Assembly: GCA_963709405.1 (NCBI GenBank)
Contig: CAVPXM010000013.1
Span: 46,419-110,418 of the forward strand
From: an uncultured Nitrososphaerales archaeon
Lineage (GTDB): Archaea > Thermoproteota > Nitrososphaeria > Nitrososphaerales > Nitrososphaeraceae
Direction of reading: 5' to 3'
Length of the DNA: 64,000 nt
The translations under genes were made by a program, and so were the position numbers. Below are positions 1 to 64,000 of the stretch, in pieces. The notes below the pieces were generated by a model that saw only the letters and a list, made by a program, of their open reading frames with translations, made no database searches and was not told the DNA's origin. Position 1 is the first letter of the stretch, and each line of letters begins with the position of its first letter.

Positions 1-102
1 TCGGTACTATACCAACATGCTATCCTCTCTCTCCCCGCCCCATAGTATCTAGCCTCGTTATATATCAGTCAAAGTAGATCATGCATCAAGTCAATAAAAA
101 TT
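1..102 (+). promoter_or_regulatory. Putative promoter/operator of radA-polB2 operon copy 1
   Basis: TATA-like GTTATATA at 57-64; ATCATGCATCAA at 78-89 (10/12 match to the perfect palindrome in copy 2); 1-40 resembles the reverse complement of the left palindrome arm upstream of copy 2. Confidence 0.55.
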
Positions 103-1110
103 ATGTCTCATGTCAGCGATCTACAGCTAGATGATATACCGGGAGTACAGCCACATCTAATAAGTAAGCTGAGACAAGCTGGTATCCAGTCAGTCCTTGA
201 TCTAGCTGTATCTGTCCCCCAGGAGCTTGCTGCAGGCGGAGAAGGTACCATAATTTCCGCCGATACAGAAGTCATATCAGAATTGGTATTGAAAGCCAAA
301 AAGGCTCTAATTGACTCGGGGGCACTTATCAAAGAATTCTCTACTGCTGACCAAGTGTTAGAGAGAAGAAAATCTCTTGTCAGATTTACCACAGGTTCTA
401 AAAACCTTGATGACTTTTTGAAAGGAGGAGTAGAATCCCAAGCTATAACAGAACTCGCTGGAGAATTTGGTTCAGGAAAGAGCCAAATATGTCATGCGTT
501 ATGCGTTACTGCTGCTAAAGGAACTAGGGGTCAAATTAACAGTATAATATTTGTAGATACTGAGAATACTTTTCGACCAGAAAGGATTCACCAAATAGCT
601 GAGGCCAGGGGGCTTGATTCAGACGAAATAATGAAAAAAGTGTTTGTGTGTAAAATAGTTAATAGTGCTCAGCTAGAAGCCCTGATAAGAAACCTTGGCA
701 AGTCAATTGAAGAGTATGAAGCTAGACTTGTTATTGTTGACAGTATTATCTCACTTCACAGAGCAGAGTATTCTGGCAGAGAAACACTAGCTGAAAGACA
801 GCAGAGACTTAATGTCATGTTGCATAAACTCATTCGCTTAGCAGAGATATACAATATAGCCGTAGTGCTGACAAATCAAGTTCAATCCTCGCCGGATAAT
901 ACCTATTCATTGAGAGCTACTGGCGGCAATATTATGGGCCATGCATGTACCTACAGAATTTTCCTAAGAAAGATCGGGCGAGATAGAATGGCAATAATGG
1001 TTGATTCCCCACACCATGCATACGACCAAGTTAAATTTACAATAACTGAGAAAGGGGTAGAAAATAGTGAAGCAAAAATAGCAATAGAAGGTAGCGAATC
1101 AGGGTGGTAG
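103..1110 (+). CDS. radA: RadA/Rad51-family recombinase paralog, apparently catalytically intact
   Basis: N-terminal HhH (LDDIPGV), FSTA polymerisation motif, Walker A GEFGSGKS, Walker B LVIVDS, RAEY..R..LAERQQRL, NQVQ, GGNIMGHACTYRI. Confidence 0.93.
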   Translation: MSHVSDLQLDDIPGVQPHLISKLRQAGIQSVLDLAVSVPQELAAGGEGTIISADTEVISELVLKAKKALIDSGALIKEFSTADQVLERRKSLVRFTTGSKNLDDFLKGGVESQAITELAGEFGSGKSQICHALCVTAAKGTRGQINSIIFVDTENTFRPERIHQIAEARGLDSDEIMKKVFVCKIVNSAQLEALIRNLGKSIEEYEARLVIVDSIISLHRAEYSGRETLAERQQRLNVMLHKLIRLAEIYNIAVVLTNQVQSSPDNTYSLRATGGNIMGHACTYRIFLRKIGRDRMAIMVDSPHHAYDQVKFTITEKGVENSEAKIAIEGSESGW

Positions 1111-1114
1111 TGGT

Positions 1115-2863
1115 ATGAGCCCTAACGAAATACTTTATCCTGACCCACATATAATTCCAGTACCACCTTCACCATCTTACCAACAACCAATACCTCTCGT
1201 GACACTATCTGAGCTAATTCCAGGCAAGTATGTATCTACAACAGCAAGAATTGTTTACGTCAAGACTGTGGAAAGACAGGATGCTCTTGGAAGCAAAACA
1301 ATTTTTTCTGGAATATTAGAAGATTCTACTTTCAAGGTTCCTTTTATTAGCCACAAAATTTCATATCCTCTGATAAGAAATTCTATTTATAAGTTCAATT
1401 CTTCATACGTACATGAATTTCCTGTTGATAAATCTCTATTACTTGTACTGACTGAACATACAAAGATTGACTCAAAGAACGTTGAAGATTATAGAGATTT
1501 CATTTGGAGTCCAAAGATAGAATCAATAAAAAGACCAGTTAGAAGTGTTAGTTTGAACGGAATAATAACTACTGTACATAACAATTCTGGGCTTATTAAA
1601 AGATGCAACAAATGTAAATCAATAATTTATGATACTTGTCCAAACAAATGTCCTTTAGATCAAGGCTGGGGTTGGGACCTAAGAGTTTCTTCTAGAGTGT
1701 ATGATGGCTCAGGCTCAATTAAGATGGTTTTGACTAAAGACATAGCATCAAGAGTTTTGCATAGAAACCTAAGTGAGCTAATTTTACTTGCATCACAGGA
1801 TAAACCCCTGACGCAGAACATACAACAGCAATCGTCCTCTGTAAAAATAAAAATTCCAGAGAGTATAGAAATAATAGAGGCGGTAACAGAGAACACATCC
1901 TCTTCCTACAGAAGTAATGGAAAACTTATTGTAACTGACGGAAGAAACCTAGTTTTCTTTCCCTCAGAATTGGAAGAAGAGGAAGCACACAAGTTCTCAG
2001 AGCATGTCAAAAGACTACTAAAGACTTCCGACGTAGAAGATAGAAAGATAATCAGAAAGCTGATTGAAAAAGCACTTGACATTAGCATCAAAAAAGTAAC
2101 GAGTATGAGAATGATGCAGGGAATTTATCTTCTAGAAGAACCAATTTCCTTGTATAGATGTGAAAGGGCAAAACTATACCTTGGATTTTCTATTAGAGTG
2201 AGTTTGATAGATGACGGTATAGTCACAGTCGAAGCAACCCCCCAAGCCTACGTCAGAGAAAGTGTACTTGATTATGTTAAACTAAGAAGAGAAAGAGGGG
2301 CAACTGCAAATGCCGTAGTACGTAATTTGTTGACATATAGAAACAAGGTAATAGTTGCACCATCTGGAAATTACGGCTGTATTGTCGATGTCGTTGCCAA
2401 AAAGGCGGGGAACCAACAGGTATCTAACACTGACAATAGGAATTTGGTAGAATTCTGGAAACAAGTATACGGTATTGAGATTTCACCTGATGAAATTCCT
2501 CTACTAAAAGTAAAGATGATGAATTCTGAAAATGTTTTTACTTATCCCCCTAGTATGTCCTTTTTTGGTAATGATTCTTTACTTATTTACGCAAATGTCC
2601 AGAGATTTATTGAAAATAAAAAATATAACCTAAAAGCAAAAATGGAAGATGTTGTCAGAGAAATACTACAGCAAGATCTAGCTATTGGCTCCGTAAAGCT
2701 AGAAGTAGAGGGATTAGCTGCTTCCCAACATTCGGATGTACAAAGCCAGCTCCTGCATGAAATAAGACAAAAATTGTTTGGAAGGAATGCTACAGCAAGA
2801 GGCTCAATTATGTTTGTACACGATGAGCTATGGTTTTTTCCTAATCAGATACAGCTTTTATAA
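1115..2863 (+). CDS. RPA-like ssDNA-binding protein (OB + Zn-finger OB) with inserted Argonaute-like N-L1-PAZ-L2 module
   Basis: OB1 (LSELIPGKYVSTTARIV..GILEDST); Zn-OB (SGLIKRCNKC..CPNKC..DLRVSSRVYDGSGSI) completed by C-terminal EIRQKLFGRNATARG; insert has L1-like LYLGFSIRV..SVLDYV and PAZ-like NLVEFWKQVYGIEI..IPLLKV..YPPSM. Confidence 0.72.
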   Translation: MSPNEILYPDPHIIPVPPSPSYQQPIPLVTLSELIPGKYVSTTARIVYVKTVERQDALGSKTIFSGILEDSTFKVPFISHKISYPLIRNSIYKFNSSYVHEFPVDKSLLLVLTEHTKIDSKNVEDYRDFIWSPKIESIKRPVRSVSLNGIITTVHNNSGLIKRCNKCKSIIYDTCPNKCPLDQGWGWDLRVSSRVYDGSGSIKMVLTKDIASRVLHRNLSELILLASQDKPLTQNIQQQSSSVKIKIPESIEIIEAVTENTSSSYRSNGKLIVTDGRNLVFFPSELEEEEAHKFSEHVKRLLKTSDVEDRKIIRKLIEKALDISIKKVTSMRMMQGIYLLEEPISLYRCERAKLYLGFSIRVSLIDDGIVTVEATPQAYVRESVLDYVKLRRERGATANAVVRNLLTYRNKVIVAPSGNYGCIVDVVAKKAGNQQVSNTDNRNLVEFWKQVYGIEISPDEIPLLKVKMMNSENVFTYPPSMSFFGNDSLLIYANVQRFIENKKYNLKAKMEDVVREILQQDLAIGSVKLEVEGLAASQHSDVQSQLLHEIRQKLFGRNATARGSIMFVHDELWFFPNQIQLL

Positions 2864-2864
2864 T

Positions 2865-3654
2865 ATGTCATTTAACATGCATTCTGCGTTAGAGCAATTC
2901 AATGAACATAGAAACACTTTGAAGATGACAACGGGATCTGCAGACCTTGACTCACTTATAGATGGTATACAGGAAGGTCTATTCTATCTGTTTTATGGCA
3001 ATAATCGCTTGGCTCTAGATGCACTAGTCTATACATTTCTTGTCAACTGTGTGCTGCCAATAAAACAAAGATATGGCTTTGAGTCAATGGCAGTTTGTCT
3101 TAATAATGTAGATTATTGTGATCAAAGAAAGACAGCTGCACTAAGCCCAGAGAAAATAGGAGTTGGCAGCAAAATGTGCTAATATAGACCCAAAGATTAT
3201 TTTTAAGAACCTATATGTTCACCCCGCATATAACCAGCAGCATCAACTAACGGTAGCAGAGCAAGTTGCTGACCTAATAGAATCTAACAATGACATAAAC
3301 CTGCTGGTAGTGAATAACATAACGAAATTCTTCCGCGAATCAAAAAATAAAATGGAAACTGCCAATATTCTAAAGGAAGTAGTAGGGATAATTAGCAGGG
3401 CCCGTACCAAAAACAAAGTGGCTGTGGCGTGTACTGGAGATGCAAATACAACGGCCAAAGGAATAATACCACGACCAATTGGTGGTATATACTTAAAACA
3501 TACAGCAAATGTAATTGTACATTTCAAAGAATTCTCCAAGACCTCCGGTATCCCTTCATTTAAGGCCACGCTAATAAAGCATCAATACACAAAGACTCCA
3601 AAATCTGCAGTTATGTATGTAAGAAAAGCTGGGGGAATGATGCTTTTAGATTGA
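2865..3654 (+). CDS. Inactivated RadA-like protein (iRadA), split by a +1 frameshift near 3163
   Basis: TTGSADLDSLIDGI RecA-fold start; Walker A degenerate (YGNNRLALD); Walker B LLVVNN; PIGGIYLKHTANVIV; ATG at 2865 one base after the upstream stop. Confidence 0.8.
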
Positions 3655-3667
3655 GAGGTGTTGGAAA

Positions 3668-4027
3668 ATGGGCAGAATAACACCATCATTTCGTCAATTG
3701 TATGAAGAAATAATATCAGAGCTAAGAACAGAGCTGCAGGCAGCGCTTGTAGATCTAGGCCACAAAAGTGCCTTTGACCTTCTGTTAAAAGAAGCCTGGA
3801 ATCCGGAGCAGGCGGCTATGGGGAATTCTACGTTACCAACAGTAAGCGACAAACTTAACTTCATGGCATCTATCCATAATAGAAAACTAATTGCGGCATT
3901 ATCAAGAGAATTAAAAGAAAAGGATTTGGAGATACAAGAACTCAGACAGAATATCAACTCGCTTGAAAATAAAATAAATGCTTTGGCTACTAAAACCAAA
4001 CAAGTGGAAAAACAGGAGGTCCAATAA
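3668..4027 (+). CDS. Small helical PolB2-associated protein (arCOG07300-like) with C-terminal coiled coil
   Basis: MGRITPSFR..AL.D...AFDLL..A signature; lies between iRadA and PolB, as in known PolB2 operons. Confidence 0.75.
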   Translation: MGRITPSFRQLYEEIISELRTELQAALVDLGHKSAFDLLLKEAWNPEQAAMGNSTLPTVSDKLNFMASIHNRKLIAALSRELKEKDLEIQELRQNINSLENKINALATKTKQVEKQEVQ

Positions 4028-4029
4028 CG

Positions 4030-6219
4030 ACGACCCGTTGCACTGGATGGCTTCTTGATGTATCTATTGACAACGATCATGCAATACTATGGATAAAGAC
4101 CGAAGATGGACAAATCCTTAAACTAAGAGACTCATATCATCCAGGATTCTATATATTACCAAGAAACGAATCCGATGAATTACATCTTTTTCAAATTCTA
4201 TCTAGAGAAGAAGATATAACGGTAAGGGAGGAAAACAAGCTTACAAACCTTTTTGATAGTAGGAAGCAAACAAGACTAATTTACGTACAATTACATTCCT
4301 TAAGATATTATCAATCTCTGCTAAAGAAGCTAGCTGAACATTCTCAAGTAAAGCAATTGTTCAATGCAGACCTTTTACACGTCCAACAATATCTCTTTAC
4401 TAAATTAAAAATTGAACCTACAAGCAAAGTGAAGGTAGAATACAATGGATCAAAGCTACTTGGAGCAGATAAGGTTGATGACACCGATGATTTACATTCT
4501 CCCCCGTTTTCATTACTATATTTTGACCTTCATACGTATTCAGGAATACTTGCTTCAGATGACGCTATCAGGATGATTAAGGTAAGATATGAACAAAACG
4601 ATGTCATATTTAATAATAGTGAAGAAAAGGTAATTTTGCAACAGTTCTCTGATTGTGTTCACGAAAAAAATCCTGACATTATTGTTTGCATGGACAATTA
4701 TGATGATGGTAAAGTGCTTCGGTATCTATTTGCCAGAGCAAAGAAGATTGGATTTCATTTGCTGCTTGGAAGGGATGCAGAATTCAACGGAAGGATTTGC
4801 ATCAGCAACAGTAGTTATAGAAAGACAACATACTTTGATGAATTCGGGTTTGCTGGATTAATAGAGCGAGCAAGATTTGGCTTTCTTCCTTTGGATTTGG
4901 CAGCCAAATATAGTATAAACCGTCTAATCGATGGCAGGAATTGTTTTGAACTAATTCAGAGAGAATTTATTATTCCTTCTAGGGGCAACAATCATGAGCA
5001 TGTCAGAACTGTAGAGCAAATAATTTCAGGAGATAAGGGGGCTATGATAATTTCTCCGCAAATAGGTCTGCATGAAAATGTGCTTGCTTTAGACTATGAT
5101 AGTGAATATGCAAATCTAATTGTAAACCACAATTTGAGCTATGAAACTGTTGGCGGGGAAACCATCCATCATCCAAAGAAAGGATTACTTCCTAGCATAG
5201 TTGAGCGATTCCTCAAAAGACGACTATATTTTAAAAAATTGTTAAAAGAAATACCCAGAGACAGTATAGAATCTGTATGGTGTGAGCAAAGAGTAAATTC
5301 ACTAAAGAATATACTTGTTTGCCTTTATGGTTCAACTGGTTCTCTTTGGAATAGGTATGGAAATGTGCTTGCATTTGAGGAAATCAATAGGCTATCTCGA
5401 GGAGTACTGATAAAAACAAAAGATATTGTACAATGGCTAGGTTATGAGCTAGTATATGCAGATACTGACTCTGTATTTATCAAGAGAACAGAATCTGCTA
5501 GAGATTATAATGAAGCTATAGGTACCCTTTCAAAGCAAACTGGTCTTTCAATATCAATTGACTACCATTACAAGTTTTTAGTTTTATTACCATTAGAAGC
5601 AGATGAAAGGATAGAAGTACTCAAACATTACTTTGGAATTACTTTTGACGGTGAGCTAGTGGTTAGAGGTATAGAGATAAGAAGACACGACGTCCCCGCT
5701 TTTATAAAGCAATTTCAAACCAACCTTCTTTATACGCTATTTGATTGCAAAGATTCATCTGAAATACTATCAAAAGGATATGAAAATGCTCTTTTACTTG
5801 TCACTCAAGCGATTGATGCGATCATGACGGGGGAAGGGATTGATGATAAAGATCTTGTAATCTCCAAGTTGCTGAGACAGGATATACAAAAATACAAGAG
5901 TTTATTCCCCCATGTGTCTGCGGCTATTCAACTAAAAAAGTATCCTCTAAAAGGTGACACAATTCAGTATATTTACACAGATTCAAAGCATAACAATCCT
6001 CTTTGTAGAGTAGTTCCTATAGAAAATACTAAATCTCTGCCCCAGGACGATAAAGAAAAGTACAAAGAAATGATACTTGATGCTGCAGAAACAGTTCTAG
6101 GATTTTTTGGCTTTGATAGGACTGTTTACAGCAATTTCAAGAGGAATACGAGAAGAAAAAAGTGGTATGAAGAATTAAGAGAACAGAGAGTAAGTGACAT
6201 AGAAACGGAGATGCTTTGA
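4030..6219 (+). CDS. PolB2-like family B DNA polymerase; start codon reads ACG
   Basis: Open frame from 4030 aligns with the copy 2 N-terminus (TTRCTGWLLDV vs MTSCIGWLLDV); motif A DYDSEY, motif B KNILVCLYG, motif C YADTDS, VRGIEIRRHD; ExoI is D-L-H. Confidence 0.88.
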   Translation, partial: TTRCTGWLLDVSIDNDHAILWIKTEDGQILKLRDSYHPGFYILPRNESDELHLFQILSREEDITVREENKLTNLFDSRKQTRLIYVQLHSLRYYQSLLKKLAEHSQVKQLFNADLLHVQQYLFTKLKIEPTSKVKVEYNGSKLLGADKVDDTDDLHSPPFSLLYFDLHTYSGILASDDAIRMIKVRYEQNDVIFNNSEEKVILQQFSDCVHEKNPDIIVCMDNYDDGKVLRYLFARAKKIGFHLLLGRDAEFNGRICISNSSYRKTTYFDEFGFAGLIERARFGFLPLDLAAKYSINRLIDGRNCFELIQREFIIPSRGNNHEHVRTVEQIISGDKGAMIISPQIGLHENVLALDYDSEYANLIVNHNLSYETVGGETIHHPKKGLLPSIVERFLKRRLYFKKLLKEIPRDSIESVWCEQRVNSLKNILVCLYGSTGSLWNRYGNVLAFEEINRLSRGVLIKTKDIVQWLGYELVYADTDSVFIKRTESARDYNEAIGTLSKQTGLSISIDYHYKFLVLLPLEADERIEVLKHYFGITFDGELVVRGIEIRRHDVPAFIKQFQTNLLYTLFDCKDSSEILSKGYENALLLVTQAIDAIMTGEGIDDKDLVISKLLRQDIQKYKSLFPHVSAAIQLKKYPLKGDTIQYIYTDSKHNNPLCRVVPIENTKSLPQDDKEKYKEMILDAAETVLGFFGFDRTVYSNFKRNTRRKKWYEELREQRVSDIETEML

Positions 6220-6465
6220 TGAAGACAAAAGGAGTTCTCGTGTATATTTCATACATATGAGCTTATCCTATGTATCTGATAAGTATCCTTAATTGAATCA
6301 TCATATAAAAAATATCATAAAGGCATTAGAATAACCAAGGACAAAATTAAGAAATATGCTTTTGCCTATGTGCAGTTAATAAATTAAGATATATCTTTCA
6401 ATCAGGTTGGTTCGACTTAAATCTTCAACTGAAATAGCTCCCTAGAGTCACCTTGATACCACGAG

Positions 6466-6860
6466 CTGTAACTTCTACTGCGTATCTGAATTTTTTGTCT
6501 AATTCAGGTATGATATCTCTCAAACTATTCATACCTTCAACTATACCTGTCGAGGGTGGTAACTATATCAATAATGCTAAAATTTTGTCTTCAAGGTTAG
6601 CTATAGAAGAAAAGAACAATTTCAGTTCTCTTTCTACATCTTTTAGCCTTTTATCATGAGTTATGACTCTTGGAAATTTGGCAGCAAATCTAAAATGGTC
6701 AGGAGTCTTTTTGCACCAATTCTTACCATAAATTCGTTAGGAATCCTGTAGAAAGAAGAATCAATTTCGACAAAATCAAATACTTGAGAATAATAACTTA
6801 ACCACTTGGAATTTTCCAGATTGAGAGGATAAAATGGTCCTTGCCATGCTGAATAACATA
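6466..6860 (-). pseudogene. DUF72-family remnant
   Basis: YSAWQGPFYP..LSYYSQVFDFVEIDSSFY, then after a frameshift WCKKTPDHFRFAAKFPRVITHDKRL..LLI*LPPS..YAVEV; internal stop, truncated. Confidence 0.8.
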
Positions 6861-7164
6861 ATACGTCGTTTACAGAAAAGACAATGCACAGTTCGTTCCC
6901 ATGAATCGATAACTGACAAGTTACTGTAGTATAATACATCATATCTAAGCTATATGTAGCGCAAATCGAGAGCAATTAGAATACAACATTTAATATCCGA
7001 CCAGGACGCAACTGTTATACTTCAAGCCGATCTCGAATCCTAGAAGTACATCTTATATAATTTATTCCTGTAGTAGGTCTTATGGAAGGTGTAAAGAATC
7101 ATGCATTTATTAGAAATATAGTCTATGGAACACTGCTTTTCCGCCGACAAGAAGGAGAGAAACA

Positions 7165-7970
7165 ATGACCGACCACAAGATCGGAACACGTGAAGAGTGG
7201 CTTGCGGCCAGGCTAGATCTGCTAAAGGCCGAGAAGGAGCTGACGCGACGTAGCGACGAACTGGCGCAGTGGCGGCAGAGGCTGCCGTGGGTTCGAATTG
7301 ATAAGGAATACCGTTTCGAGACCGACGAGGGCACCGCGTCCCTAGCCGATCTCTTCAGAGGACGTTCGCAGCTCCTCGTCTATCACTTCATGTTCGGCCC
7401 CGAGTACACAGGCGGACTGCCCGGCGTGCTCGGCCATCGCGGACGGCTTCAACGGTTTTGCTGTGCATCTCGAACACCACGACGTCGCGATGATCGGGGT
7501 CTCACGTGCTCCGATCGCCGCGTTGCAGGCCTACAAGCGCCGCATGGGCTGGACGTTCAGGTGGGCCTCGTCGCTGGATAGCGATTTCAACTATGACTTC
7601 AACACGTCGTTCACAGAAGAGCAGCGAGCTCTCCGGCAACCTGTACTATAACTACCACAAGGGTGGCATAACCTCAGGTTCGGAGGCCGGCTCAGAGGGC
7701 AGTCAAGACCGGCGTCAAGCTGATTTGGCGCTGACGCCAAAAGTGTTCGCTGCCATGACCGGAACCGACATCCCCACTTACACTCGCGAGGCGCCGGGCA
7801 TGAGCGCGTTCGCGCTCTCCGACGGCGTCGTCTACCACACCTACTCCACCTACGCTCGCGGTCTCGACGCACTCTGGGGAATGTACCAGTGGCTTGACCG
7901 CGCACCGAAGGGGCGTAATGAAACTGGGCCATGGTTTCGGCGGCACGACGAGTACACGGAGAATAGCTAA
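7165..7970 (+). pseudogene. DUF899 thioredoxin-like protein, frameshifted, GC-rich
   Basis: REEWLAARLDLLKAEKELTRR..LPWVRIDKEYRF..LFRGRSQLLVYHFMFGP; VYHTYSTYARG..LDRAPKGRNE; spread over three frames. Confidence 0.88.
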
Positions 7971-8579
7971 TATGGCCTAGCCTAGCCTGCGTCTTCCGCA
8001 CTATTACATACATCTACTGTATTACCTGCCACAGATAGACATCCTTTCATAAATCCTCTCTCGTATGCGCTACCACATGTACCTGAATGTACCCTGATTG
8101 AATGGATCATTCAGACCATAGTTGATTCCTTGTTGGAAACAAGAGCCATGTACTTTTCTTGCGTTGATGTTGTTCTCCGGCGAAAAGATCAATAGCACTA
8201 ATGCTAGTTTAAGATCACGACAGATTTCATTATTACAGTTCTGTCTTTCAACCATCGTCTATACACCTGTAAAAAAATAGTTAGCCTGGATTAAAACATT
8301 AATCATGGAAGGGACCAAAAGTACACGGGACTCCGTTTACGTCAATACTTACACTATCTTCTCGATTTGTGTAGGTTAATTGGCTCGTTTTCTTACATTT
8401 TGCTATTACTGCATCTGACATGGCCGGCCCTACCACAATTGCTGCCTACTAACGCTGCTAATGCTAATTCTATTACAAAGGATATTGTTTCAACCTATCA
8501 CTTTTATAATATATGCATAGTGTTGAACATTTGCCCAATTAATTTAGAATAAGAAATATGTGACTACGATGTGTAAGCA

Positions 8580-9204
8580 CATCCTGTTCTTTATGCTGAA
8601 AGCATATTAGATAAAGGTCATCCTGAACAGATATCAGTGAAGGAAGCATCAAAAGATCCTGTCTTTCAGACTTTGGTTGGTGGCAACCTGACTCAGCTTC
8701 CTCTCAACCAGACTAACGTTACTGACAATCGCAAAGGTACATTACCTGAACAAAACAACACGAATAATGATTTAATTAGTATTGAAAATCAGCTTAAGCC
8801 TGCACTTGTAAGAGTATATGAAAATGATACATCTCCAAATGCCTCACTGCTGTCAGCCAAATGCATAAACATCTTTGGTTGCCCTAGTTATGGAAAATCG
8901 TTTTCTGCCCTGGGTAGTGTCAATAGCATGATAGGGAACGTGACTTCAAATATCGGTATCCTGATACTCGTAGGAAAAAATGATAGCCAAACCCCCACTT
9001 GAACAAGCGTCGCTGTTACAACAAAGATTAACAGAAGTAAATCATCCTGACCATCTAATGATTGTCTTTCCAGGTCTTGGACATACATTTGTCCCTTCCA
9101 ATCAATGGATAACCTCACACGGTCAAATGGAAGAATATGTATTTCAGGATATATATGAATGGCTCACATCTCCCGCAAGAGAGGTCAATGAAGAGGTACG
9201 GTAA
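8580..9204 (+). pseudogene. Alpha/beta hydrolase C-terminal fragment
   Basis: ILILVGKND-SQTPLEQA..HPDHLMIVFPGLGHTF (catalytic Asp/His region); frameshifted; nucleophile region absent. Confidence 0.7.
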
Positions 9205-9616
9205 AAAAACGACCTTGGCACTAAAGATATCAACTATTCGATATCTTTCATTGAGAATAATAAAGTGGTACAATGATGTAGAGATAGTCGAACTAGAGCA
9301 ACACATGGTTCTGGCCCTGATGTTACAAACATAAGACAGATAGACAAAGACTTCAAAGCGTTATGGCCTTTTACTTATAGAATAGTTAACGAATCTCGAG
9401 AGACGATCCAGGTTGTTGATAGGAATCCAGATAATCTACTAATGAAATGGATTCCTGATACTTTAACACCAAAGGAATGTATTAAACGATTAATTAAGAA
9501 ACGAACTGGATTATGATGTTAACCATGGCTAATGGCGTCTTTTAGAAATAAAATATCTATATACAATCCACTAAGAATATTGTTTATTAGATAGTCCAGT
9601 ATTCCTCAGTAACGTA

Positions 9617-10372
9617 TTGATATACAAGACAAAATGGACGGCAATAAAATCAGTTTTTAGTCTTATTGCGCTGTTGATGTTAGCAACTCTCATAACAGCA
9701 GCAACCTCCATTCAGACAACGTTAGCACGGCCAATAATGGGCGATAGTAATATGAGCATGGCAAACGGTAGCGGCGCTGGAATGGATTCTAATCCTATGA
9801 GCTTTGCAAACAACATGTTCAATGCATCGTCTCTATATGGTTCTGTCGGTATAAGCATGGTAAACGGAGTCAAAGTGACATCAATAAATCTTTTAGGAAA
9901 TAATGAAATATCTGTAACATTGAGACATTTGGCAACGGCAGATACAGCTACTGCTAATAACGTAAATGCAAGCACCATGTCATCACCGTCACGTGTTACA
10001 GTTACCGCAATAAGAGCACCACTGAATCTTAAAGATCTCATGGCACTCGCTTCAGAATCCAGCAAGATGATGGCACATAACACCAATAATACAATGAGTA
10101 ACCCAATGATGATGGGTGGGCCTCTGCAAGGATTTGGAGGAGCAAATAATGGCACAAACAACGTTAATCCATTGTCTTTCGTAACTGATCTTCAAATAGG
10201 CAGCAGTAGTACATCAGCTAATGCAGATTGGAGTTTACCGCAAATAGTTAGAATGGGATTGACAGGTATGATGGGCAGTACTAATACTAATAGTTCCACC
10301 GCATCTACTGCTGATTTCATTATAGTAACAGTAATTCCATATACTGGCAAATCGACTAGCCCAGCTGGATAA
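9617..10372 (+). CDS. Secreted Met/Asn/Ser-rich hypothetical protein
   Basis: N-terminal hydrophobic signal; beta-strand segments separated by Met-rich low-complexity loops. Confidence 0.7.
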   Translation: MIYKTKWTAIKSVFSLIALLMLATLITAATSIQTTLARPIMGDSNMSMANGSGAGMDSNPMSFANNMFNASSLYGSVGISMVNGVKVTSINLLGNNEISVTLRHLATADTATANNVNASTMSSPSRVTVTAIRAPLNLKDLMALASESSKMMAHNTNNTMSNPMMMGGPLQGFGGANNGTNNVNPLSFVTDLQIGSSSTSANADWSLPQIVRMGLTGMMGSTNTNSSTASTADFIIVTVIPYTGKSTSPAG

Positions 10373-10433
10373 TCAGCGGTGGATTACACTCATTATTTTT
10401 TGCCTCTTTCGTGCTTCATTCATTGAAGTACAT

Positions 10434-10939
10434 ATAATGCAAGACAGCAAACAGCAAAACTGTTGGCAAATGCCGCATTCGGAGTTTATGGAAGTCCTAA
10501 TTTCAAATATGCTAATTATAAGGTGGCTGAGACTATCACAGCAGCTGGCTGGATAATTGACGAGGATATGATAAACCTCTGTTCTGAAGAACGATTTGGA
10601 TTTGAAGTGGTCTTTGGGTTTACCGATGGAATTTTAGTTAAAAATGCTACCATTGAGAAAATTAATCAGTATATCAAGGAGGCTGAACAAAAACTTGATG
10701 TTGAAATTGAACACAAAAACGGATTCTTAAATACATTGATATTTCCACAATTAAATAGATATTTAGCCCGGAGTGGTAGACCAGATGAAAAACCCATATT
10801 AAAGAATATTGATGGCATGAATAAACGCTCTCCAAAATGGGTTCAAAAATATATTGAAAAAATTGCCACATGTCTTATTACTAATCCCAGCCGTGAGCAA
10901 ATCCTGAAATATACTTTTAGCATAACGCATAGTTTATAA
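10434..10939 (+). pseudogene. Fragment of a different family B DNA polymerase (fingers/palm)
   Basis: ARQQTAKLLANAAFGVYG (motif B), AETITAAG, FEVVFGFTDGILV (variant motif C); no N-terminal domains. Confidence 0.8.
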
Positions 10940-11085
10940 AAATAGTGGGCTATAACAGAAGTGAACCATGATTATATTGACTATTCAAAGCTATAACTCA
11001 AAAATGAATTATAAGCAGCAGTTATAAAAGAAAACTAGATCTGCCTATCATAGAATAAGTATGAGCCAAATACTTCTATAAATTA

Positions 11086-12590
11086 ATGAGGAAGGAAAAC
11101 TATTCATCCCGTTCTAATGAGAGCAACAAACCCAGAAAACAGAGAGCACTTGTTCTTCAGGGAGGCGGAACACTTGGAGCATATGAAGCAGGCGTTTTAG
11201 AGATATTATGCAAGACCCTATCTGAAGAAGACAAAGAAAAGAATAGAAAAGATGGATTATTATTTGACATTGTCGCAGGGGCGTCGATAGGTGCTATGAA
11301 TGGCGCGGTACTTGTAAGTAATTTCCTGAATACTCATAGTTGGGAAAAAGCTGTAGAGAAACTTCAAAAATTTTGGACAGACCAATTATCTGTAAAACAA
11401 ATGGATGTCAGTGAAATAAGTAAACCTTGGTATAATAAATGGAAATCTAGAGTGCCAAAAGTAGCTTCTCCAGAAGGAGCTAGATGATACTATTCAGTTA
11501 AAAACCTGCTTCTTAATAATGTAGGAAACAATGTATATTATCTTTTGGATCCTATCGAGGACGAGAAATTTTTTGATAATTTGTACCAAGAGTGTGGTCC
11601 AAACACGGATAACCAAGGTTGTAAAGATCCAAATTGTAAGAAACCAAATTTTCTGAATAATTATTGGCTAGTTCATAGCTCCGAGCCATTACAAGAAAGT
11701 ATCGAGAAATATGCTAATCTTCCAATACTGACTGATTATAATGACAATCAGCCTCCTGAAGGTGTTACTGTAACATTTGATAGTTATCCTAAAGCAGATG
11801 GCTCAAGAAAGTCAGAGTATAAAGTCACAACTAACCAAAAAAAGAAGGAATTAGTAATCAAGTACAATGACGGCATTGGCATTGAACATATTATGGCAAG
11901 TGGCACAATCCCAGAATTCTACAAGTATGCGCAGATTCCTATCAATTCCACAGGCAGCCAAAAGGATCAAGACTCAACGAATAAGCTTGCAAAAACTAGT
12001 GAAAATAAGGATGGAGCGCGTTACTTTACTGATGGAGGGGTATTAAATAATACTCCTTTTAGAGAACTCTTGAGTGCCCATCGAGAATATTGGAAAGATG
12101 TAAAAAAATAGATGAAATTCCAGACCTTGATGTATATATAGTAAATGTCCATGCTTCCAAAGTGGATAATGTTCGCGAGGATTATGATGGTGTGAGGGAA
12201 AGACACCTTGACCTAACATATTGTGACAGAACATCACATTATGATGAAGAGAACGCACATCTGATATCAGACTACGCCAGTTTTTGTAACCAATTGAAGG
12301 AGCTTGTAGATTATGCTATAAATCAGACGACTGATAAAAACCAGAAACGAGTACTGAAGGATAGAGTCAATGGAATATTGTTAACAAAAACCTGCAATGA
12401 AACTGGTCTAAGTCACCTAAGAAAGTATGAGGACCTTCCTGGAAATGCATTCAATCTTAATGTAGCTTACGAATAGAGCGTGGTAGCCACATTAACGATG
12501 GTAACAGTAAAACAGGTGATTTAACACTTGAAACTATAAATAAACTAATAAAAGAAGGAAAGTGTGACTCATGGTTCTCAATAAGTAACT
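11086..12590 (+). pseudogene. Patatin-like phospholipase, disrupted
   Basis: LVLQGGGTLGAY, GASIG nucleophile elbow, DGGVLNNTP; internal stops. Confidence 0.88.
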
Positions 12591-12604
12591 GCCTATAATG
12601 AATA

Positions 12605-13191
12605 GTGGTAACAATAAATCTTTCTTCTGAGGACAAGAAGGAGGGAATAATAATTAGAAAAACAGATTCGACTCCATTTAAGAAGCAAGTAGATTGGCGT
12701 CGGAATAAGGTCCTAGAGTTACTGGTACAAGGTCAAAATCAGTATGACATTGCAGAGGTTCTTCAAATCAGTCAACCCACAATAAGTGGAGATGTACAGT
12801 CTGTGAATCAAAAGCCAAAGAAGAAATCAAATTACATATCAATGAGAAATTACCAGAGGAATACCAGCGATGCCTGACAGGAATTAATCAGGTATTAAAG
12901 ATTGCATGGGACATGGCCAATAAACTCCCCCAAGACAGCAGACTAAAACTTCAAGCATTATAATTAGCAAATGATTGTTACAAATACAAAATGGATTTAC
13001 TCACAAATGCCTCTGTGTTAAGTGATGCAATCAAATTTGTAGAGAGCTCTAAAGACAAACTGGAAACCATAAAGTCAGATACTCGCCCTGAGGAACGACG
13101 CGAAGATAATATTATCACTAGGAATAACAAAGATGACGTTCAAGGACCTACAGAAGATACTACAAGAGATAACACAAACCACAAGAGATAG
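12605..13191 (+). pseudogene. HTH protein (terminase-small-subunit-like position), frameshifted
   Basis: WRRNKVLELLVQGQNQYDIAEVLQISQPTISGDV HTH; continues in another frame; overlaps the start of the next gene. Confidence 0.6.
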
Positions 13192-13497
13192 CACTTTTTA
13201 GTATCTAAAAGGAAAAGAGTTTTGGATTTGGAATTCTGAACAGCATAGATTAGAGGACATAAGAACCAACGGAGACTGTTGTTTTAACCACATTATAGGG
13301 CTTCCAAAGAAGAATGGGATGGAAAAGCCTCTCTATGATTACGAGAAGATAATCTTCGACAACTTGCAATCACATAAACACATATGGATAAAAAAGCTAC
13401 TGGCTTAGGTATCACTGAGTTCTTTCTACGGTACATTGCATGGATTTGCTTGAGAAACAATGAATATCAAGGCTCTCAGATCTGTATAGTAACAGGT
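13133..13497 (+). pseudogene. Terminase-large-subunit-like ATPase N-terminal fragment
   Basis: Read manually: MTFKDLQK..FWIWN..GDCCFNHIIGLPKK..LYDYEKII..KHIWIKK-ATGLGITEFFLRYIAW..ICIVTG; one stop, one frameshift; truncated by the IS fragment. Confidence 0.6.
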
Positions 13498-13643
13498 CGG
13501 TTGTAGAAAGAACAAATTCACGGCACAACAGGTTCAGAAAACTTTTGGTTACATATGAAAAGAAGTTAGAAAACTATTTTGCTTTAGTATGTTTAGGCTG
13601 TTGTATTGTTATCTACAGGAGGATAATTTTGGGATAGGCTCTA
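13498..13643 (+). mobile_element. IS5-family 3' end remnant
   Basis: VVERTNSRHNRFRKLLVTYEKKLENYFALVCLGC followed by TIR-like TTTTGGGATAGGCTCT. Confidence 0.7.
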
Positions 13644-13699
13644 AGCTAATTTGACTATTACTTTGAATTGGCTGCGCTACTACTATTTATGCTCCTTGA

Positions 13700-13860
13700 T
13701 TCGGTACAGACATTGCACCCATCATTGTACCCTTTCATAAACTCATTTGTATGAAAACTTGGGCCTTTACCTGGAGTATCTAAATTTGGATGTCCTCAGG
13801 CTTTTGCATTAGAACATCCATGACTATATCCTGAACTGTATGGCGATGTAGCAGATGGAT
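13700..13860 (-). pseudogene. Fragment of a small secreted Cys-containing protein family
   Basis: SPYSSGYSHGCSNAKA*GHPNLDTPGKGPSFHTNEFMKGYNDGCNVC read on the minus strand. Confidence 0.45.
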
Positions 13861-14281
13861 GGAAGCTGATTTTCAGTCTTTTATTAGTAGGCTAGATACT
13901 ATATGCTATTTCGGATGGGAGATTTGCCACTTGGGACCAAGTGCTTGCAAAGGTCCTTACTCACAAAATATGTACATCCCGCCTTCTAAATTCAAATTCT
14001 AAAAGGGAGAGAGAGAGAGCAGAATAAGCATACTTCGCTTCGCCATGTAAAGTCGTGAACCTAAACGCTTAATTGGATATCGATAATTGCATTCCTTGAA
14101 ATACGGTTAGCTCAGATAAATTTTTCTTTGTACTTGACATTATATAAACAACAAAAAAGTGTATTGCATTGCATTCCTACTGGTTTAATTATGGCTACCT
14201 AAAATATAGTAGTAAGCTTGAAGACTAGTAACAATATCATAAAGAAGGAGAGAATGCTCGCTATACAATAATGATGAAGAT

Positions 14282-14748
14282 ATAGTTTTTGAATACTTTA
14301 GACTTATCAAAAATAAAGATATTGAACGCCTGATGAATTTATTCTCTCCTGATGCAATAGTTTATGAGCCATTCAGCAAATTAAGAGGAGGACTAAAAGG
14401 CAAACAAGCTATTGAGTCTTTTCTTGATATTGTAATCATGGCCAATGATGAGCTGCAATATAATATTATTATTGAAAATACGTCAGATATGAAAAAAGAT
14501 CCAATATGCATGGTAATGATAATCAGGATAACATAGGTAACAGTAGAAATATCTTTGGCATGAAGGTTATTAATGCACTGGTATTCTTTGAAAAAGGAGG
14601 TTCGCTAAGAGCCAGATTTACCTTTGAACTAAGTTCGGATGATAATATTTACCATGATGATAATTATAATGATAATAACAATAATCGTGATACTAACTTA
14701 AAATATAACAACAAGATAACGACTTTACATATTCAGTTCATTAAGTAG
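14282..14748 (+). pseudogene. SnoaL/NTF2-like protein, frameshifted
   Basis: EYFRLIKNKDIERLMNLFSPDAIVYEPFS..LKGKQAIESFL..KITTLHIQF. Confidence 0.7.
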
Positions 14749-16084
14749 CTGCCGTCTTTTGTTATAGCTTTACTACTTCTTTTAGTGTGTATATGAATTT
14801 ATTTATTTGTTTATTTCATTAACAAATGGCCTCATCCATAAAATTACCTATATGGCATTGTAGGTGCTATCTTGTTCAAAGCAGATATTACTTTATTTAG
14901 GCTTTTACCGGAACTTGTCAATACCAGAAGTACTTGATGTTTGTCTCCTCCAGCTGTTGAACCCGCACCACGCAGACTTGTTTACAAAGCCCATTTTACT
15001 CTACATACTAAATGTTAATGCAGTATGTAATCATCCTAACAATTATATGATTAATAAGAACTAAAATATTCGATGCAAATGTTGCGAAACGAAGTATCTT
15101 AACCATTTAGAAGCGAAGTAGCGAGGTGTGGACATACCTGATCCAAGTTTATGCCTCAGTATCTTAGATAGATAAGCGATTTATAGATGAAAGCTACAAA
15201 AACTATGATTGCGCCTTATTTAACCAGTACAGATTTTATTCTAGAGCAAGAAATCGATGGCATAAAATTGTATTCTTAGTTTCCTGATGGCAATATGTCA
15301 GTAATGGAAGAGTACAGCTGATGCCTCAGATACACATTTTGTGTTTATTTTGCATATTTAGATTTGATTATATTTCTCTCAATGGATTTAGTAATAAATG
15401 ATGTCACACCTTATGACTAGAAACCATCATCTAGAAATCGAAGGAGGCATACTTGCCAGTGCAAGTCCAGGAGTAGCAAAGAATGTGACTGGTTACGATG
15501 CTAGGATTAGCTCCAGACGCCGGCAATGTCATACATTATTTTTTGCTCTGTAAATCGTGTTTTTGGTGTGCATCTTACATCAATTACACATCTAATATGG
15601 TGAAGATCAACTTCAGCTGATAAAATTAGAACGTGCCCATTGTGTATGGATGACAGCATAGATCCCATGCCGCTATCATAGCATGAACAGTACTTCTTTA
15701 ACTATTCTAAGAAATCGGGAGTAGTTTTAGAATTTAAAAGATAGCCATCATGTATTTATCTTAATCAAATTTTTTTGTGATAATCATAGATCAACCGGAT
15801 ATTTTTTACAAGTGTCTCAAAGGGCTAACAATTTATCTGCACTATTGGCACTAACAAAAAACCGGCGGTCTCAATATGATGATACTAGAAGTCAATGGTA
15901 TTCCCGGATATTTAATAGTGTCAACTGCCTCTGATTTATGATCAACGAGAAAGTGATTAACGATAAGAAGATGATAGAGCACATAAAACCTATTACAGCC
16001 AAATACTACGAAAACAAGCTCCTGAAAATGCATCAGTAGATGAAAAAAGTTTTAATTCATATCATATCTTTATTTCCTTGGTCT

Positions 16085-16642
16085 TTAATTCATATCTTGC
16101 TTTGAAACTATTGGATCATATAGTCCAGAAGACATGAAAATGTGTTTCTTAGTAAGATCTGGCAATGTTTCTGGCACAAGTGGTACCGTAGCACGAAAAA
16201 GAATAGCAGAAGAGAGTATTTCTGGACGAAGTAATAGCATACTGGCTGCTATGTTTGCACCATTAGAATACCCTACAGCTATTACATGCCGCAAATCAAA
16301 GTCATAAGTTTTCGATGCATCATTTACAAAATCTGCTAGCTCATTTGTACGGAATTTCAAATCCTCTATATCAAAAACTCCTTCTGCTAGTCTGCGAAAG
16401 AATCGGGGTGCAATGCCATTTTCCAATACTTTTCCTCTTGGACTTAATATTGCTGCTCTCTGATCTAGTTCGTACACCAATGGAATTAGATCTTGTTCGT
16501 TTCCGCCAGTACCGTGAAGTAAAAGAAAAGTTGTAAATGCTTTTCCTTCTGTTGCTAGTTGTCTTGTTCTCTCTTCGCACTCTTCATTTTTTGGAGGCAT
16601 AAAACTGTGGATGAAACCAAGTTTAGTTTTCTTCTTATCCAT
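16085..16642 (-). CDS. Phospholipase/carboxylesterase (MhqD-like alpha/beta hydrolase), C-terminally truncated
   Basis: LLLHGTGGNEQDL, RFFRRLAEGVFD, GYSNGANIA; catalytic His region missing. Confidence 0.85.
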   Translation of the reverse strand: MDKKKTKLGFIHSFMPPKNEECEERTRQLATEGKAFTTFLLLHGTGGNEQDLIPLVYELDQRAAILSPRGKVLENGIAPRFFRRLAEGVFDIEDLKFRTNELADFVNDASKTYDFDLRHVIAVGYSNGANIAASMLLLRPEILSSAILFRATVPLVPETLPDLTKKHIFMSSGLYDPIVSKQDMN

Positions 16643-16674
16643 TTTTAGCTTTAATTCCCTTTATTATCAGATTG

Positions 16675-17196
16675 TTATTTTTTGCTTAACACTTGCTCTT
16701 TTTCTTTTTTATGTGGTAAATGTGCTGGCGGTAGAACTCTCTCAAGATCTTTACGTACTGATTCAAGCCATTTGGGTAATGTCAAATGTGTTCCAAGTTC
16801 TTCTGCCTTTTCATCTATTGTAAATCCTGGTGGATTTGTAGCAATTTCAAACAGTACCCCACCTGGCTCACGGAAATATACTGAGTGAAAATAGGTACGA
16901 TCTATAACAGGTGTTGCGTTCAGACCGGCTTTCACTATTTTATCGGGTAAAGCTCTTTGTTGTTCATCAGTAGGTGTGCGCCAAGCTACATGATGTACTG
17001 TTCCAACACCCATCATCCCATATCGTGTATTTGGCAGGCAAAGTACATCTATGATATTAGATCCATGATAGTATTCCTTGCTATTGTTTCGATTAGCATC
17101 ATCATCTTTAGCTGTGCTAATTTGGAAGCGAAAACGGCTTCCATCTTGACCTGTGAGCTTAAACCCTAATTCATTATTCAAGATATAACAAAGCAT
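16675..17196 (-). pseudogene. Ring-cleaving dioxygenase (MhqO/glyoxalase family), C-terminal half
   Basis: GTVHHVAWR, VIDRTYFHSVYFREPGGVLFEIAT; N-terminal half absent. Confidence 0.85.
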
Positions 17197-17287
17197 CGAT
17201 AATTATAATACGTACATGTTCAAAAATTACAATAATCATCACTAGACCACTGATAAGTCCATAAAGGATGATGTTGTAAAAGATTCA

Positions 17288-17566
17288 TTGTCAACAGCAA
17301 CAATAGCAACTAATAATGATAAAAAATTAAAGACAATAAACCCAGCCACTGAAGAGGTTCTTAATGAGTATACAATAATTAGCAAAGAGCAATTAAACGA
17401 TGCAGGAAAAAAATCAAAAAATGCGTTATTAGAATGGAAAGAAGATATTGATAAGCGTGCAGATTTCCTATATGCGTTTGCTAAAGAACTCAGGAAGAAT
17501 AAAGAAAACCTAGCCAAAACGGCTACACAGAAGATTGGATCAATCTTGAACGTCCATCCATGCTAA
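17288..17566 (+). pseudogene. Aldehyde dehydrogenase N-terminal fragment
   Basis: TINPATEEVL..W..RADFL..A.ELRKNKENLAKTAT, then stops. Confidence 0.75.
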
Positions 17567-17638
17567 ATAATCGAAGACTGAAGGATTGATTGAGTTTGAT
17601 ATAACTATTTATAATCTGGGCTATATAGCCAATTATCA

Positions 17639-17911
17639 ATGTCAGCTGCTGAAATGAGTAACAGGATAGAAAGAAAGAGAAAATTGGAAGATCAGCTCAA
17701 TAATAAAGTCTCAAACGAATGGAGTGACTTGGTTAAGAAATCAGATGAATATATGAAACAAATGCAGGAAAAAAATCGCCTTTATTATCAACAACAATTA
17801 GATAAAGAATTAGATGATATGGAAAAAGAGATTAACTCAGGAAACGTCGTAGCTGCAATGTATCATCGCTATGCGGCTGATAGCTACTTAAGATTACTTA
17901 ACCTACTATGA
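17639..17911 (+). CDS. Hypothetical helical protein
   Basis: 90-aa ORF with TTTATAA about 30 bp upstream. Confidence 0.55.
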   Translation: MSAAEMSNRIERKRKLEDQLNNKVSNEWSDLVKKSDEYMKQMQEKNRLYYQQQLDKELDDMEKEINSGNVVAAMYHRYAADSYLRLLNLL

Positions 17912-18492
17912 TTTGTTTAGATAATTCTAAATGATTTGCTATTTTTACTGATATCGGGTAATTAGAGAAACTTCCATAATGAATCGGATAAGATCAAGTT
18001 CGTTTAAATAAATGAGAAAAGTTTGATATGTTGTGTAGTCTCTAAACTAACTCTCTTCTCTTCTTTAGGTCTTTGAATGTCACCAAATTTATATGAATCT
18101 AAATTTAGCTTTAACTCTCACTCACAATTAATTTTAATAGTAATAATAATAATAACCATCGGAAGCTTTGTAAGGATATTTGACAATCCATCCTAATTGA
18201 GTAAGCTCCTTTTTTATGTAATCATAAGCTTCATTGTGTGTATCATGAAACTTTGGCATCGGAATAGTTCACTTGTATTTGAAGCGTTTTCTATTAAAGT
18301 AATGATAGCTTATAGACAATATCATTGATTTGAGAATTCATTTAAATAAATATGTAGTATGTCGAAAAAATCACAAATGTCTTTGATACAGACCATATTC
18401 TGTATCTAACTGATATATAAAAAATGCTATCAGAGAATAGGTTTTACAATATACTCTAACAAAAGTCATCAACTCTTCATTCATTTAGAGAA

Positions 18493-18792
18493 TTGAAGCT
18501 ACTATCTCTGATCTTGGTTATCCAGACTATTCTGAGTATTTCATACGGCATTCTGGTTCCACATACTGGCGTAAAAAGGATTCAGAAAAAAGCAGAGATA
18601 TTTCGTGAAATTGAACCCTATCTAACGTTTCTAAATGTTCACCAGCTAGAAAGCCAGGGCGCAGATATCCAGACTAACGTAGAAGAATTAGAGCAACTGA
18701 ATCAATCAATGAGAGACCGTGATAAAATGAAAGATGATGCGATAGCACACTTTGTCAGACCAACTTGTGGCTATAACGGGAAGGTTGCATGA
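18493..18792 (+). pseudogene. Tyrosine integrase C-terminal remnant
   Basis: Combined frames give SDLGYPDYSEYFIRHSGSTYWRKK-AEIFREIEPYLTFL plus a coiled-coil tail. Confidence 0.55.
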
Positions 18793-19589
18793 ACTAGAGA
18801 GAAGACAAATAACAGCATAGATATTTTGCCAATAGGAGTCACAGAAAACAAACAAAGAACTACAATGACAATAATAGTAAACGTCAAGTGATAATTGACA
18901 TCTGTTACTGTGGCCATAAACACAATTCTCATTATTCAGATGGACCATGTTATTTTCCATTATTTCTGTTGGTTAATTTAGAAGCAAAATTGCTAAGTAG
19001 TCGAAATAATTTCGCACGCATCTGGGTTGGGTATTGAACGCCTCCTTGCCATTCTTTTATCTTCACCTTTAAAAGGAAAGAACCTGAAGAAAAATTTTTC
19101 CCTCAACCTTTCAGTGACCTGTTACCATAGAATATTATCCAATAAATAGCACTACCCAGCAACTTAAAAGCCTCTTTCGTCTTCCTTTTCCTGTGAAGTG
19201 ACGTACATTCGTTATGTGACAAATTGTATATTCTTTGGAATTTTCTGCAGATCGGTTTTTGCAATATCTTCTTTTCCACATGTCAAATAGTTTCTTCTGA
19301 TTTTCAAAAGTTGATAAATGAATTGATTGCTAAAGTGGCATCTCAACGTATAAAATTCAAAACATGCTAAAACAGTAACTATTGAAGGACTTGCTAAATC
19401 AGCCTTTCTTTTGTATTTGTTATTGCATCCATAATATCTTGCTTATCCTGTTCTGTCATACCTTCAGCAATGAGGTACTGCGATAGCCATAGCTTTCCAT
19501 TTCGTATCGCTTTGCTGCTGTAAAAGTAATTAGTCGCCCATTACTAAAAAATGGTGGTCTGAACGTCCTCTTATATCCTGAGGCATTTT

Positions 19590-19716
19590 GGGAAGGGAGA
19601 GGATAGTATGGGTTAGTACGGTATTTTACCTATTGAAAGCTCCTCTCCCTGCCTCCAACTGGCTTCTTCTGTTATATGCAAGTCAAGGGAATTGATGCAT
19701 CAAGCCAACAAAAATC
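19590..19716 (+). promoter_or_regulatory. Promoter/operator of operon copy 2 with long imperfect palindrome and 12-bp perfect palindrome
   Basis: AGGGAGAGGA (19594-19603) and TCCTCTCCCT (19641-19650) inverted; GTTATATG at 19671; TTGATGCATCAA at 19692-19703. Confidence 0.6.
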
Positions 19717-20766
19717 ATGTCCCATGTTAGTGATTTGCAGCTAGAAGATTTGCCGGGAGTAGAACCCCATTTAATAAATAAGCTAAAACGAGCTGGCATA
19801 CAATCGGTTTTAGATTTAGCTGTATCTATCCCACATGAGCTTGCATTAGGAGCAACAGAGTATGATAGTGGTGATCGTGGCGCAGTTACGGCTGATACAG
19901 AGACTATATCAGATGCAGTTTTAAAAGCCAAAAGAGCTCTCATTGAGTCCGGCGCACTTATCAAAGAATTCTGTACTGCAGATCAAGTCCTAGAGAAAAG
20001 GAAATCCCTTGTCAGATTTACGACGGGTTCTAAAAACCTGGATGATTTTTTGGAAGGAGGAGTAGAATCTCAGGCTATAACAGAGCTTGCTGGAGAATTT
20101 GGTTCAGGAAAGAGTCAGATATGTCATGCATTATGTGTGACTGCTGCTAAAGCAGAAAGTAGCAGTCATATCAATAGTATAATATTTATCGATACTGAGA
20201 ACACATTTCGGCCAGAAAGAGTTCACCAGATAGCTGAAGCTAGAGGCCTTGATTCAGAAGAAATAATGAAAAAAGTGTTTGTTTGTAAAATAAATAATAG
20301 TGTTCAGCTAGAAGCCCTGATAAGAAACCTTGGCAAGGCCATAGAAGAGTACAAAGCCAAACTTGTTATCGTTGATAGCATCATTTCCCTTCATAGGGCA
20401 GAATACACCGGGAGAGAAACGTTAGCTGATAGACAGCAGAGACTTAATATCATGTTACATAAACTCTTGCGATTAGCAGAGATATACAATGTAGCGGTAG
20501 TTCTCACAAATCAAGTTCAGTCTTCACCAGATAGTACTTTTGGTGGCAGTAATTCCCTGAGAGCTTCGGGGGGTAATATCATGGGCCATGCTTGTACATA
20601 TAGAATTTTCCTTAGAAAAATAGGACAAGACAGATTAGCAATAATGGTTGATTCTCCCCTTCATGCATATGACCAAGTTAAATTTACAATTAGTGAAAAA
20701 GGAGTAGAAGATGCTGAAGAGAAAAAAATGGCAGCAACAGTAGAAGGTAATGAGTTAGGGTGGTAA
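19717..20766 (+). CDS. radA: RadA recombinase paralog, copy 2
   Basis: Same motifs as 103-1110 (GEFGSGKS, LVIVDS), with many substitutions and small indels. Confidence 0.93.
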   Translation: MSHVSDLQLEDLPGVEPHLINKLKRAGIQSVLDLAVSIPHELALGATEYDSGDRGAVTADTETISDAVLKAKRALIESGALIKEFCTADQVLEKRKSLVRFTTGSKNLDDFLEGGVESQAITELAGEFGSGKSQICHALCVTAAKAESSSHINSIIFIDTENTFRPERVHQIAEARGLDSEEIMKKVFVCKINNSVQLEALIRNLGKAIEEYKAKLVIVDSIISLHRAEYTGRETLADRQQRLNIMLHKLLRLAEIYNVAVVLTNQVQSSPDSTFGGSNSLRASGGNIMGHACTYRIFLRKIGQDRLAIMVDSPLHAYDQVKFTISEKGVEDAEEKKMAATVEGNELGW

Positions 20767-20767
20767 A

Positions 20768-22547
20768 ATGAGCGCTAGCGAAATACCAAGAACTATTCTT
20801 CAAAATGAGTCTCCTGATCCAAAGACTCTTCCAGCACCCCCCTACCAACTCAACGCCAACCATTACCTCTTGTAACATTATCAGAGCTTATCCCAGGAAA
20901 ATATGCGTCTACAACAGCAAGGATTGTTTACATCAATGCAATACAAAAACAGGATGCTCTTGGAAGCAAAATGATATTCTCTGGAATATTGGAGGATTCT
21001 ACTTTCAAGGTTCCTTTTATTAGTCATAGAATATCGTACCCTCTGATAAGAAATACTATCTACAAATTTAGTTCCGCTTACATACATGAATTTCCTTCAG
21101 ATAAATCGCTTTTACTTATAGTAACAGAGTATACAAAGATTGACTCCAAAAATGCTGAAGACTACAGGGATTTTATTTGGAATCCAAAAATAGAATCAAT
21201 AAAAAGACCAGTTAGGAGTGTTAGTTTGAATGGAATAATAACCACAGTACATAGCAATTCAGGGCTTGTTAAAAGATGTAACAAATGTAAATCAATAATG
21301 TATGATACTTGTCCAAACAAATGTAGCCTAGACGCAGGATGGGGTTGGGATCTCAGAGTTTCTTCTAGACTGTATGATGGCTCTGGCTCAATTAAGATGG
21401 TTTTGACAAAAGATATAGCATCAAGAGTATTGCACAGAAACCTAAGTGAGTTAATTTTACTTGCATCTAAGGATAAGCCTTTGACGCAAAACCTACAACA
21501 AGAGTCTTCAGAATTTAAAATAAAAATTCCCGAAAGCATAGAGATAGTAGAGAGGCAGTAACTGAGAATACTTCCTCTTCTTCTTACAGGAAAAATGGAA
21601 AACTTATCGTATCTGATGGAAGAAATCTTGTTTTCTTTCCCCCCGAATTAGAGGAAGAGGAAGAAGGACATCACTTCTCAGAGCGAGTCATAAGACTATT
21701 AAAGACCTCTGATTTAGAGGATAGAAAGATAATCAAAAAATTAATCGAAAAAGCACTTGATATTAACATCAAAAAAGTAACTGGCATGAGAATGATGCAG
21801 GGAATATATCTTCTGGAAGAGCCTATTTCCTTGTATAGATGTGAAAGGGCAAAACTCTATCTTGGATTTTCTCTTCGGGTGAGTTTGATAGGAGAAGATA
21901 GTGAAGTTACAGTCGAAGCAACTCCCCAGGCTTATGTAAGAGAAAGTGTTCTTGATTATGTTAAATTAAGAAGAGAACGGGGGGCTACTGCAAATGCTGT
22001 AGTACGTAATCTTTTGACATATAGAAATAAAGTAATAGTTGCACCATCTGGAAATTATGGCTGTATCGTTGATGTTGTTACAAAAAACGCAGGAAGTCAA
22101 CAGGTTTCAGAAACTGACAACAGAAGCCTTGTAGAATTCTGGAAGCAAGTATATGGAATCGAGATTTCACCTGACGAAATTCCTCTGCTTAAAGTGAAGA
22201 TGATGAATTCTGAGAATGTATTTACCTATCCTCCCAGCATGTGCTTTTTTGGTAGTGACTCTTTACTCATTTACGCAAATGTTCAAAAATTTATTGAAAA
22301 TAAAAAATATACTCTGAAAGCAAAAATGGATGACGTTATTCGAGAAATACTGAAGCAAGATCTAGCCATTGGCTCAACAAAACTAGAAGTAGAGAAATTG
22401 GCTGCTTCCCAACATTCTGATGTACAAGGCCAGCTTTTACAGGAAATAAGACAGAAATTATTTGGAAGGAATGCCGTAGCAAAAGGCTCAATTATATTTG
22501 TACATGATGAGCTATGGTTCTTTCCTAATCAGATACAGCTCTCATAA
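20768..22547 (+). pseudogene. RPA-OB / Argonaute N-L1-PAZ fusion, copy 2, two frameshifts
   Basis: Colinear with 1115-2863; frameshifts near 20840 (C-run) and 21550 (extra AG); PAZ-like SLVEFWKQVYGIEI..YPPSMCFF. Confidence 0.75.
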
Positions 22548-22583
22548 AACAAACTGAGAGGATTGGTGGCGAGATAAACAACC

Positions 22584-23386
22584 ATGTCAAATCAAGTTTC
22601 GTTTGAAATACATTCTGCATTAGAGCAATTCAATGAACACAGAAACACATTGAAGATGACTACCGGTTCGGCAGACCTTGACTCGCTTATCGACGGTATA
22701 CAAGAAGGACTATTCTATCTGTTTTATGGCAATAACCATGTGGTCTCTAGATGCAATAGTCTATACATTTCTTGTTAACTGTGTGCTGCCAATAAAACAA
22801 AGACATGGCTTTGAGTCAATGGGAGTTTGTCTTAATAATGCCGATTACTATGACCAAAGAAAGACTGCTGCACTGAGTCCAGAGAAAATAGGAGTTGGCA
22901 GCAAAATGTGCAGGTATAGATCCAAAGATTGTTTTTAAGAACCTCTATGTACATCCAGCATATAACCAGCAGCATCAACTAACAGTTGCAGAGCAAGTTG
23001 CTGACCTAATAGAATCTAACAAGGACATAAAACTGCTGGTAGTGAATAACGTAACCAAATTCTTCAAGGAATCAAAAAATAAGATGGAAGCTGCTAATAT
23101 CCTAAAGCACGTAATTGGGATACTTAGCAAGGTTTGTACCAGGAATAAGGTGGCGCTAGTATGCACAGGAAATGCAAATACAACAGCTAGAGGAATAATA
23201 TCACGACCAATAGGGGGAATATATCTAAAACATGCAGCAAATGTAATTGTACATTTCAAAGAATTCTCCAAAACCTCTGCCATTCCCTCATTTAAGGCCA
23301 CGCTAATAAAACATCAATATACAAAGACTCCAAAGTCTGCAGTTCTTTATGTGAGAAAAGCGGGAGGAATGATGCTTTTAGATTGA
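22584..23386 (+). pseudogene. iRadA copy 2, two frameshifts
   Basis: Colinear with 2865-3654; frameshifts near 22745 and near 22895, the latter identical to copy 1. Confidence 0.8.
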
Positions 23387-23422
23387 GTTCTTCTGTTGTT
23401 AGTAAACAAGGTGTTTTCACAG

Positions 23423-23792
23423 TTGGGTAGAATAATACCATCATTTCGACAATTATATGAGGAAATAATATCAGAACTAAGAACGGAGCTACAGGCAGCA
23501 CTTGTAGATCTAGGCCATAAAAGTGCATTTGATCTTCTATTAAAAGAAGCCTGGAATCCCGAACAGGCGAGCTATGGGGAACTCCACCTTACCAACAGTC
23601 AGCGACAAACTAAATGTTATGGCATCAATTCACAATAGAAAGCTAATTGCAGCATTATCAAGAGAGTTAAAAGAAAAGGATTCTGAGATACAAGAACTCA
23701 AACAGAGCATCATCTCACTTGAAAATAAGCTGAATGATCTGGCTATCAATACCAAGCATAACGAGGAAGTGGAAAGACAGGAGCCGCGATAA
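23423..23792 (+). pseudogene. arCOG07300-like protein copy 2, one frameshift
   Basis: TTG start, GRIIPSFRQLYEE; extra base at about 23570 (GCGAGCT vs GCGGCT in copy 1). Confidence 0.75.
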
Positions 23793-23794
23793 TA

Positions 23795-26125
23795 ATGACA
23801 AGCTGCATTGGATGGCTTCTTGATGTTTCCATTGACAATGAACATGCGATACTATGGATAAAGACTGAGGATAACCAGATTCTCAAGCTGAGAGACTCTT
23901 ATCATCCAGAATTCTATATATTACCTAGAAATGAATTTGATGGGTTACATCTTTTTCAAATTCTATCTAGAGAACAAGATATCTCAGTAAAGAAAATTAG
24001 ATGGGAGGAAAACAAGTTTACAAATCTTTTCAATAAGAGGAAGAAAAGACTAATTTACGTACAACTACAATCATCAAGATATTATCAACCTCTACTAAAG
24101 AAGCTTGAGAATGACTGCCAAGTAAAGCAGCTATTCAATGCAGACCTTTTACATGTTCAGCAATACCTCTTTGTTAAATTAAAAATTGAGCCTACTAGCA
24201 AAGTAAAAGTAGAATACGACAGCGACTCCAGGCTGCTTAAGATTGTCAAGATTGACGATGAGGATGAAGTAAAGCCTCCCCCGTTTTCATTACTATATTT
24301 TGACCTTCGCACATGTTCAGGAATAGTTGCTTCAGAAGATGCTATCAGTCTGATTAAGGTAAAATACGCAGGAGAAGACATTATGTTTGATGACAGTGAA
24401 GAAAAGGTGATTTTGCAGCAATTCTCTGACTATGTTCTTGAGAAAAATCCTGACATTATAGTTTGTATGGGTGATTATGATAATGGTAAAGTACTTCGGT
24501 ATCTATTTTCCAGAGCAAAGAAGATTGGGGTTGATTTGCAACTTGGAAGGGATGATGATGATGATAACAATCATTATTCTAATACTTTAGAAAATCCTAG
24601 GATCATAGGAAGGATTTGTATTAGTAGTAGCTATAGAAAGACGACACATTTTGATGAGTTTGGCTTTGTGGGATTAATAGAAAGGGCAAGATTTGGTTTT
24701 CTTCCTTTAGAAATGGCTGCCAAATATAGTATACATCGTCTCATAGATAGCAGAAACTGCTTTGAATTAATCCAAAAAGACTTTGTAATTCCGTCTAGGA
24801 TTCATAGCATTGACAACAGCAGCAATAATCACGAACATATCAGAACTATAGAGCAAATAGTTTCAGGAGACAAGGGAAGTATGATAATATCTCCACAAAT
24901 TGGGGTGCATGAAAATGTGGTTGCTTTGGATTACGATAGTGAGTATGCAAATCTAATTGTGAATCATAATCTGAGCTATGAGACTGTCAGTTTATCAGAA
25001 GAAGAAAGCATTGTAGGGGATAGAAGAAGAAGAAGAAGAGTTGTTGTAGCAAACCAGCCAAACAAAGGATTACTTCCTAGCATAGTAAAGCAATTTCTCA
25101 AAAGACGAATTTATTTTAAAAGATTATTAAAAGAACTTCCAAAAGACAGCAGAGAGTCTGAATGGTGTGCGCAGAGAGTTAATTCGCTAAAGAATATACT
25201 TGTTTCTCTTTATGGTTCAACTGGTTCTCTTTGGAATAGATTCTGGAATGTGCTTGCTTTTGAGGAAATCAACAGACTATCTCGAGAAGTACTAATAAAG
25301 ACAAAAGATATTGTACAAAGGCTTGGTTATGAGCTAGTTTATGCAGATACAGATTCTGTTTTTATCAAGAGCAAAACAGCAAGAGATTATAATGAAGTTA
25401 TAGATACACTTTCAAAAGAAACTGGTCTTTCGATATCAATTGAATACCATTACAAGTTCTTGGTTTTACTACCATTAGAAGCTGATGAGAAGATAGAAGT
25501 ACTCAAGCATTATTTTGGAATCACTTTTGATAATGAGATAGTGGTAAGAGGCATAGAGATAAGAAGACATGATATTCCTAATTTTATAAAGCAATTTCAA
25601 ACTCAGCTTCTATACACATTATTTGATTGCAAAGATTCATCTGAAATACTAACAAAAGGATATGAAAATGGCCTTTTACTTATCACCCACGCCATAGACA
25701 CAATTATGACTGGGCAAGGTCTTGATGATAAAGACCTTGTGATCTCCAAGTTGCTCAGGCAGGATATAGAAAAATACAAGAGCTTATTCCCCCATGTATC
25801 TGCGGCTATTCAATTAAGTAGGCATCCTCTCAAAGGTGATACAATTCAATATATCTATACAGATTCACAGCATAATAACCCGTTGTGTAGAGTAGCACCC
25901 ATAGAGAACATACTATCAGAGTCTCTACCTCCATACGACAAGGAAAAATATAGAGAAATGGTTCTTGATGCTGCAGAAACAGTTCTAGGGTTTTTTGGGT
26001 TTGATAGGACCGTTTATGGAAATCTCAAGAGGAATAATGATGGGAGAAGAGGAAGAAGGAAATGGAGATGGTATGAAGAAATACGGGAACAGAGAGTAAG
26101 AGACATACATACTGAGACGCTTTAA
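23795..26125 (+). CDS. PolB2-like family B DNA polymerase, copy 2, intact
   Basis: DYDSEY, KNILVSLYG, YADTDS; ExoI D-L-R; 776 aa. Confidence 0.92.
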   Translation: MTSCIGWLLDVSIDNEHAILWIKTEDNQILKLRDSYHPEFYILPRNEFDGLHLFQILSREQDISVKKIRWEENKFTNLFNKRKKRLIYVQLQSSRYYQPLLKKLENDCQVKQLFNADLLHVQQYLFVKLKIEPTSKVKVEYDSDSRLLKIVKIDDEDEVKPPPFSLLYFDLRTCSGIVASEDAISLIKVKYAGEDIMFDDSEEKVILQQFSDYVLEKNPDIIVCMGDYDNGKVLRYLFSRAKKIGVDLQLGRDDDDDNNHYSNTLENPRIIGRICISSSYRKTTHFDEFGFVGLIERARFGFLPLEMAAKYSIHRLIDSRNCFELIQKDFVIPSRIHSIDNSSNNHEHIRTIEQIVSGDKGSMIISPQIGVHENVVALDYDSEYANLIVNHNLSYETVSLSEEESIVGDRRRRRRVVVANQPNKGLLPSIVKQFLKRRIYFKRLLKELPKDSRESEWCAQRVNSLKNILVSLYGSTGSLWNRFWNVLAFEEINRLSREVLIKTKDIVQRLGYELVYADTDSVFIKSKTARDYNEVIDTLSKETGLSISIEYHYKFLVLLPLEADEKIEVLKHYFGITFDNEIVVRGIEIRRHDIPNFIKQFQTQLLYTLFDCKDSSEILTKGYENGLLLITHAIDTIMTGQGLDDKDLVISKLLRQDIEKYKSLFPHVSAAIQLSRHPLKGDTIQYIYTDSQHNNPLCRVAPIENILSESLPPYDKEKYREMVLDAAETVLGFFGFDRTVYGNLKRNNDGRRGRRKWRWYEEIREQRVRDIHTETL

Positions 26126-26163
26126 TACTAAGAAAAGGAGTTTCTTTGCAGGATTAGAAAAAG

Positions 26164-27081
26164 ATGAGCGAACTAGTACTTGTAGGATGTTCAGGATGGA
26201 ATTATGGTGATACTCCAGATAAAGGGGTATGGACTGGTGTATTTTATCCAAATAAAGATACTAAAAGATTAAGGTACTATTCTCAGTTCTTTAACACAGC
26301 AGAGATGGACTCTATTTTTTATGAAAAATTCTATTCCCAAATGACTAAAGGCACATTTATTGGAATGGTAAGAGCTACACCAGAGAAATTCCAATTCTCA
26401 GTAAAAGTACCTGAGACTATTACTCATAAGAAGAGATTGGATATTAATAAGGGTGCCATGGTAGACTTTGAAGAATTTCTCGATAAGATATCTCCCCTAA
26501 AAACTGCAAATAAATTAGGAACAATACTAATTCAACTTCCTCCAAGTTTTACTGTTAGTGATTTTAAAAATATAGAAAGTTTTCTTGATAGACTGCCATC
26601 ATCTTCCTCCTCATCATCCTCATCAGGTCATTATGATTATGCTGTTGAATTCAGACATCCTTCATGGAGTACTGAAGGTCCATGGGATATGTTAAGGCAT
26701 TATAATATTGCAGCTGTGATGACAGACTCCCCTGCAAGAGAAAATTTGCAATTCCTATCAGATATTACTATAACTACGGCTGACCATTCCTTCATTAGGT
26801 TTCATGGAAGAAATGCAAAAGATCATTACTGGTATAACTACCTGTACGGCAAAGAAGAACTAAGACCATGGGTTGAAAAAGTATCACAGATAAAACAGCA
26901 GACTAAAGTTCTGAGAATATACTTTAACAATCATTATGGAGGAAAGGCAGTTGTTAATGCTTTGGAGTTCAAAGAAATGATTGGTATGTCACTATCGGAA
27001 AAAGAAAGGAAGGTTCTAGAAGAAGCAAAGCATTATCTTTCAAACAAATTCTTTCTGAAGGGAAAAGAGTTAGCTAAATAA
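26164..27081 (+). CDS. DUF72 (YecE/YunF) family protein
   Basis: VGCSGWNY..FYP..LRYYSQFFNTAEMDSIFY, FSVKVPETITH, QLPPSF, AVEFRHPSW, IRFHGRN, YFNNHYGGKA. Confidence 0.93.
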   Translation: MSELVLVGCSGWNYGDTPDKGVWTGVFYPNKDTKRLRYYSQFFNTAEMDSIFYEKFYSQMTKGTFIGMVRATPEKFQFSVKVPETITHKKRLDINKGAMVDFEEFLDKISPLKTANKLGTILIQLPPSFTVSDFKNIESFLDRLPSSSSSSSSSGHYDYAVEFRHPSWSTEGPWDMLRHYNIAAVMTDSPARENLQFLSDITITTADHSFIRFHGRNAKDHYWYNYLYGKEELRPWVEKVSQIKQQTKVLRIYFNNHYGGKAVVNALEFKEMIGMSLSEKERKVLEEAKHYLSNKFFLKGKELAK

Positions 27082-27148
27082 TCTCACTGGTTATTTCTAA
27101 ACCCTTTAGTACTTCTGTTATTGTAATGCAGTTTGAAACTTAATTAGG

Positions 27149-28181
27149 TGTTGTACTTACTGACATAGGTGACATTATAGCTTACAGACATGGGTTACAC
27201 TTCTGTCGGGAAGTGAATCCATATAGAAATCAGAATAAGGTTTAATCTAATACACGAAAAAGAATGGACTGGTGATACCATATGTAATATTTGTAAGAGA
27301 TATGGTGTATCCAGAAAGACTTACTACAAGTGGAATAATAGATACAAGCAGAAAGGGATAGAAGGCCTATCAGATAACTCCAGAAGGCCTCATAAAATCA
27401 ACTACAGGAAGGTAACACCAGAAGTAGAAGAGACTATACTTGATCTACGATTAACTAAGAGATTTGGATGTAATAGGATCAAGTTTCGACTAAAAAGAAT
27501 CATTGGAATCTCATTAAGCACCCGAACTATATACAAGATACTAAAGAGACATTGTCTTAATATCCTCATGTGTAAGGCCAAAGCAAGAACTTACAAACGG
27601 TTTGTCATGAAGCATCCAAATGATATGGTGCAAGTGGATATCCTTGGCCCTTTCTATCTGAGTAATTCCAGTCAAAGGAATTACATCATTAGTTGCTTAG
27701 ATGATTGTTCTAGGAAGGTAGCTAGCAAGTGGTCCGAAAGAAAGAGGTCAGTGGATGTTCTTAATGTATTAGAGGACTGGATAATGATTAATGGTAAGCC
27801 TAAGATGATGATGCATGATAACGGTAAACAGTTTACATCCAGAATATTCAGACATTTCCTTATACATAATCAGATAAAAGATAAGCAAATACCAAAATCA
27901 TATCCGCAGTTACAGGGCAAAGTAGAAGCATATAACAAGATTGTAAAGAGTGAATTCATAGCATTAGAAGATATACCAAACATAGATGATGGTAAACAAA
28001 GATACGACATGTTTGTTAAAGCATATAACGAAACCAGAGAACATGGAGGCATAAATGGTCTTACTCCATCGGAGATGTTCCTACAAAGGTTAATTACATC
28101 CAGTACACATACGAGAACTAAACAGAAAAGTGTAACCCATGTAGGTAATTAGAAATGTAACCTATCCGTGCAAGTACAACA
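27149..28181 (+). mobile_element. IS481-family element
   Basis: TIRs TGTTGTACTT.../...AAGTACAACA; 6-bp TSD ATTAGG (27143-27148, 28182-28187); HTH + rve transposase with QVD, HDNGKQF, GKVEAYN. Confidence 0.92.
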
Positions 28182-29847
28182 ATTAGGGGAAGCTATCGCT
28201 TGTAAGTGGAAATATCTTAATCATGTTGTTGAGATAATAGTGTAGGAAATTAGGCTTATCTGGACAAACTCTAGAACAGTAATTAACATTTTTTATATAC
28301 GTAGTGACATAATCAACTTCTTGCAATTTAGAAAAATATTTTTAATACTCTAAAATAGTATACCTATGGCTTCCTCATCATAGTTGTAACAGATGGTCTT
28401 ACGAGAAGGATCTTGGCGCTGAGTTTGTCAGCTTGTCATAAATATTGCAAATGAGACTCGAAAATTATCAAGTTCCATAGATGGCATAAGTTTTAACCTT
28501 ACATTCACATTCTATCTGTTGTAGATTACAAGCCATACCTCACAAGCCATACCTCTGGTTAAATAAATCCGGCCGTACTTCTTTTTGCTTTTCTTCTATC
28601 TTATTTTGCAACATTTGCTTTCTTACCTTCGTACTGTCCTATTGTGAGCAATACCAAATGCTGCCACATCGTAAAGACATGGCTACTCTTCCTGTGAAGA
28701 AACAATGGTATCCTCGAATTTCTCAAAATACGGTACATAATTAGTATTCGCAAGCCTAACATATCTTGATTCTTTCAACATCCATATTGGATTATACTTC
28801 TACAAAGCTCTAACGGTATTCAAAACATGGTTTCTACAGAGCCGTAATAGATCTATTTCTGTACACGGGATACCTGTGATAAATTTGTATTCTAAGTGCA
28901 GTCTATCAGCCATGCTAGCAACGGAGCAACCAAGCAAGTTGGCACGGCATTGCACTGCAGCGTAAACCGCCATTTTATATTTTGCAGTCCAAGCAGTCAC
29001 GTGGACGGGGGTAGAAATGGAACGAAAGGAAGGTAAGGGGGAGGCAATCAACATGAGGCCAAGACCAACGCTTTTAGTATTGTGCAAAATGTGTGCAAGA
29101 ACTTGGAGCCCATTAGAAGACAAAGGCGCATGCGACTGGAGCTATGTCGGTACACATCAATGGAGACGATATCCTAGCGATAACGAGCTCGATGATGGCC
29201 TATGCATATGAACCAAAATATAATATATTGGACAGTTTGATTTTCATACAAGTGTAAGTTACCAGAACTAAAGGTGCCTCAAAGGCAAGAACTTTAAACC
29301 AATCCTTCCCAAATCAGTACCATTAATTTTTAATGGGAGTAATAAAAATATGCGCTCGAACAGGTAACAATGAGAAATGACGTTCTTTTTTGATAAATAA
29401 GGAGGTCTTGGATGAACACAGTGAGTTATATCTTTACCAGCAATAATGGAAATAATACGCAAGCGCTTGCGGGTTTTTGTGTTAAGACTATGATATGGTG
29501 GGATTAGTACAAAACATTTTTTGGTTGAAGTTATCCATTACTTAGAACGGACGTATATTAATATTAAACCTAGGCCGAAGGCGACCAAACCAATGATTAA
29601 AAAGGCCATCGCGAAAACAGAAACCATAGCAACAACAAGAACCGGACGATACCAGTTTAAAAATGTGCCTGAGACTATCGCGCAGAAGGTTATCCAGATG
29701 CACAAGGAGGGTTGACCCCTCGCTTAAGTCTCTGATCATGTCATCTGACTTGGACTGGCCTAAATGACTTGATCATTTCATTCACAACTGGTAAGAATGT
29801 AGCAAAGATGGCTGGTGATGCGGTATATCAAATAATAAACCTGATGT

Positions 29848-30090
29848 ATGGAATGCATTATCTTCCCCTGCCTACAGAAATCGAGCTCTGGCAAAATATC
29901 AAAAATGAGACCATTTGGATATGCTCTTCAATACAGTCTCGAAAATGCTAGGATTGATAATGAGAATCCGGATTATGCACTATGGGTAGAGGAAGACTAT
30001 TGTTCCCCACCATTGGTTATGGAAAGAGAAAGTATGCTTGATCAATACTTTAATGATATTGCTGTGTTGCGCGTTGAATCAGAAGGAGAC
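29848..30090 (+). pseudogene. Conserved hypothetical protein fragment
   Basis: MRPFGYALQYSLENAR..ALWVEEDYCSPPL.MERES.LDQYF; ends look disrupted. Confidence 0.5.
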
Positions 30091-30154
30091 CGCCCAGTCC
30101 ATCGCACTTGGTTTGAAAGGTTACGATGGGTTTTGAGCGTCAAAATGGCAAATG

Positions 30155-32318
30155 CTAAATGTTAACGTTAAGATTTTTTCTTTCTATTACAATTTTCTTG
30201 ATTTGCTCTGCAGCACCGATCAAATGTGCTTTTTCTTCTTTTATTGATCTATCTGTGCCAACGTCATCTTTAATTGATTTTACCTTATAAGCGAAGTCTT
30301 CAATTTGACTTATTGTCATCGAATCATGGCCATTTGCGAATCTTAAGTTGTGGTTGATTTGCTCATGTGTTTGCCTTAATTGTTCAAAAACTTTATCTTC
30401 AAGACCTCTATTTGTTTTATTCTCTATCTCGATAATTCCATCATTAATTGATTGTTCTGCTATCTTAATTAATGCATCATAGTATCCCATTTCCATTAGC
30501 TTTTCTATGGTAGTACGAGAGTAGTCAAAGATCTTGTCATGAACTTCATTTCCATCGTCTTTGCGATCTATACGAACAACTTTAGTTAACCTAAATCGTC
30601 CTCCTAAAAGATCGTGGTAGGTTCTTGTTTGCCTATTTCTATTCTTGCTACTTGCATTATTTTTTAAGACTGCCCTTATTTCGTGACTAGGAATTCCATT
30701 TTTTTCTGCGAGATTCTTGAGTTTTTTGACTACATCATTATAATCAGTAACAACCTTTGCCACCTGCTCATCATAATCTGTTTTATCACTAAAAAGTATA
30801 TTCCATTTTCTATTTTCGACAAAGTCACGATCAAATGAAGTTGGTTCTTCTTTAAGTAGCGATGGCCATAGATCTGCTATATACACCTCCAAATCCGGAA
30901 CATCATCTTCACTAGTATCAGGTTTATGCCAATAGTCTCTATGTGCCTGTATAACTTCCCTTAGTGGTGTCGTACTTCTAAGGCTCCATCCCAAAATATA
31001 TGTTCATTTTGTATCCCAGTTTTAGTATCGCTAACTCTAATTTTTGGATAGTCGAAGAAATCTGGAAATGTTCCACTGGCTAATACATGTTCTATTTCAA
31101 TACCTCTATCGTAGAATATAATATGTTTATCTTGCTCATCTCCGTATTCAGAGTGATGATGATTTGTTACCAAACTGTTTCCTCGTTCCTTTTTTTCATA
31201 ACTGTCGAACGTAACGGCATCACCTGTTTGTACATCCACAGTCACTAGAAGAAATCGAGGATCAGGCTTGTCTGTTCTTATTGGAAAGTCAGCAAAGTTT
31301 TCTAGAGTCTTTTTGAGAGAGTAACCTGTTATATGTTTGTTATCAGGTCTAAAACTTTTTGGTAAGAAATTCAGATCGTCTGTGAAATCAAAGAATTTGC
31401 CAAACGCAAACCATGGTGTGATACCTGAAGCGACGTGGGATGCTCCTAAATGTTTGCACTCGTAAGACGAATAATATCTTCTTGCCGCTCGGCGGTAGCT
31501 GGGATATACCAACCATCTATAAAAAAGTCTTTCCAATAATCCGGCTCTAAATAGAAAGAACCCATGAATAGATCATACCATTCTTTAAAATATGGGTATT
31601 CAATGAAAATAGATTCTGTAAGAGTACCGGCAGACTTTTTTAAAACATTGTTTGTGACATGCAAGGTATCCCACGACCAATGATATATCGGATTTATATC
31701 CAATGTATCGGCCACAGTAGGCCTTGGAAATTCTTGATACCTCCAAAACCTTACAAGTTCTTCAGCTGAATGTTCCCAACTCTTACTTTTAATGGCATTA
31801 CTTACAACTACTGCAGCATTCATCGCACCTATGGATGCACCTGCGACAATATCAAACAAAGGTCTCTCTTCTAGACCTTTACTACGGTGTTCTTCAGCAA
31901 GCATTTTCACTAAGGCTTGAAACACGCCAGCCTCGTATGCTCCGAGTGCCACACCCGCTTGAAATATGATGGCTCTTTGGACTCTTTTAACTCTGATATT
32001 TACATATGATTTACTCGATATACCTTTATTGTCTGAAACTACAAGCTGAAATCTTAATGTGATGCTACGTTTAACATGTCCATTGTTACTATCGTCTATT
32101 ATATATGGCGCCTTGAATATGGGATTTGAGGAATTAGGTTTGGCTATGCTAACGTCATAATTTTCAGGCGAGACTTGGCTCCATGAATAAGATACTTTTT
32201 CATGATCAGTTTTAGCTGTAGTTCCATGACCATTCAAAAATACTAATGAACCTTCTGAAACAGTTTGGTCTAGTCCGGCATCGGCTTCTAAGTGATTATC
32301 GTTTTTACCTTCGATCAA
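30155..32318 (-). pseudogene. PKD/Ig-like domain + patatin-like phospholipase, two frameshifts
   Basis: ADAGLDQTVSEG..YSWSQ..FQLVVSD Ig-like domain; FQAGVALGAY, GASIG, IFWDG; three overlapping ORFs. Confidence 0.85.
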
Positions 32319-32514
32319 TTCATTAATCGGTAATGACGCTTTGTAAATATATCATTCTAGGTTTCAAACGGAATAATAAACAAATATTTGTAGTACTACT
32401 AACTGTTGCTTAGTTGTCAGGCTATACTGATGTCCATGCCAATAAATCAATATTCAATATTTAGAGATTAATGGTGCTTCAGAGAGCCATCAGAATAACT
32501 GTATAAAAACAAAT

Positions 32515-32742
32515 ATGGCTTTTGCGAAATTCTTGGATGCAGATCTTAACTTTTACGATATTAAAAGGAAGGATCAGATCATGGCTTTTCTTGACACAAA
32601 AATAAAAAATTCGGACCTGGATCCTGATAGCAAATGGATTGCTACTTGGAACGATTACCTTGGGGGTATTAAATATTTCCTAAGGTGGTTGTACAACTGT
32701 AAAATACCCAAAGAAAAGAACGATGATATGGGAACGAGATGA
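32515..32742 (+). pseudogene. Integrase N-terminal fragment
   Basis: IMAFLDTK..DPDSKWIATWN..YFLRWLY parallels ILAFLDSF..DPLHKWIGTYN..FFKWLY of the 53116 integrase. Confidence 0.7.
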
Positions 32743-32785
32743 AGCTGCAGGCCCTCTTGATTGAAGTAAATACTATCTCTGCAAT

Positions 32786-33279
32786 CTAGCTTCTTCCAGC
32801 ATCTTTTAGCTGCTTCCATCCATTATATCCTCGCTTTCTGATAAGCAACACTTCACCTCTTCTTAACTGACATCCTTTTATTCCGATAAAAGATGCATTA
32901 TTTCTAAAAATTATAACAGGTTCTATCTTCAAGTCATCTAACAAGTTATAGTAGTTAGTAATCAGCATAAGAGGAATCAAAGCCAATCCTTATAAGCTGC
33001 CAAATACTTGGAATATTTCCTATCAAGTATTGTTACTGTTTCGGCAGCCACTTTGAATTCATCAGTGTGCAATCTAACCACTGCTAGAACACACAAGCCA
33101 CTCTTACCTACATCGAAACCGGTCAACAAAAGCTCCTTTTGGTCAATCCTGCATTTGCAGGGAAGTTCTATTACACTCTGGAGATACTCGCACCAGCACG
33201 CCATCTGTTCGTACTCCCCATAGCAGTCAGTTGTCGCATCCTCAGCTATACTTTCTAATTCTCGTTTCGAACCTCTCAA
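32786..33279 (-). mobile_element. Degraded DDE transposase (IS5-like) remnant
   Basis: KIEPVIIFRNNAS..LRRGEV..GYNGWKQLKDAGR resembles IS5/IS903-type C-terminal segments; fragmented. Confidence 0.45.
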
Positions 33280-33629
33280 GTCAGCTAGATATTTTATAAA
33301 GGTGAGCTTTAAAAACTTGAATCCTTCATGCCCCTAATTTGACTTCTAAACAGTCAGAATAACAAAATCTGTATAGTATGCTAGAATTTCGCACGCATAT
33401 TTAATGGCTCCTTAAATATGGAACTAAAGATGATGAGGATATGTTAACAGTTAAAGGAATAGTCCGTATCACATGATTCTCGGTTTGGTCCTTCAAGACG
33501 TTGGTATCTACACTTCGTCATCTCCAGTATATACAACCAACTTAGCGGCTAATGTTTTCCTTCTCTTTTAATTGGTACTATGTGCCCATACGTAGACTTG
33601 GTGTTTGTAATCAACTGTCAAAAATATCT

Positions 33630-33813
33630 GAACCAACATTAGCCATAACTGGAACTGAAGACGTTTCTGTGCCTGCGGCTAATTCATTAATAATGGTGCA
33701 AAATATTCCGGCAGCCTGACTTGTACAGATAAATGGAGGTAGACATGGATTAATGTATCAGTGTCCAGAACAATTCAGTAAAGTCGTAAAGACCTTTTTG
33801 GAAAATCCATTAG
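33630..33813 (+). pseudogene. Alpha/beta hydrolase C-terminal remnant
   Basis: PTLAITGTEDVSVPAANS..IPAA*LVQINGGRHGLMYQCPEQF. Confidence 0.65.
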
Positions 33814-34181
33814 ACCTCATCGAAAGACTGCTTTCTAATTGACCTATATAGATTCTCCCGTCTTTTTTAACTATGCAAAATGGTATTATTGTGACTATAT
33901 TGATATTGCAAGTATCATGCGAATCAATCGAAGGCCCGTTAGACCAGCCTACGATTGACTACGACCTGGAAGCATTAAACTTGGATATACTTCAAGAGGT
34001 TCATCCGAGGTACCAATTATGATAAGTTTTCCATTGATACTAAACCCACCTAATACCGCACTTATTCCTTTCCCTAGAGGTTTACAAGCAATAGATACGA
34101 CGTGGAAATGGTTTACTATCCCTCAAGAGTACAAATATATAAGTTAAGTTCAAGCCTTCGTGCCATGCTCGAAGAGAAACT

Positions 34182-35078
34182 TCAGTTTCTCATAAAAAAA
34201 GGATTACTGAGAAAAAGACATCCTAAGTGGATATTTAAGGGCGATCTCCTTAAACTAGGAGAGGAGATCCAGTATAAAATAAATATTACTATGGACGAAC
34301 AGAGAGGACAGACTTCGTATGCGGTCATTGGACCATACGAAGCTGATACAATCACATTGTTAGGATCACCAGAATCAATAGCGAGTCCATATAGGTAATG
34401 GTGTCTAAGACCTTTAGTCATCCTTTTCCATGATTCTCCGTAGTTAAAACTTTCAAAGTAGCCATCGCCAGCTGAAGAGTATAAACGTCCAGGCGCCTTA
34501 AGATGTGTCAATAGAGTGTGAGTATCAAATGGGCCTTGCTCAACTCTGTCTATCCAGGTTCTACCTCCATCACGACTTTGTACTAGTGCTCCTGCTTCTA
34601 CGGCAACAAAAACATAGTCAATGTTGCTTGCATCTGGTTCGATCCAACGTACATGATGAGTCCAAGGTCTGGGCGGAAAACTCCATGATGCCGATGATGG
34701 TAAATCATTTAGTGCTCCCATTTTTTCCCATGAGTCGCCGCCATCGGTTGAAATGTAAAGCGCACTAGGTTCAGTTCCAACATATACTTTATTAAATTTA
34801 TTTCCATGATCCAGATTGACCGAGACAGACATTATATAAGGACTAGAGATAACGTCTTTTCCAATACTATCCCAGGTTTGGCCCTGGTCATCAGTCTTCC
34901 ATAGGCCATTACCAAATGTCCCGCAGTATGCACGATTAGGATTACGGTGATCAAATGCAATGCTTTGTGGGTGAGTTCCTTTCAAACACTCATGAATGTT
35001 GAGTTTCTTTGAAGATTCATGTACAAGGATCGAATCCTGCATTCCTATCATAATGGTCGTCAAATTGTGACCACGCAT
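34182..35078 (-). CDS. BNR/Asp-box beta-propeller protein, probably truncated at the C-terminus
   Basis: Repeated S/T-x-D-x-G-x-T/S-W boxes (KTDDQGQTW, STDGGDSW, SRDGGRTW, SFNYGESW); WSFPPRPWTHHVRWI. Confidence 0.85.
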   Translation of the reverse strand: MRGHNLTTIMIGMQDSILVHESSKKLNIHECLKGTHPQSIAFDHRNPNRAYCGTFGNGLWKTDDQGQTWDSIGKDVISSPYIMSVSVNLDHGNKFNKVYVGTEPSALYISTDGGDSWEKMGALNDLPSSASWSFPPRPWTHHVRWIEPDASNIDYVFVAVEAGALVQSRDGGRTWIDRVEQGPFDTHTLLTHLKAPGRLYSSAGDGYFESFNYGESWKRMTKGLRHHYLYGLAIDSGDPNNVIVSASYGPMTAYEVCPLCSSIVIFILYWISSPSLRRSPLNIHLGCLFLSNPFFMRN

Positions 35079-35547
35079 ATACTTATGTCGATGACATGTG
35101 GCTGACTTTTCTTATATAGCTTGTATATCTTATTAATGTCGAGGCTCAAGTCTGGCAGAACATATTATTTGAATTGTTGATGTGAAAGCTCTTTTTTTGA
35201 GTCTATATCTTGGTATAGTTCACACCGCAATCTAGATAAAGAAATATTAAATCATCTCGTTGATGTGATTATTCTTGAGACGCTAGTGATTTTAGCCCCC
35301 TGTTCATATCTTCGAACTCACTAATTTGCATAAGCACCAAGATAGTCAGCAAAAACAGTAAGCATAATGAAATAATGAGGCAATATAATACGATTGACGT
35401 TATTTCTACAATTGCCTTTAATAATGTTGTTTATTATTATCTGATATGACTAAAGATATCATTTATCAATGTAGAATCTGCACTATTACTACTACTGCCT
35501 GTCCAATCATCATATCTAATATTGTGAAGGATGTCAGTAAATAGGGC

Positions 35548-38433
35548 ATGCGATTACAAGAATATCATAATAAGAGAAATTTTGAAAAAACCCCTGAGTC
35601 ATATGACAGAACAAACAAATTTGTTAATGACTATTCTCATCGTTTAAAGTTTGTTGTACAGAAACATGATGCCACAAGATTACATTATGATTTTAGATTG
35701 GAAACGGAGGATGGCGTGTTAAAATCATGGGCAGTGCCAAAAGGAATTTCTCTAGATCCTAAAGTGAAACGACTTGCGGTATTAACTGACGATCATCCGT
35801 TAGATTATTTAAACTTTGAAGGTATAATACCTGAAGGAAATTATGGAGCAGGTACTGTAATAGTTTGGGATACCGGTAGCTATATTACAGAAGATCCCAA
35901 GCAAACCCTTTCTCAACAATTCAGGAGAGGCAAAATCGTTTTTAGTTTATTTGGCAAGAAGTTAACTGGCAAATACATCCTAGTGAGGACTGCAAGAGAA
36001 AATCAATGGCTTTTGATAAAAGGTACCGATGAATTTGTATCTACTGAAGATTTGACTACTAGTAGGCCAGAGTCAATCCTGACCAACAGAACAAATGAAG
36101 ATTTGCAAGCAAATATTAGAAAAAAAACCATGACAAATCATCTTGCTCCTCAAGCATTACAAGGTACAGACAATCAAATAATCAATCATGATAATAATAA
36201 AAGTGCAAATAGTAGCAATAGTAGTGAAGAAACAAATTCAACACTACGAAAATTATCTATCACGAAAGATTCTGACTTCCCAGCTAAAATAAAACCCATG
36301 CTAGCTACACCTATTGACAAAGCCTTCGATAGTAAGGAATGGGTCTTTGAAATCAAATGGGATGGAGTTCGCGCTATCCTATTTCTAAACAAAAAGAACG
36401 AGGCAAAGCCATTAATAGAATTATCATCTAGAAGTGGAAACTCTATAACACATAGGTACCCAGAGATAATAGAATCGCTAGATTTAACTAATGCTATAAC
36501 TTGTAAAGGATCAGCTATTTTAGATGGTGAAATTGTTGTATTAAATAATCAAGGCTATCCGGATTTTCAAAGCCATCAGAAAAGAATGAACATTGAATAT
36601 AAAAAAGACATAGAACTCCTCTCACGTGAGATTCCAGCAACATACTATTTATTTGATATTCTATACCTTGATGGTAAATACCTCCAGGATTTAGAGTTCG
36701 TAGAAAGAAGAAGAATTCTATCGGATGTTATTCAGACTAATCATAGAATAAAACTCTCAGAAATCTTTGGACAACACGGCATATCACTATATGATAAAAT
36801 TAAAAGTATAGGTCTTGAAGGTATTATTGCAAAGAAGAAGAGTAGTGTATACTCTCAAGGGACAAGATCTAGAGATTGGTTAAAAATAAAGAATATAAAA
36901 ACTCAAGATTGCGTAGTAATAGGCTATACTAAAGGAGAAGGAAATAGAGAGAAATATTTTGGCTCACTACTGCTCGCTCCATATGATACTGATGCACACG
37001 AGCAAAGATTTGTAGGTCATACAGGAAGTGGATTTAACTTCGAACAACTTGATAATATATATATAAAGCTAAAAGAAATGAGTAGAGACAAATGTCCTAT
37101 CAGATATGTACCATACACTAATCGAGATCCAATCTGGATCAGACCTGAGCTTGTTGCAGAAATAAAGTATAGCAATTGGACAAATGAAAAGATTATGAGA
37201 GCACCTATTTTTCTTAGGTTTAGAGATGATAAAAAGCCAGAGGAATGCACAATAGAAGGCGAACGACATGTTGAAGAACTTGTTGTTGTTGCTAATCCAG
37301 AGGAGAAGCTGAAAAAGGGAGTTGAGCAAAAAGCGACAATAAGAGCAATGATTAAGGATGTACAAAAGAAGCAGAAAAGAATATCCTCATCCTCTTTATC
37401 ATCCTCAATATCAAATGACAGATTCTCTAATCTTGACAAAATCTTCTGGCCAAAAACTAAGGAGCATCCGGAATTAACAAAAAGAGATTTGATTGAATAT
37501 TATAACAAGATCAGTAGATATATTCTTCCACATCTTAAAAATAGACCTCTATCGTTAAGTAGATATCCTGATGGCATTACAGGCAAACATTTTTACGATA
37601 AGAATTGGGATAAAGAAAAACCGTCATACGTGGAGACAATAAAAGTATATTCAACGTCAACCGATAATATTATAAACTATCTAATCTGCAACAATAATGA
37701 TACGTTAGTATGGATAGCTAATTTAGGAAGTATTGAAATGCATCCCTGGTATAGCAGAGTGAACGACTATAATGCATGCAGCAAAGGAATAAATCAAGAC
37801 GACTTGACAGTATTAGATGAAGAAAAGTGTGGGTTAGGATTTCCTGACTTTATCGTCTTTGATCTGGATCCCTACATCTATTCAGGATTTGAACAAAAAG
37901 GGATTGGATCTTCTGCAACAGAACCAGAATACAACATCAAAGGCTTCAAAGCAGCTGTGGATATAGCATTTCATCTGAAAGATCTATTTGATCAGTTAAA
38001 GATCAGAACATACATAAAAACGTCTGGAAAAACCGGTCTCCATATCTATGTGCCAATTGAAGCATCTTCTTATACTTATAAACAGACTAGAAGCTTTGCA
38101 GAAATCATCGGTGCTTTGCTGTTAAGAAGATATTCTGAGAAAATTACAATGCAATGGAATACAACACAAAGAAAAGGAAAAGTTTTCTTTGATCATAATC
38201 AGAATTCAAAAGGAAAAACAATAGCATCAGTCTTTTCAGCTAGACCCACTACGTCAGCAACTGTATCTATGCCTGTAAGATGGGATAAATTAAATGACAT
38301 ATATCCTACTGATTTTACTATACGGAATGTATCTGAGATTATAAATACGTCTACATATGTAGATACTTGGCAGGATATATTCAAAAATAAACAAGATATA
38401 ATCAGAATATTGGAAGATATAAACCTAGATTAG
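35548..38433 (+). CDS. ligD: NHEJ DNA ligase D (phosphoesterase + ATP-dependent ligase + primase-polymerase)
   Basis: PE: FVVQKHDATRLHYDFRLE..LKSWAVPKG; LIG: EIKWDGVR, LDGEIV, EGIIAK, WLKIK; POL: RYPDG, VFDLDP, KTSGKTGLHIYVP, DHNQN. Confidence 0.95.
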   Translation: MRLQEYHNKRNFEKTPESYDRTNKFVNDYSHRLKFVVQKHDATRLHYDFRLETEDGVLKSWAVPKGISLDPKVKRLAVLTDDHPLDYLNFEGIIPEGNYGAGTVIVWDTGSYITEDPKQTLSQQFRRGKIVFSLFGKKLTGKYILVRTARENQWLLIKGTDEFVSTEDLTTSRPESILTNRTNEDLQANIRKKTMTNHLAPQALQGTDNQIINHDNNKSANSSNSSEETNSTLRKLSITKDSDFPAKIKPMLATPIDKAFDSKEWVFEIKWDGVRAILFLNKKNEAKPLIELSSRSGNSITHRYPEIIESLDLTNAITCKGSAILDGEIVVLNNQGYPDFQSHQKRMNIEYKKDIELLSREIPATYYLFDILYLDGKYLQDLEFVERRRILSDVIQTNHRIKLSEIFGQHGISLYDKIKSIGLEGIIAKKKSSVYSQGTRSRDWLKIKNIKTQDCVVIGYTKGEGNREKYFGSLLLAPYDTDAHEQRFVGHTGSGFNFEQLDNIYIKLKEMSRDKCPIRYVPYTNRDPIWIRPELVAEIKYSNWTNEKIMRAPIFLRFRDDKKPEECTIEGERHVEELVVVANPEEKLKKGVEQKATIRAMIKDVQKKQKRISSSSLSSSISNDRFSNLDKIFWPKTKEHPELTKRDLIEYYNKISRYILPHLKNRPLSLSRYPDGITGKHFYDKNWDKEKPSYVETIKVYSTSTDNIINYLICNNNDTLVWIANLGSIEMHPWYSRVNDYNACSKGINQDDLTVLDEEKCGLGFPDFIVFDLDPYIYSGFEQKGIGSSATEPEYNIKGFKAAVDIAFHLKDLFDQLKIRTYIKTSGKTGLHIYVPIEASSYTYKQTRSFAEIIGALLLRRYSEKITMQWNTTQRKGKVFFDHNQNSKGKTIASVFSARPTTSATVSMPVRWDKLNDIYPTDFTIRNVSEIINTSTYVDTWQDIFKNKQDIIRILEDINLD

Positions 38434-39088
38434 GTTAAGATAGATTAAATATAAAACTTTTCTCTAGCGGCATGTTCAATTCCTATTGCTTTGTCTTTAA
38501 CATCTTCTAATTTTTCCTTGACCTTTTTAGCGATATCAGTCATGTCTATCTATATGTTTTATAAAATATTAAGGTAGTAGATTTTGTATCTCTTCTTTTT
38601 GGCTATTACTTAATATCCGATGTTTAAAATACTATATCTGATGGCTGAGATTCTCAAAATACAAACAAAAGTTTAAACCTTAACAACGTGAATGCTATAA
38701 TTCATTACCGCCAATTATTAATATTGTAGCTTTCGGTAGCGGATAATCATATAACAGAATAAATTTGAGTATAATGATATCTCAAATATGATATGCTACT
38801 CAATCTTATAGTACCACATTCTCATATATTATCTTATAACATTAAATAAGCAATTTTCGTGTAGTTGTAATTAGCTGCATGGAGTGGGAAGATTCTTCGC
38901 ATGGAATTTACAGTAAGTCTTATTTTGCCAATGCCATGCTTGTTAATACTAAATATATTACATTATTTGCAGCCTGAAACCTTTATCACCTTTAAATTAA
39001 AGATGTGAGTCTCTAAATAGGTTAGTATTCATGGCCAGCTCATCGATAAGTAATTAACCTGATCAACCAATAGTGATACAATAAGAAA

Positions 39089-39244
39089 ATGGTAGACAAA
39101 CCTATAAAAGAAGAAACTCCGGAACAACGGAGACAACGTTTTTTGTTAGAATTTGAAAATCCATTCAAATGTGAAAAATGTAATCAGAGATTCAAGAAGA
39201 AAAAATATTTAATAGAACATAAAAATGAAGTCCATTCTTATTAA
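39089..39244 (+). CDS. 51-aa C2H2 zinc-finger protein
   Basis: Translated manually: FKCEKCNQRFKKKKYLIEHKNEVH; below the ORF-track size cutoff. Confidence 0.75.
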   Translation: MVDKPIKEETPEQRRQRFLLEFENPFKCEKCNQRFKKKKYLIEHKNEVHSY

Positions 39245-40034
39245 AACCAAGACAGGAAGTATCCAGTGGAGTCAGACCATATGTTACTTGAATGGTATAG
39301 AAATGTGCGTACTCCTCTATATATCTCTCAGGGAGATAAAGTAAAAGCAGGCATAATAGCCATGATGAACAAGTCCGAGAAAAAAGTGCAGCAGTTATAG
39401 TAGATTAGCTCGTGACTAAAACCAAGGAAGCTACCGGTAAGACTTTTACTGGAAAGCAAATGCTAAACCAATATATTTACCCGCTACATACCCAGGGTCT
39501 AATTGATGTAGATAAGAGCATAATAAATGGAAACTATATCATATGCTATTCACCCAATCCGTCATTAACAAACTTAAATTCCTTGTGCAACGAAAAGTCC
39601 GTTAATTTTCAAAAATAAGGATGAATGATAAAAAACAATGATATCTTTACTTTAGAGAATATGCAATATCACAGAATAAATTAATGCTAACAGAATTATG
39701 TGTCTATTAATGTGCGAGAATTAAGTGAATTCAATCCAATATTTAGCAAAAAGCCAAATAAAATGCTAGATCATGCATTAAGATCAAAGAGTCTCGTAGA
39801 ATAGTATTGACTCGGTCATAATGTTCAGTTGAAACGGATTTAACAGACTCATCAATACCATTCCTATTGCTTTTTTGCTGATTGATACCCATATAAAATG
39901 CTCTCGCTGGTCATATTTGGTGATAGTATACAAATCCAACTTAATGTGGTCATTATACTGAATAGCTCACTTAACATCTTCTATCAATAAGTAATCTTAT
40001 GAATCAGTCATTTATTGCAGATCCTACTAGTTCT

Positions 40035-40805
40035 TTATTCTGATATCAATCTTTGTAGATCCAAATAAGCTTCCTTGGTAATCTCACCTTTTGCTAATCG
40101 TATCTTTAGTATCTGTTTTGGATCGTTTTCAGTGGATGTCCCTCTTAATCTTGATCTCGTCAATCCTGCAGCAAGGGCTGATATAAAGGAGCTAGTAATT
40201 CCAATACCAACAAGCATGATAATACCTCCCACTATTCTCCCTGCATAAGTATTAGCGTTCGGTCCAAATGTAGCAGTTGATGTAGTTTGGATTGTCCACC
40301 AAAGAGCATCACCCATAGTTCTTATTTGAGAATTCTCTGAGGTATGTTCAGCAGAATAGAATAAAAATGCCAATATGGTCAGAGTCAAAAAGAAGATTAT
40401 GAATATTTGTAATACTACGTGTCCTCCAAGAATTCTAGACTTTTCCTCCAAAGAGCGTGATAGTTTAATCACATATATTGTTGCTAATACTCTCAACATC
40501 ACTCCTACTGTAATGAATCCATCAGAAATAGCAGAGCTCTGAGCAGCCAATGCAAAAATTACTATCGGTATCATTCCGGGAATTTCATATCAATTATTGA
40601 ACAAATATCTCCTCCATTGCTTAGATTCCTTTATTCTTCTGCAAAAACTAAATGCGATTAGTGCAACAACCAATGTGTCAAAAGAATAAATACCAATGCT
40701 TCCAGCACCTGTTGGCAACACTTGAAACGCAGCAATGAGCACAATTATATCTGCGAGACTAAGAAGAGCAATTAGAATGTCACCTCTTTTCCTTCTCATG
40801 GCCAC
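40035..40805 (-). pseudogene. Potassium-channel-like protein with C-terminal SHOCT-like tail, frameshifted
   Basis: Several TM helices; pore region GDALWWTIQTTSTATFGP..AGRIVG; ILKIRLAKGEITKEAY tail; frameshift near 40590. Confidence 0.75.
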
Positions 40806-41741
40806 TTAAGCGTATTGAAAGTAATAAATCTTGTTCTAGCCACAAGTAATATCTCAAATGCAGTGTATGATTACAATAGCTTTTCTATCTCGAAAATCTT
40901 TAATTGCGAAATTTCTTTACTGAATTTTTTTTATCTTCTATGAATTCTATATCCTATTACTGACTTCAAATGATTTTTAAATTGCATCTAATATCTTTAA
41001 TATCATCAGAAGCTTGAATTAACTTTGCACAATTAAAATAAGTTAGATACTATTTTAACCTTGAAGCCTTATGTGATGATGGTAGAATCTGATAGGTAGT
41101 AGTTGATATTCAAAATGGTTTCATAGCTAAACGTGACCTTACGATCAGTTCGGTATGAATATATCAATATATAATCAGGGCCTGCCAAGATGATCATGGA
41201 GATAGGAGAAATCTTTCGAGGACATGTATGATTTGTTTCACAGAATCATATTTAGAGAACAAAGGACTATGAAGACCAATGACAGATATTGTCGATAGAG
41301 ATTGATAAACGTCGATAATTTGAGGTATGTCAAAACTTAAACTAGACTAAGAACCTATCCCAAAAATAGATAGACATATAGCTTGAGAAGTTTTTTGTAC
41401 TAAGCTTGTTGAAGTAAGGATTGTATTCATTATTGTTTGATCGTCTATTATGTTAACTATTCTTTCTATTTTTGTTTCTTTGTTTATCCTTTTTTGTTTT
41501 TGTTGTCGATTTAATACATCCGTAAGGCGAGCCGTTCTATTAGGTATTTCTTATAAGAAAACATGATAGAAAAACATAGAGTATCTGAAGATAGAATATA
41601 GGTATTTGAAGATCACCATCCTTGCGAGAGAATATGATTGTCATCATTGTTTCTTATAGGTAGAACGTTCCATTTTATTTGCTTTATCAGAAATTCATTG
41701 GTAAATACAGGTAAGTCAGGTAGATAATTTCTTAATTTCCC

Positions 41742-42332
41742 TCAGTTAGGACCTAATCGTGATCTTACTATTTCTACCAAATTTTGTACCTCAATTGGTT
41801 TTTTTATGAAACAGTCAACTTCTAATTTTGGACACAACCTCTTGAAATCGCTAATGTACTCTTCATATGCCGTAATGAAACAGACCTGAGTTTTATTATC
41901 CATGCTTTTAATTTTTTCATATAATTCGAAACCAGTCATATTTGGCATCTTCACATCTAGTAATAGTAAATTATATGTACCGGCCTTGTAATTAGATAGA
42001 ACCAATAAAGGATCATTAAATGCATCTACGGCAAATCCATTTTGCTCCAGGATAAGTTTAAACAACCTTGTGATATCCGGCTCATCATCTACTATAAGAA
42101 TCCTATACTGGATGTCGGAAGGTAGTGTTGATCCTATCTTGACATAAGATGTTGCATCATCTTCTTTAAACTTTTGTTTATGCTTCCCATTAATATAAGA
42201 TAGCTCATGTTGTCGTATATTAGAGAGGCTTGGGCGATTTGGTTGTTCTGGTTGTTTTAAAGATAATGATACAAATAATAATAGCAAAGATTGAACCCGA
42301 TTAATGAAAAATAAATGAATAGTCTTTATCAT
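41742..42332 (-). CDS. Stand-alone response regulator receiver (start uncertain)
   Basis: RILIVDDEPD, LLLLDVKMPNMTGFEL, FITA, FIKKP. Confidence 0.9.
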   Translation of the reverse strand: MIKTIHLFFINRVQSLLLLFVSLSLKQPEQPNRPSLSNIRQHELSYINGKHKQKFKEDDATSYVKIGSTLPSDIQYRILIVDDEPDITRLFKLILEQNGFAVDAFNDPLLVLSNYKAGTYNLLLLDVKMPNMTGFELYEKIKSMDNKTQVCFITAYEEYISDFKRLCPKLEVDCFIKKPIEVQNLVEIVRSRLGPN

Positions 42333-42586
42333 TATATAAATTTATTATATACCAAAGTATTTAGGCGTAGTGCTTTTATAATAACGTCGAAAATAGATTC
42401 TTGTTAATACAAGATGAGATTTATTTCAAACATGTTGCTCATACTCATGCAATTCATTATGATCCTGAATTTTCCCTTTTGTCATTTAATTATTATTTTA
42501 ACTATCTTGCCATAGTCTATTGGTGATCGATCCACTCCACAGATCTATAATCTATTTATTATCTAGTATGTACGTCCATATTAGAA

Positions 42587-43687
42587 TTGATCACGAGACA
42601 AGATATTATAAATATTATTAATAAGTATGACTCAAAACACATCACTGTTGGAGCTATAGGTAGTCATTCTGCATTAGAGATTATGGATGGTGCTAAAGAC
42701 GAAAATATGAAAACATTGTGCATTTGTGAAAAAGGGCGAGATCTCCCGTATAAACGGTTTAAACGGATAACTGATGAAATCGTTTTACTGAATAAATTCT
42801 CTGATATTATGAGTGAGGAGAATCAAAGGAGATTGATACAATCAAATACAATTATTATTGCGCATAGAGCATTTACTGCGTATCTAGGTTATGATAACAT
42901 AGAAACTAAATTATCTGTACCAATATTTGGAAATAGAAGCCTCTTACGTGCTGAAGAACGTAATGCTCATAGGAATCAATATTATCTCCTTGAAAAAGCT
43001 AGAATTAGATACCCCCGAATATATCGTAATGCGTCTGATATCGATGGATTAGCAGTGGTTAAAGTCCAGGAAGCAAAACGAAGATTAGAACGAGCATTTT
43101 TCTTGGTTTCATCATATGAGGATTTCAAAAGAAAAACTAAGATTAGGATTGAAAAGGGACTAATCACTGAGGAAGACGTTAATTCTGCAATTATTGAAGA
43201 ATATATAATTGGTACACATTTTAATTTTAATTTTTTTAGTTCTCCATTAAAGGAAGAAACTGAATTTCTAGGCATCGAAAGGAGATTACAAACCAATATT
43301 AATGATTTTACTACCCTATTGCCAGCTAGACAACAAATGGAAATTGAAATCGAGCCTCAAAATATCGAGGTGGGACACACCCCAGCAAGTATTCGCGAAT
43401 CATTATTAGAAAAAGTATTCGAAATAGGCGATAGATTTACTGCTTCTGTGAAACAAGAATATCCTCCAGGGATAATTGGGCCGTTTTCTTTGCAAAGTAT
43501 AGTAACATTAGAACTTGACTTAGCAGTTTATGATGTCTCATTAAGAGTTCCAGGAAACCCTATAATGGCAACCACAAGTCCATACACAAAATATTATTAT
43601 GGCAATACAATAGGCGTGGGACGAAGAATTGCGATGGAAATAAAAAATGCGATAACAGAAGGAAGGCTTGAAGAAATTGTAACCTAA
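42587..43687 (+). CDS. purP: FAICAR synthetase, PurP family (ATP-grasp)
   Basis: GSHSALEIMDGAKDE, FGNRSLLRAEER, GHTPASIRESLLEKVF, PPGIIGPFSLQ, GRRIAMEIK. Confidence 0.92.
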   Translation: MITRQDIINIINKYDSKHITVGAIGSHSALEIMDGAKDENMKTLCICEKGRDLPYKRFKRITDEIVLLNKFSDIMSEENQRRLIQSNTIIIAHRAFTAYLGYDNIETKLSVPIFGNRSLLRAEERNAHRNQYYLLEKARIRYPRIYRNASDIDGLAVVKVQEAKRRLERAFFLVSSYEDFKRKTKIRIEKGLITEEDVNSAIIEEYIIGTHFNFNFFSSPLKEETEFLGIERRLQTNINDFTTLLPARQQMEIEIEPQNIEVGHTPASIRESLLEKVFEIGDRFTASVKQEYPPGIIGPFSLQSIVTLELDLAVYDVSLRVPGNPIMATTSPYTKYYYGNTIGVGRRIAMEIKNAITEGRLEEIVT

Positions 43688-43692
43688 ATTTG

Positions 43693-44124
43693 TCATCGTT
43701 CTATTGGCTCTTCAAATAAATTCTTTCGTATCTTTATTGGTACATCATAGTAAGCAGCTAATGCAATAGAGTCTGAAGCGCGATAATTTCGCAATACTAG
43801 ATAATCTTTCCTTCCTTTGAAATATAAGTTTGCCCGTAAGACCGAGCCGCTTTGATACACTTTTACTTCAGTTAGAAGAAGATCTTGCATAACTGCTATC
43901 TCTTCTACCAGATTATAGATTGTAGGTATTGTATTCTTATCGCCTTCTTGAAACCTTGAAATATGTCTGGCAACTTCACCAGAAAATGCACGCATCGGAA
44001 ATTCTCTTCCTTCAAACGTTTTTAAGATGACAATACCTTCTAGCCCTAGTTGATCTGCAAAACCAACATAACTTATTTTCACCAATACATACTCTTCATC
44101 TTCTTCTGGATAGCTGCCAGGCAT
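43693..44124 (-). CDS. Bifunctional nuclease family (DUF151) protein
   Basis: IVILK..FPM..GEVA..PTIYNL..LRANLY..RASDSIALA..PIKI. Confidence 0.8.
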   Translation of the reverse strand: MPGSYPEEDEEYVLVKISYVGFADQLGLEGIVILKTFEGREFPMRAFSGEVARHISRFQEGDKNTIPTIYNLVEEIAVMQDLLLTEVKVYQSGSVLRANLYFKGRKDYLVLRNYRASDSIALAAYYDVPIKIRKNLFEEPIER

Positions 44125-44810
44125 TACAACTGATTATACATTGCTTGGAATTAAAGGTTCTAGTTTATTATACGCTTGTGCTCCTTATCTTATTAGAATC
44201 GTTAACTCTTGAATTAAGATTAAAAACTATACAGTCCATCCTATTCCAGTATTCTTGAATAATTCACCTTCATATTGCTGGATTTGGTAAAATAGAAGAG
44301 TGATCAGATGAGTCCGCCGAATAACAACAATACTAGCAGGCCCTACTATAGTTAAAACGATGGCTATTCTCGGTTATAGTGTACGCTGATCATATTCAGT
44401 CTCAGTCAGGCCATTATATCATTCCCTAGTTACTGGTTTGGTTAAGTTTTGTGTATCATACCTTACAGCTGCCCTCCACCCTAATAATTATAAATCTAAT
44501 AATTATAAAACTAGTTAGGATAGGTATCAGATATCTAGAACATAGACTATATCCTTTGTCTACAGAGACGTTACCAGAAAATAGATTCATAAAAGGAGCG
44601 TCTATTTTTCTGAGATTGAGAAAACTTGAACTTGTCTTGTTTTGAGCCGCCATACATAATTAAATGAAATAATATACTTGCGCTAGTAAATCCTTTTTAT
44701 AATGGTCATAGAAATAGCGAAGTTCGATTAAAGTGAATATTACTATATATTAAAATATGAAAGTGTAATTGTAGAGCTTCAATGAGTAGTCAAAACTTTA
44801 TTAGAAGATC

Positions 44811-45131
44811 CTAGGATCCTACCCTTTTCATCTTTGAACCACATCTAGGACATGCAGCTTGATTGTGTTTTGTTCCACAGCTCATACAATAATAGCTTAG
44901 GGAACTGCCACCACTACCATATCCACCAAACATCGAAGAACCAGACAAGCCCATCTTTTTCAATGCTCTTTTTCTCATGTAAAAGCTAAGTAGTATAAAT
45001 ACTGCGATGATGATCGGTAATGAGAATGGAAATGGTATAAATAACGATATAGCAAGACTGATTCCAAGTGATATAGCTATCCATAATAGCTGTTGTGAAA
45101 GAAAGTCTCTATTGTTACTCAATTCATTCAA
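44811..45131 (-). CDS. Small membrane protein with C-terminal zinc ribbon
   Basis: Two TM helices, then CMSCG..CPRCGS. Confidence 0.75.
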   Translation of the reverse strand: MNELSNNRDFLSQQLLWIAISLGISLAISLFIPFPFSLPIIIAVFILLSFYMRKRALKKMGLSGSSMFGGYGSGGSSLSYYCMSCGTKHNQAACPRCGSKMKRVGS

Positions 45132-45842
45132 TCACATATAATTATTGATACCTTATTTATATTACGCCGATAATACTGTGTCAATATTGACTCATAGGAT
45201 TTTGTTACATGCATTGTATTTTTGACCATTATTTTTGTAATAATCAATAATATGACTTTCTCATGTCATTTATCTTCATGCAAACCGGAATCATCATCGT
45301 CTAAGAAAAACATGCCGATGAATTGTATTTGCTAGATAAAATCCCCAATTTCGCTCCAGTAACTCACTCCTCAGTAATATTCACGAGTTCGCGTCTCATC
45401 TTTATATTAAAAGTATTCAATTCGTTATTTCATTAAAATCACGTGTCTTAAATGGAACCTTAACTATCAATTGCAACCGCGTTATTTTCATTATTAAATT
45501 TATTTAATTCAAATAGATAAAATATTTCATAATTGCTTCGATTTATGGCTAACATCTACACAGCAATCGATAACCTAAAGAAACATCCTCATCTCCTGCA
45601 AATGAATAAAGACGCAGGCAAAATGTAACATCGCAAATAGTGTTCTATCTTGTTTACAACTTTCTTGTTAACAACAGTCTAATCTGTTCATCCAAGAATG
45701 CGTATTCTCAACCACCCTTCGTCTAACTCTATATCTTGATAATACTTTTCTTTTCCTTCCTTGCTTTAGTTTTAAATAGATATAAAAAATATGGTTTAAT
45801 TGAGGAAGTTTATGGCGTAATGAATTAACGAATTAATTCAAA

Positions 45843-46256
45843 ATGCTTAAGACTCAGGACATTCCTTTAGGATACATTATGCTTGACAAAAATACACTTG
45901 ACCAATTATGCAATCCTATTTTTACTCTTGATTCTACCATACGCTTTGTGGGTATCATAAATAAGATGGGCAAACTTGTTGCAGGAGGAATGAAACAAGG
46001 CTTAAAATCCATGGAAAATAATGAAAAGTCATTAGAACTATACATGGAATTTGTCCTTAAGAATGAGATGAATAAAGATTTTGACCTTGAATTTGGCGAA
46101 ACCATTTACAGTTTTTCAGAAAGAGAAAAAATTAAACTTGCATCATTTCCACTGGATGACAACTATTTGTTAAGAGTATCCATGGATAAAGATGGAGCGC
46201 ACAACGAAATAATTGAAAAGATATTAGAACTACTCGAGAAAAACAGATTGAAATAA
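45843..46256 (+). CDS. Thaumarchaeal roadblock/profilin-like protein (DUF6659-like)
   Basis: IRFVGIINKMGKLVAGG..DFDLEFGETIYSFSEREKI..SFP. Confidence 0.7.
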   Translation: MLKTQDIPLGYIMLDKNTLDQLCNPIFTLDSTIRFVGIINKMGKLVAGGMKQGLKSMENNEKSLELYMEFVLKNEMNKDFDLEFGETIYSFSEREKIKLASFPLDDNYLLRVSMDKDGAHNEIIEKILELLEKNRLK

Positions 46257-46378
46257 TATAGGTCCAGAGTCGTTATTTTACCGAAATATTTTGTCAGATA
46301 CGTTAATTAAGATCTCATGGCCTGCTTCTTAGTATCATTATCGGTCTCTAAGAAGGTATATTTTAGTTTGGGCCTATT

Positions 46379-46700
46379 TCAATTTTCCCGAAGCAGTGGT
46401 GACACATAAAATAATCTTGTCTGATCATTACTACTATTTGTGACAATTATTTGACCACTCATCCATGGATGAATGGTACAATAATATTGATACATATCTG
46501 GAACAGAAAAGACATAAAAATATGATTGATTTAACGTAATTATGCCAGAATTGAATTTGTGATCATAGCCATTACTTTGGTTTCCACTTGTAACAGTATG
46601 AGGAAATTTGTCTTCATTAATCCAGGTTACTTCAGATCCAGCTGTAATAATTGTATTTGAGGGTATATATCTTTCTGAAATAACTGCTCTCCAAGCTCAG
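46379..46700 (-). pseudogene. Cupredoxin (type-1 copper) domain lacking an in-frame start
   Basis: VTWINEDKFPHTVTSG..FNSG..YYCTIHPWMSGQIIV (His, Cys, His, Met ligands). Confidence 0.8.
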
Positions 46701-46933
46701 TTATTCGAATTTAGACTCTGCTGAATACACTTGACAGATGATGACTTTTTGGTGATATATCTTTACCCTAGATTTATTTACAGTCGTTTTTCCTTACTGC
46801 CTATACATGGATGGTATTATACTATGTAACAATATTTACAAATATGCACTAATCGAAACGACAGTTATGAAATCTGCTTTGATTTCAATGACTATACAAA
46901 AGTACATTTTCATTTCCGGTATGTGTTATGAGC

Positions 46934-48301
46934 TTATGGCAAACCAGGTATCTGAGGTAATTCTGGTGGTGCCTGCTCCAATGATTGGTTCTGAGTTGAC
47001 GAAAGTGATGTAATATGTCGCGCTTCAAGGGTCGTCGTAATATCCATTATTCGTCCGTTTCTATTTATCTTTAAATCTAAAGTATCCCCTACAGATTTGT
47101 GCCCATCAAGATAGTTAATTATGTCGTCAATTTGCCTGACAGGATGTCCATCAATTGCTACTATTATATCAGGTATATTGATAGTACGATTACTGTTTCT
47201 GTTTTTCAAAGCACTACTGATATTATTATTCGCATTACTCGTCTGATTCAATCCTCTTAAACCTGCTTTATCTGCAGGACTACGAGCTTGGATTGCAGCT
47301 ATCATAACTCCTTTGTAATTTTTCGGTAAGCCAGTGGTATTATACACTTCTGATGGAATTTTACCACCAGCAATTCCGAGCCAGGGATGACTATAACTTC
47401 CATTTTGAATTAATTTAGGTACTACACGAGCTATATCATCAGAAGGAATTGCGAAACCAACTCCAGAATATGTTCCGCTGTCTGAAATGATGGCGGTATT
47501 CATTCCTATTACTTGACCTTGCATATTCAATAATGGACCTCCAGAATTGCCGGGATTGATTGCAGCATTAGTTTGAATGGTATTTGCTATAGAATATCCT
47601 GTATCTGGATTTGGTAATAAACGTGCTATTTGACTTATAATACCTGTTGTCATGCTACCACTAAGACCAAACGGATTACCAATGGCTATAACTTGCTGTC
47701 CTACTTGTAGATTAGAAGAATTTGTAATTGGGAGGGAAACGAGTTTTTCATCTGAGAAGTTACCAATAAGCTGAAGTACTGCAATATCACTAAATGGATC
47801 TCTTCCCATAACCTTTGCTTGGTATGTATTCCCATCTGTAAAGGCTACATCCACCACTTTATTAGTAATATTGAAAGCATCTGGCACTACGTGATTATTA
47901 GTTACGATATGTCCTTTCCCATCATAAATAAATCCAGAGCCAAGTGCAGTACTATTTCCACTCAAGCGCTTTCCATTTATAATAATAATTTCATTGGGAT
48001 TCGAGATTGTAGTTGTTATTTGTACAACAGAGTTTTCCACACGCTTGAAGATATCCGTAAGAGATAAAGATGAGGAAGATGAAAAAGGCGGTATTTGCTG
48101 ATTTGCAGTTTGATTGGTTTGCGAAGGGTCGGTTGAAGTGAACGGGGCGATCGAATTATAGACTTTCTGTTGAAGGCCTTTATGTGCAATAATTGCATAT
48201 TGAATGAAAGATGATGGTAAAACTGCTAGACTTATGAAAGTTAGACATATTAATATTAATAACATTTTGAATGTTGTTCTGGTTAATCTTCTATTTGACA
48301 T
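46934..48301 (-). CDS. HtrA/DegP-like serine protease with PDZ domain
   Basis: N-terminal TM; GSGF, TNNHVV, DIAVL, GNSGGPL; PDZ SPADKAGL..IVAIDG. Confidence 0.95.
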   Translation of the reverse strand: MSNRRLTRTTFKMLLILICLTFISLAVLPSSFIQYAIIAHKGLQQKVYNSIAPFTSTDPSQTNQTANQQIPPFSSSSSLSLTDIFKRVENSVVQITTTISNPNEIIIINGKRLSGNSTALGSGFIYDGKGHIVTNNHVVPDAFNITNKVVDVAFTDGNTYQAKVMGRDPFSDIAVLQLIGNFSDEKLVSLPITNSSNLQVGQQVIAIGNPFGLSGSMTTGIISQIARLLPNPDTGYSIANTIQTNAAINPGNSGGPLLNMQGQVIGMNTAIISDSGTYSGVGFAIPSDDIARVVPKLIQNGSYSHPWLGIAGGKIPSEVYNTTGLPKNYKGVMIAAIQARSPADKAGLRGLNQTSNANNNISSALKNRNSNRTINIPDIIVAIDGHPVRQIDDIINYLDGHKSVGDTLDLKINRNGRIMDITTTLEARHITSLSSTQNQSLEQAPPELPQIPGLP

Positions 48302-48882
48302 TCTAAACAGAGCATTAGTTCTTACGATACTAATTTATATATATATTAGCAAAACGATTTCATCAAGATCCCTTATTTGTTTTTCATTCGATATAGATTT
48401 AGCTGACAAATCTTATAAAGTCACGAGCTTTGCTATCTAGTCATTGATGAATAATAATAATAATAATAATAATAACGATATTCAGACATAACACTATCAG
48501 CAAACCAGTCACCGGATCAGCAAATGACTCAAGAAGGAAAAGCAGCGATGTGCAAGCCTAATGAAGCTTCAGTATATGGCACCAAATCAAAAGTGTGTGA
48601 AATTCCAGCAACAACAAACAATAATACTGCAGCAAGTCCTTAACTGCAATTTAAGAACATAAAACCTCATTATTTAACTAGGGCAGATGTAGGTAAGTGC
48701 TATAATCCGACTGCGAAAATAGAAGTGTCTATCATAATGAAATTTTTATATTAAATAGATGGATCCTTTGGATCAATTCTTACATTTTTTGAGGATGCAA
48801 ATTCAAAAATCTTCTTTTACAAAAATCTGAAATGTATTTCATAAATACTAATAAGATGATAACATATTAAATTCATTCCTCA

Positions 48883-49484
48883 ATGGTATCACATGCCAAT
48901 AACGATCTCAATTTCCACGCTTATGGCTTAAAATTCATGCCAATTGTCATCATCCTTATTTTTTTAATAGTATCTACCATGTTGAATTGTAATAATGATT
49001 ACGGCCTTAAGAGAGTTGGATTGGCAATTAGCCAAAAACACCATCATAATAATAACATTAACATCATCAATACAGATAAAATAGCAATATCATCTCATAA
49101 AGCTACCACAACTAAGAAGATGAGTACTAAGCATCGTTCCAATGCATCGACAACTAGCAATGGCATGATTGATGGAGTTAATAACAATAACAAGGTAGTG
49201 ATTCTGACTTTTGGAGATACAATAAAAAGTTAAGTTACAACCGCAAAGCCGATATTAGATCAATATGGGTTTAAAGCAAGCTTCTTTATAACTTGTGGGT
49301 TTCCAGGTGAAAGCAGTAAGAATAAAGGGACAGAGCAATAACGTAATGCCACGTATGAGCTGGAATGACATATTGTCGTTACAACAAGATGGTCAGGAGA
49401 TAGAATCAAAAGGAATGACACACCGAGATCTCAATTTATTAGCTCCAAATGATTTAGAATTCGAAATAGGTGGCTCAAAACAAT
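48883..49484 (+). pseudogene. Polysaccharide deacetylase (NodB) pseudogene
   Basis: VILTFGD..*..KPILDQYGFKASFFIT..MSWNDI..GQEIESKGMTHRDL; stop, frameshift, ends at the IS. Confidence 0.8.
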
Positions 49485-50539
49485 AGATCTCTTGCGTAAT
49501 TAGCAGTTATGATCTATTAATGCTGCCTATTTTGACTGTATTCTTAGATTGAAATCCTGTTAGACTGCATCACTCTGAAGTTCAGTATACCGGATACAAT
49601 ATCAGATATGTTATTGTACCTTCTTAGTTTGTTTCTGAACTTAGTACCCATTATTCCAAACTTCTTGATCTTGCATATGGTGTGTTCTACTATCTATGAT
49701 CCTGAGTCTTGAGTGATTCTTGTTGTATCTCATATCGTCATTTGAAAGCAAGGTATTCTTTTTCTTTCTAATGGGAAATACAGACTTCACTGGGAAAGTC
49801 CTTTTCAATACCAAGATAACCAAGATCAACTATGTTGTCAACTTGTGATGAAGTTATAGTAGGATGATTGTGTTTGTAAATGTCATAATCATGTTTTCTT
49901 CCATTACTATGACCTGTCTTATGCAGGATCAAACCTTCAGTATTAACCATCAATTGTGTCTTGACAGTATGTTTCCTCTTTCTACCTGAATAGTAACTCT
50001 TTCTCTTTCTCTTGTTCTTAGGTCTTGGAATTTCCTGTTCTGTAGAGTCTATGAAAGCCTTGAATCCAGGAAAGTACTGTTCAACTTCATCTATAGTTCT
50101 TAATCTCTTAGTACGTTTGTATATCTTCTTTGGCAATGGGATACACTCCTTTAGCAAAGATTCTAGGATAGTCAAATCTCTAAATACATTGCTCTGGTCA
50201 AGATCAAATAGAAATCCCGATAATGCATATGTAATGTACAATCGATAATAAATAAACCAAAAGCATTAGAAGTCTTTCTCTTGGTTTCAGTTTAAACGGT
50301 CTACCGGCACCAACATCTCTTTTCCTCTTCCTTTTAGAAAGACGTCTTCTTTCATATTCCTCATATTTCGAGTCCATTTCTGTGCTTATTTGATCAAATT
50401 CTGGTACAGTTAGTCCAGTAAGTGACCTGAATAACAAAGGCTTTTTGCATAGTCTTCTATATGACATCAAAGAGATATCACATAAATATCCTATATGACG
50501 TCGAATATAGCTGTAAGCTTCTAATTACGCAAGAGATCT
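49485..50539 (-). mobile_element. IS5-family (ISL2-group-like) element with frameshifted transposase
   Basis: Perfect 19-bp TIR AGATCTCTTGCGTAATTAG; 3-bp TSD AAT; FRSLTGL, FIDSTEQEIPRP..YSGRKRKHTVK, DLGYLG. Confidence 0.9.
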
Positions 50540-51529
50540 AATGAACTAGAATAGACCAGGTTTTAATACAATTCAGTTAGGTGTGCCCATCCACAGGATA
50601 TAATAACGGATTTTTCAGAGGAATCATAACTGAGAGATTCATAGTTTTATTTTGATATTCACACATTACTTTAATGGACTAATAAAATAAAAACAATAAT
50701 AGATCTGTTACTATATAACCAACTCACTAATCTTAGTTCCTACCAAGCCAAGCTGAACAACTGCTTTACATGTTAATATGGGGCGAAAACTAAAAACACA
50801 TTACAGCATTTTTACAATCTACGATCGACATATTGCATAAGAATCAGGCTCCTCTATAAGAGATTCAGCTAGAATCGCCTTTCCATAGCCACACCTTTAC
50901 CAGCCTCAAGTTCTTAGCATCGGTATATCATCTATAGGATTATCTTGGTGAAATTGCTGGATGACCCAAGTCATGATTTGGTTTTCTCTATTGAGTTTTA
51001 GCTTGATTTCATTTTAGAGATTATCTGAAAACTTTCCGGTGAGTGGAAGTTTGTATTATCAAATATCAAGGCTAAATTCGATCTATTCATAAGTAGAGTA
51101 TAAATTAGTGCTATCGAGTAATACTATTATAGTTGGCTCTGTACTATGTGATGGTAACAAGCTTAATATTAAAAGAGGAATTTTATCGATGGATCAATAT
51201 TGAGTCAATTGTAATCTTATGATTAAAACATTCTACTTTATGAAAATGGTCAAACTGATTCTTACTAAGGTTTAACATGATTTGCTATTTAATATCACAA
51301 GACATCTTGATTCTTGGATTTTATTGGTTAAAAAGGAACATCGTAGATCATCCATAAAAAACAAAGGAAGAGAATGTGCTATATTTGATCTAAAATCGCC
51401 TTTGTTGATTGATGGATTAGACCACAGTTTTTGTTATGCGGTTTAATCTTTGTGCATTCCAACCGTATAATCAGCTCTAGCCTTAATTCCTTTAAATAAA
51501 TACTGACAAATCTTGCTTTACACTTATTC

Positions 51530-52211
51530 GGCTCTGTAAAGTTAAGGAAAAATCTATAGCTTTATGACTCCGATATAGGTTATGATGTGTCAAATAAGAA
51601 AGAGAACAGAACCTGAGGATATAGCATATTCTCTGTATCTGTATTTCCTTGGTCTTTCATTAAGAAATACTTCCAAAGCTGTGTCTAGATTTGTTAAAAG
51701 AAGTCATACTGCCATCAGAGACTGGATTCAAAAATATAAACCAGAGATGTTAAGTTCCAGAAAGATAGATACGTATTACTGAATTTATAATTGATGAAAC
51801 TATCATTAAAGTTGGTTCCGAATATATCTGGTTATGGATAGCCATTGAAAATGAATGATAACCGAGAAATCCTTCAAATAAGCATATCAAAAGAGAGAAA
51901 CATGTTTGTTGCAGAACGTTTTATATTAAACCTTGTAAAAAGATATGGAGAACATCTATCCTGTTTCAACTGATGGAGGTACATGGTATCCACAGGCTTG
52001 TAGATTCTTGAGACTGCACCATCACATCCATTCTCCATATGAGAAAAGTATCATAGAAAGGACGGTACAATACATCAAAGATAGAACAAAATATTTCGAT
52101 GATTATTTTCCTTGTAGAAAAAGTAAGTGTAAATTGCAACACATACAAAAATGGTTGGATCTATTTGTTAGTCATCATAACAATAATTTGTTATCTTAAC
52201 TTTACAAAGCC
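51530..52211 (+). mobile_element. IS6-family element with frameshifted transposase
   Basis: TIRs GGCTCTGTAAAGTTAAG / CTTAACTTTACAAAGCC; 8-bp TSD ACTTATTC; IIDET, TDGGTWYPQAC, IER..IKDRT. Confidence 0.92.
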
Positions 52212-52266
52212 ACTTATTCATTGGATATACTTTATAAGTAATGCCATAGTCACATATAACGAACTA

Positions 52267-52929
52267 TTGAATAGATACCTTATATCTTCTATTTTTATTC
52301 TTGCAACATTCCTGTTAATTGCTGTATTGGTTTCACCAAGAATAACTTACTATAGTAACAGATCTCCACTTTCAAAAGCAGATTCTTTAGCCTTTTTGAC
52401 AGTAAATAATTCGCATTTGCCTGCTTTCAATAAATTGATGATTTGGTTGACTCAATATGGAAGAGAAGTATTCTGGTTTATTGTGATATTGTTATTGTTT
52501 ATTTTTGGCGGCTGGGCAGGCAAGAAAACTGCTATAGTCATGACCATATCAATACTTGTTCTCATACCTCTGGGCATAATAACAAAAGATATATTCTTAA
52601 GACCCAGGCCAGCAATTCCAAAATCAGATTTTCTAATAGCTACAGATACTGATTACTCATTTCCTTCAGGTCATGCAATTATAGTATCAGCTGGTGCAGC
52701 TGTAGCCCTCGCACTATTCAGAGACACTTATAGAAAACTTACAATATCTATCCTTTTGACTATAGAGGCAGTTTTCGTATGCATTTCAAGAGTTTACGTT
52801 GGCGGTCATTATCCATTAGATGTAGTTGCCGGCATATTATTGGGAGTAGGAGTATCCTTCATATTCGTAGGCATAGCAGGACATTTAGAATCATTAATCA
52901 TGTCAATAAAGAATCATTTAAAACATTAG
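52267..52929 (+). CDS. PAP2-family phosphatase (start probably TTG at 52267)
   Basis: KDIFLRPRP, SFPSGHA, SRVYVGGHYPLDV; TM helices. Confidence 0.9.
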   Translation: MNRYLISSIFILATFLLIAVLVSPRITYYSNRSPLSKADSLAFLTVNNSHLPAFNKLMIWLTQYGREVFWFIVILLLFIFGGWAGKKTAIVMTISILVLIPLGIITKDIFLRPRPAIPKSDFLIATDTDYSFPSGHAIIVSAGAAVALALFRDTYRKLTISILLTIEAVFVCISRVYVGGHYPLDVVAGILLGVGVSFIFVGIAGHLESLIMSIKNHLKH

Positions 52930-53115
52930 TTAGGTTTGTGCTTATGTTTTAGAACGCCTGATTACTTATATAATGAATATTATGTTACAAGAGGGTAATA
53001 ATCTCCTAAAACAATGTTAGATTTTAACCAAACTTGGATAATATTCTTATTGCACTATAATCATGTATAAAATACATGCTTATATGTCTGAATTTGCCAT
53101 ATTTTTGATAGTATC

Positions 53116-54569
53116 TTGAAAAAGAACCCAGTTACTAGTTCAATGGTCAACTTAACATCTGCTGGCGAGAGTTATAATAATGCATTTTTTGAACAAAAAA
53201 TAGGAGATGTCACATCAGGATTAATTCCTTATTTTAGTAAATTGCTTTATAAAATATCGAAGGAAAATGCTTGGACTATTGCAAATTATATTGTGTCCAT
53301 GAGAATAGAAGTAAATCTGTCTGATCATTATAGACGGGACATTATCAATGAGTTGACCAATTTTTCAATTTTCTGTAACAATAGATCATTTAGACAACTA
53401 ACCAGAAATGAGATCCTAGCCTTTCTTGATAGTTTTCGTAAGCCAGAGAATGCAGATCCATTGCATAAATGGATCGGTACATATAACATCATTAGAATTT
53501 GTCTCACCAGGTTTTTTAAATGGCTATATTATCCTGACATTGAACCAGACAAGAGACCAAAGCCAGATATTATTGAAAACATCTATATGCTGAAAAGAAA
53601 AGAACAGTCAATTTACAAGCCTACCGATTTATGGACTGAAGAAGACGATATTTTATTCTTGAGATACTGTCCTAGCAAACGCATGAAATGCTATCATGTT
53701 ATTTCACGTGATACTAGTTGTAGGCCTCATGAAATTTTGAAATTAAAAATAAAAGATATTGTATTCAAAACTGCAGTCAATCGCCAGTACGCAGAAGTTC
53801 TAGTTAATGGTAAGACTGGGACTAGACATATACCTTTGGTAAATTCCATTCCATATCTTAAGGACTATCTTGACCATGAACATCCGCAGAGTGGAAATCC
53901 AAACTCAATACTCATCTGTGGGAATGGAAGGAGTCTTGGGAGGCAAATGCAAGTTGGAACTATTTATCAGATATATGACAAATACAAAGTGGAATATTTT
54001 CCAAAAGCTACTGGAAAGTCCCTCTGTACCACCAGAGGATAAGAGTAAGATAAAAGAGCTATTAAAGAAACCATGGAACCCCTACATAAGAAGACATTCT
54101 GCCCTGACTCAAAAATCTAGATTTTTGAAGGAACATGTATTAAGTCAACATGCAGGATGGTCAGGTAGGTCTCAGATGCACTTGAAGTATCTACATTATT
54201 ATGGAAATGAATCGAATGAAAGCATTTTGGAAGCATATGGAATAGTTACTAAAGATCAGAACATTATCAGACGTGTTACGACCAAAACAATGTCCTAATT
54301 GCAATGAACCCAATAAACCAGATGGCAAATTCTGTGCTAAATGTAGAATGGTCCTCACATACGATGCATATAATGAGACCTTAGAGAAGGAGCAGGAAAA
54401 AGAGACAGAAGTTCACAAACTGAAAGAAGAATATGAAAAAAGCATGAAATCTATGCGTGAAGAAATGAGTCAGCAATTTACCCAGATCCTTTCCATTATA
54501 CAGCAAAATCCTCAATTAGCATTTATAAAACCAGAAGCATTAAAACGCAATGTAAAAAATAAAGATTAG
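53116..54569 (+). pseudogene. Tyrosine integrase with C-terminal zinc ribbon, two frameshifts
   Basis: SCRPHEILKL, GKTGTR, IRRHSALT, HAGW, YLH; CPNC..CAKC. Confidence 0.88.
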
Positions 54570-55615
54570 ATCTTGTTGGTCATAAATGCCATCTCTGTCG
54601 CTGTTTTGCTATAAGCAGATAGTTGTGCAGTAGGATCAAAGTCACGAAAGTTCATTATCACTTCTCTCCAATTTTTGAACCTTTCTTCATTATAGAAACG
54701 TGGATATAATATTTGAAATATGGGATAAATAATTTTCCACAGACAATCTAACACAGTTTTTGCGGCGTCCAATAATTCATATTTATTTAGAGTTATCAAC
54801 ATCTCTTCAATATTTTCATAATTCGATCCCCAGAGACTATCGTGTAGCACATTGTTCAAAAACCCTAGTCGGTCGTACAGATAATTATCAGTGTATATGG
54901 TATCATCCGATTTAAAGCGAGATTTTTTGAAGAATGTTTTATGCAACTTAATTTGTAAGTCCTCTATTGTACTATGAATTAATGTAAATTTTTTATGAAG
55001 TATCTCCTTATCCTCAACCTTTTCATATGGTAAAAATAAATCGAATATGGTATATGGGATGAGGACAAATTTAAAAGGAGCCAGTAATGCGTTTATTAAC
55101 TTCAAATAATTTACTAAACCAATAAAACCTGTAAAAATTATATTTCTATCATCCAAAAAAGAATTTATCTTGTCTATAAGCGTGAAATAAGCCTGCCTAA
55201 ATGAGTCCAGATCTGGAAGTAACAACACTAATGCACTTTCATTATTTATAAAAAGATGTTGACTACGCCTATTTGTTTTGTCTGGCCGTATAATTATCAT
55301 ACCATGTTCTTTTTCTAGTCTCTTCATTGCTGAAAAGACCGATACCCTTGAATAACCTGGTGTTTTGTTTTTCTCGAAAAATTTTATCACTTGTGCTTTT
55401 ATAATACCAGGATTATTTTTAACATACTCAAAAATCACTCTATCTTTTTCATAAATCTCATATTCATCTACTCTAGCTTGTAGAGGTTTCAGACTTGATG
55501 CTATCAATTTCTTGGTTATTATACTATCGATAACTTCCTTTAGCTTTTCTAACTCCTTAACATCTATTACTTTGTCAGTCATTGGTATACGTGTGGTATA
55601 GTATAGTATTGTCAA
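54566..55615 (-). CDS. Hypothetical protein with probable winged-helix N-terminus
   Basis: IFEYVKNNPGIIKAQVI..SRVSVFSAMKRLEKEHGMII. Confidence 0.65.
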   Translation of the reverse strand: MTILYYTTRIPMTDKVIDVKELEKLKEVIDSIITKKLIASSLKPLQARVDEYEIYEKDRVIFEYVKNNPGIIKAQVIKFFEKNKTPGYSRVSVFSAMKRLEKEHGMIIIRPDKTNRRSQHLFINNESALVLLLPDLDSFRQAYFTLIDKINSFLDDRNIIFTGFIGLVNYLKLINALLAPFKFVLIPYTIFDLFLPYEKVEDKEILHKKFTLIHSTIEDLQIKLHKTFFKKSRFKSDDTIYTDNYLYDRLGFLNNVLHDSLWGSNYENIEEMLITLNKYELLDAAKTVLDCLWKIIYPIFQILYPRFYNEERFKNWREVIMNFRDFDPTAQLSAYSKTATEMAFMTNKI

Positions 55616-55640
55616 AGTATATTATTATTTGTAATGTATA

Positions 55641-57555
55641 ATGAAGTATGTGTCCAAAACCACCATTGTGATTAAAACTACAACAAGAGAAAAACTCCGG
55701 CATATAGGAAGAAAGAATCAGACATACGACCAGCTAATTAACGAGTTGATTAAAGGAAAAGGAAATAGCCTAGATTCGCTTGATAGCAGATTTGCAACCC
55801 TTCCATCACAGGATTTCGATGTTGATTCAAGTGTTGCACGTGCAAAGGTTATTGTTTATCAATGGCCATCGCCTGAAGAACAGGATCGATTTAGTTCACA
55901 AATTTTTAATCCTATAATTGAGGTTGCAATAGCTCCTAGAAAAATACAGTACGGTGTTAAACAAATTGAGATCATTGCATCTGTTAACTCTGCTCCAGGT
56001 GTAGATGGAGGAGAGACATTCTTCGATGGTGGAACATATGAATGGACAAATAAAGAAGGAAATTTACGAGAGGCTCGGAATATTAGAGGTATACTTAGTG
56101 AATGTGGATTTAATAGTGAAGGTAATGCAGGTTGGAAGAAAACGCCGTGTGTTATATTTGTAAACTTGATAACGCCATGCCCTGACTGGATGGGTTCAGC
56201 AGGTAAGACTCACATTAATCTTGCCCCATATCAAGATGTAATTGCCAAAATCGTTTCTGATTTGGCATATAAAATGCCTTCAATTCGTACTAATCCCGGG
56301 GCTAGTCAGCAGTATTCTGGCAGTTGGAGTACTCTTGCGGAACGTGGTGAATATATATCATATCTTAAGGATTTTCTCAGAACAAGGAAACGAGATGTTG
56401 AAGCGGATTCTTCGTTAAGAACCAGGGATAGGCTCACTCAATCCGGGGTTTGGTATAGAATTAGACCATTATTAATAAGAGATGGTTTTATGCCAAAGAA
56501 TGGCGAAAGTGGATGGGGTGCTGCTAGAAAAGGATTGACCGGAGCTATTAGTAAAACCATTAACGAGTTATGGCCAGGCGAAAATATAACCAGGGAACAC
56601 TTGGGGATTGTCGCTAAAGCTAGAGCTGTCTTATACTTCAAAGGGCAAGAATATCCAGTAACTTTTGACAGTATCAATGAGCTGGCTAGTCTTGGTACAA
56701 CGGACATGATTGTTGTAGAAAAAGAAGGTATAACCGATGTGTTACTTATGCATGCGACAAAATACAGTATTGCATTAGTTGCCACTGGTGGAATGCTTGT
56801 CGACTATGCTAAAGACCTAGCGGAGAGTGCCCATATAAATGGCATAAACGTATCAACATTATATGATGATGATCTTAGAGGAAGAGAGGCACCGGATGCA
56901 CTAAAAGAAAGAGGGCTGAATATTCCTAGGCTTGGTGTTGACAAGAGGTACTGTGAAATGGCTGCAGGAAAATGGATATCCACACTTAACTGAAAAGGAA
57001 TTATTGGAAGAGTATACGCCTGAAAATCGTAAGATCTGGAAATACGATGACTATCTGAAGACGCATAGAATCGAGTTAGATTCTATAGTTGCAGCAGTTG
57101 GAGCAGAAGCATTATGGAAATATATTGTGCACAGATTAGAAGAAGTGTTTCCAGAACCAAGAAACTACACTAATGTAATTGACGAACCAGAACCACAAGA
57201 TTACTACCCTGATGAAATGACTGAGATTATAGATTATCTTAATGAATCTGTAAAGATTGCATATGGTGATAAATGGAAGGCCATACGAGATGAGGAACTA
57301 GCAGAAGTTAAAGGACTACTGCAGACTGAGGAGAAGAAAAAAGATATTCGTGATAGACTGCAGAATACTGTTGCAGAAAATAAAGGTATAAAGAAGATAG
57401 TAAGGAAATTAAAAGAAAAATTGAAAGAGTCTGGTGTACTGCCAGATATACCACATGGTACCAAAAATAAAAACAAAGAGAATGAGGAGCCAAAGGAAGA
57501 AGAGGCGCAGGGAACAACAGGAGCAAAAGTGAAGTACAATATGTCAGCGCTGTAA
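55641..57555 (+). pseudogene. Small RHH-like protein joined to Topo VIB-transducer + Topo VIA (WHD/TOPRIM) fusion, Topo VIII-like; frameshift near 56945
   Basis: TTIVIKTTTREKLRHIGRKNQTYDQLI; IIEVAIAP..VNSAP; FVNLITP..SAGKTHI; TQSGVWYR; LGIVAKARA; VVEKEG; YDDD; RIELDSI. Confidence 0.68.
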
Positions 57556-57962
57556 ACATAATTATGTAGATAACCCAGATGAAGATGTTCTCTGCTCTAT
57601 CTGCAAGTCAGATAATAAACTAGTCCAGGAACATAGGGATAAAAGGCCAAAATCCATAAAAAAGTGGTGACAGTGACCTTCTTTGAGCCGCTTACATCAT
57701 GATATGTTTTGATCTCAAACTCCTTTAGGCTCTTATTTTACCTAATTATAAATTGCAAATATTCAACGCTTTATCAAATAACAAATACATCTAGTTAAGA
57801 TGGCTTCTAGTTAGTCTAGGCGTCACTGATTTCATGCTTATAAGTCCTGTTGGTGGGTACATTCCAGTAAGAATAGTATTGCATGATAAGTTCAAGTTAT
57901 GATGTACTTAGCTGAACGTAACTGCACGTGTAACGGTAGCAGCAGTAAACAGATGAAAGTAG

Positions 57963-59201
57963 TTGATTGTATATGGATGTATATGGTATCATCTGGAAAC
58001 GATATCAAAAACAAATGAGAACATAGCTTTATGCCTCAAATTGATAAATTCATTATGTATGAGTATGAAGCCATTAAACAGACAGGAGACGGAAGATCTT
58101 ATAATAGATCTATATTATAACCAGAAAAAAACCTTCAGAGAAATACGACAAATAGTAAGAAAGTCTCCACGGGACATTAGTGTCATCCTGAATAAGGTCG
58201 AGCCAGGACGTTCTTCTCTTTCTACACCAGCGCAAGCCTACAGGCTGTTTTCTGAAGGAAAGACTCCGGAACAGGTAGCCATCATATTAAATATAAGACA
58301 ACCTGAGACAACTCAATTTTATTTAGAACACTGGAAGTTAAATCAGTTAGATAGCCTTACCAGAATTTATGAAGAAACTAACGGTAACTTTACATCCTTC
58401 GTGGAATTATACAAACAAATGAAGGCTGCAGGTCTGAATGAAACACAAGTGATTGAACTCCTTAAAATAGCTAATAATGATATTCAATCAATCAAAGGAG
58501 TATGCCAAGATCTGAGACGAGAGGAAGCATCTTTGAACGCCAAGAATTTAAATGCCACTAGAACATTTCAACAATTAAGCAACGATATATCGGAAGAGTA
58601 TAAGCTATTAGACCAGTATCGTTTTTCCTGCCAAGAGGAGCGCCTTGAACTATCTAAGTTACGCATACAAAAAATAAGGCTAGAATCTATCGTTAAGCAA
58701 TTTCAGAATAACAATGAAGACTATCTTAAAATCAAAGATGTGGTCAAGCAAACAGTTCGGCACACACTGATGAAATATAGAGAAGTGTTGAAGATAGCCT
58801 TTCGATCAGTTATAGATTCGTGCAGAAGTGATCCTGTAAAATTCAATATTTTGTATCACAATTTACCGACTACTCTAGGAACAACAGAAACACAGATAAT
58901 ATTATCAGATCCGATCAACCTAAACGATAATGGATTATCTATTAATAAACAGTCACTTTACCAGCATAATAACAAAGATAATGTTTTCGAGGAACTTCTA
59001 CTGAATGAAGCTGAACAATTTTTCAGCAAGATGGTAGAGGATTTAACACAAGTATGTATCAGTCGATTAGTTGATACGTATATCTCTGAATCAGTTTTGT
59101 CACAATTGACTACAAGATCACATCGATATTCAGAAGATATGCCATCGGTGTTTACTCACGGAAATGAGAATACCAATCAATCCGATCAGAATTCAATATA
59201 G
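57963..59201 (+). CDS. Hypothetical HTH + coiled-coil protein (start probably downstream of 57963)
   Basis: LIIDLYYNQKKTFREIRQIVRKSPRDI; QAYRLFSEGKTPEQVAI. Confidence 0.7.
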   Translation: MIVYGCIWYHLETISKTNENIALCLKLINSLCMSMKPLNRQETEDLIIDLYYNQKKTFREIRQIVRKSPRDISVILNKVEPGRSSLSTPAQAYRLFSEGKTPEQVAIILNIRQPETTQFYLEHWKLNQLDSLTRIYEETNGNFTSFVELYKQMKAAGLNETQVIELLKIANNDIQSIKGVCQDLRREEASLNAKNLNATRTFQQLSNDISEEYKLLDQYRFSCQEERLELSKLRIQKIRLESIVKQFQNNNEDYLKIKDVVKQTVRHTLMKYREVLKIAFRSVIDSCRSDPVKFNILYHNLPTTLGTTETQIILSDPINLNDNGLSINKQSLYQHNNKDNVFEELLLNEAEQFFSKMVEDLTQVCISRLVDTYISESVLSQLTTRSHRYSEDMPSVFTHGNENTNQSDQNSI

Positions 59202-59308
59202 GGATCAAACTTTGATTAGCATCATGAGATAGGTACGTATCATAATGACTTTGGTATTCTCAATCATATTTGGTTTGACTATTCATTATAGTCAAAGCAA
59301 CGAAGTAT

Positions 59309-59704
59309 ATGACAGAGATAATCGGCTATCCGAAATTTGAGACGAACCTGCTTCAATTTCAATTTAGGCATAGGCTCGTCCATCTAGTCCAGCCACAGAC
59401 TCTTGTATATGACAATAATAAATCAATCGGATGGCAGTTGGACAATGTATACCTAGGAAACCATATGATTTTAAAGAAATTAGAGTCAAAACAGGAGGTA
59501 GTAACTCTAACACCAGTTCCATTGAAAGGAGATTACGTATTTATTGTTAGTATCGAAAAATTAGTAGGCGATATAGAAAGATCTGTCAACGAGATGGATA
59601 CAGGATATCGCGATAAATTAAAGAGAAATCGAGATAATTTACAATTAAAGTTTGATAAGGCGATTCAACAGATTTTTAATCTTAATGTGGCATTGTGGAA
59701 ATAA
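59309..59704 (+). CDS. Hypothetical protein
   Basis: 131-aa ORF; no recognised motif. Confidence 0.5.
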   Translation: MTEIIGYPKFETNLLQFQFRHRLVHLVQPQTLVYDNNKSIGWQLDNVYLGNHMILKKLESKQEVVTLTPVPLKGDYVFIVSIEKLVGDIERSVNEMDTGYRDKLKRNRDNLQLKFDKAIQQIFNLNVALWK

Positions 59705-59803
59705 GGATTTGAGGTCACATATAACTTCGTCATTTGATTAGGTCTGGGTATAAATCTCTTAATCGTATACATACAGTAGAAAAAGTGAAATTATTTTTAT
59801 TTT

Positions 59804-60532
59804 ATGCGGGCCCGCATAAATGCTGTTATGGTTACAGCAGAAGACTTTAATCAAATAGAAAATAAAAAGATATCCTACGATGTATTATTGCGACAGATAA
59901 AGAAAGAGCATCAGGCTAAGGCAAAAGAGTTTATCCCTCAGCTATGTTATGCATTACAGAATGAAGATGCATTTCTTAGCAATGAGGACATACGAGACAG
60001 AATAAAGAAAGACCTAATCGATATCTGGTCTAAAACGACTATTCAAAACAATATTCCAGACGAATTTAAGGATGACGCTAAACAGGCTGCAAAGGAAAAA
60101 GCAGATCAAAAAAGGAAGAACGTTATAGAAGAATGTGTGACTGTGTCGTCACAGATGGTTCCAGAACAATCTTCTAGTAGCAATACTACTGTATTTGAAT
60201 CGACACATGAACATGATCCGCTACAAGTAGCGCGTACAATTCTTAAGGAAAAAGATGAGGAAATTCATAGGTTAAGACAAGAATTAGAACAACAAAAACA
60301 GCAAGTAGGAACATTTCCTACAACCGACACTATACCGTATAATCCTCAAATTGATCAAGAGAAGGAAGATTTAAAAAAGCAAGTTAGAGAATTAAAGCAA
60401 TTGTTCCAACACAGATTCATTACATTTTATTCAAAGAAATTTGAAAATGAATTAAGAACCTGTATCATGAGTACCGGTTATTACAAAATATATTTTAACG
60501 AGAGAATGGAAATGACCAAAATATCATGCTAA
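59804..60532 (+). CDS. Hypothetical coiled-coil protein
   Basis: 242-aa ORF with charged helical content. Confidence 0.6.
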   Translation: MRARINAVMVTAEDFNQIENKKISYDVLLRQIKKEHQAKAKEFIPQLCYALQNEDAFLSNEDIRDRIKKDLIDIWSKTTIQNNIPDEFKDDAKQAAKEKADQKRKNVIEECVTVSSQMVPEQSSSSNTTVFESTHEHDPLQVARTILKEKDEEIHRLRQELEQQKQQVGTFPTTDTIPYNPQIDQEKEDLKKQVRELKQLFQHRFITFYSKKFENELRTCIMSTGYYKIYFNERMEMTKISC

Positions 60533-60686
60533 ATCTATGATCTATAAGAATAAAGTATATTGTGAGTTAAAGAGATTTACGCGAGTATGTTTTAGTAGAT
60601 TAGCAAAGTGTGTATTTCTGGATCAATATCTTCACAATTCACTAGAAAGCCATACCTAGATTCAATTCTACCATAACCACATATTT

Positions 60687-61000
60687 ATGGAACAAAGAGC
60701 ACACATCAACTCGATGATCGTGCTTGAGCACTGGGCACAGAGTGGCTTTGCCAATACCGATCTTGACTCACAATTAAAGCAGCTGGGGATTCAGAAAATA
60801 ATTTTGGTCGGCATGATAGCAAATACTTGTATTGAAGCCACAGGTCGCCTTGGAGCTTGGCTACCACGTTACTCTCATCAAGGATGCAATCGCTGCGTTC
60901 AGTCATGAAGGCATGCATTCTGTGAAGTCAATGGACCACCGTTTTGCACATGCTATTTTGACCACCAAGGAGCTGCTCGGCCTATTACCTGGAGAATAGA
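60687..61000 (+). pseudogene. Isochorismatase/cysteine hydrolase C-terminal fragment
   Basis: EHWAQSGFANTDLDSQLKQLGIQKIILVGMIANTCIEATGR, then frameshift, GYHVTLIKDAIAAF. Confidence 0.8.
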
Positions 61001-61555
61001 GATGAAAATCACAAATAGAATAAAATATTTTGGTGTCTAACTGTATTTTATAAATCAATAATAAAACAACAGCAGGAAGAATATGTTTACTGAATAAGAG
61101 AAACTTACGATAATAGTAGTGCATTAGTTATGGCAATGACAGTAGTAATAATTTCTGTTATCGTTGGTTTTGCAATATCTTTCAACAGATCTAAAACGGC
61201 CAAAATGACTTTTTGACTAAGAATATTGGCCTGCAATTTATGAACTTACGCTGAGGAGACCTTGAAAAGCAAGCTTATCACCTAAGACAAGATAATTGAT
61301 GCCAACCAGTCCTTTATTACAGAATACGATTCTTCTGATGATAGATTTCTTACATTCAATAGATATGGTGAGAGAATTCTCCAAATACAGTACTTCCTGT
61401 GATCTGATATAGGAGTTTGAATCAATGTCTCTATCCATGTCATGGTATTATTATGATCAATAGTATTGACACCATACTTGTATTTCGCACTAATTTCTTG
61501 ACTAGCTTGACCTGTTGTGATTTCCTTGATTTTCTTAATTTCTCTATCTACTAAC

Positions 61556-61641
61556 TGTTGTACTTTCTAACATAGGTGACATTATAGTCTACCGACATGG
61601 GTTACACTTCTGCTGTCAGGAAGTGAATCCATATAGAAATC
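61556..61641 (+). mobile_element. Truncated IS481 left end
   Basis: Closely matches 27149-27231 (TGTTGTACTT..CATAGGTGACATTATAG..GTGAATCCATATAGAAATC). Confidence 0.85.
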
Positions 61642-61708
61642 GCGTTTATCCTAGAAGAACAGGATATATTTAACAGGTTAGAACAGCCTTCCAGTCGGTT
61701 ATTGCAGT

Positions 61709-62059
61709 ATGCAGAGATATCTAACCGCTGGTAAAATGGACGAGTGTCATAACAAAACCATGTCGCTTTACAACTGCATGTTAAGGGTACCAGGCAGTTA
61801 TAATTCCAAGTCTGACCCTCCTAAACCAGTAAATATAATCCAGACATGGGACGGTAATAGACCAGACATAACGCAGTTGCTACAGCGATTCTATCTATAC
61901 CTACAGGAATTTCGGCTAAAGAAAATACTGAAGGAACAACGTGAAGTAGATTATTATTCAAGGTATCACTCACATTTGTACACTAGCAGAAGCGGATTCT
62001 GTCCAAATTGGAGTAGGGGGAGAAGGCACAAAAAGCTTGACACTGACAGGAATACATGA
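61709..62059 (+). pseudogene. Primase/prim-pol-like C-terminal fragment
   Basis: NCMLRVPGSYNSK..VNIIQTWDGNRP; R-x-P-G-S-x-N motif typical of AEP-type replication proteins. Confidence 0.55.
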
Positions 62060-62191
62060 TTCTGAAGATTTGCTATAGATTGCTGAATCTGTATTCTGTA
62101 TCTGTGTAGAAGTCAGAACACGTAAATCAGTCTATTAACAAAAAAACCTACCGTAATAGTTCCTTTATTATGAATAGCAAATCTATATTTT

Positions 62192-62374
62192 ATGTCTTAT
62201 AACGACAATAACGACAAGCGCGAAGTACGAAAAATACAGGCAATACACGGAAATACAACATTTGTTCTAGTAGTCCCACAAACCTTCATAGCGAAGCTGA
62301 AGATCAATAAAGGCGACTACGTGAAATGTACGATTGTGAATGATACGCTTCTTGTCAAAAAGGCTGAAGTATGA
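62192..62374 (+). CDS. AbrB/MazE-type DNA-binding protein
   Basis: RKIQ..TFVLVVPQTFIAKLKINKGDYV..LLVKK. Confidence 0.8.
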   Translation: MSYNDNNDKREVRKIQAIHGNTTFVLVVPQTFIAKLKINKGDYVKCTIVNDTLLVKKAEV

Positions 62375-62794
62375 CTAGGGATAAATGGAAATGACCAATA
62401 GCTATACCAGGTATCCGGACGATATTGAACCAAACTGACCGCAGGTCAGGGAAATTTAAGCACGATGTATGTAGGATTACCTCCATGTACGTCCTCTCAC
62501 GTTCAGATATGCTCATAGAATATCAGCGAATGCTCGCGGTTATAGTCTTTATTGCCAAGTTAGCAGAGTCAACTTGAATGTAGAAAGACATATAGATTAG
62601 TATGTATTAACTGTTGACGAATCCTTTCGGATAACTTTATCGACTAACTGAGGAACATGATTTGTATAAAAATATAGAAAAGTAAAATATGGTATCTAAA
62701 TTTCTTAGATATCCTGTAACATAGGGAGTCATTAATTAAGGCACTTCAAATCCAAAAGTTATAATACTCTGCTTATACATACAACGCGATCAAT

Positions 62795-63571
62795 ATGAAT
62801 AGATCTTCTGCTTATAGGAACAAATTGGGGAGTCGGCGATCTGCATTTTTGGTTCTTTCGGTTCTAACAATAATTTTTATTATTAATTATCCGTTAAAGT
62901 TATACGCTACTGCGTCTCGTGTCGATTTTTATTCTGTTGACTCTCCACCGCCTGGAATAAAATCTATGGAACCTCTAATAGGAAAGTGGTGGAACTGGTG
63001 GGCTAGGATTCCATCAGATACTGCCCAAAATTGGCCTGTATGTATCGTAGGGAATGGTGGGGCTCTGAATAACAACCAATCGATAGTCTTTACGGGCAAC
63101 GTAGCACAAGCAGTAGACAAGAACGTGAATGCGAAAAACCAGAAATGTGAAATCTCGTCTAATCAACTGCTCTACTTGACTGTATACCCTGGCGAATGTT
63201 CTGCTGCTGATTCTCCTACCTATGCAACGTCGCCTACTAATCTTCTAAACTGCGCACAAGATTCAAACAAAGTGATGAAATTGATGCAGGTAAAAGTCGA
63301 CGGAAAAGATGTTTCATCTAATATTATTCGCCAAAGTACATCCAAACCATTTAATTTTATTCTGCCGGCGGATAATGGGTTTGGCATTACGCCTAGTTCA
63401 TCTTATGCTGGTGGAAACAATCCATCAATGGCTGAAAACTACTTTCTATTTTTCAAACCATTGCCTATTGGAGATCATACAATAAGTGTAGAAGTAATAC
63501 GCCAACCGCTTCAACCAATTCAACCTGTAGAGCATGACATTGCTAAGTGGAATATCAAGGTAACAGGTTAG
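62795..63571 (+). CDS. Secreted conserved hypothetical protein
   Basis: Signal/TM segment; KWWNWWARIP, several Cys, FKPLPIGDHTI. Confidence 0.7.
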   Translation: MNRSSAYRNKLGSRRSAFLVLSVLTIIFIINYPLKLYATASRVDFYSVDSPPPGIKSMEPLIGKWWNWWARIPSDTAQNWPVCIVGNGGALNNNQSIVFTGNVAQAVDKNVNAKNQKCEISSNQLLYLTVYPGECSAADSPTYATSPTNLLNCAQDSNKVMKLMQVKVDGKDVSSNIIRQSTSKPFNFILPADNGFGITPSSSYAGGNNPSMAENYFLFFKPLPIGDHTISVEVIRQPLQPIQPVEHDIAKWNIKVTG

Positions 63572-64000
63572 TTAACGAATTGTAGTAGCCTCAAGAAAGA
63601 AAAATCTGAAGGTTGTTTTTATTCCATTTTTGAATAATTGCAAAATTATAGGGCTTCTTATTTCGGGACTTCCAACGCTTGATATTATTTGGAATTTCCC
63701 AAGCATAATTCCGTATGTTCTTGATCGCAGACATAGACGAGCGACTCTAATTTGATTCGGAATACATCACTACCTCGAATTTCTGACTTTTATAAGAGCG
63801 ACATTTAATATTAGAGGATCAGATATTAGTTAAGAGACTACTTGGCTGGATATAGTGGTGTTGGTCATCTTAATGATATCTATTAGCATCCTAGGTCATA
63901 GTAAGCCAGCGTTTCTACTAATATCAATCATGGTTATTGTTTCTGTAGTAGACTCTCAGTTTGTTAACACTTTCTATGGAACAGATTTAGATACCCCTGG

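What the first reader, a model, noticed from the sequence alone, without database searches (positions are those of the whole stretch)
1115..2863. RPA-like protein with the N-terminal half of Argonaute (N-L1-PAZ-L2) inserted into its zinc-finger OB fold
Seen: residues ~28-235 look like a euryarchaeal-type RPA (OB fold, then Zn-OB SGLIKRCNKC..C..C..DLRV..DGSG). The last ~40 aa (LLHEIRQKLFGRNATARG..LWFF) look like the missing end of that second OB fold. The ~300 aa in between (about nt 1830-2720) carry Argonaute-like motifs in the correct order: N-domain helix (RKIIRKLIEKAL), L1 (LYLGFSIRV..VEATPQAYV.ESVLDYV), PAZ (NLVEFWKQVYGIEISPDEIPLLKV..YPPSM, compare the TVxEYFxxKYxIxL..PLL..YLPxELC consensus) and an L2-like helix. 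There is no MID or PIWI. Established: PAZ binds 3' ends of single-stranded nucleic acids, and OB folds coat ssDNA. Inference: an ssDNA-binding protein that also captures 3' ends (or short guides) and passes them to the co-encoded RadA and PolB, i.e. Argonaute parts reused for repair. I know of no description of this architecture. The second copy conserves it.
Basis: partly seen in the sequence, partly recalled or inferred. Interest (0 to 1): 0.95.

Follow-up and report, generated by a model that had tools for sequence, protein, structure and literature searches.

The report
RPA protein carrying Argonaute's PAZ half
A soil archaeon encodes a single-stranded-DNA-binding protein with the front half of an Argonaute, including its 3'-end-binding PAZ domain, spliced into one of its folds, and the gene always sits inside a known DNA-damage-tolerance polymerase operon, which suggests a new helper for that polymerase.

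Summary
Window 1115..2863 (+) is an intact 582-aa ORF. Two AlphaFold models were made, one of this protein and one of a relative 26% identical. Both show an archaeal Rpa1-like OB fold or folds, with an Argonaute N-L1-PAZ-L2 lobe (residues 239-545) inserted between strand 3 and strand 4 of the zinc-ribbon OB fold. The last 37 residues complete that fold. There is no MID or PIWI in the protein, and no Piwi match in the genome (91% complete).

Weak sequence signals agree: Pfam PAZ, a pAgo model in PADLOC, and NCBIfam RPA.

The neighbours are the published PolB2 "mutasome" operon (inactive RadA, PPB2, PolB2), preceded by an extra active RadA. The order RadA, RPA/PAZ, iRadA, PPB2, PolB2 is kept down to about 25% identity. 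In Nitrososphaeraceae the gene co-occurs with PPB2 in 26 of the 32 genomes that hold either.

None of six full-text searches, and neither of the two PolB2 operon papers searched, names an RPA, OB or PAZ partner.

My best reading is a sensor of primer 3' ends next to ssDNA that serves RadA and PolB2. This is inferred, not shown. Verdict: a new variant of a known kind, of high interest.

The parts
103..1110 (+). Module RadA, copy 1 (335 aa). Predicted active recombinase, with the N-terminal HhH domain and an intact Walker A motif.
   Evidence: Pfam Rad51 E=2.2e-70 plus HHH_5. The copy-2 orthologue passes the NCBIfam RadA equivalog cut-off (340.9 vs 259 bits). It is an extra RadA: the genome's other RadA-like genes are 54% (C65) and 44% (C63) identical, the same two classes seen in module-less closed genomes.
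1115..2863 (+). The finding: a 582-aa Rpa1-like protein with an inserted Argonaute N-lobe (P0001).
1196..1510 (+). OB fold 1 (residues 28-132).
   Evidence: S. solfataricus SSB 1o7i_B Z 13.6, rmsd 2.4, 108 aligned, model 27..142. P. abyssi Rpa1 AROD-OB-1 8aa9_A Z 11.8. Profile hit to the Ta0387 OB domain, E=3.9e-6.
1511..1798 (+). OB fold 2, first part (residues 133-228): strands 1-3, the C-x2-C-x7-C-x3-C zinc ribbon and the helices after strand 3.
   Evidence: Human RPA70 DBD-C 1l1o_C Z 10.1, model 129..582.
1829..2749 (+). Inserted Argonaute N-terminal lobe, N-L1-PAZ-L2 (residues 239-545).
   Evidence: MILI 9ij4_A Z 15.7/284 aligned; KmAgo 8xhs Z 13.7; HrAgo1 8r3z_A Z 12.4; Aga1 9lgw_B Z 11.4. 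Top hit of the wide search is KmAgo 8xhs_A Z 13.6, 239..538 vs 4..302. PADLOC PprPIWI E=7.8e-6.
2255..2584 (+). PAZ domain (residues 381-490) with both subdomains. Helix 444-452 and hairpin 463-477 form the second one.
   Evidence: Hiwi1 PAZ 3o3i_X Z 12.8, rmsd 2.6, 102 aligned; hAgo1 PAZ 1si2_A Z 11.2. Pfam PAZ. All 10 PDB sequence hits of the PAZ sub-profile are PIWI-clade PAZ regions, E 0.036-0.5. It is the most conserved region of the family, with mean pairwise identity 0.43.
2750..2860 (+). OB fold 2, second part (residues 546-582): one helix and strands 4 and 5.
   Evidence: DSSP of the model. Alignments to Rpa1, RPA70 DBD-C and AsnRS OB folds run to residues 581-582. The same holds in the 440-aa relative.
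2865..3654 (+). iRadA (inactive RadA paralogue), copy 1. Here it is in two frames, with a frameshift near 3165.
   Evidence: Pfam Rad51 on both pieces. Intact 302-308-aa orthologues in the closer loci (259-266 aa in the window's own clade) lack a Walker A motif and the N-terminal domain. A near-identical contig in an RNA library lacks one base at 3165.
3668..4027 (+). PPB2-like small helical / coiled-coil protein (119 aa).
   Evidence: No Pfam family passes its cut-off; only weak coiled-coil hits. The N-terminus MGRIT.SFR is conserved down to the most distant locus. It is fused to iRadA in L067. Position and size match PPB2/arCOG07300 as described in PMC11791011 and PMC4104785.
4030..6219 (+). 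PolB2-type family B polymerase, copy 1. The frame is open from 4033, but ACG stands where copy 2 has the ATG start.
   Evidence: Pfam DNA_pol_B. Open frame. Start codon comparison. DTD motif kept in 10 of 10 module polymerases, Exo I position not conserved.
19671..26142 (+). Second copy of the whole five-gene module, about 80% nucleotide identity. RadA (19717..20766) and PolB2 (23795..26125) are intact. RPA/PAZ (about 20836..22547) and PPB2 are broken. DUF72 follows at 26164..27081.

Best explanation
The gene encodes a real, conserved chimera. It is an archaeal Rpa1-type ssDNA-binding protein (OB1 plus a zinc-ribbon OB2). The connector between strands 3 and 4 of OB2 carries a complete Argonaute N-terminal lobe (N, L1, two-subdomain PAZ, L2) without MID or PIWI.

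It is a lineage-specific component of the PolB2 damage-tolerance ('mutasome') operon of Thermoproteota, that is, TACK archaea. The operon order is RadA, RPA/PAZ, iRadA, PPB2, PolB2.

Proposed mechanism (inferred). At a stalled or gapped site the OB folds bind the single-stranded template. The PAZ pocket holds the free, possibly frayed or mispaired, 3' end of the nascent or invading strand. This marks the junction of primer terminus and ssDNA. It protects the end and presents it to the module's own RadA and to the exonuclease-dead, polymerase-active PolB2-iRadA-PPB2 complex for extension.

What is shown: the architecture, its conservation, the operon linkage and the co-occurrence. What is inferred: nucleic-acid binding by either part, 3'-end specificity, and the hand-off.
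For: Architecture. There are two AF2 models, pLDDT 78.4 and 82.9, from sequences 26% identical. Both give a split Zn-OB with an inserted Ago N-lobe. For the second model: P. abyssi Rpa1 8aaj_A Z 15.1, model 28..440; HrAgo1 8r3z_A Z 12.5, 244 aligned, model 127..401; hAgo1 PAZ 1si2_A Z 11.1. Sequence signals agree.

Constraint. PAZ is the most conserved region (mean pairwise identity 0.43, against 0.39-0.41 for the OB parts and 0.20-0.25 for N and L2). It keeps the helix-plus-hairpin subdomain that forms the 3'-end pocket in full PAZ domains (definition in PMC6299218 section 10).

Linkage.
- iRadA follows within 600 nt in 29 of 30 near-full-length places with downstream flank. The exception is L053.
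- RadA precedes in 26 of 27. The exception is L078.
- PolB2 follows in 15 of 18 places with at least 3.5 kb of flank. It was not found in L049, L053 and L054.
- The order holds at 33% identity (L067) and at about 25% identity (L075-L079).

Co-occurrence in the family sample of 121 genomes. RPA/PAZ is in 31 and PPB2 in 27. Both are in 26, only RPA/PAZ in 5 (4 of these are fragments), only PPB2 in 1, and neither in 89.

Operon identity. iRadA has no Walker A motif. There is an iRadA-PPB2 fusion in L067. PolB2 keeps DTD but not the Exo I site. DUF72 lies downstream and Orc1/Cdc6 upstream in L078. All of these match PMC11791011. That paper also reports, from the literature, that Dpo2/PolB2 mainly extends mismatched or mispaired primer termini (section 4). 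A 3'-end-holding partner would suit such a task.
Against: No binding data exist.

PAZ-pocket residues could not be mapped residue by residue, because no coordinates or structure-based alignment were available. Pfam PAZ stays below its gathering score for this protein (18.4 vs 28.8 bits).

The N-lobes of split or short Argonaute systems (AfAgo-N 8pvv_C, Aga1 9lgw_B, SPARTA 8j8h_B) also match at Z 9.9-11.4. Those act as protein partners, not as end binders.

The protein lacks the C-terminal helix that Rpa1/RPA70 use for trimerisation, so it may not behave like a canonical RPA.

The module is patchy: 8 of 18 genera of the family, 0 of 43 genomes of the sister family, and 1 weak OB-only hit in 300 other genomes of the phylum. 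It is often multicopy and broken, so it is dispensable and could be selfish.

In this genome each copy carries lesions. Some could be assembly errors.
Confidence: 0.55

Rival explanations
1. The Argonaute lobe is a protein-protein scaffold, as in APAZ, AfAgo-N and Aga1. It docks the RPA part onto another subunit (PolB2, iRadA, the PPB2 trimer or RadA) and binds no nucleic-acid end. The protein is then simply the operon's dedicated SSB with an adaptor.
For: Structural matches to partner-binding N-lobes: Aga1 9lgw_B Z 11.4 (166 aligned, chain length 190), AfAgo-N 8pvv_C Z 10.4, SPARHA 9om4_A Z 10.5, SPARTA 8j8h_B Z 9.9, Med13 8tqc_D Z 11.1. Tight operon coupling, with overlapping start and stop codons in intact loci.
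Against: Those scaffolds lack PAZ. Here PAZ is complete and is the best-conserved region, while N and L2 are the least conserved. No MID-PIWI partner is found in the genome.
Confidence: 0.2
2. The five genes are the recombination-dependent replication or repair cassette of a mobile or selfish element. RPA/PAZ then serves the element's own propagation, for example by priming from captured 3' ends, rather than host damage tolerance.
For: Patchy distribution even within genera: g1 3/6, g130 8/14, g138 5/11. Up to 9 matches per genome, many of them fragments or carrying stops. Two copies plus a 99%-identical 299-nt fragment lie on one contig. The region is rich in IS-like repeats and has an rve integrase nearby. 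PMC11791011 infers frequent horizontal transfer of PolB2 among archaea.
Against: The duplicated unit ends about 46 nt before RadA and about 20 nt after PolB2. No integrase, terminal repeats or other element genes were detected inside or directly beside it. Flanks differ between loci and look like ordinary host genes. The three downstream genes are a host operon that, per the literature cited in PMC11791011, is damage-induced in Sulfolobales.
Confidence: 0.12
3. It is a guide-using system. The PAZ lobe holds short ssDNA or RNA by the 3' end. RadA, in place of MID-PIWI, performs the homology search. PolB2 then acts at the targeted site, giving defence or targeted mutagenesis.
For: Only circumstantial. 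A complete N-PAZ lobe without PIWI sits next to an extra, active recombinase. The distribution is patchy, as for defence systems.
Against: There is no nuclease or other effector in the module. PADLOC gives no system-level match beyond the pAgo N-lobe similarity. The known function of the downstream genes is translesion synthesis.
Confidence: 0.06
4. The gene is a decaying fusion with no present function.
For: Copy 2 is broken. Many relatives are fragments or carry stops.
Against: Full-length intact orthologues occur across identities from 98% down to about 25%, with conserved length and domain order. At least seven loci carry all five genes intact (L047, L050, L051, L052, L058, L064, L066). 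Column conservation is strong, with 62 positions kept in at least 9 of 10 diverse full-length members.
Confidence: 0.03

Closest known systems
Archaeal Rpa1 (Pyrococcus abyssi RPA, PDB 8aaj/8aas/8c5y) and eukaryotic RPA70 DBD-C
   Same: An OB fold followed by a zinc-ribbon OB fold. Fold matches Z 12.7-13.8 for this protein and 14.4-15.1 for the 440-aa relative. Weak sequence similarity to replication factor A families.
   Different: It carries a roughly 310-residue Argonaute lobe inside the Zn-OB. It ends in strand 5 without the trimerisation helix. No Rpa2/Rpa3-like genes are beside it. It scores far below the RPA equivalog cut-offs (62 vs 447 bits).
Long Argonaute / PIWI proteins (e.g. MILI 9ij4, KmAgo 8xhs, HrAgo1 8r3z)
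   Same: N, L1, PAZ and L2 in the same order and arrangement: 210-288 residues aligned, Z 12.4-15.7. Sequence signal to a pAgo N-lobe profile.
   Different: No MID and no PIWI, so it cannot bind a guide 5' end or slice. The lobe is an insertion within another domain.
Split or short-Argonaute N-lobe partners: AfAgo-N (8pvv_C), Aga1 (9lgw_B), APAZ of SPARTA/SPARHA (8j8h_B, 9om4_A)
   Same: An Argonaute N-lobe encoded apart from MID-PIWI; fold matches Z 9.9-11.4.
   Different: Those lack PAZ and are encoded beside a MID-PIWI protein. This one has a full PAZ, and no Piwi was found in the genome.
Long pAgos with an extra N-terminal OB-fold domain (8 proteins noted in PMC6299218, passage read)
   Same: OB fold and Argonaute domains in one polypeptide.
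   Different: Those are complete pAgos with the OB fold appended at the N-terminus. Here the Argonaute half is nested inside the OB fold and PIWI is absent. That survey describes only pAgo proteins, so a PIWI-less protein would probably not appear in it (inference from the passages read).
PolB2 mutasome operon iRadA-PPB2-PolB2 (PMC11791011; PMC4104785)
   Same: The three downstream genes have the same order and features. Also shared: an iRadA-PPB2 fusion variant, DUF72 and Orc1/Cdc6 neighbours, a DxD-intact PolB2 as reported for TACK archaea, and a patchy distribution.
   Different: Two extra upstream genes, an active RadA and the RPA/PAZ chimera. Neither is mentioned in the main text of those papers. 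Their supplements could not be read.
E. coli Pol V mutasome (UmuD'2C-RecA), as compared with PolB2 in PMC11791011
   Same: An error-prone polymerase that works with a recombinase-family subunit on ssDNA gaps. This is an analogy drawn in that paper (abstract).
   Different: Unrelated polymerase family. No PAZ-like or dedicated SSB subunit is described for it there.

Membership tests
RPA large subunit (archaeal Rpa1 / RPA70 type) | One or more OB-fold ssDNA-binding domains | tested here: met
   Model residues 27-142 vs SSB 1o7i_B, Z 13.6, rmsd 2.4, 108 aligned. Rpa1 OB-1 8aa9_A Z 11.8.
RPA large subunit (archaeal Rpa1 / RPA70 type) | OB fold bearing a four-ligand zinc ribbon (DBD-C type) | tested here: met
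   C164, C167, C175, C179 (the last is Cys or His in distant members). Fold matches to Rpa1 186..339 and RPA70 439..597.
RPA large subunit (archaeal Rpa1 / RPA70 type) | Passes the curated family score (NCBIfam equivalogs) | tested here: not met
   62.3 bits vs cut-off 447 (NF005554); 59.7 vs 556 (NF004998).
RPA large subunit (archaeal Rpa1 / RPA70 type) | C-terminal helix for the trimerisation core with Rpa2/Rpa3 | tested here: not met
   The chain ends in strand 571-581 (DSSP on the model). No OB-fold neighbours in the module. Rpa2/Rpa3 elsewhere in the genome were not searched.
RPA large subunit (archaeal Rpa1 / RPA70 type) | Binds ssDNA | not testable with these tools
   Needs EMSA or anisotropy.
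Argonaute (long Ago/PIWI) | N-L1-PAZ-L2 lobe | tested here: met
   Residues 239-545, Z up to 15.7, 284 aligned. Independent wide search. Second model.
Argonaute (long Ago/PIWI) | MID domain with a 5'-end pocket | tested here: not met
   In several rows the aligned Ago range ends before MID (KmAgo 3..303, HrAgo1 30..391). The residues outside 239-545 all belong to OB folds. Other rows give wider chain ranges, but a range shows only the first and last aligned residue.
Argonaute (long Ago/PIWI) | PIWI (RNase H-like) domain | tested here: not met
   No Piwi hit on the protein. PF02171 has 0 matches in the whole genome (91% complete), while the control genomes gave matches.
PAZ domain (PF02170) | Passes the Pfam gathering score | tested here: not met
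   18.4 vs 28.8 bits. Copy 2 reaches 27.6 bits. 12 of 21 homologues hit at E<=0.1. 3 of the 120 listed relatives carry a precomputed PF02170.
PAZ domain (PF02170) | OB-like barrel plus helix/hairpin subdomain (full PAZ, not PAZ*) | tested here: met
   Hiwi1 PAZ 3o3i_X Z 12.8, rmsd 2.6, 102 aligned (chain length 108); hAgo1 PAZ 1si2_A Z 11.2; Giardia Dicer PAZ 2ffl_A Z 9.9. Helix 444-452 and hairpin 463-477. Definition from PMC6299218.
PAZ domain (PF02170) | 3'-end-binding pocket residues | tested here: inconclusive
   Conserved W448, Y477, P478, P479, S480, R391, R392, and an aligned aromatic helix against Piwi-like 2 PAZ. There is no residue-level structural mapping.
APAZ / split-Ago N-lobe partner proteins | N-L1-L2 fold without PAZ, encoded beside a MID-PIWI short pAgo | tested here: not met
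   The fold is shared (Z 9.9-11.4). But PAZ is present, and no Piwi is in the operon or the genome.
PolB2 operon (iRadA-PPB2-PolB2) | Three adjacent co-oriented genes in the order iRadA, PPB2, PolB2 | tested here: met
   Window 2865..6219. Conserved in other loci.
PolB2 operon (iRadA-PPB2-PolB2) | iRadA: Rad51 core without ATPase motifs and without the N-terminal domain | tested here: met
   The Pfam Rad51 match starts at residue 33 and there is no HhH domain. No Walker A motif in any of 9 aligned orthologues.
PolB2 operon (iRadA-PPB2-PolB2) | PPB2: small three-helix, coiled-coil protein with a conserved N-terminal arm | tested here: inconclusive
   101-131 aa, no Pfam family, conserved MGRIT.SFR N-terminus, coiled-coil-like weak hits. 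Not compared directly with arCOG07300 sequences or models.
PolB2 operon (iRadA-PPB2-PolB2) | PolB2: exonuclease active site lost; the polymerase DxD motif may be intact in TACK members | tested here: met
   DTD in 10 of 10 module polymerases. The Exo I position is variable and lacks the acidic pair. That Exo I is D-x-E is recalled, not taken from a call.
PolB2 operon (iRadA-PPB2-PolB2) | Placement of the polymerase inside the PolB2 clade of a family B tree | not tested
   No tree with reference PolB1/2/3 sequences was built.

The most novel reading that the evidence does not exclude
The PIWI-less N-PAZ lobe works as a programmable 3'-end holder. It binds short single strands, or the invading or nascent 3' end. 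It loads them onto the module's own RadA, so that homology search by a recombinase takes the place of MID-PIWI. This directs the error-prone PolB2 to chosen sites. The result would be a recombinase-coupled, Argonaute-derived targeting system for defence or targeted mutagenesis.

A corollary is that the Argonaute N-lobe may be an evolutionarily separable DNA-end-handling module with a life of its own in archaeal DNA repair.
Probability: 0.07. Interest if true: 0.95.

Novelty: new variant of a known kind. Interest (0 to 1): 0.8.

Why it matters
PAZ domains are known from Argonautes and Dicers, where they hold the 3' end of a small RNA or DNA. I found no report of a PAZ-bearing Argonaute half without PIWI in archaea or bacteria, nor of one nested in an RPA fold.

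Its strict linkage to the PolB2 operon adds a candidate fourth and fifth component (RPA/PAZ and an active RadA) to a translesion 'mutasome'. The composition of that complex has so far been inferred only in silico. The linkage also suggests how such a polymerase could be given a frayed primer end.

The idea is directly testable with one recombinant protein and simple DNA substrates. It also bears on how the two Argonaute lobes were assembled in evolution.

Tried and rejected
1. Single-sequence phmmer of P0001 against PDB sequences gave only a chance-level PRMT1 hit at E=0.18. Profiles and folds were needed.

2. The BFVD viral fold library returned 14 matches at E<=0.001. The best-aligned ones cover about 100-130 columns (phage proteins); the others are LEF-3-type proteins with high rmsd. 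No row named an Argonaute or PAZ protein. This gives no lead to a virus.

3. Complex prediction was run with RPA/PAZ (L047 orthologue, residues 40-613, 18-row alignment) and iRadA (9-row alignment). Result: no answer, scores 0.01 and 0.00 against a mark of 0.32. This is neither for nor against binding.

4. RNA evidence. One study's two soil RNA-seq libraries (X1, X2; kept as contigs) hold pieces 90-99% alike that cover parts of window 27-3323, and small pieces of the PolB2 gene. Contigs in an RNA library do not prove transcription, and DNA carry-over is possible. I draw no conclusion on expression or habitat.

5. Mobile-element reading. I looked for element hallmarks around the module. The copy-to-copy homology ends just outside RadA and PolB2. 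The only inverted-repeat pairs are 29-32 nt at 72-75% complementarity, which I take to be chance. Flanks differ between loci. I keep this only as a rival.

6. Piwi (PF02171) was not found in G000, which is 91% complete. The A2 profile was not found in 43 genomes of the sister family. In 300 other genomes of the phylum it gave one weak OB-only hit. These are samples, so this is 'not found in those searched', not 'absent'.

7. Pseudogene calls in other MAGs (stops and frameshifts) may partly be assembly errors. I do not build on them.

8. ESM Atlas feature search of residues 236-545. The nearest clusters carry PAZ, ArgoL1, ArgoN or Dicer families, but all score under 0.9 (0.83-0.89). This is a lead only.

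9. Literature. These full-text searches found nothing:
- 'PAZ domain' + RPA + Thaumarchaeota
- PAZ + Argonaute + Nitrososphaer*
- 'PAZ domain' + RadA + PolB
- 'PAZ domain' + PolB2
Two further searches gave only general papers: 'PAZ domain' + 'replication protein A' + archaea + OB-fold gave 2, and the APAZ/PAZ/OB-fold/ssDNA search gave the pAgo survey.
Papers seen:
- PMC11791011: outline and abstract, sections 4, 11 and 12, and term searches.
- PMC4104785: passages only.
- PMC6299218: passages and section 10.
- PMC8657434: passages only.
- PMC8764526: search listing only.
Supplementary Table S1 and data file 1 of PMC11791011 list neighbourhood genes and could already contain this gene.

Full report
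**The object.** Window 1115..2863 (+) is an uninterrupted 582-codon ORF with an ATG start. It begins 4 nt after the stop of a RadA gene (103..1110). It is followed by two Rad51-like pieces (2865..3654 in two frames), a 119-aa coiled-coil protein (3668..4027) and a family B polymerase (open frame 4033..6219).

**Sequence-level checks.** The N-terminal third is RPA-like. NCBIfam 'single-stranded DNA binding protein' PRK07218 matches residues 33-223 at E=4.1e-17, and replication factor A PRK06386 matches at E=2.9e-16. Both lie far below their equivalog cut-offs. A family profile hits the Ta0387 OB domain (E=3.9e-6) and, weakly, P. abyssi replication factor A (E 0.16-0.19).

The middle gives a sub-threshold Pfam PAZ hit (residues 421-482, E=0.0022, 18.4 vs 28.8 bits). 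This hit recurs in 12 of 21 diverse homologues, with best E=4.2e-5. A sub-profile of the PAZ region finds ten PDB sequences at E<=10, and all ten are PIWI-clade PAZ regions (best E=0.036). The PADLOC long-pAgo model PprPIWI matches residues 252-512 to its positions 33-268 of 666 at E=7.8e-6. So the sequence signal covers more than PAZ alone.

**Structure.** An AF2 model was built on a 21-sequence alignment whose members are 89% down to 23% identical to the query. It has mean pLDDT 78.4.

Foldseek against the PDB puts PIWI/Argonaute chains (E about 1e-10, about 400 columns) and P. abyssi RPA (E about 5e-10) at the top.

VIA-align gives the ranges:
- Residues 239-545 match the Argonaute N-terminal lobe: MILI 9ij4_A Z 15.7, rmsd 4.3, 284 aligned; KmAgo 8xk0_A 3..303, Z 13.6; HrAgo1 8r3z_A 30..391, Z 12.4.
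- Residues 381-488 match isolated PAZ domains: Hiwi1 3o3i_X Z 12.8, rmsd 2.6, 102 aligned (chain length 108); hAgo1 1si2_A Z 11.2.
- Residues 27-142 match single OB folds: SSB 1o7i_B Z 13.6, rmsd 2.4.
- Residues 131..582 match the zinc-bearing OB of Rpa1: 8aas_A 186..339, Z 12.9, 144 aligned.

Only about 98 residues lie between 131 and 228. An alignment of 144 residues therefore needs the C-terminal helix 542-554 and strands 558-568 and 571-581. An AsnRS OB fold aligns 85 residues over model 133..582 at rmsd 1.7. The Argonaute lobe sits in the connector between strand 3 and strand 4.

A search of 48,161 PDB representatives that does not use Foldseek gives the same two families first: KmAgo Z 13.6 and Rpa1 Z 13.0. 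It adds RPA70 DBD-C, Teb1 OB-C, AfAgo-N, SPARTA/SPARHA APAZ and Med13.

**Independent replication of the architecture.** I folded a 440-aa relative from a metagenome locus (L078). It is 26% identical to P0001 and has no first OB fold. Its pLDDT is 82.9. It shows the same nesting:
- Rpa1 8aaj_A Z 15.1 over model 28..440.
- RPA70 DBD-C 8rk2_A Z 13.1, rmsd 4.0, 135 aligned.
- HrAgo1 8r3z_A Z 12.5, 244 aligned, over model 127..401.
- hAgo1 PAZ Z 11.1 over model 249..357.

**What is absent.** There is no MID or PIWI. The residues outside 239-545 all belong to OB folds, and Pfam Piwi has no match anywhere in the genome (91% complete), while the control genomes gave matches. The chain ends in a strand. 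It therefore lacks the C-terminal helix that Rpa1/RPA70 use to trimerise.

**Conservation.** The family has 924 members at E<=0.001 among the 8,000 candidates scored in the 90%-clustered collection. In the 50%-clustered library of 1.84 billion proteins it has 345 representatives. Where a source gives a name it is 'hypothetical protein'. The organism labels are Nitrososphaeraceae, Thaumarchaeota/Nitrososphaerota, Bathyarchaeota, Thermoprotei and one Methylomirabilota MAG. The contig of that last MAG (L067) carries a RadA with the archaeal N-terminal domain and archaeal-type neighbours, so it is probably mis-binned.

Across ten diverse full-length members, PAZ is the most conserved region:

| Region | Mean pairwise identity |
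|---|---|
| PAZ | 0.43 |
| OB2, first part | 0.41 |
| OB1 | 0.39 |
| N domain | 0.25 |
| L2 | 0.20 |

The PAZ keeps the helix (444-452) and hairpin (463-477) of the second subdomain. In the pAgo survey this subdomain distinguishes a pocket-forming PAZ from the reduced PAZ* (PMC6299218 section 10).

The three downstream genes match the published PolB2 operon. That operon consists of iRadA (an ATPase-dead RadA without the N-terminal domain), PPB2 (formerly arCOG07300, a small helical trimer with a conserved N-terminal arm) and PolB2. The polymerase has a dead exonuclease, and some TACK members keep the DxD motif. DUF72 and Orc1/Cdc6 genes are enriched nearby, and iRadA-PPB2 fusions are known (PMC11791011 sections 4, 11, 12; PMC4104785 passages).

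Here the features are:
- iRadA orthologues lack a Walker A motif in 9 of 9 aligned sequences.
- L067 fuses iRadA with PPB2.
- The polymerases keep DTD in 10 of 10 and have no conserved Exo I site.
- DUF72 follows copy 2.
- Orc1/Cdc6 lies upstream in L078.

Neither paper's main text mentions RPA, OB-fold, SSB, PAZ or Argonaute. Their supplements were not readable.

**Strength of the linkage.** I examined 41 distinct places that hold the gene. Fragments L017 and L039-L045 were left out of all three counts. Pieces cut by a contig end (L040, L041, L073, L080) were counted only on the side where flank exists.
- iRadA follows within 600 nt in 29 of 30 near-full-length places that have at least 590 nt of downstream flank. 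The exception is L053.
- RadA precedes in 26 of 27 places with upstream flank. The exception is the OB1-less L078.
- PolB2 follows in 15 of 18 places with at least 3.5 kb of downstream flank. It was not found in L049, L053 and L054.

Several places come from the same genomes, and relatives are not independent. The order persists at 33% identity (L067) and at about 25% identity (L075-L079).

In the sample of 121 genomes of the window's own family, the gene is found in 31. This count includes G000 and one fragment in the unpublished G376. Among high-quality genomes it is in 16 of 81, and it occurs in 8 of 18 genera. PPB2 is found in 27 (the by-genus denominators are the same). Both genes are in 26 genomes, RPA/PAZ alone in 5 (four of these are fragments only), PPB2 alone in 1, and neither in 89.

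It was not found in 43 genomes of the sister family. In 300 other genomes of the phylum there was one weak OB-only hit. So in Nitrososphaeraceae the PolB2 operon comes as the five-gene version. The whole unit is accessory.

**The module's RadA is an extra one.** G000 has two further RadA-like genes, 54% and 44% identical to it. These are the same two classes present in closed genomes that lack the module (57-58% and 41-45%).

**State of the two copies in this genome.** The unit spanning window 57..6236 is repeated at 19671..26142 with about 80% nucleotide identity.
- Copy 1 has intact RadA and RPA/PAZ. Its iRadA has a frameshift near 3165, and its PolB2 has ACG where copy 2 has ATG.
- Copy 2 has intact RadA and PolB2. 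Its RPA/PAZ has stop codons before residue 17 and a frameshift near 21553, and its PPB2 is split.
- A contig 95-99% alike in a soil RNA library lacks one base at 3165. The iRadA frameshift may therefore be strain-specific or an assembly error.
- A 299-nt fragment 99% identical to copy 1 lies upstream of the window.

At least seven other loci carry all five genes intact.

[quoted passage not shown] It acts mainly by extending mismatched or mispaired primer termini (PMC11791011 section 4). A full PAZ domain forms a pocket that anchors a strand's 3' end (PMC6299218). OB folds of RPA bind ssDNA, which is textbook knowledge.

What I infer: the chimera reads the junction between a free 3' end and single-stranded template. 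It holds a frayed end and passes it to the module's RadA and to the PolB2-iRadA-PPB2 complex. I give this 0.55.

The main rival (0.2) is that the lobe is only a protein adaptor, as in APAZ-type partners. The high conservation of PAZ relative to N and L2 argues against this, and so does the absence of any PIWI. A selfish or mobile cassette (0.12), a guide-based system (0.06) and a dead fusion (0.03) follow.

**Comparison and novelty.** The protein works like an RPA joined to a PAZ end-binder. It is not a member of the Argonaute family, because MID and PIWI were tested and are absent. It is not a canonical RPA, because it fails the family scores and has no trimerisation helix. It is not an APAZ partner, because it has PAZ and no short pAgo is nearby.

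The nearest published combination is eight full-length pAgos with an appended N-terminal OB fold (PMC6299218).

None of the six relevant full-text searches named this architecture or a PAZ or RPA partner of PolB2. I rate it a new variant of a known kind: a known operon with a new, structurally unprecedented component. Interest is 0.8.

Noticed in passing
window 19671-26142: A second copy of the whole five-gene module, about 80% identical in nucleotides. The two copies carry lesions in different genes. Copy 1: iRadA frameshift and loss of the PolB2 start codon. Copy 2: RPA/PAZ and PPB2 broken. Apart from iRadA, which is broken in both copies, each function has one intact-looking gene between the two copies.
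   Followed up: yes
G000 contig C13:23761-24129 (-), upstream of the window (L004/L017): An isolated fragment of the RPA/PAZ gene (residues about 242-361). It is 99% identical in nucleotides to copy 1 over 299 nt and contains one TAA. No RadA or iRadA lies beside it.
   Followed up: partly
window 26164-27081 and 6661-6975 (-): An intact DUF72 gene directly follows PolB2 of copy 2. I read the short ORF after copy 1 (6661..6975, minus strand) as a DUF72-like remnant from its translation only; it was not scanned. DUF72 is reported as enriched near PolB2 operons (PMC11791011).
   Followed up: partly
window 10463-10939: An orphan 158-aa ORF with weak similarity to the palm region of family B polymerases (Pfam DNA_pol_B E=0.0023, below the cut-off). 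It is unrelated to the module's PolB2 copies.
   Followed up: no
window 7165-7970: A DUF899 (bacterial-type) gene split over two overlapping frames. The first 84 residues match Pfam DUF899 at E=2.5e-35.
   Followed up: no
window 27568-28152; G000 C13:44589-45588 (just upstream of the window): An rve-type integrase ORF lies in the window. Just upstream of the window is a roughly 1-kb repeat with about 14 near-full-length copies at 95-98% identity, plus shorter pieces, on at least 11 contigs. It looks like an active IS. The region is repeat-rich.
   Followed up: partly
L067:9689-10789 and L067:12822-13814: In the most divergent genome-derived module, iRadA and PPB2 are fused into one 366-aa ORF. 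A sixth gene (330 aa, an N-terminal Cys-rich stretch that looks like a zinc ribbon, plus a Rad51-like domain by Pfam) overlaps the PolB2 stop. The record is labelled Methylomirabilota, but its genes look archaeal.
   Followed up: partly
L078:8004-9326: A 440-aa variant that lacks the first OB fold and has no RadA upstream. A divergently oriented Orc1/Cdc6 gene stands there instead. The conserved core of the family is therefore the Zn-OB with its Argonaute insert.
   Followed up: yes
P0001 residues 236-545 (ESM Atlas): Among the nearest feature clusters are eukaryotic DUF4708/C18orf63-like proteins, a share of which carry PAZ. This may be another PIWI-less PAZ family. Scores are under 0.9, so it is a lead only.
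   Followed up: no
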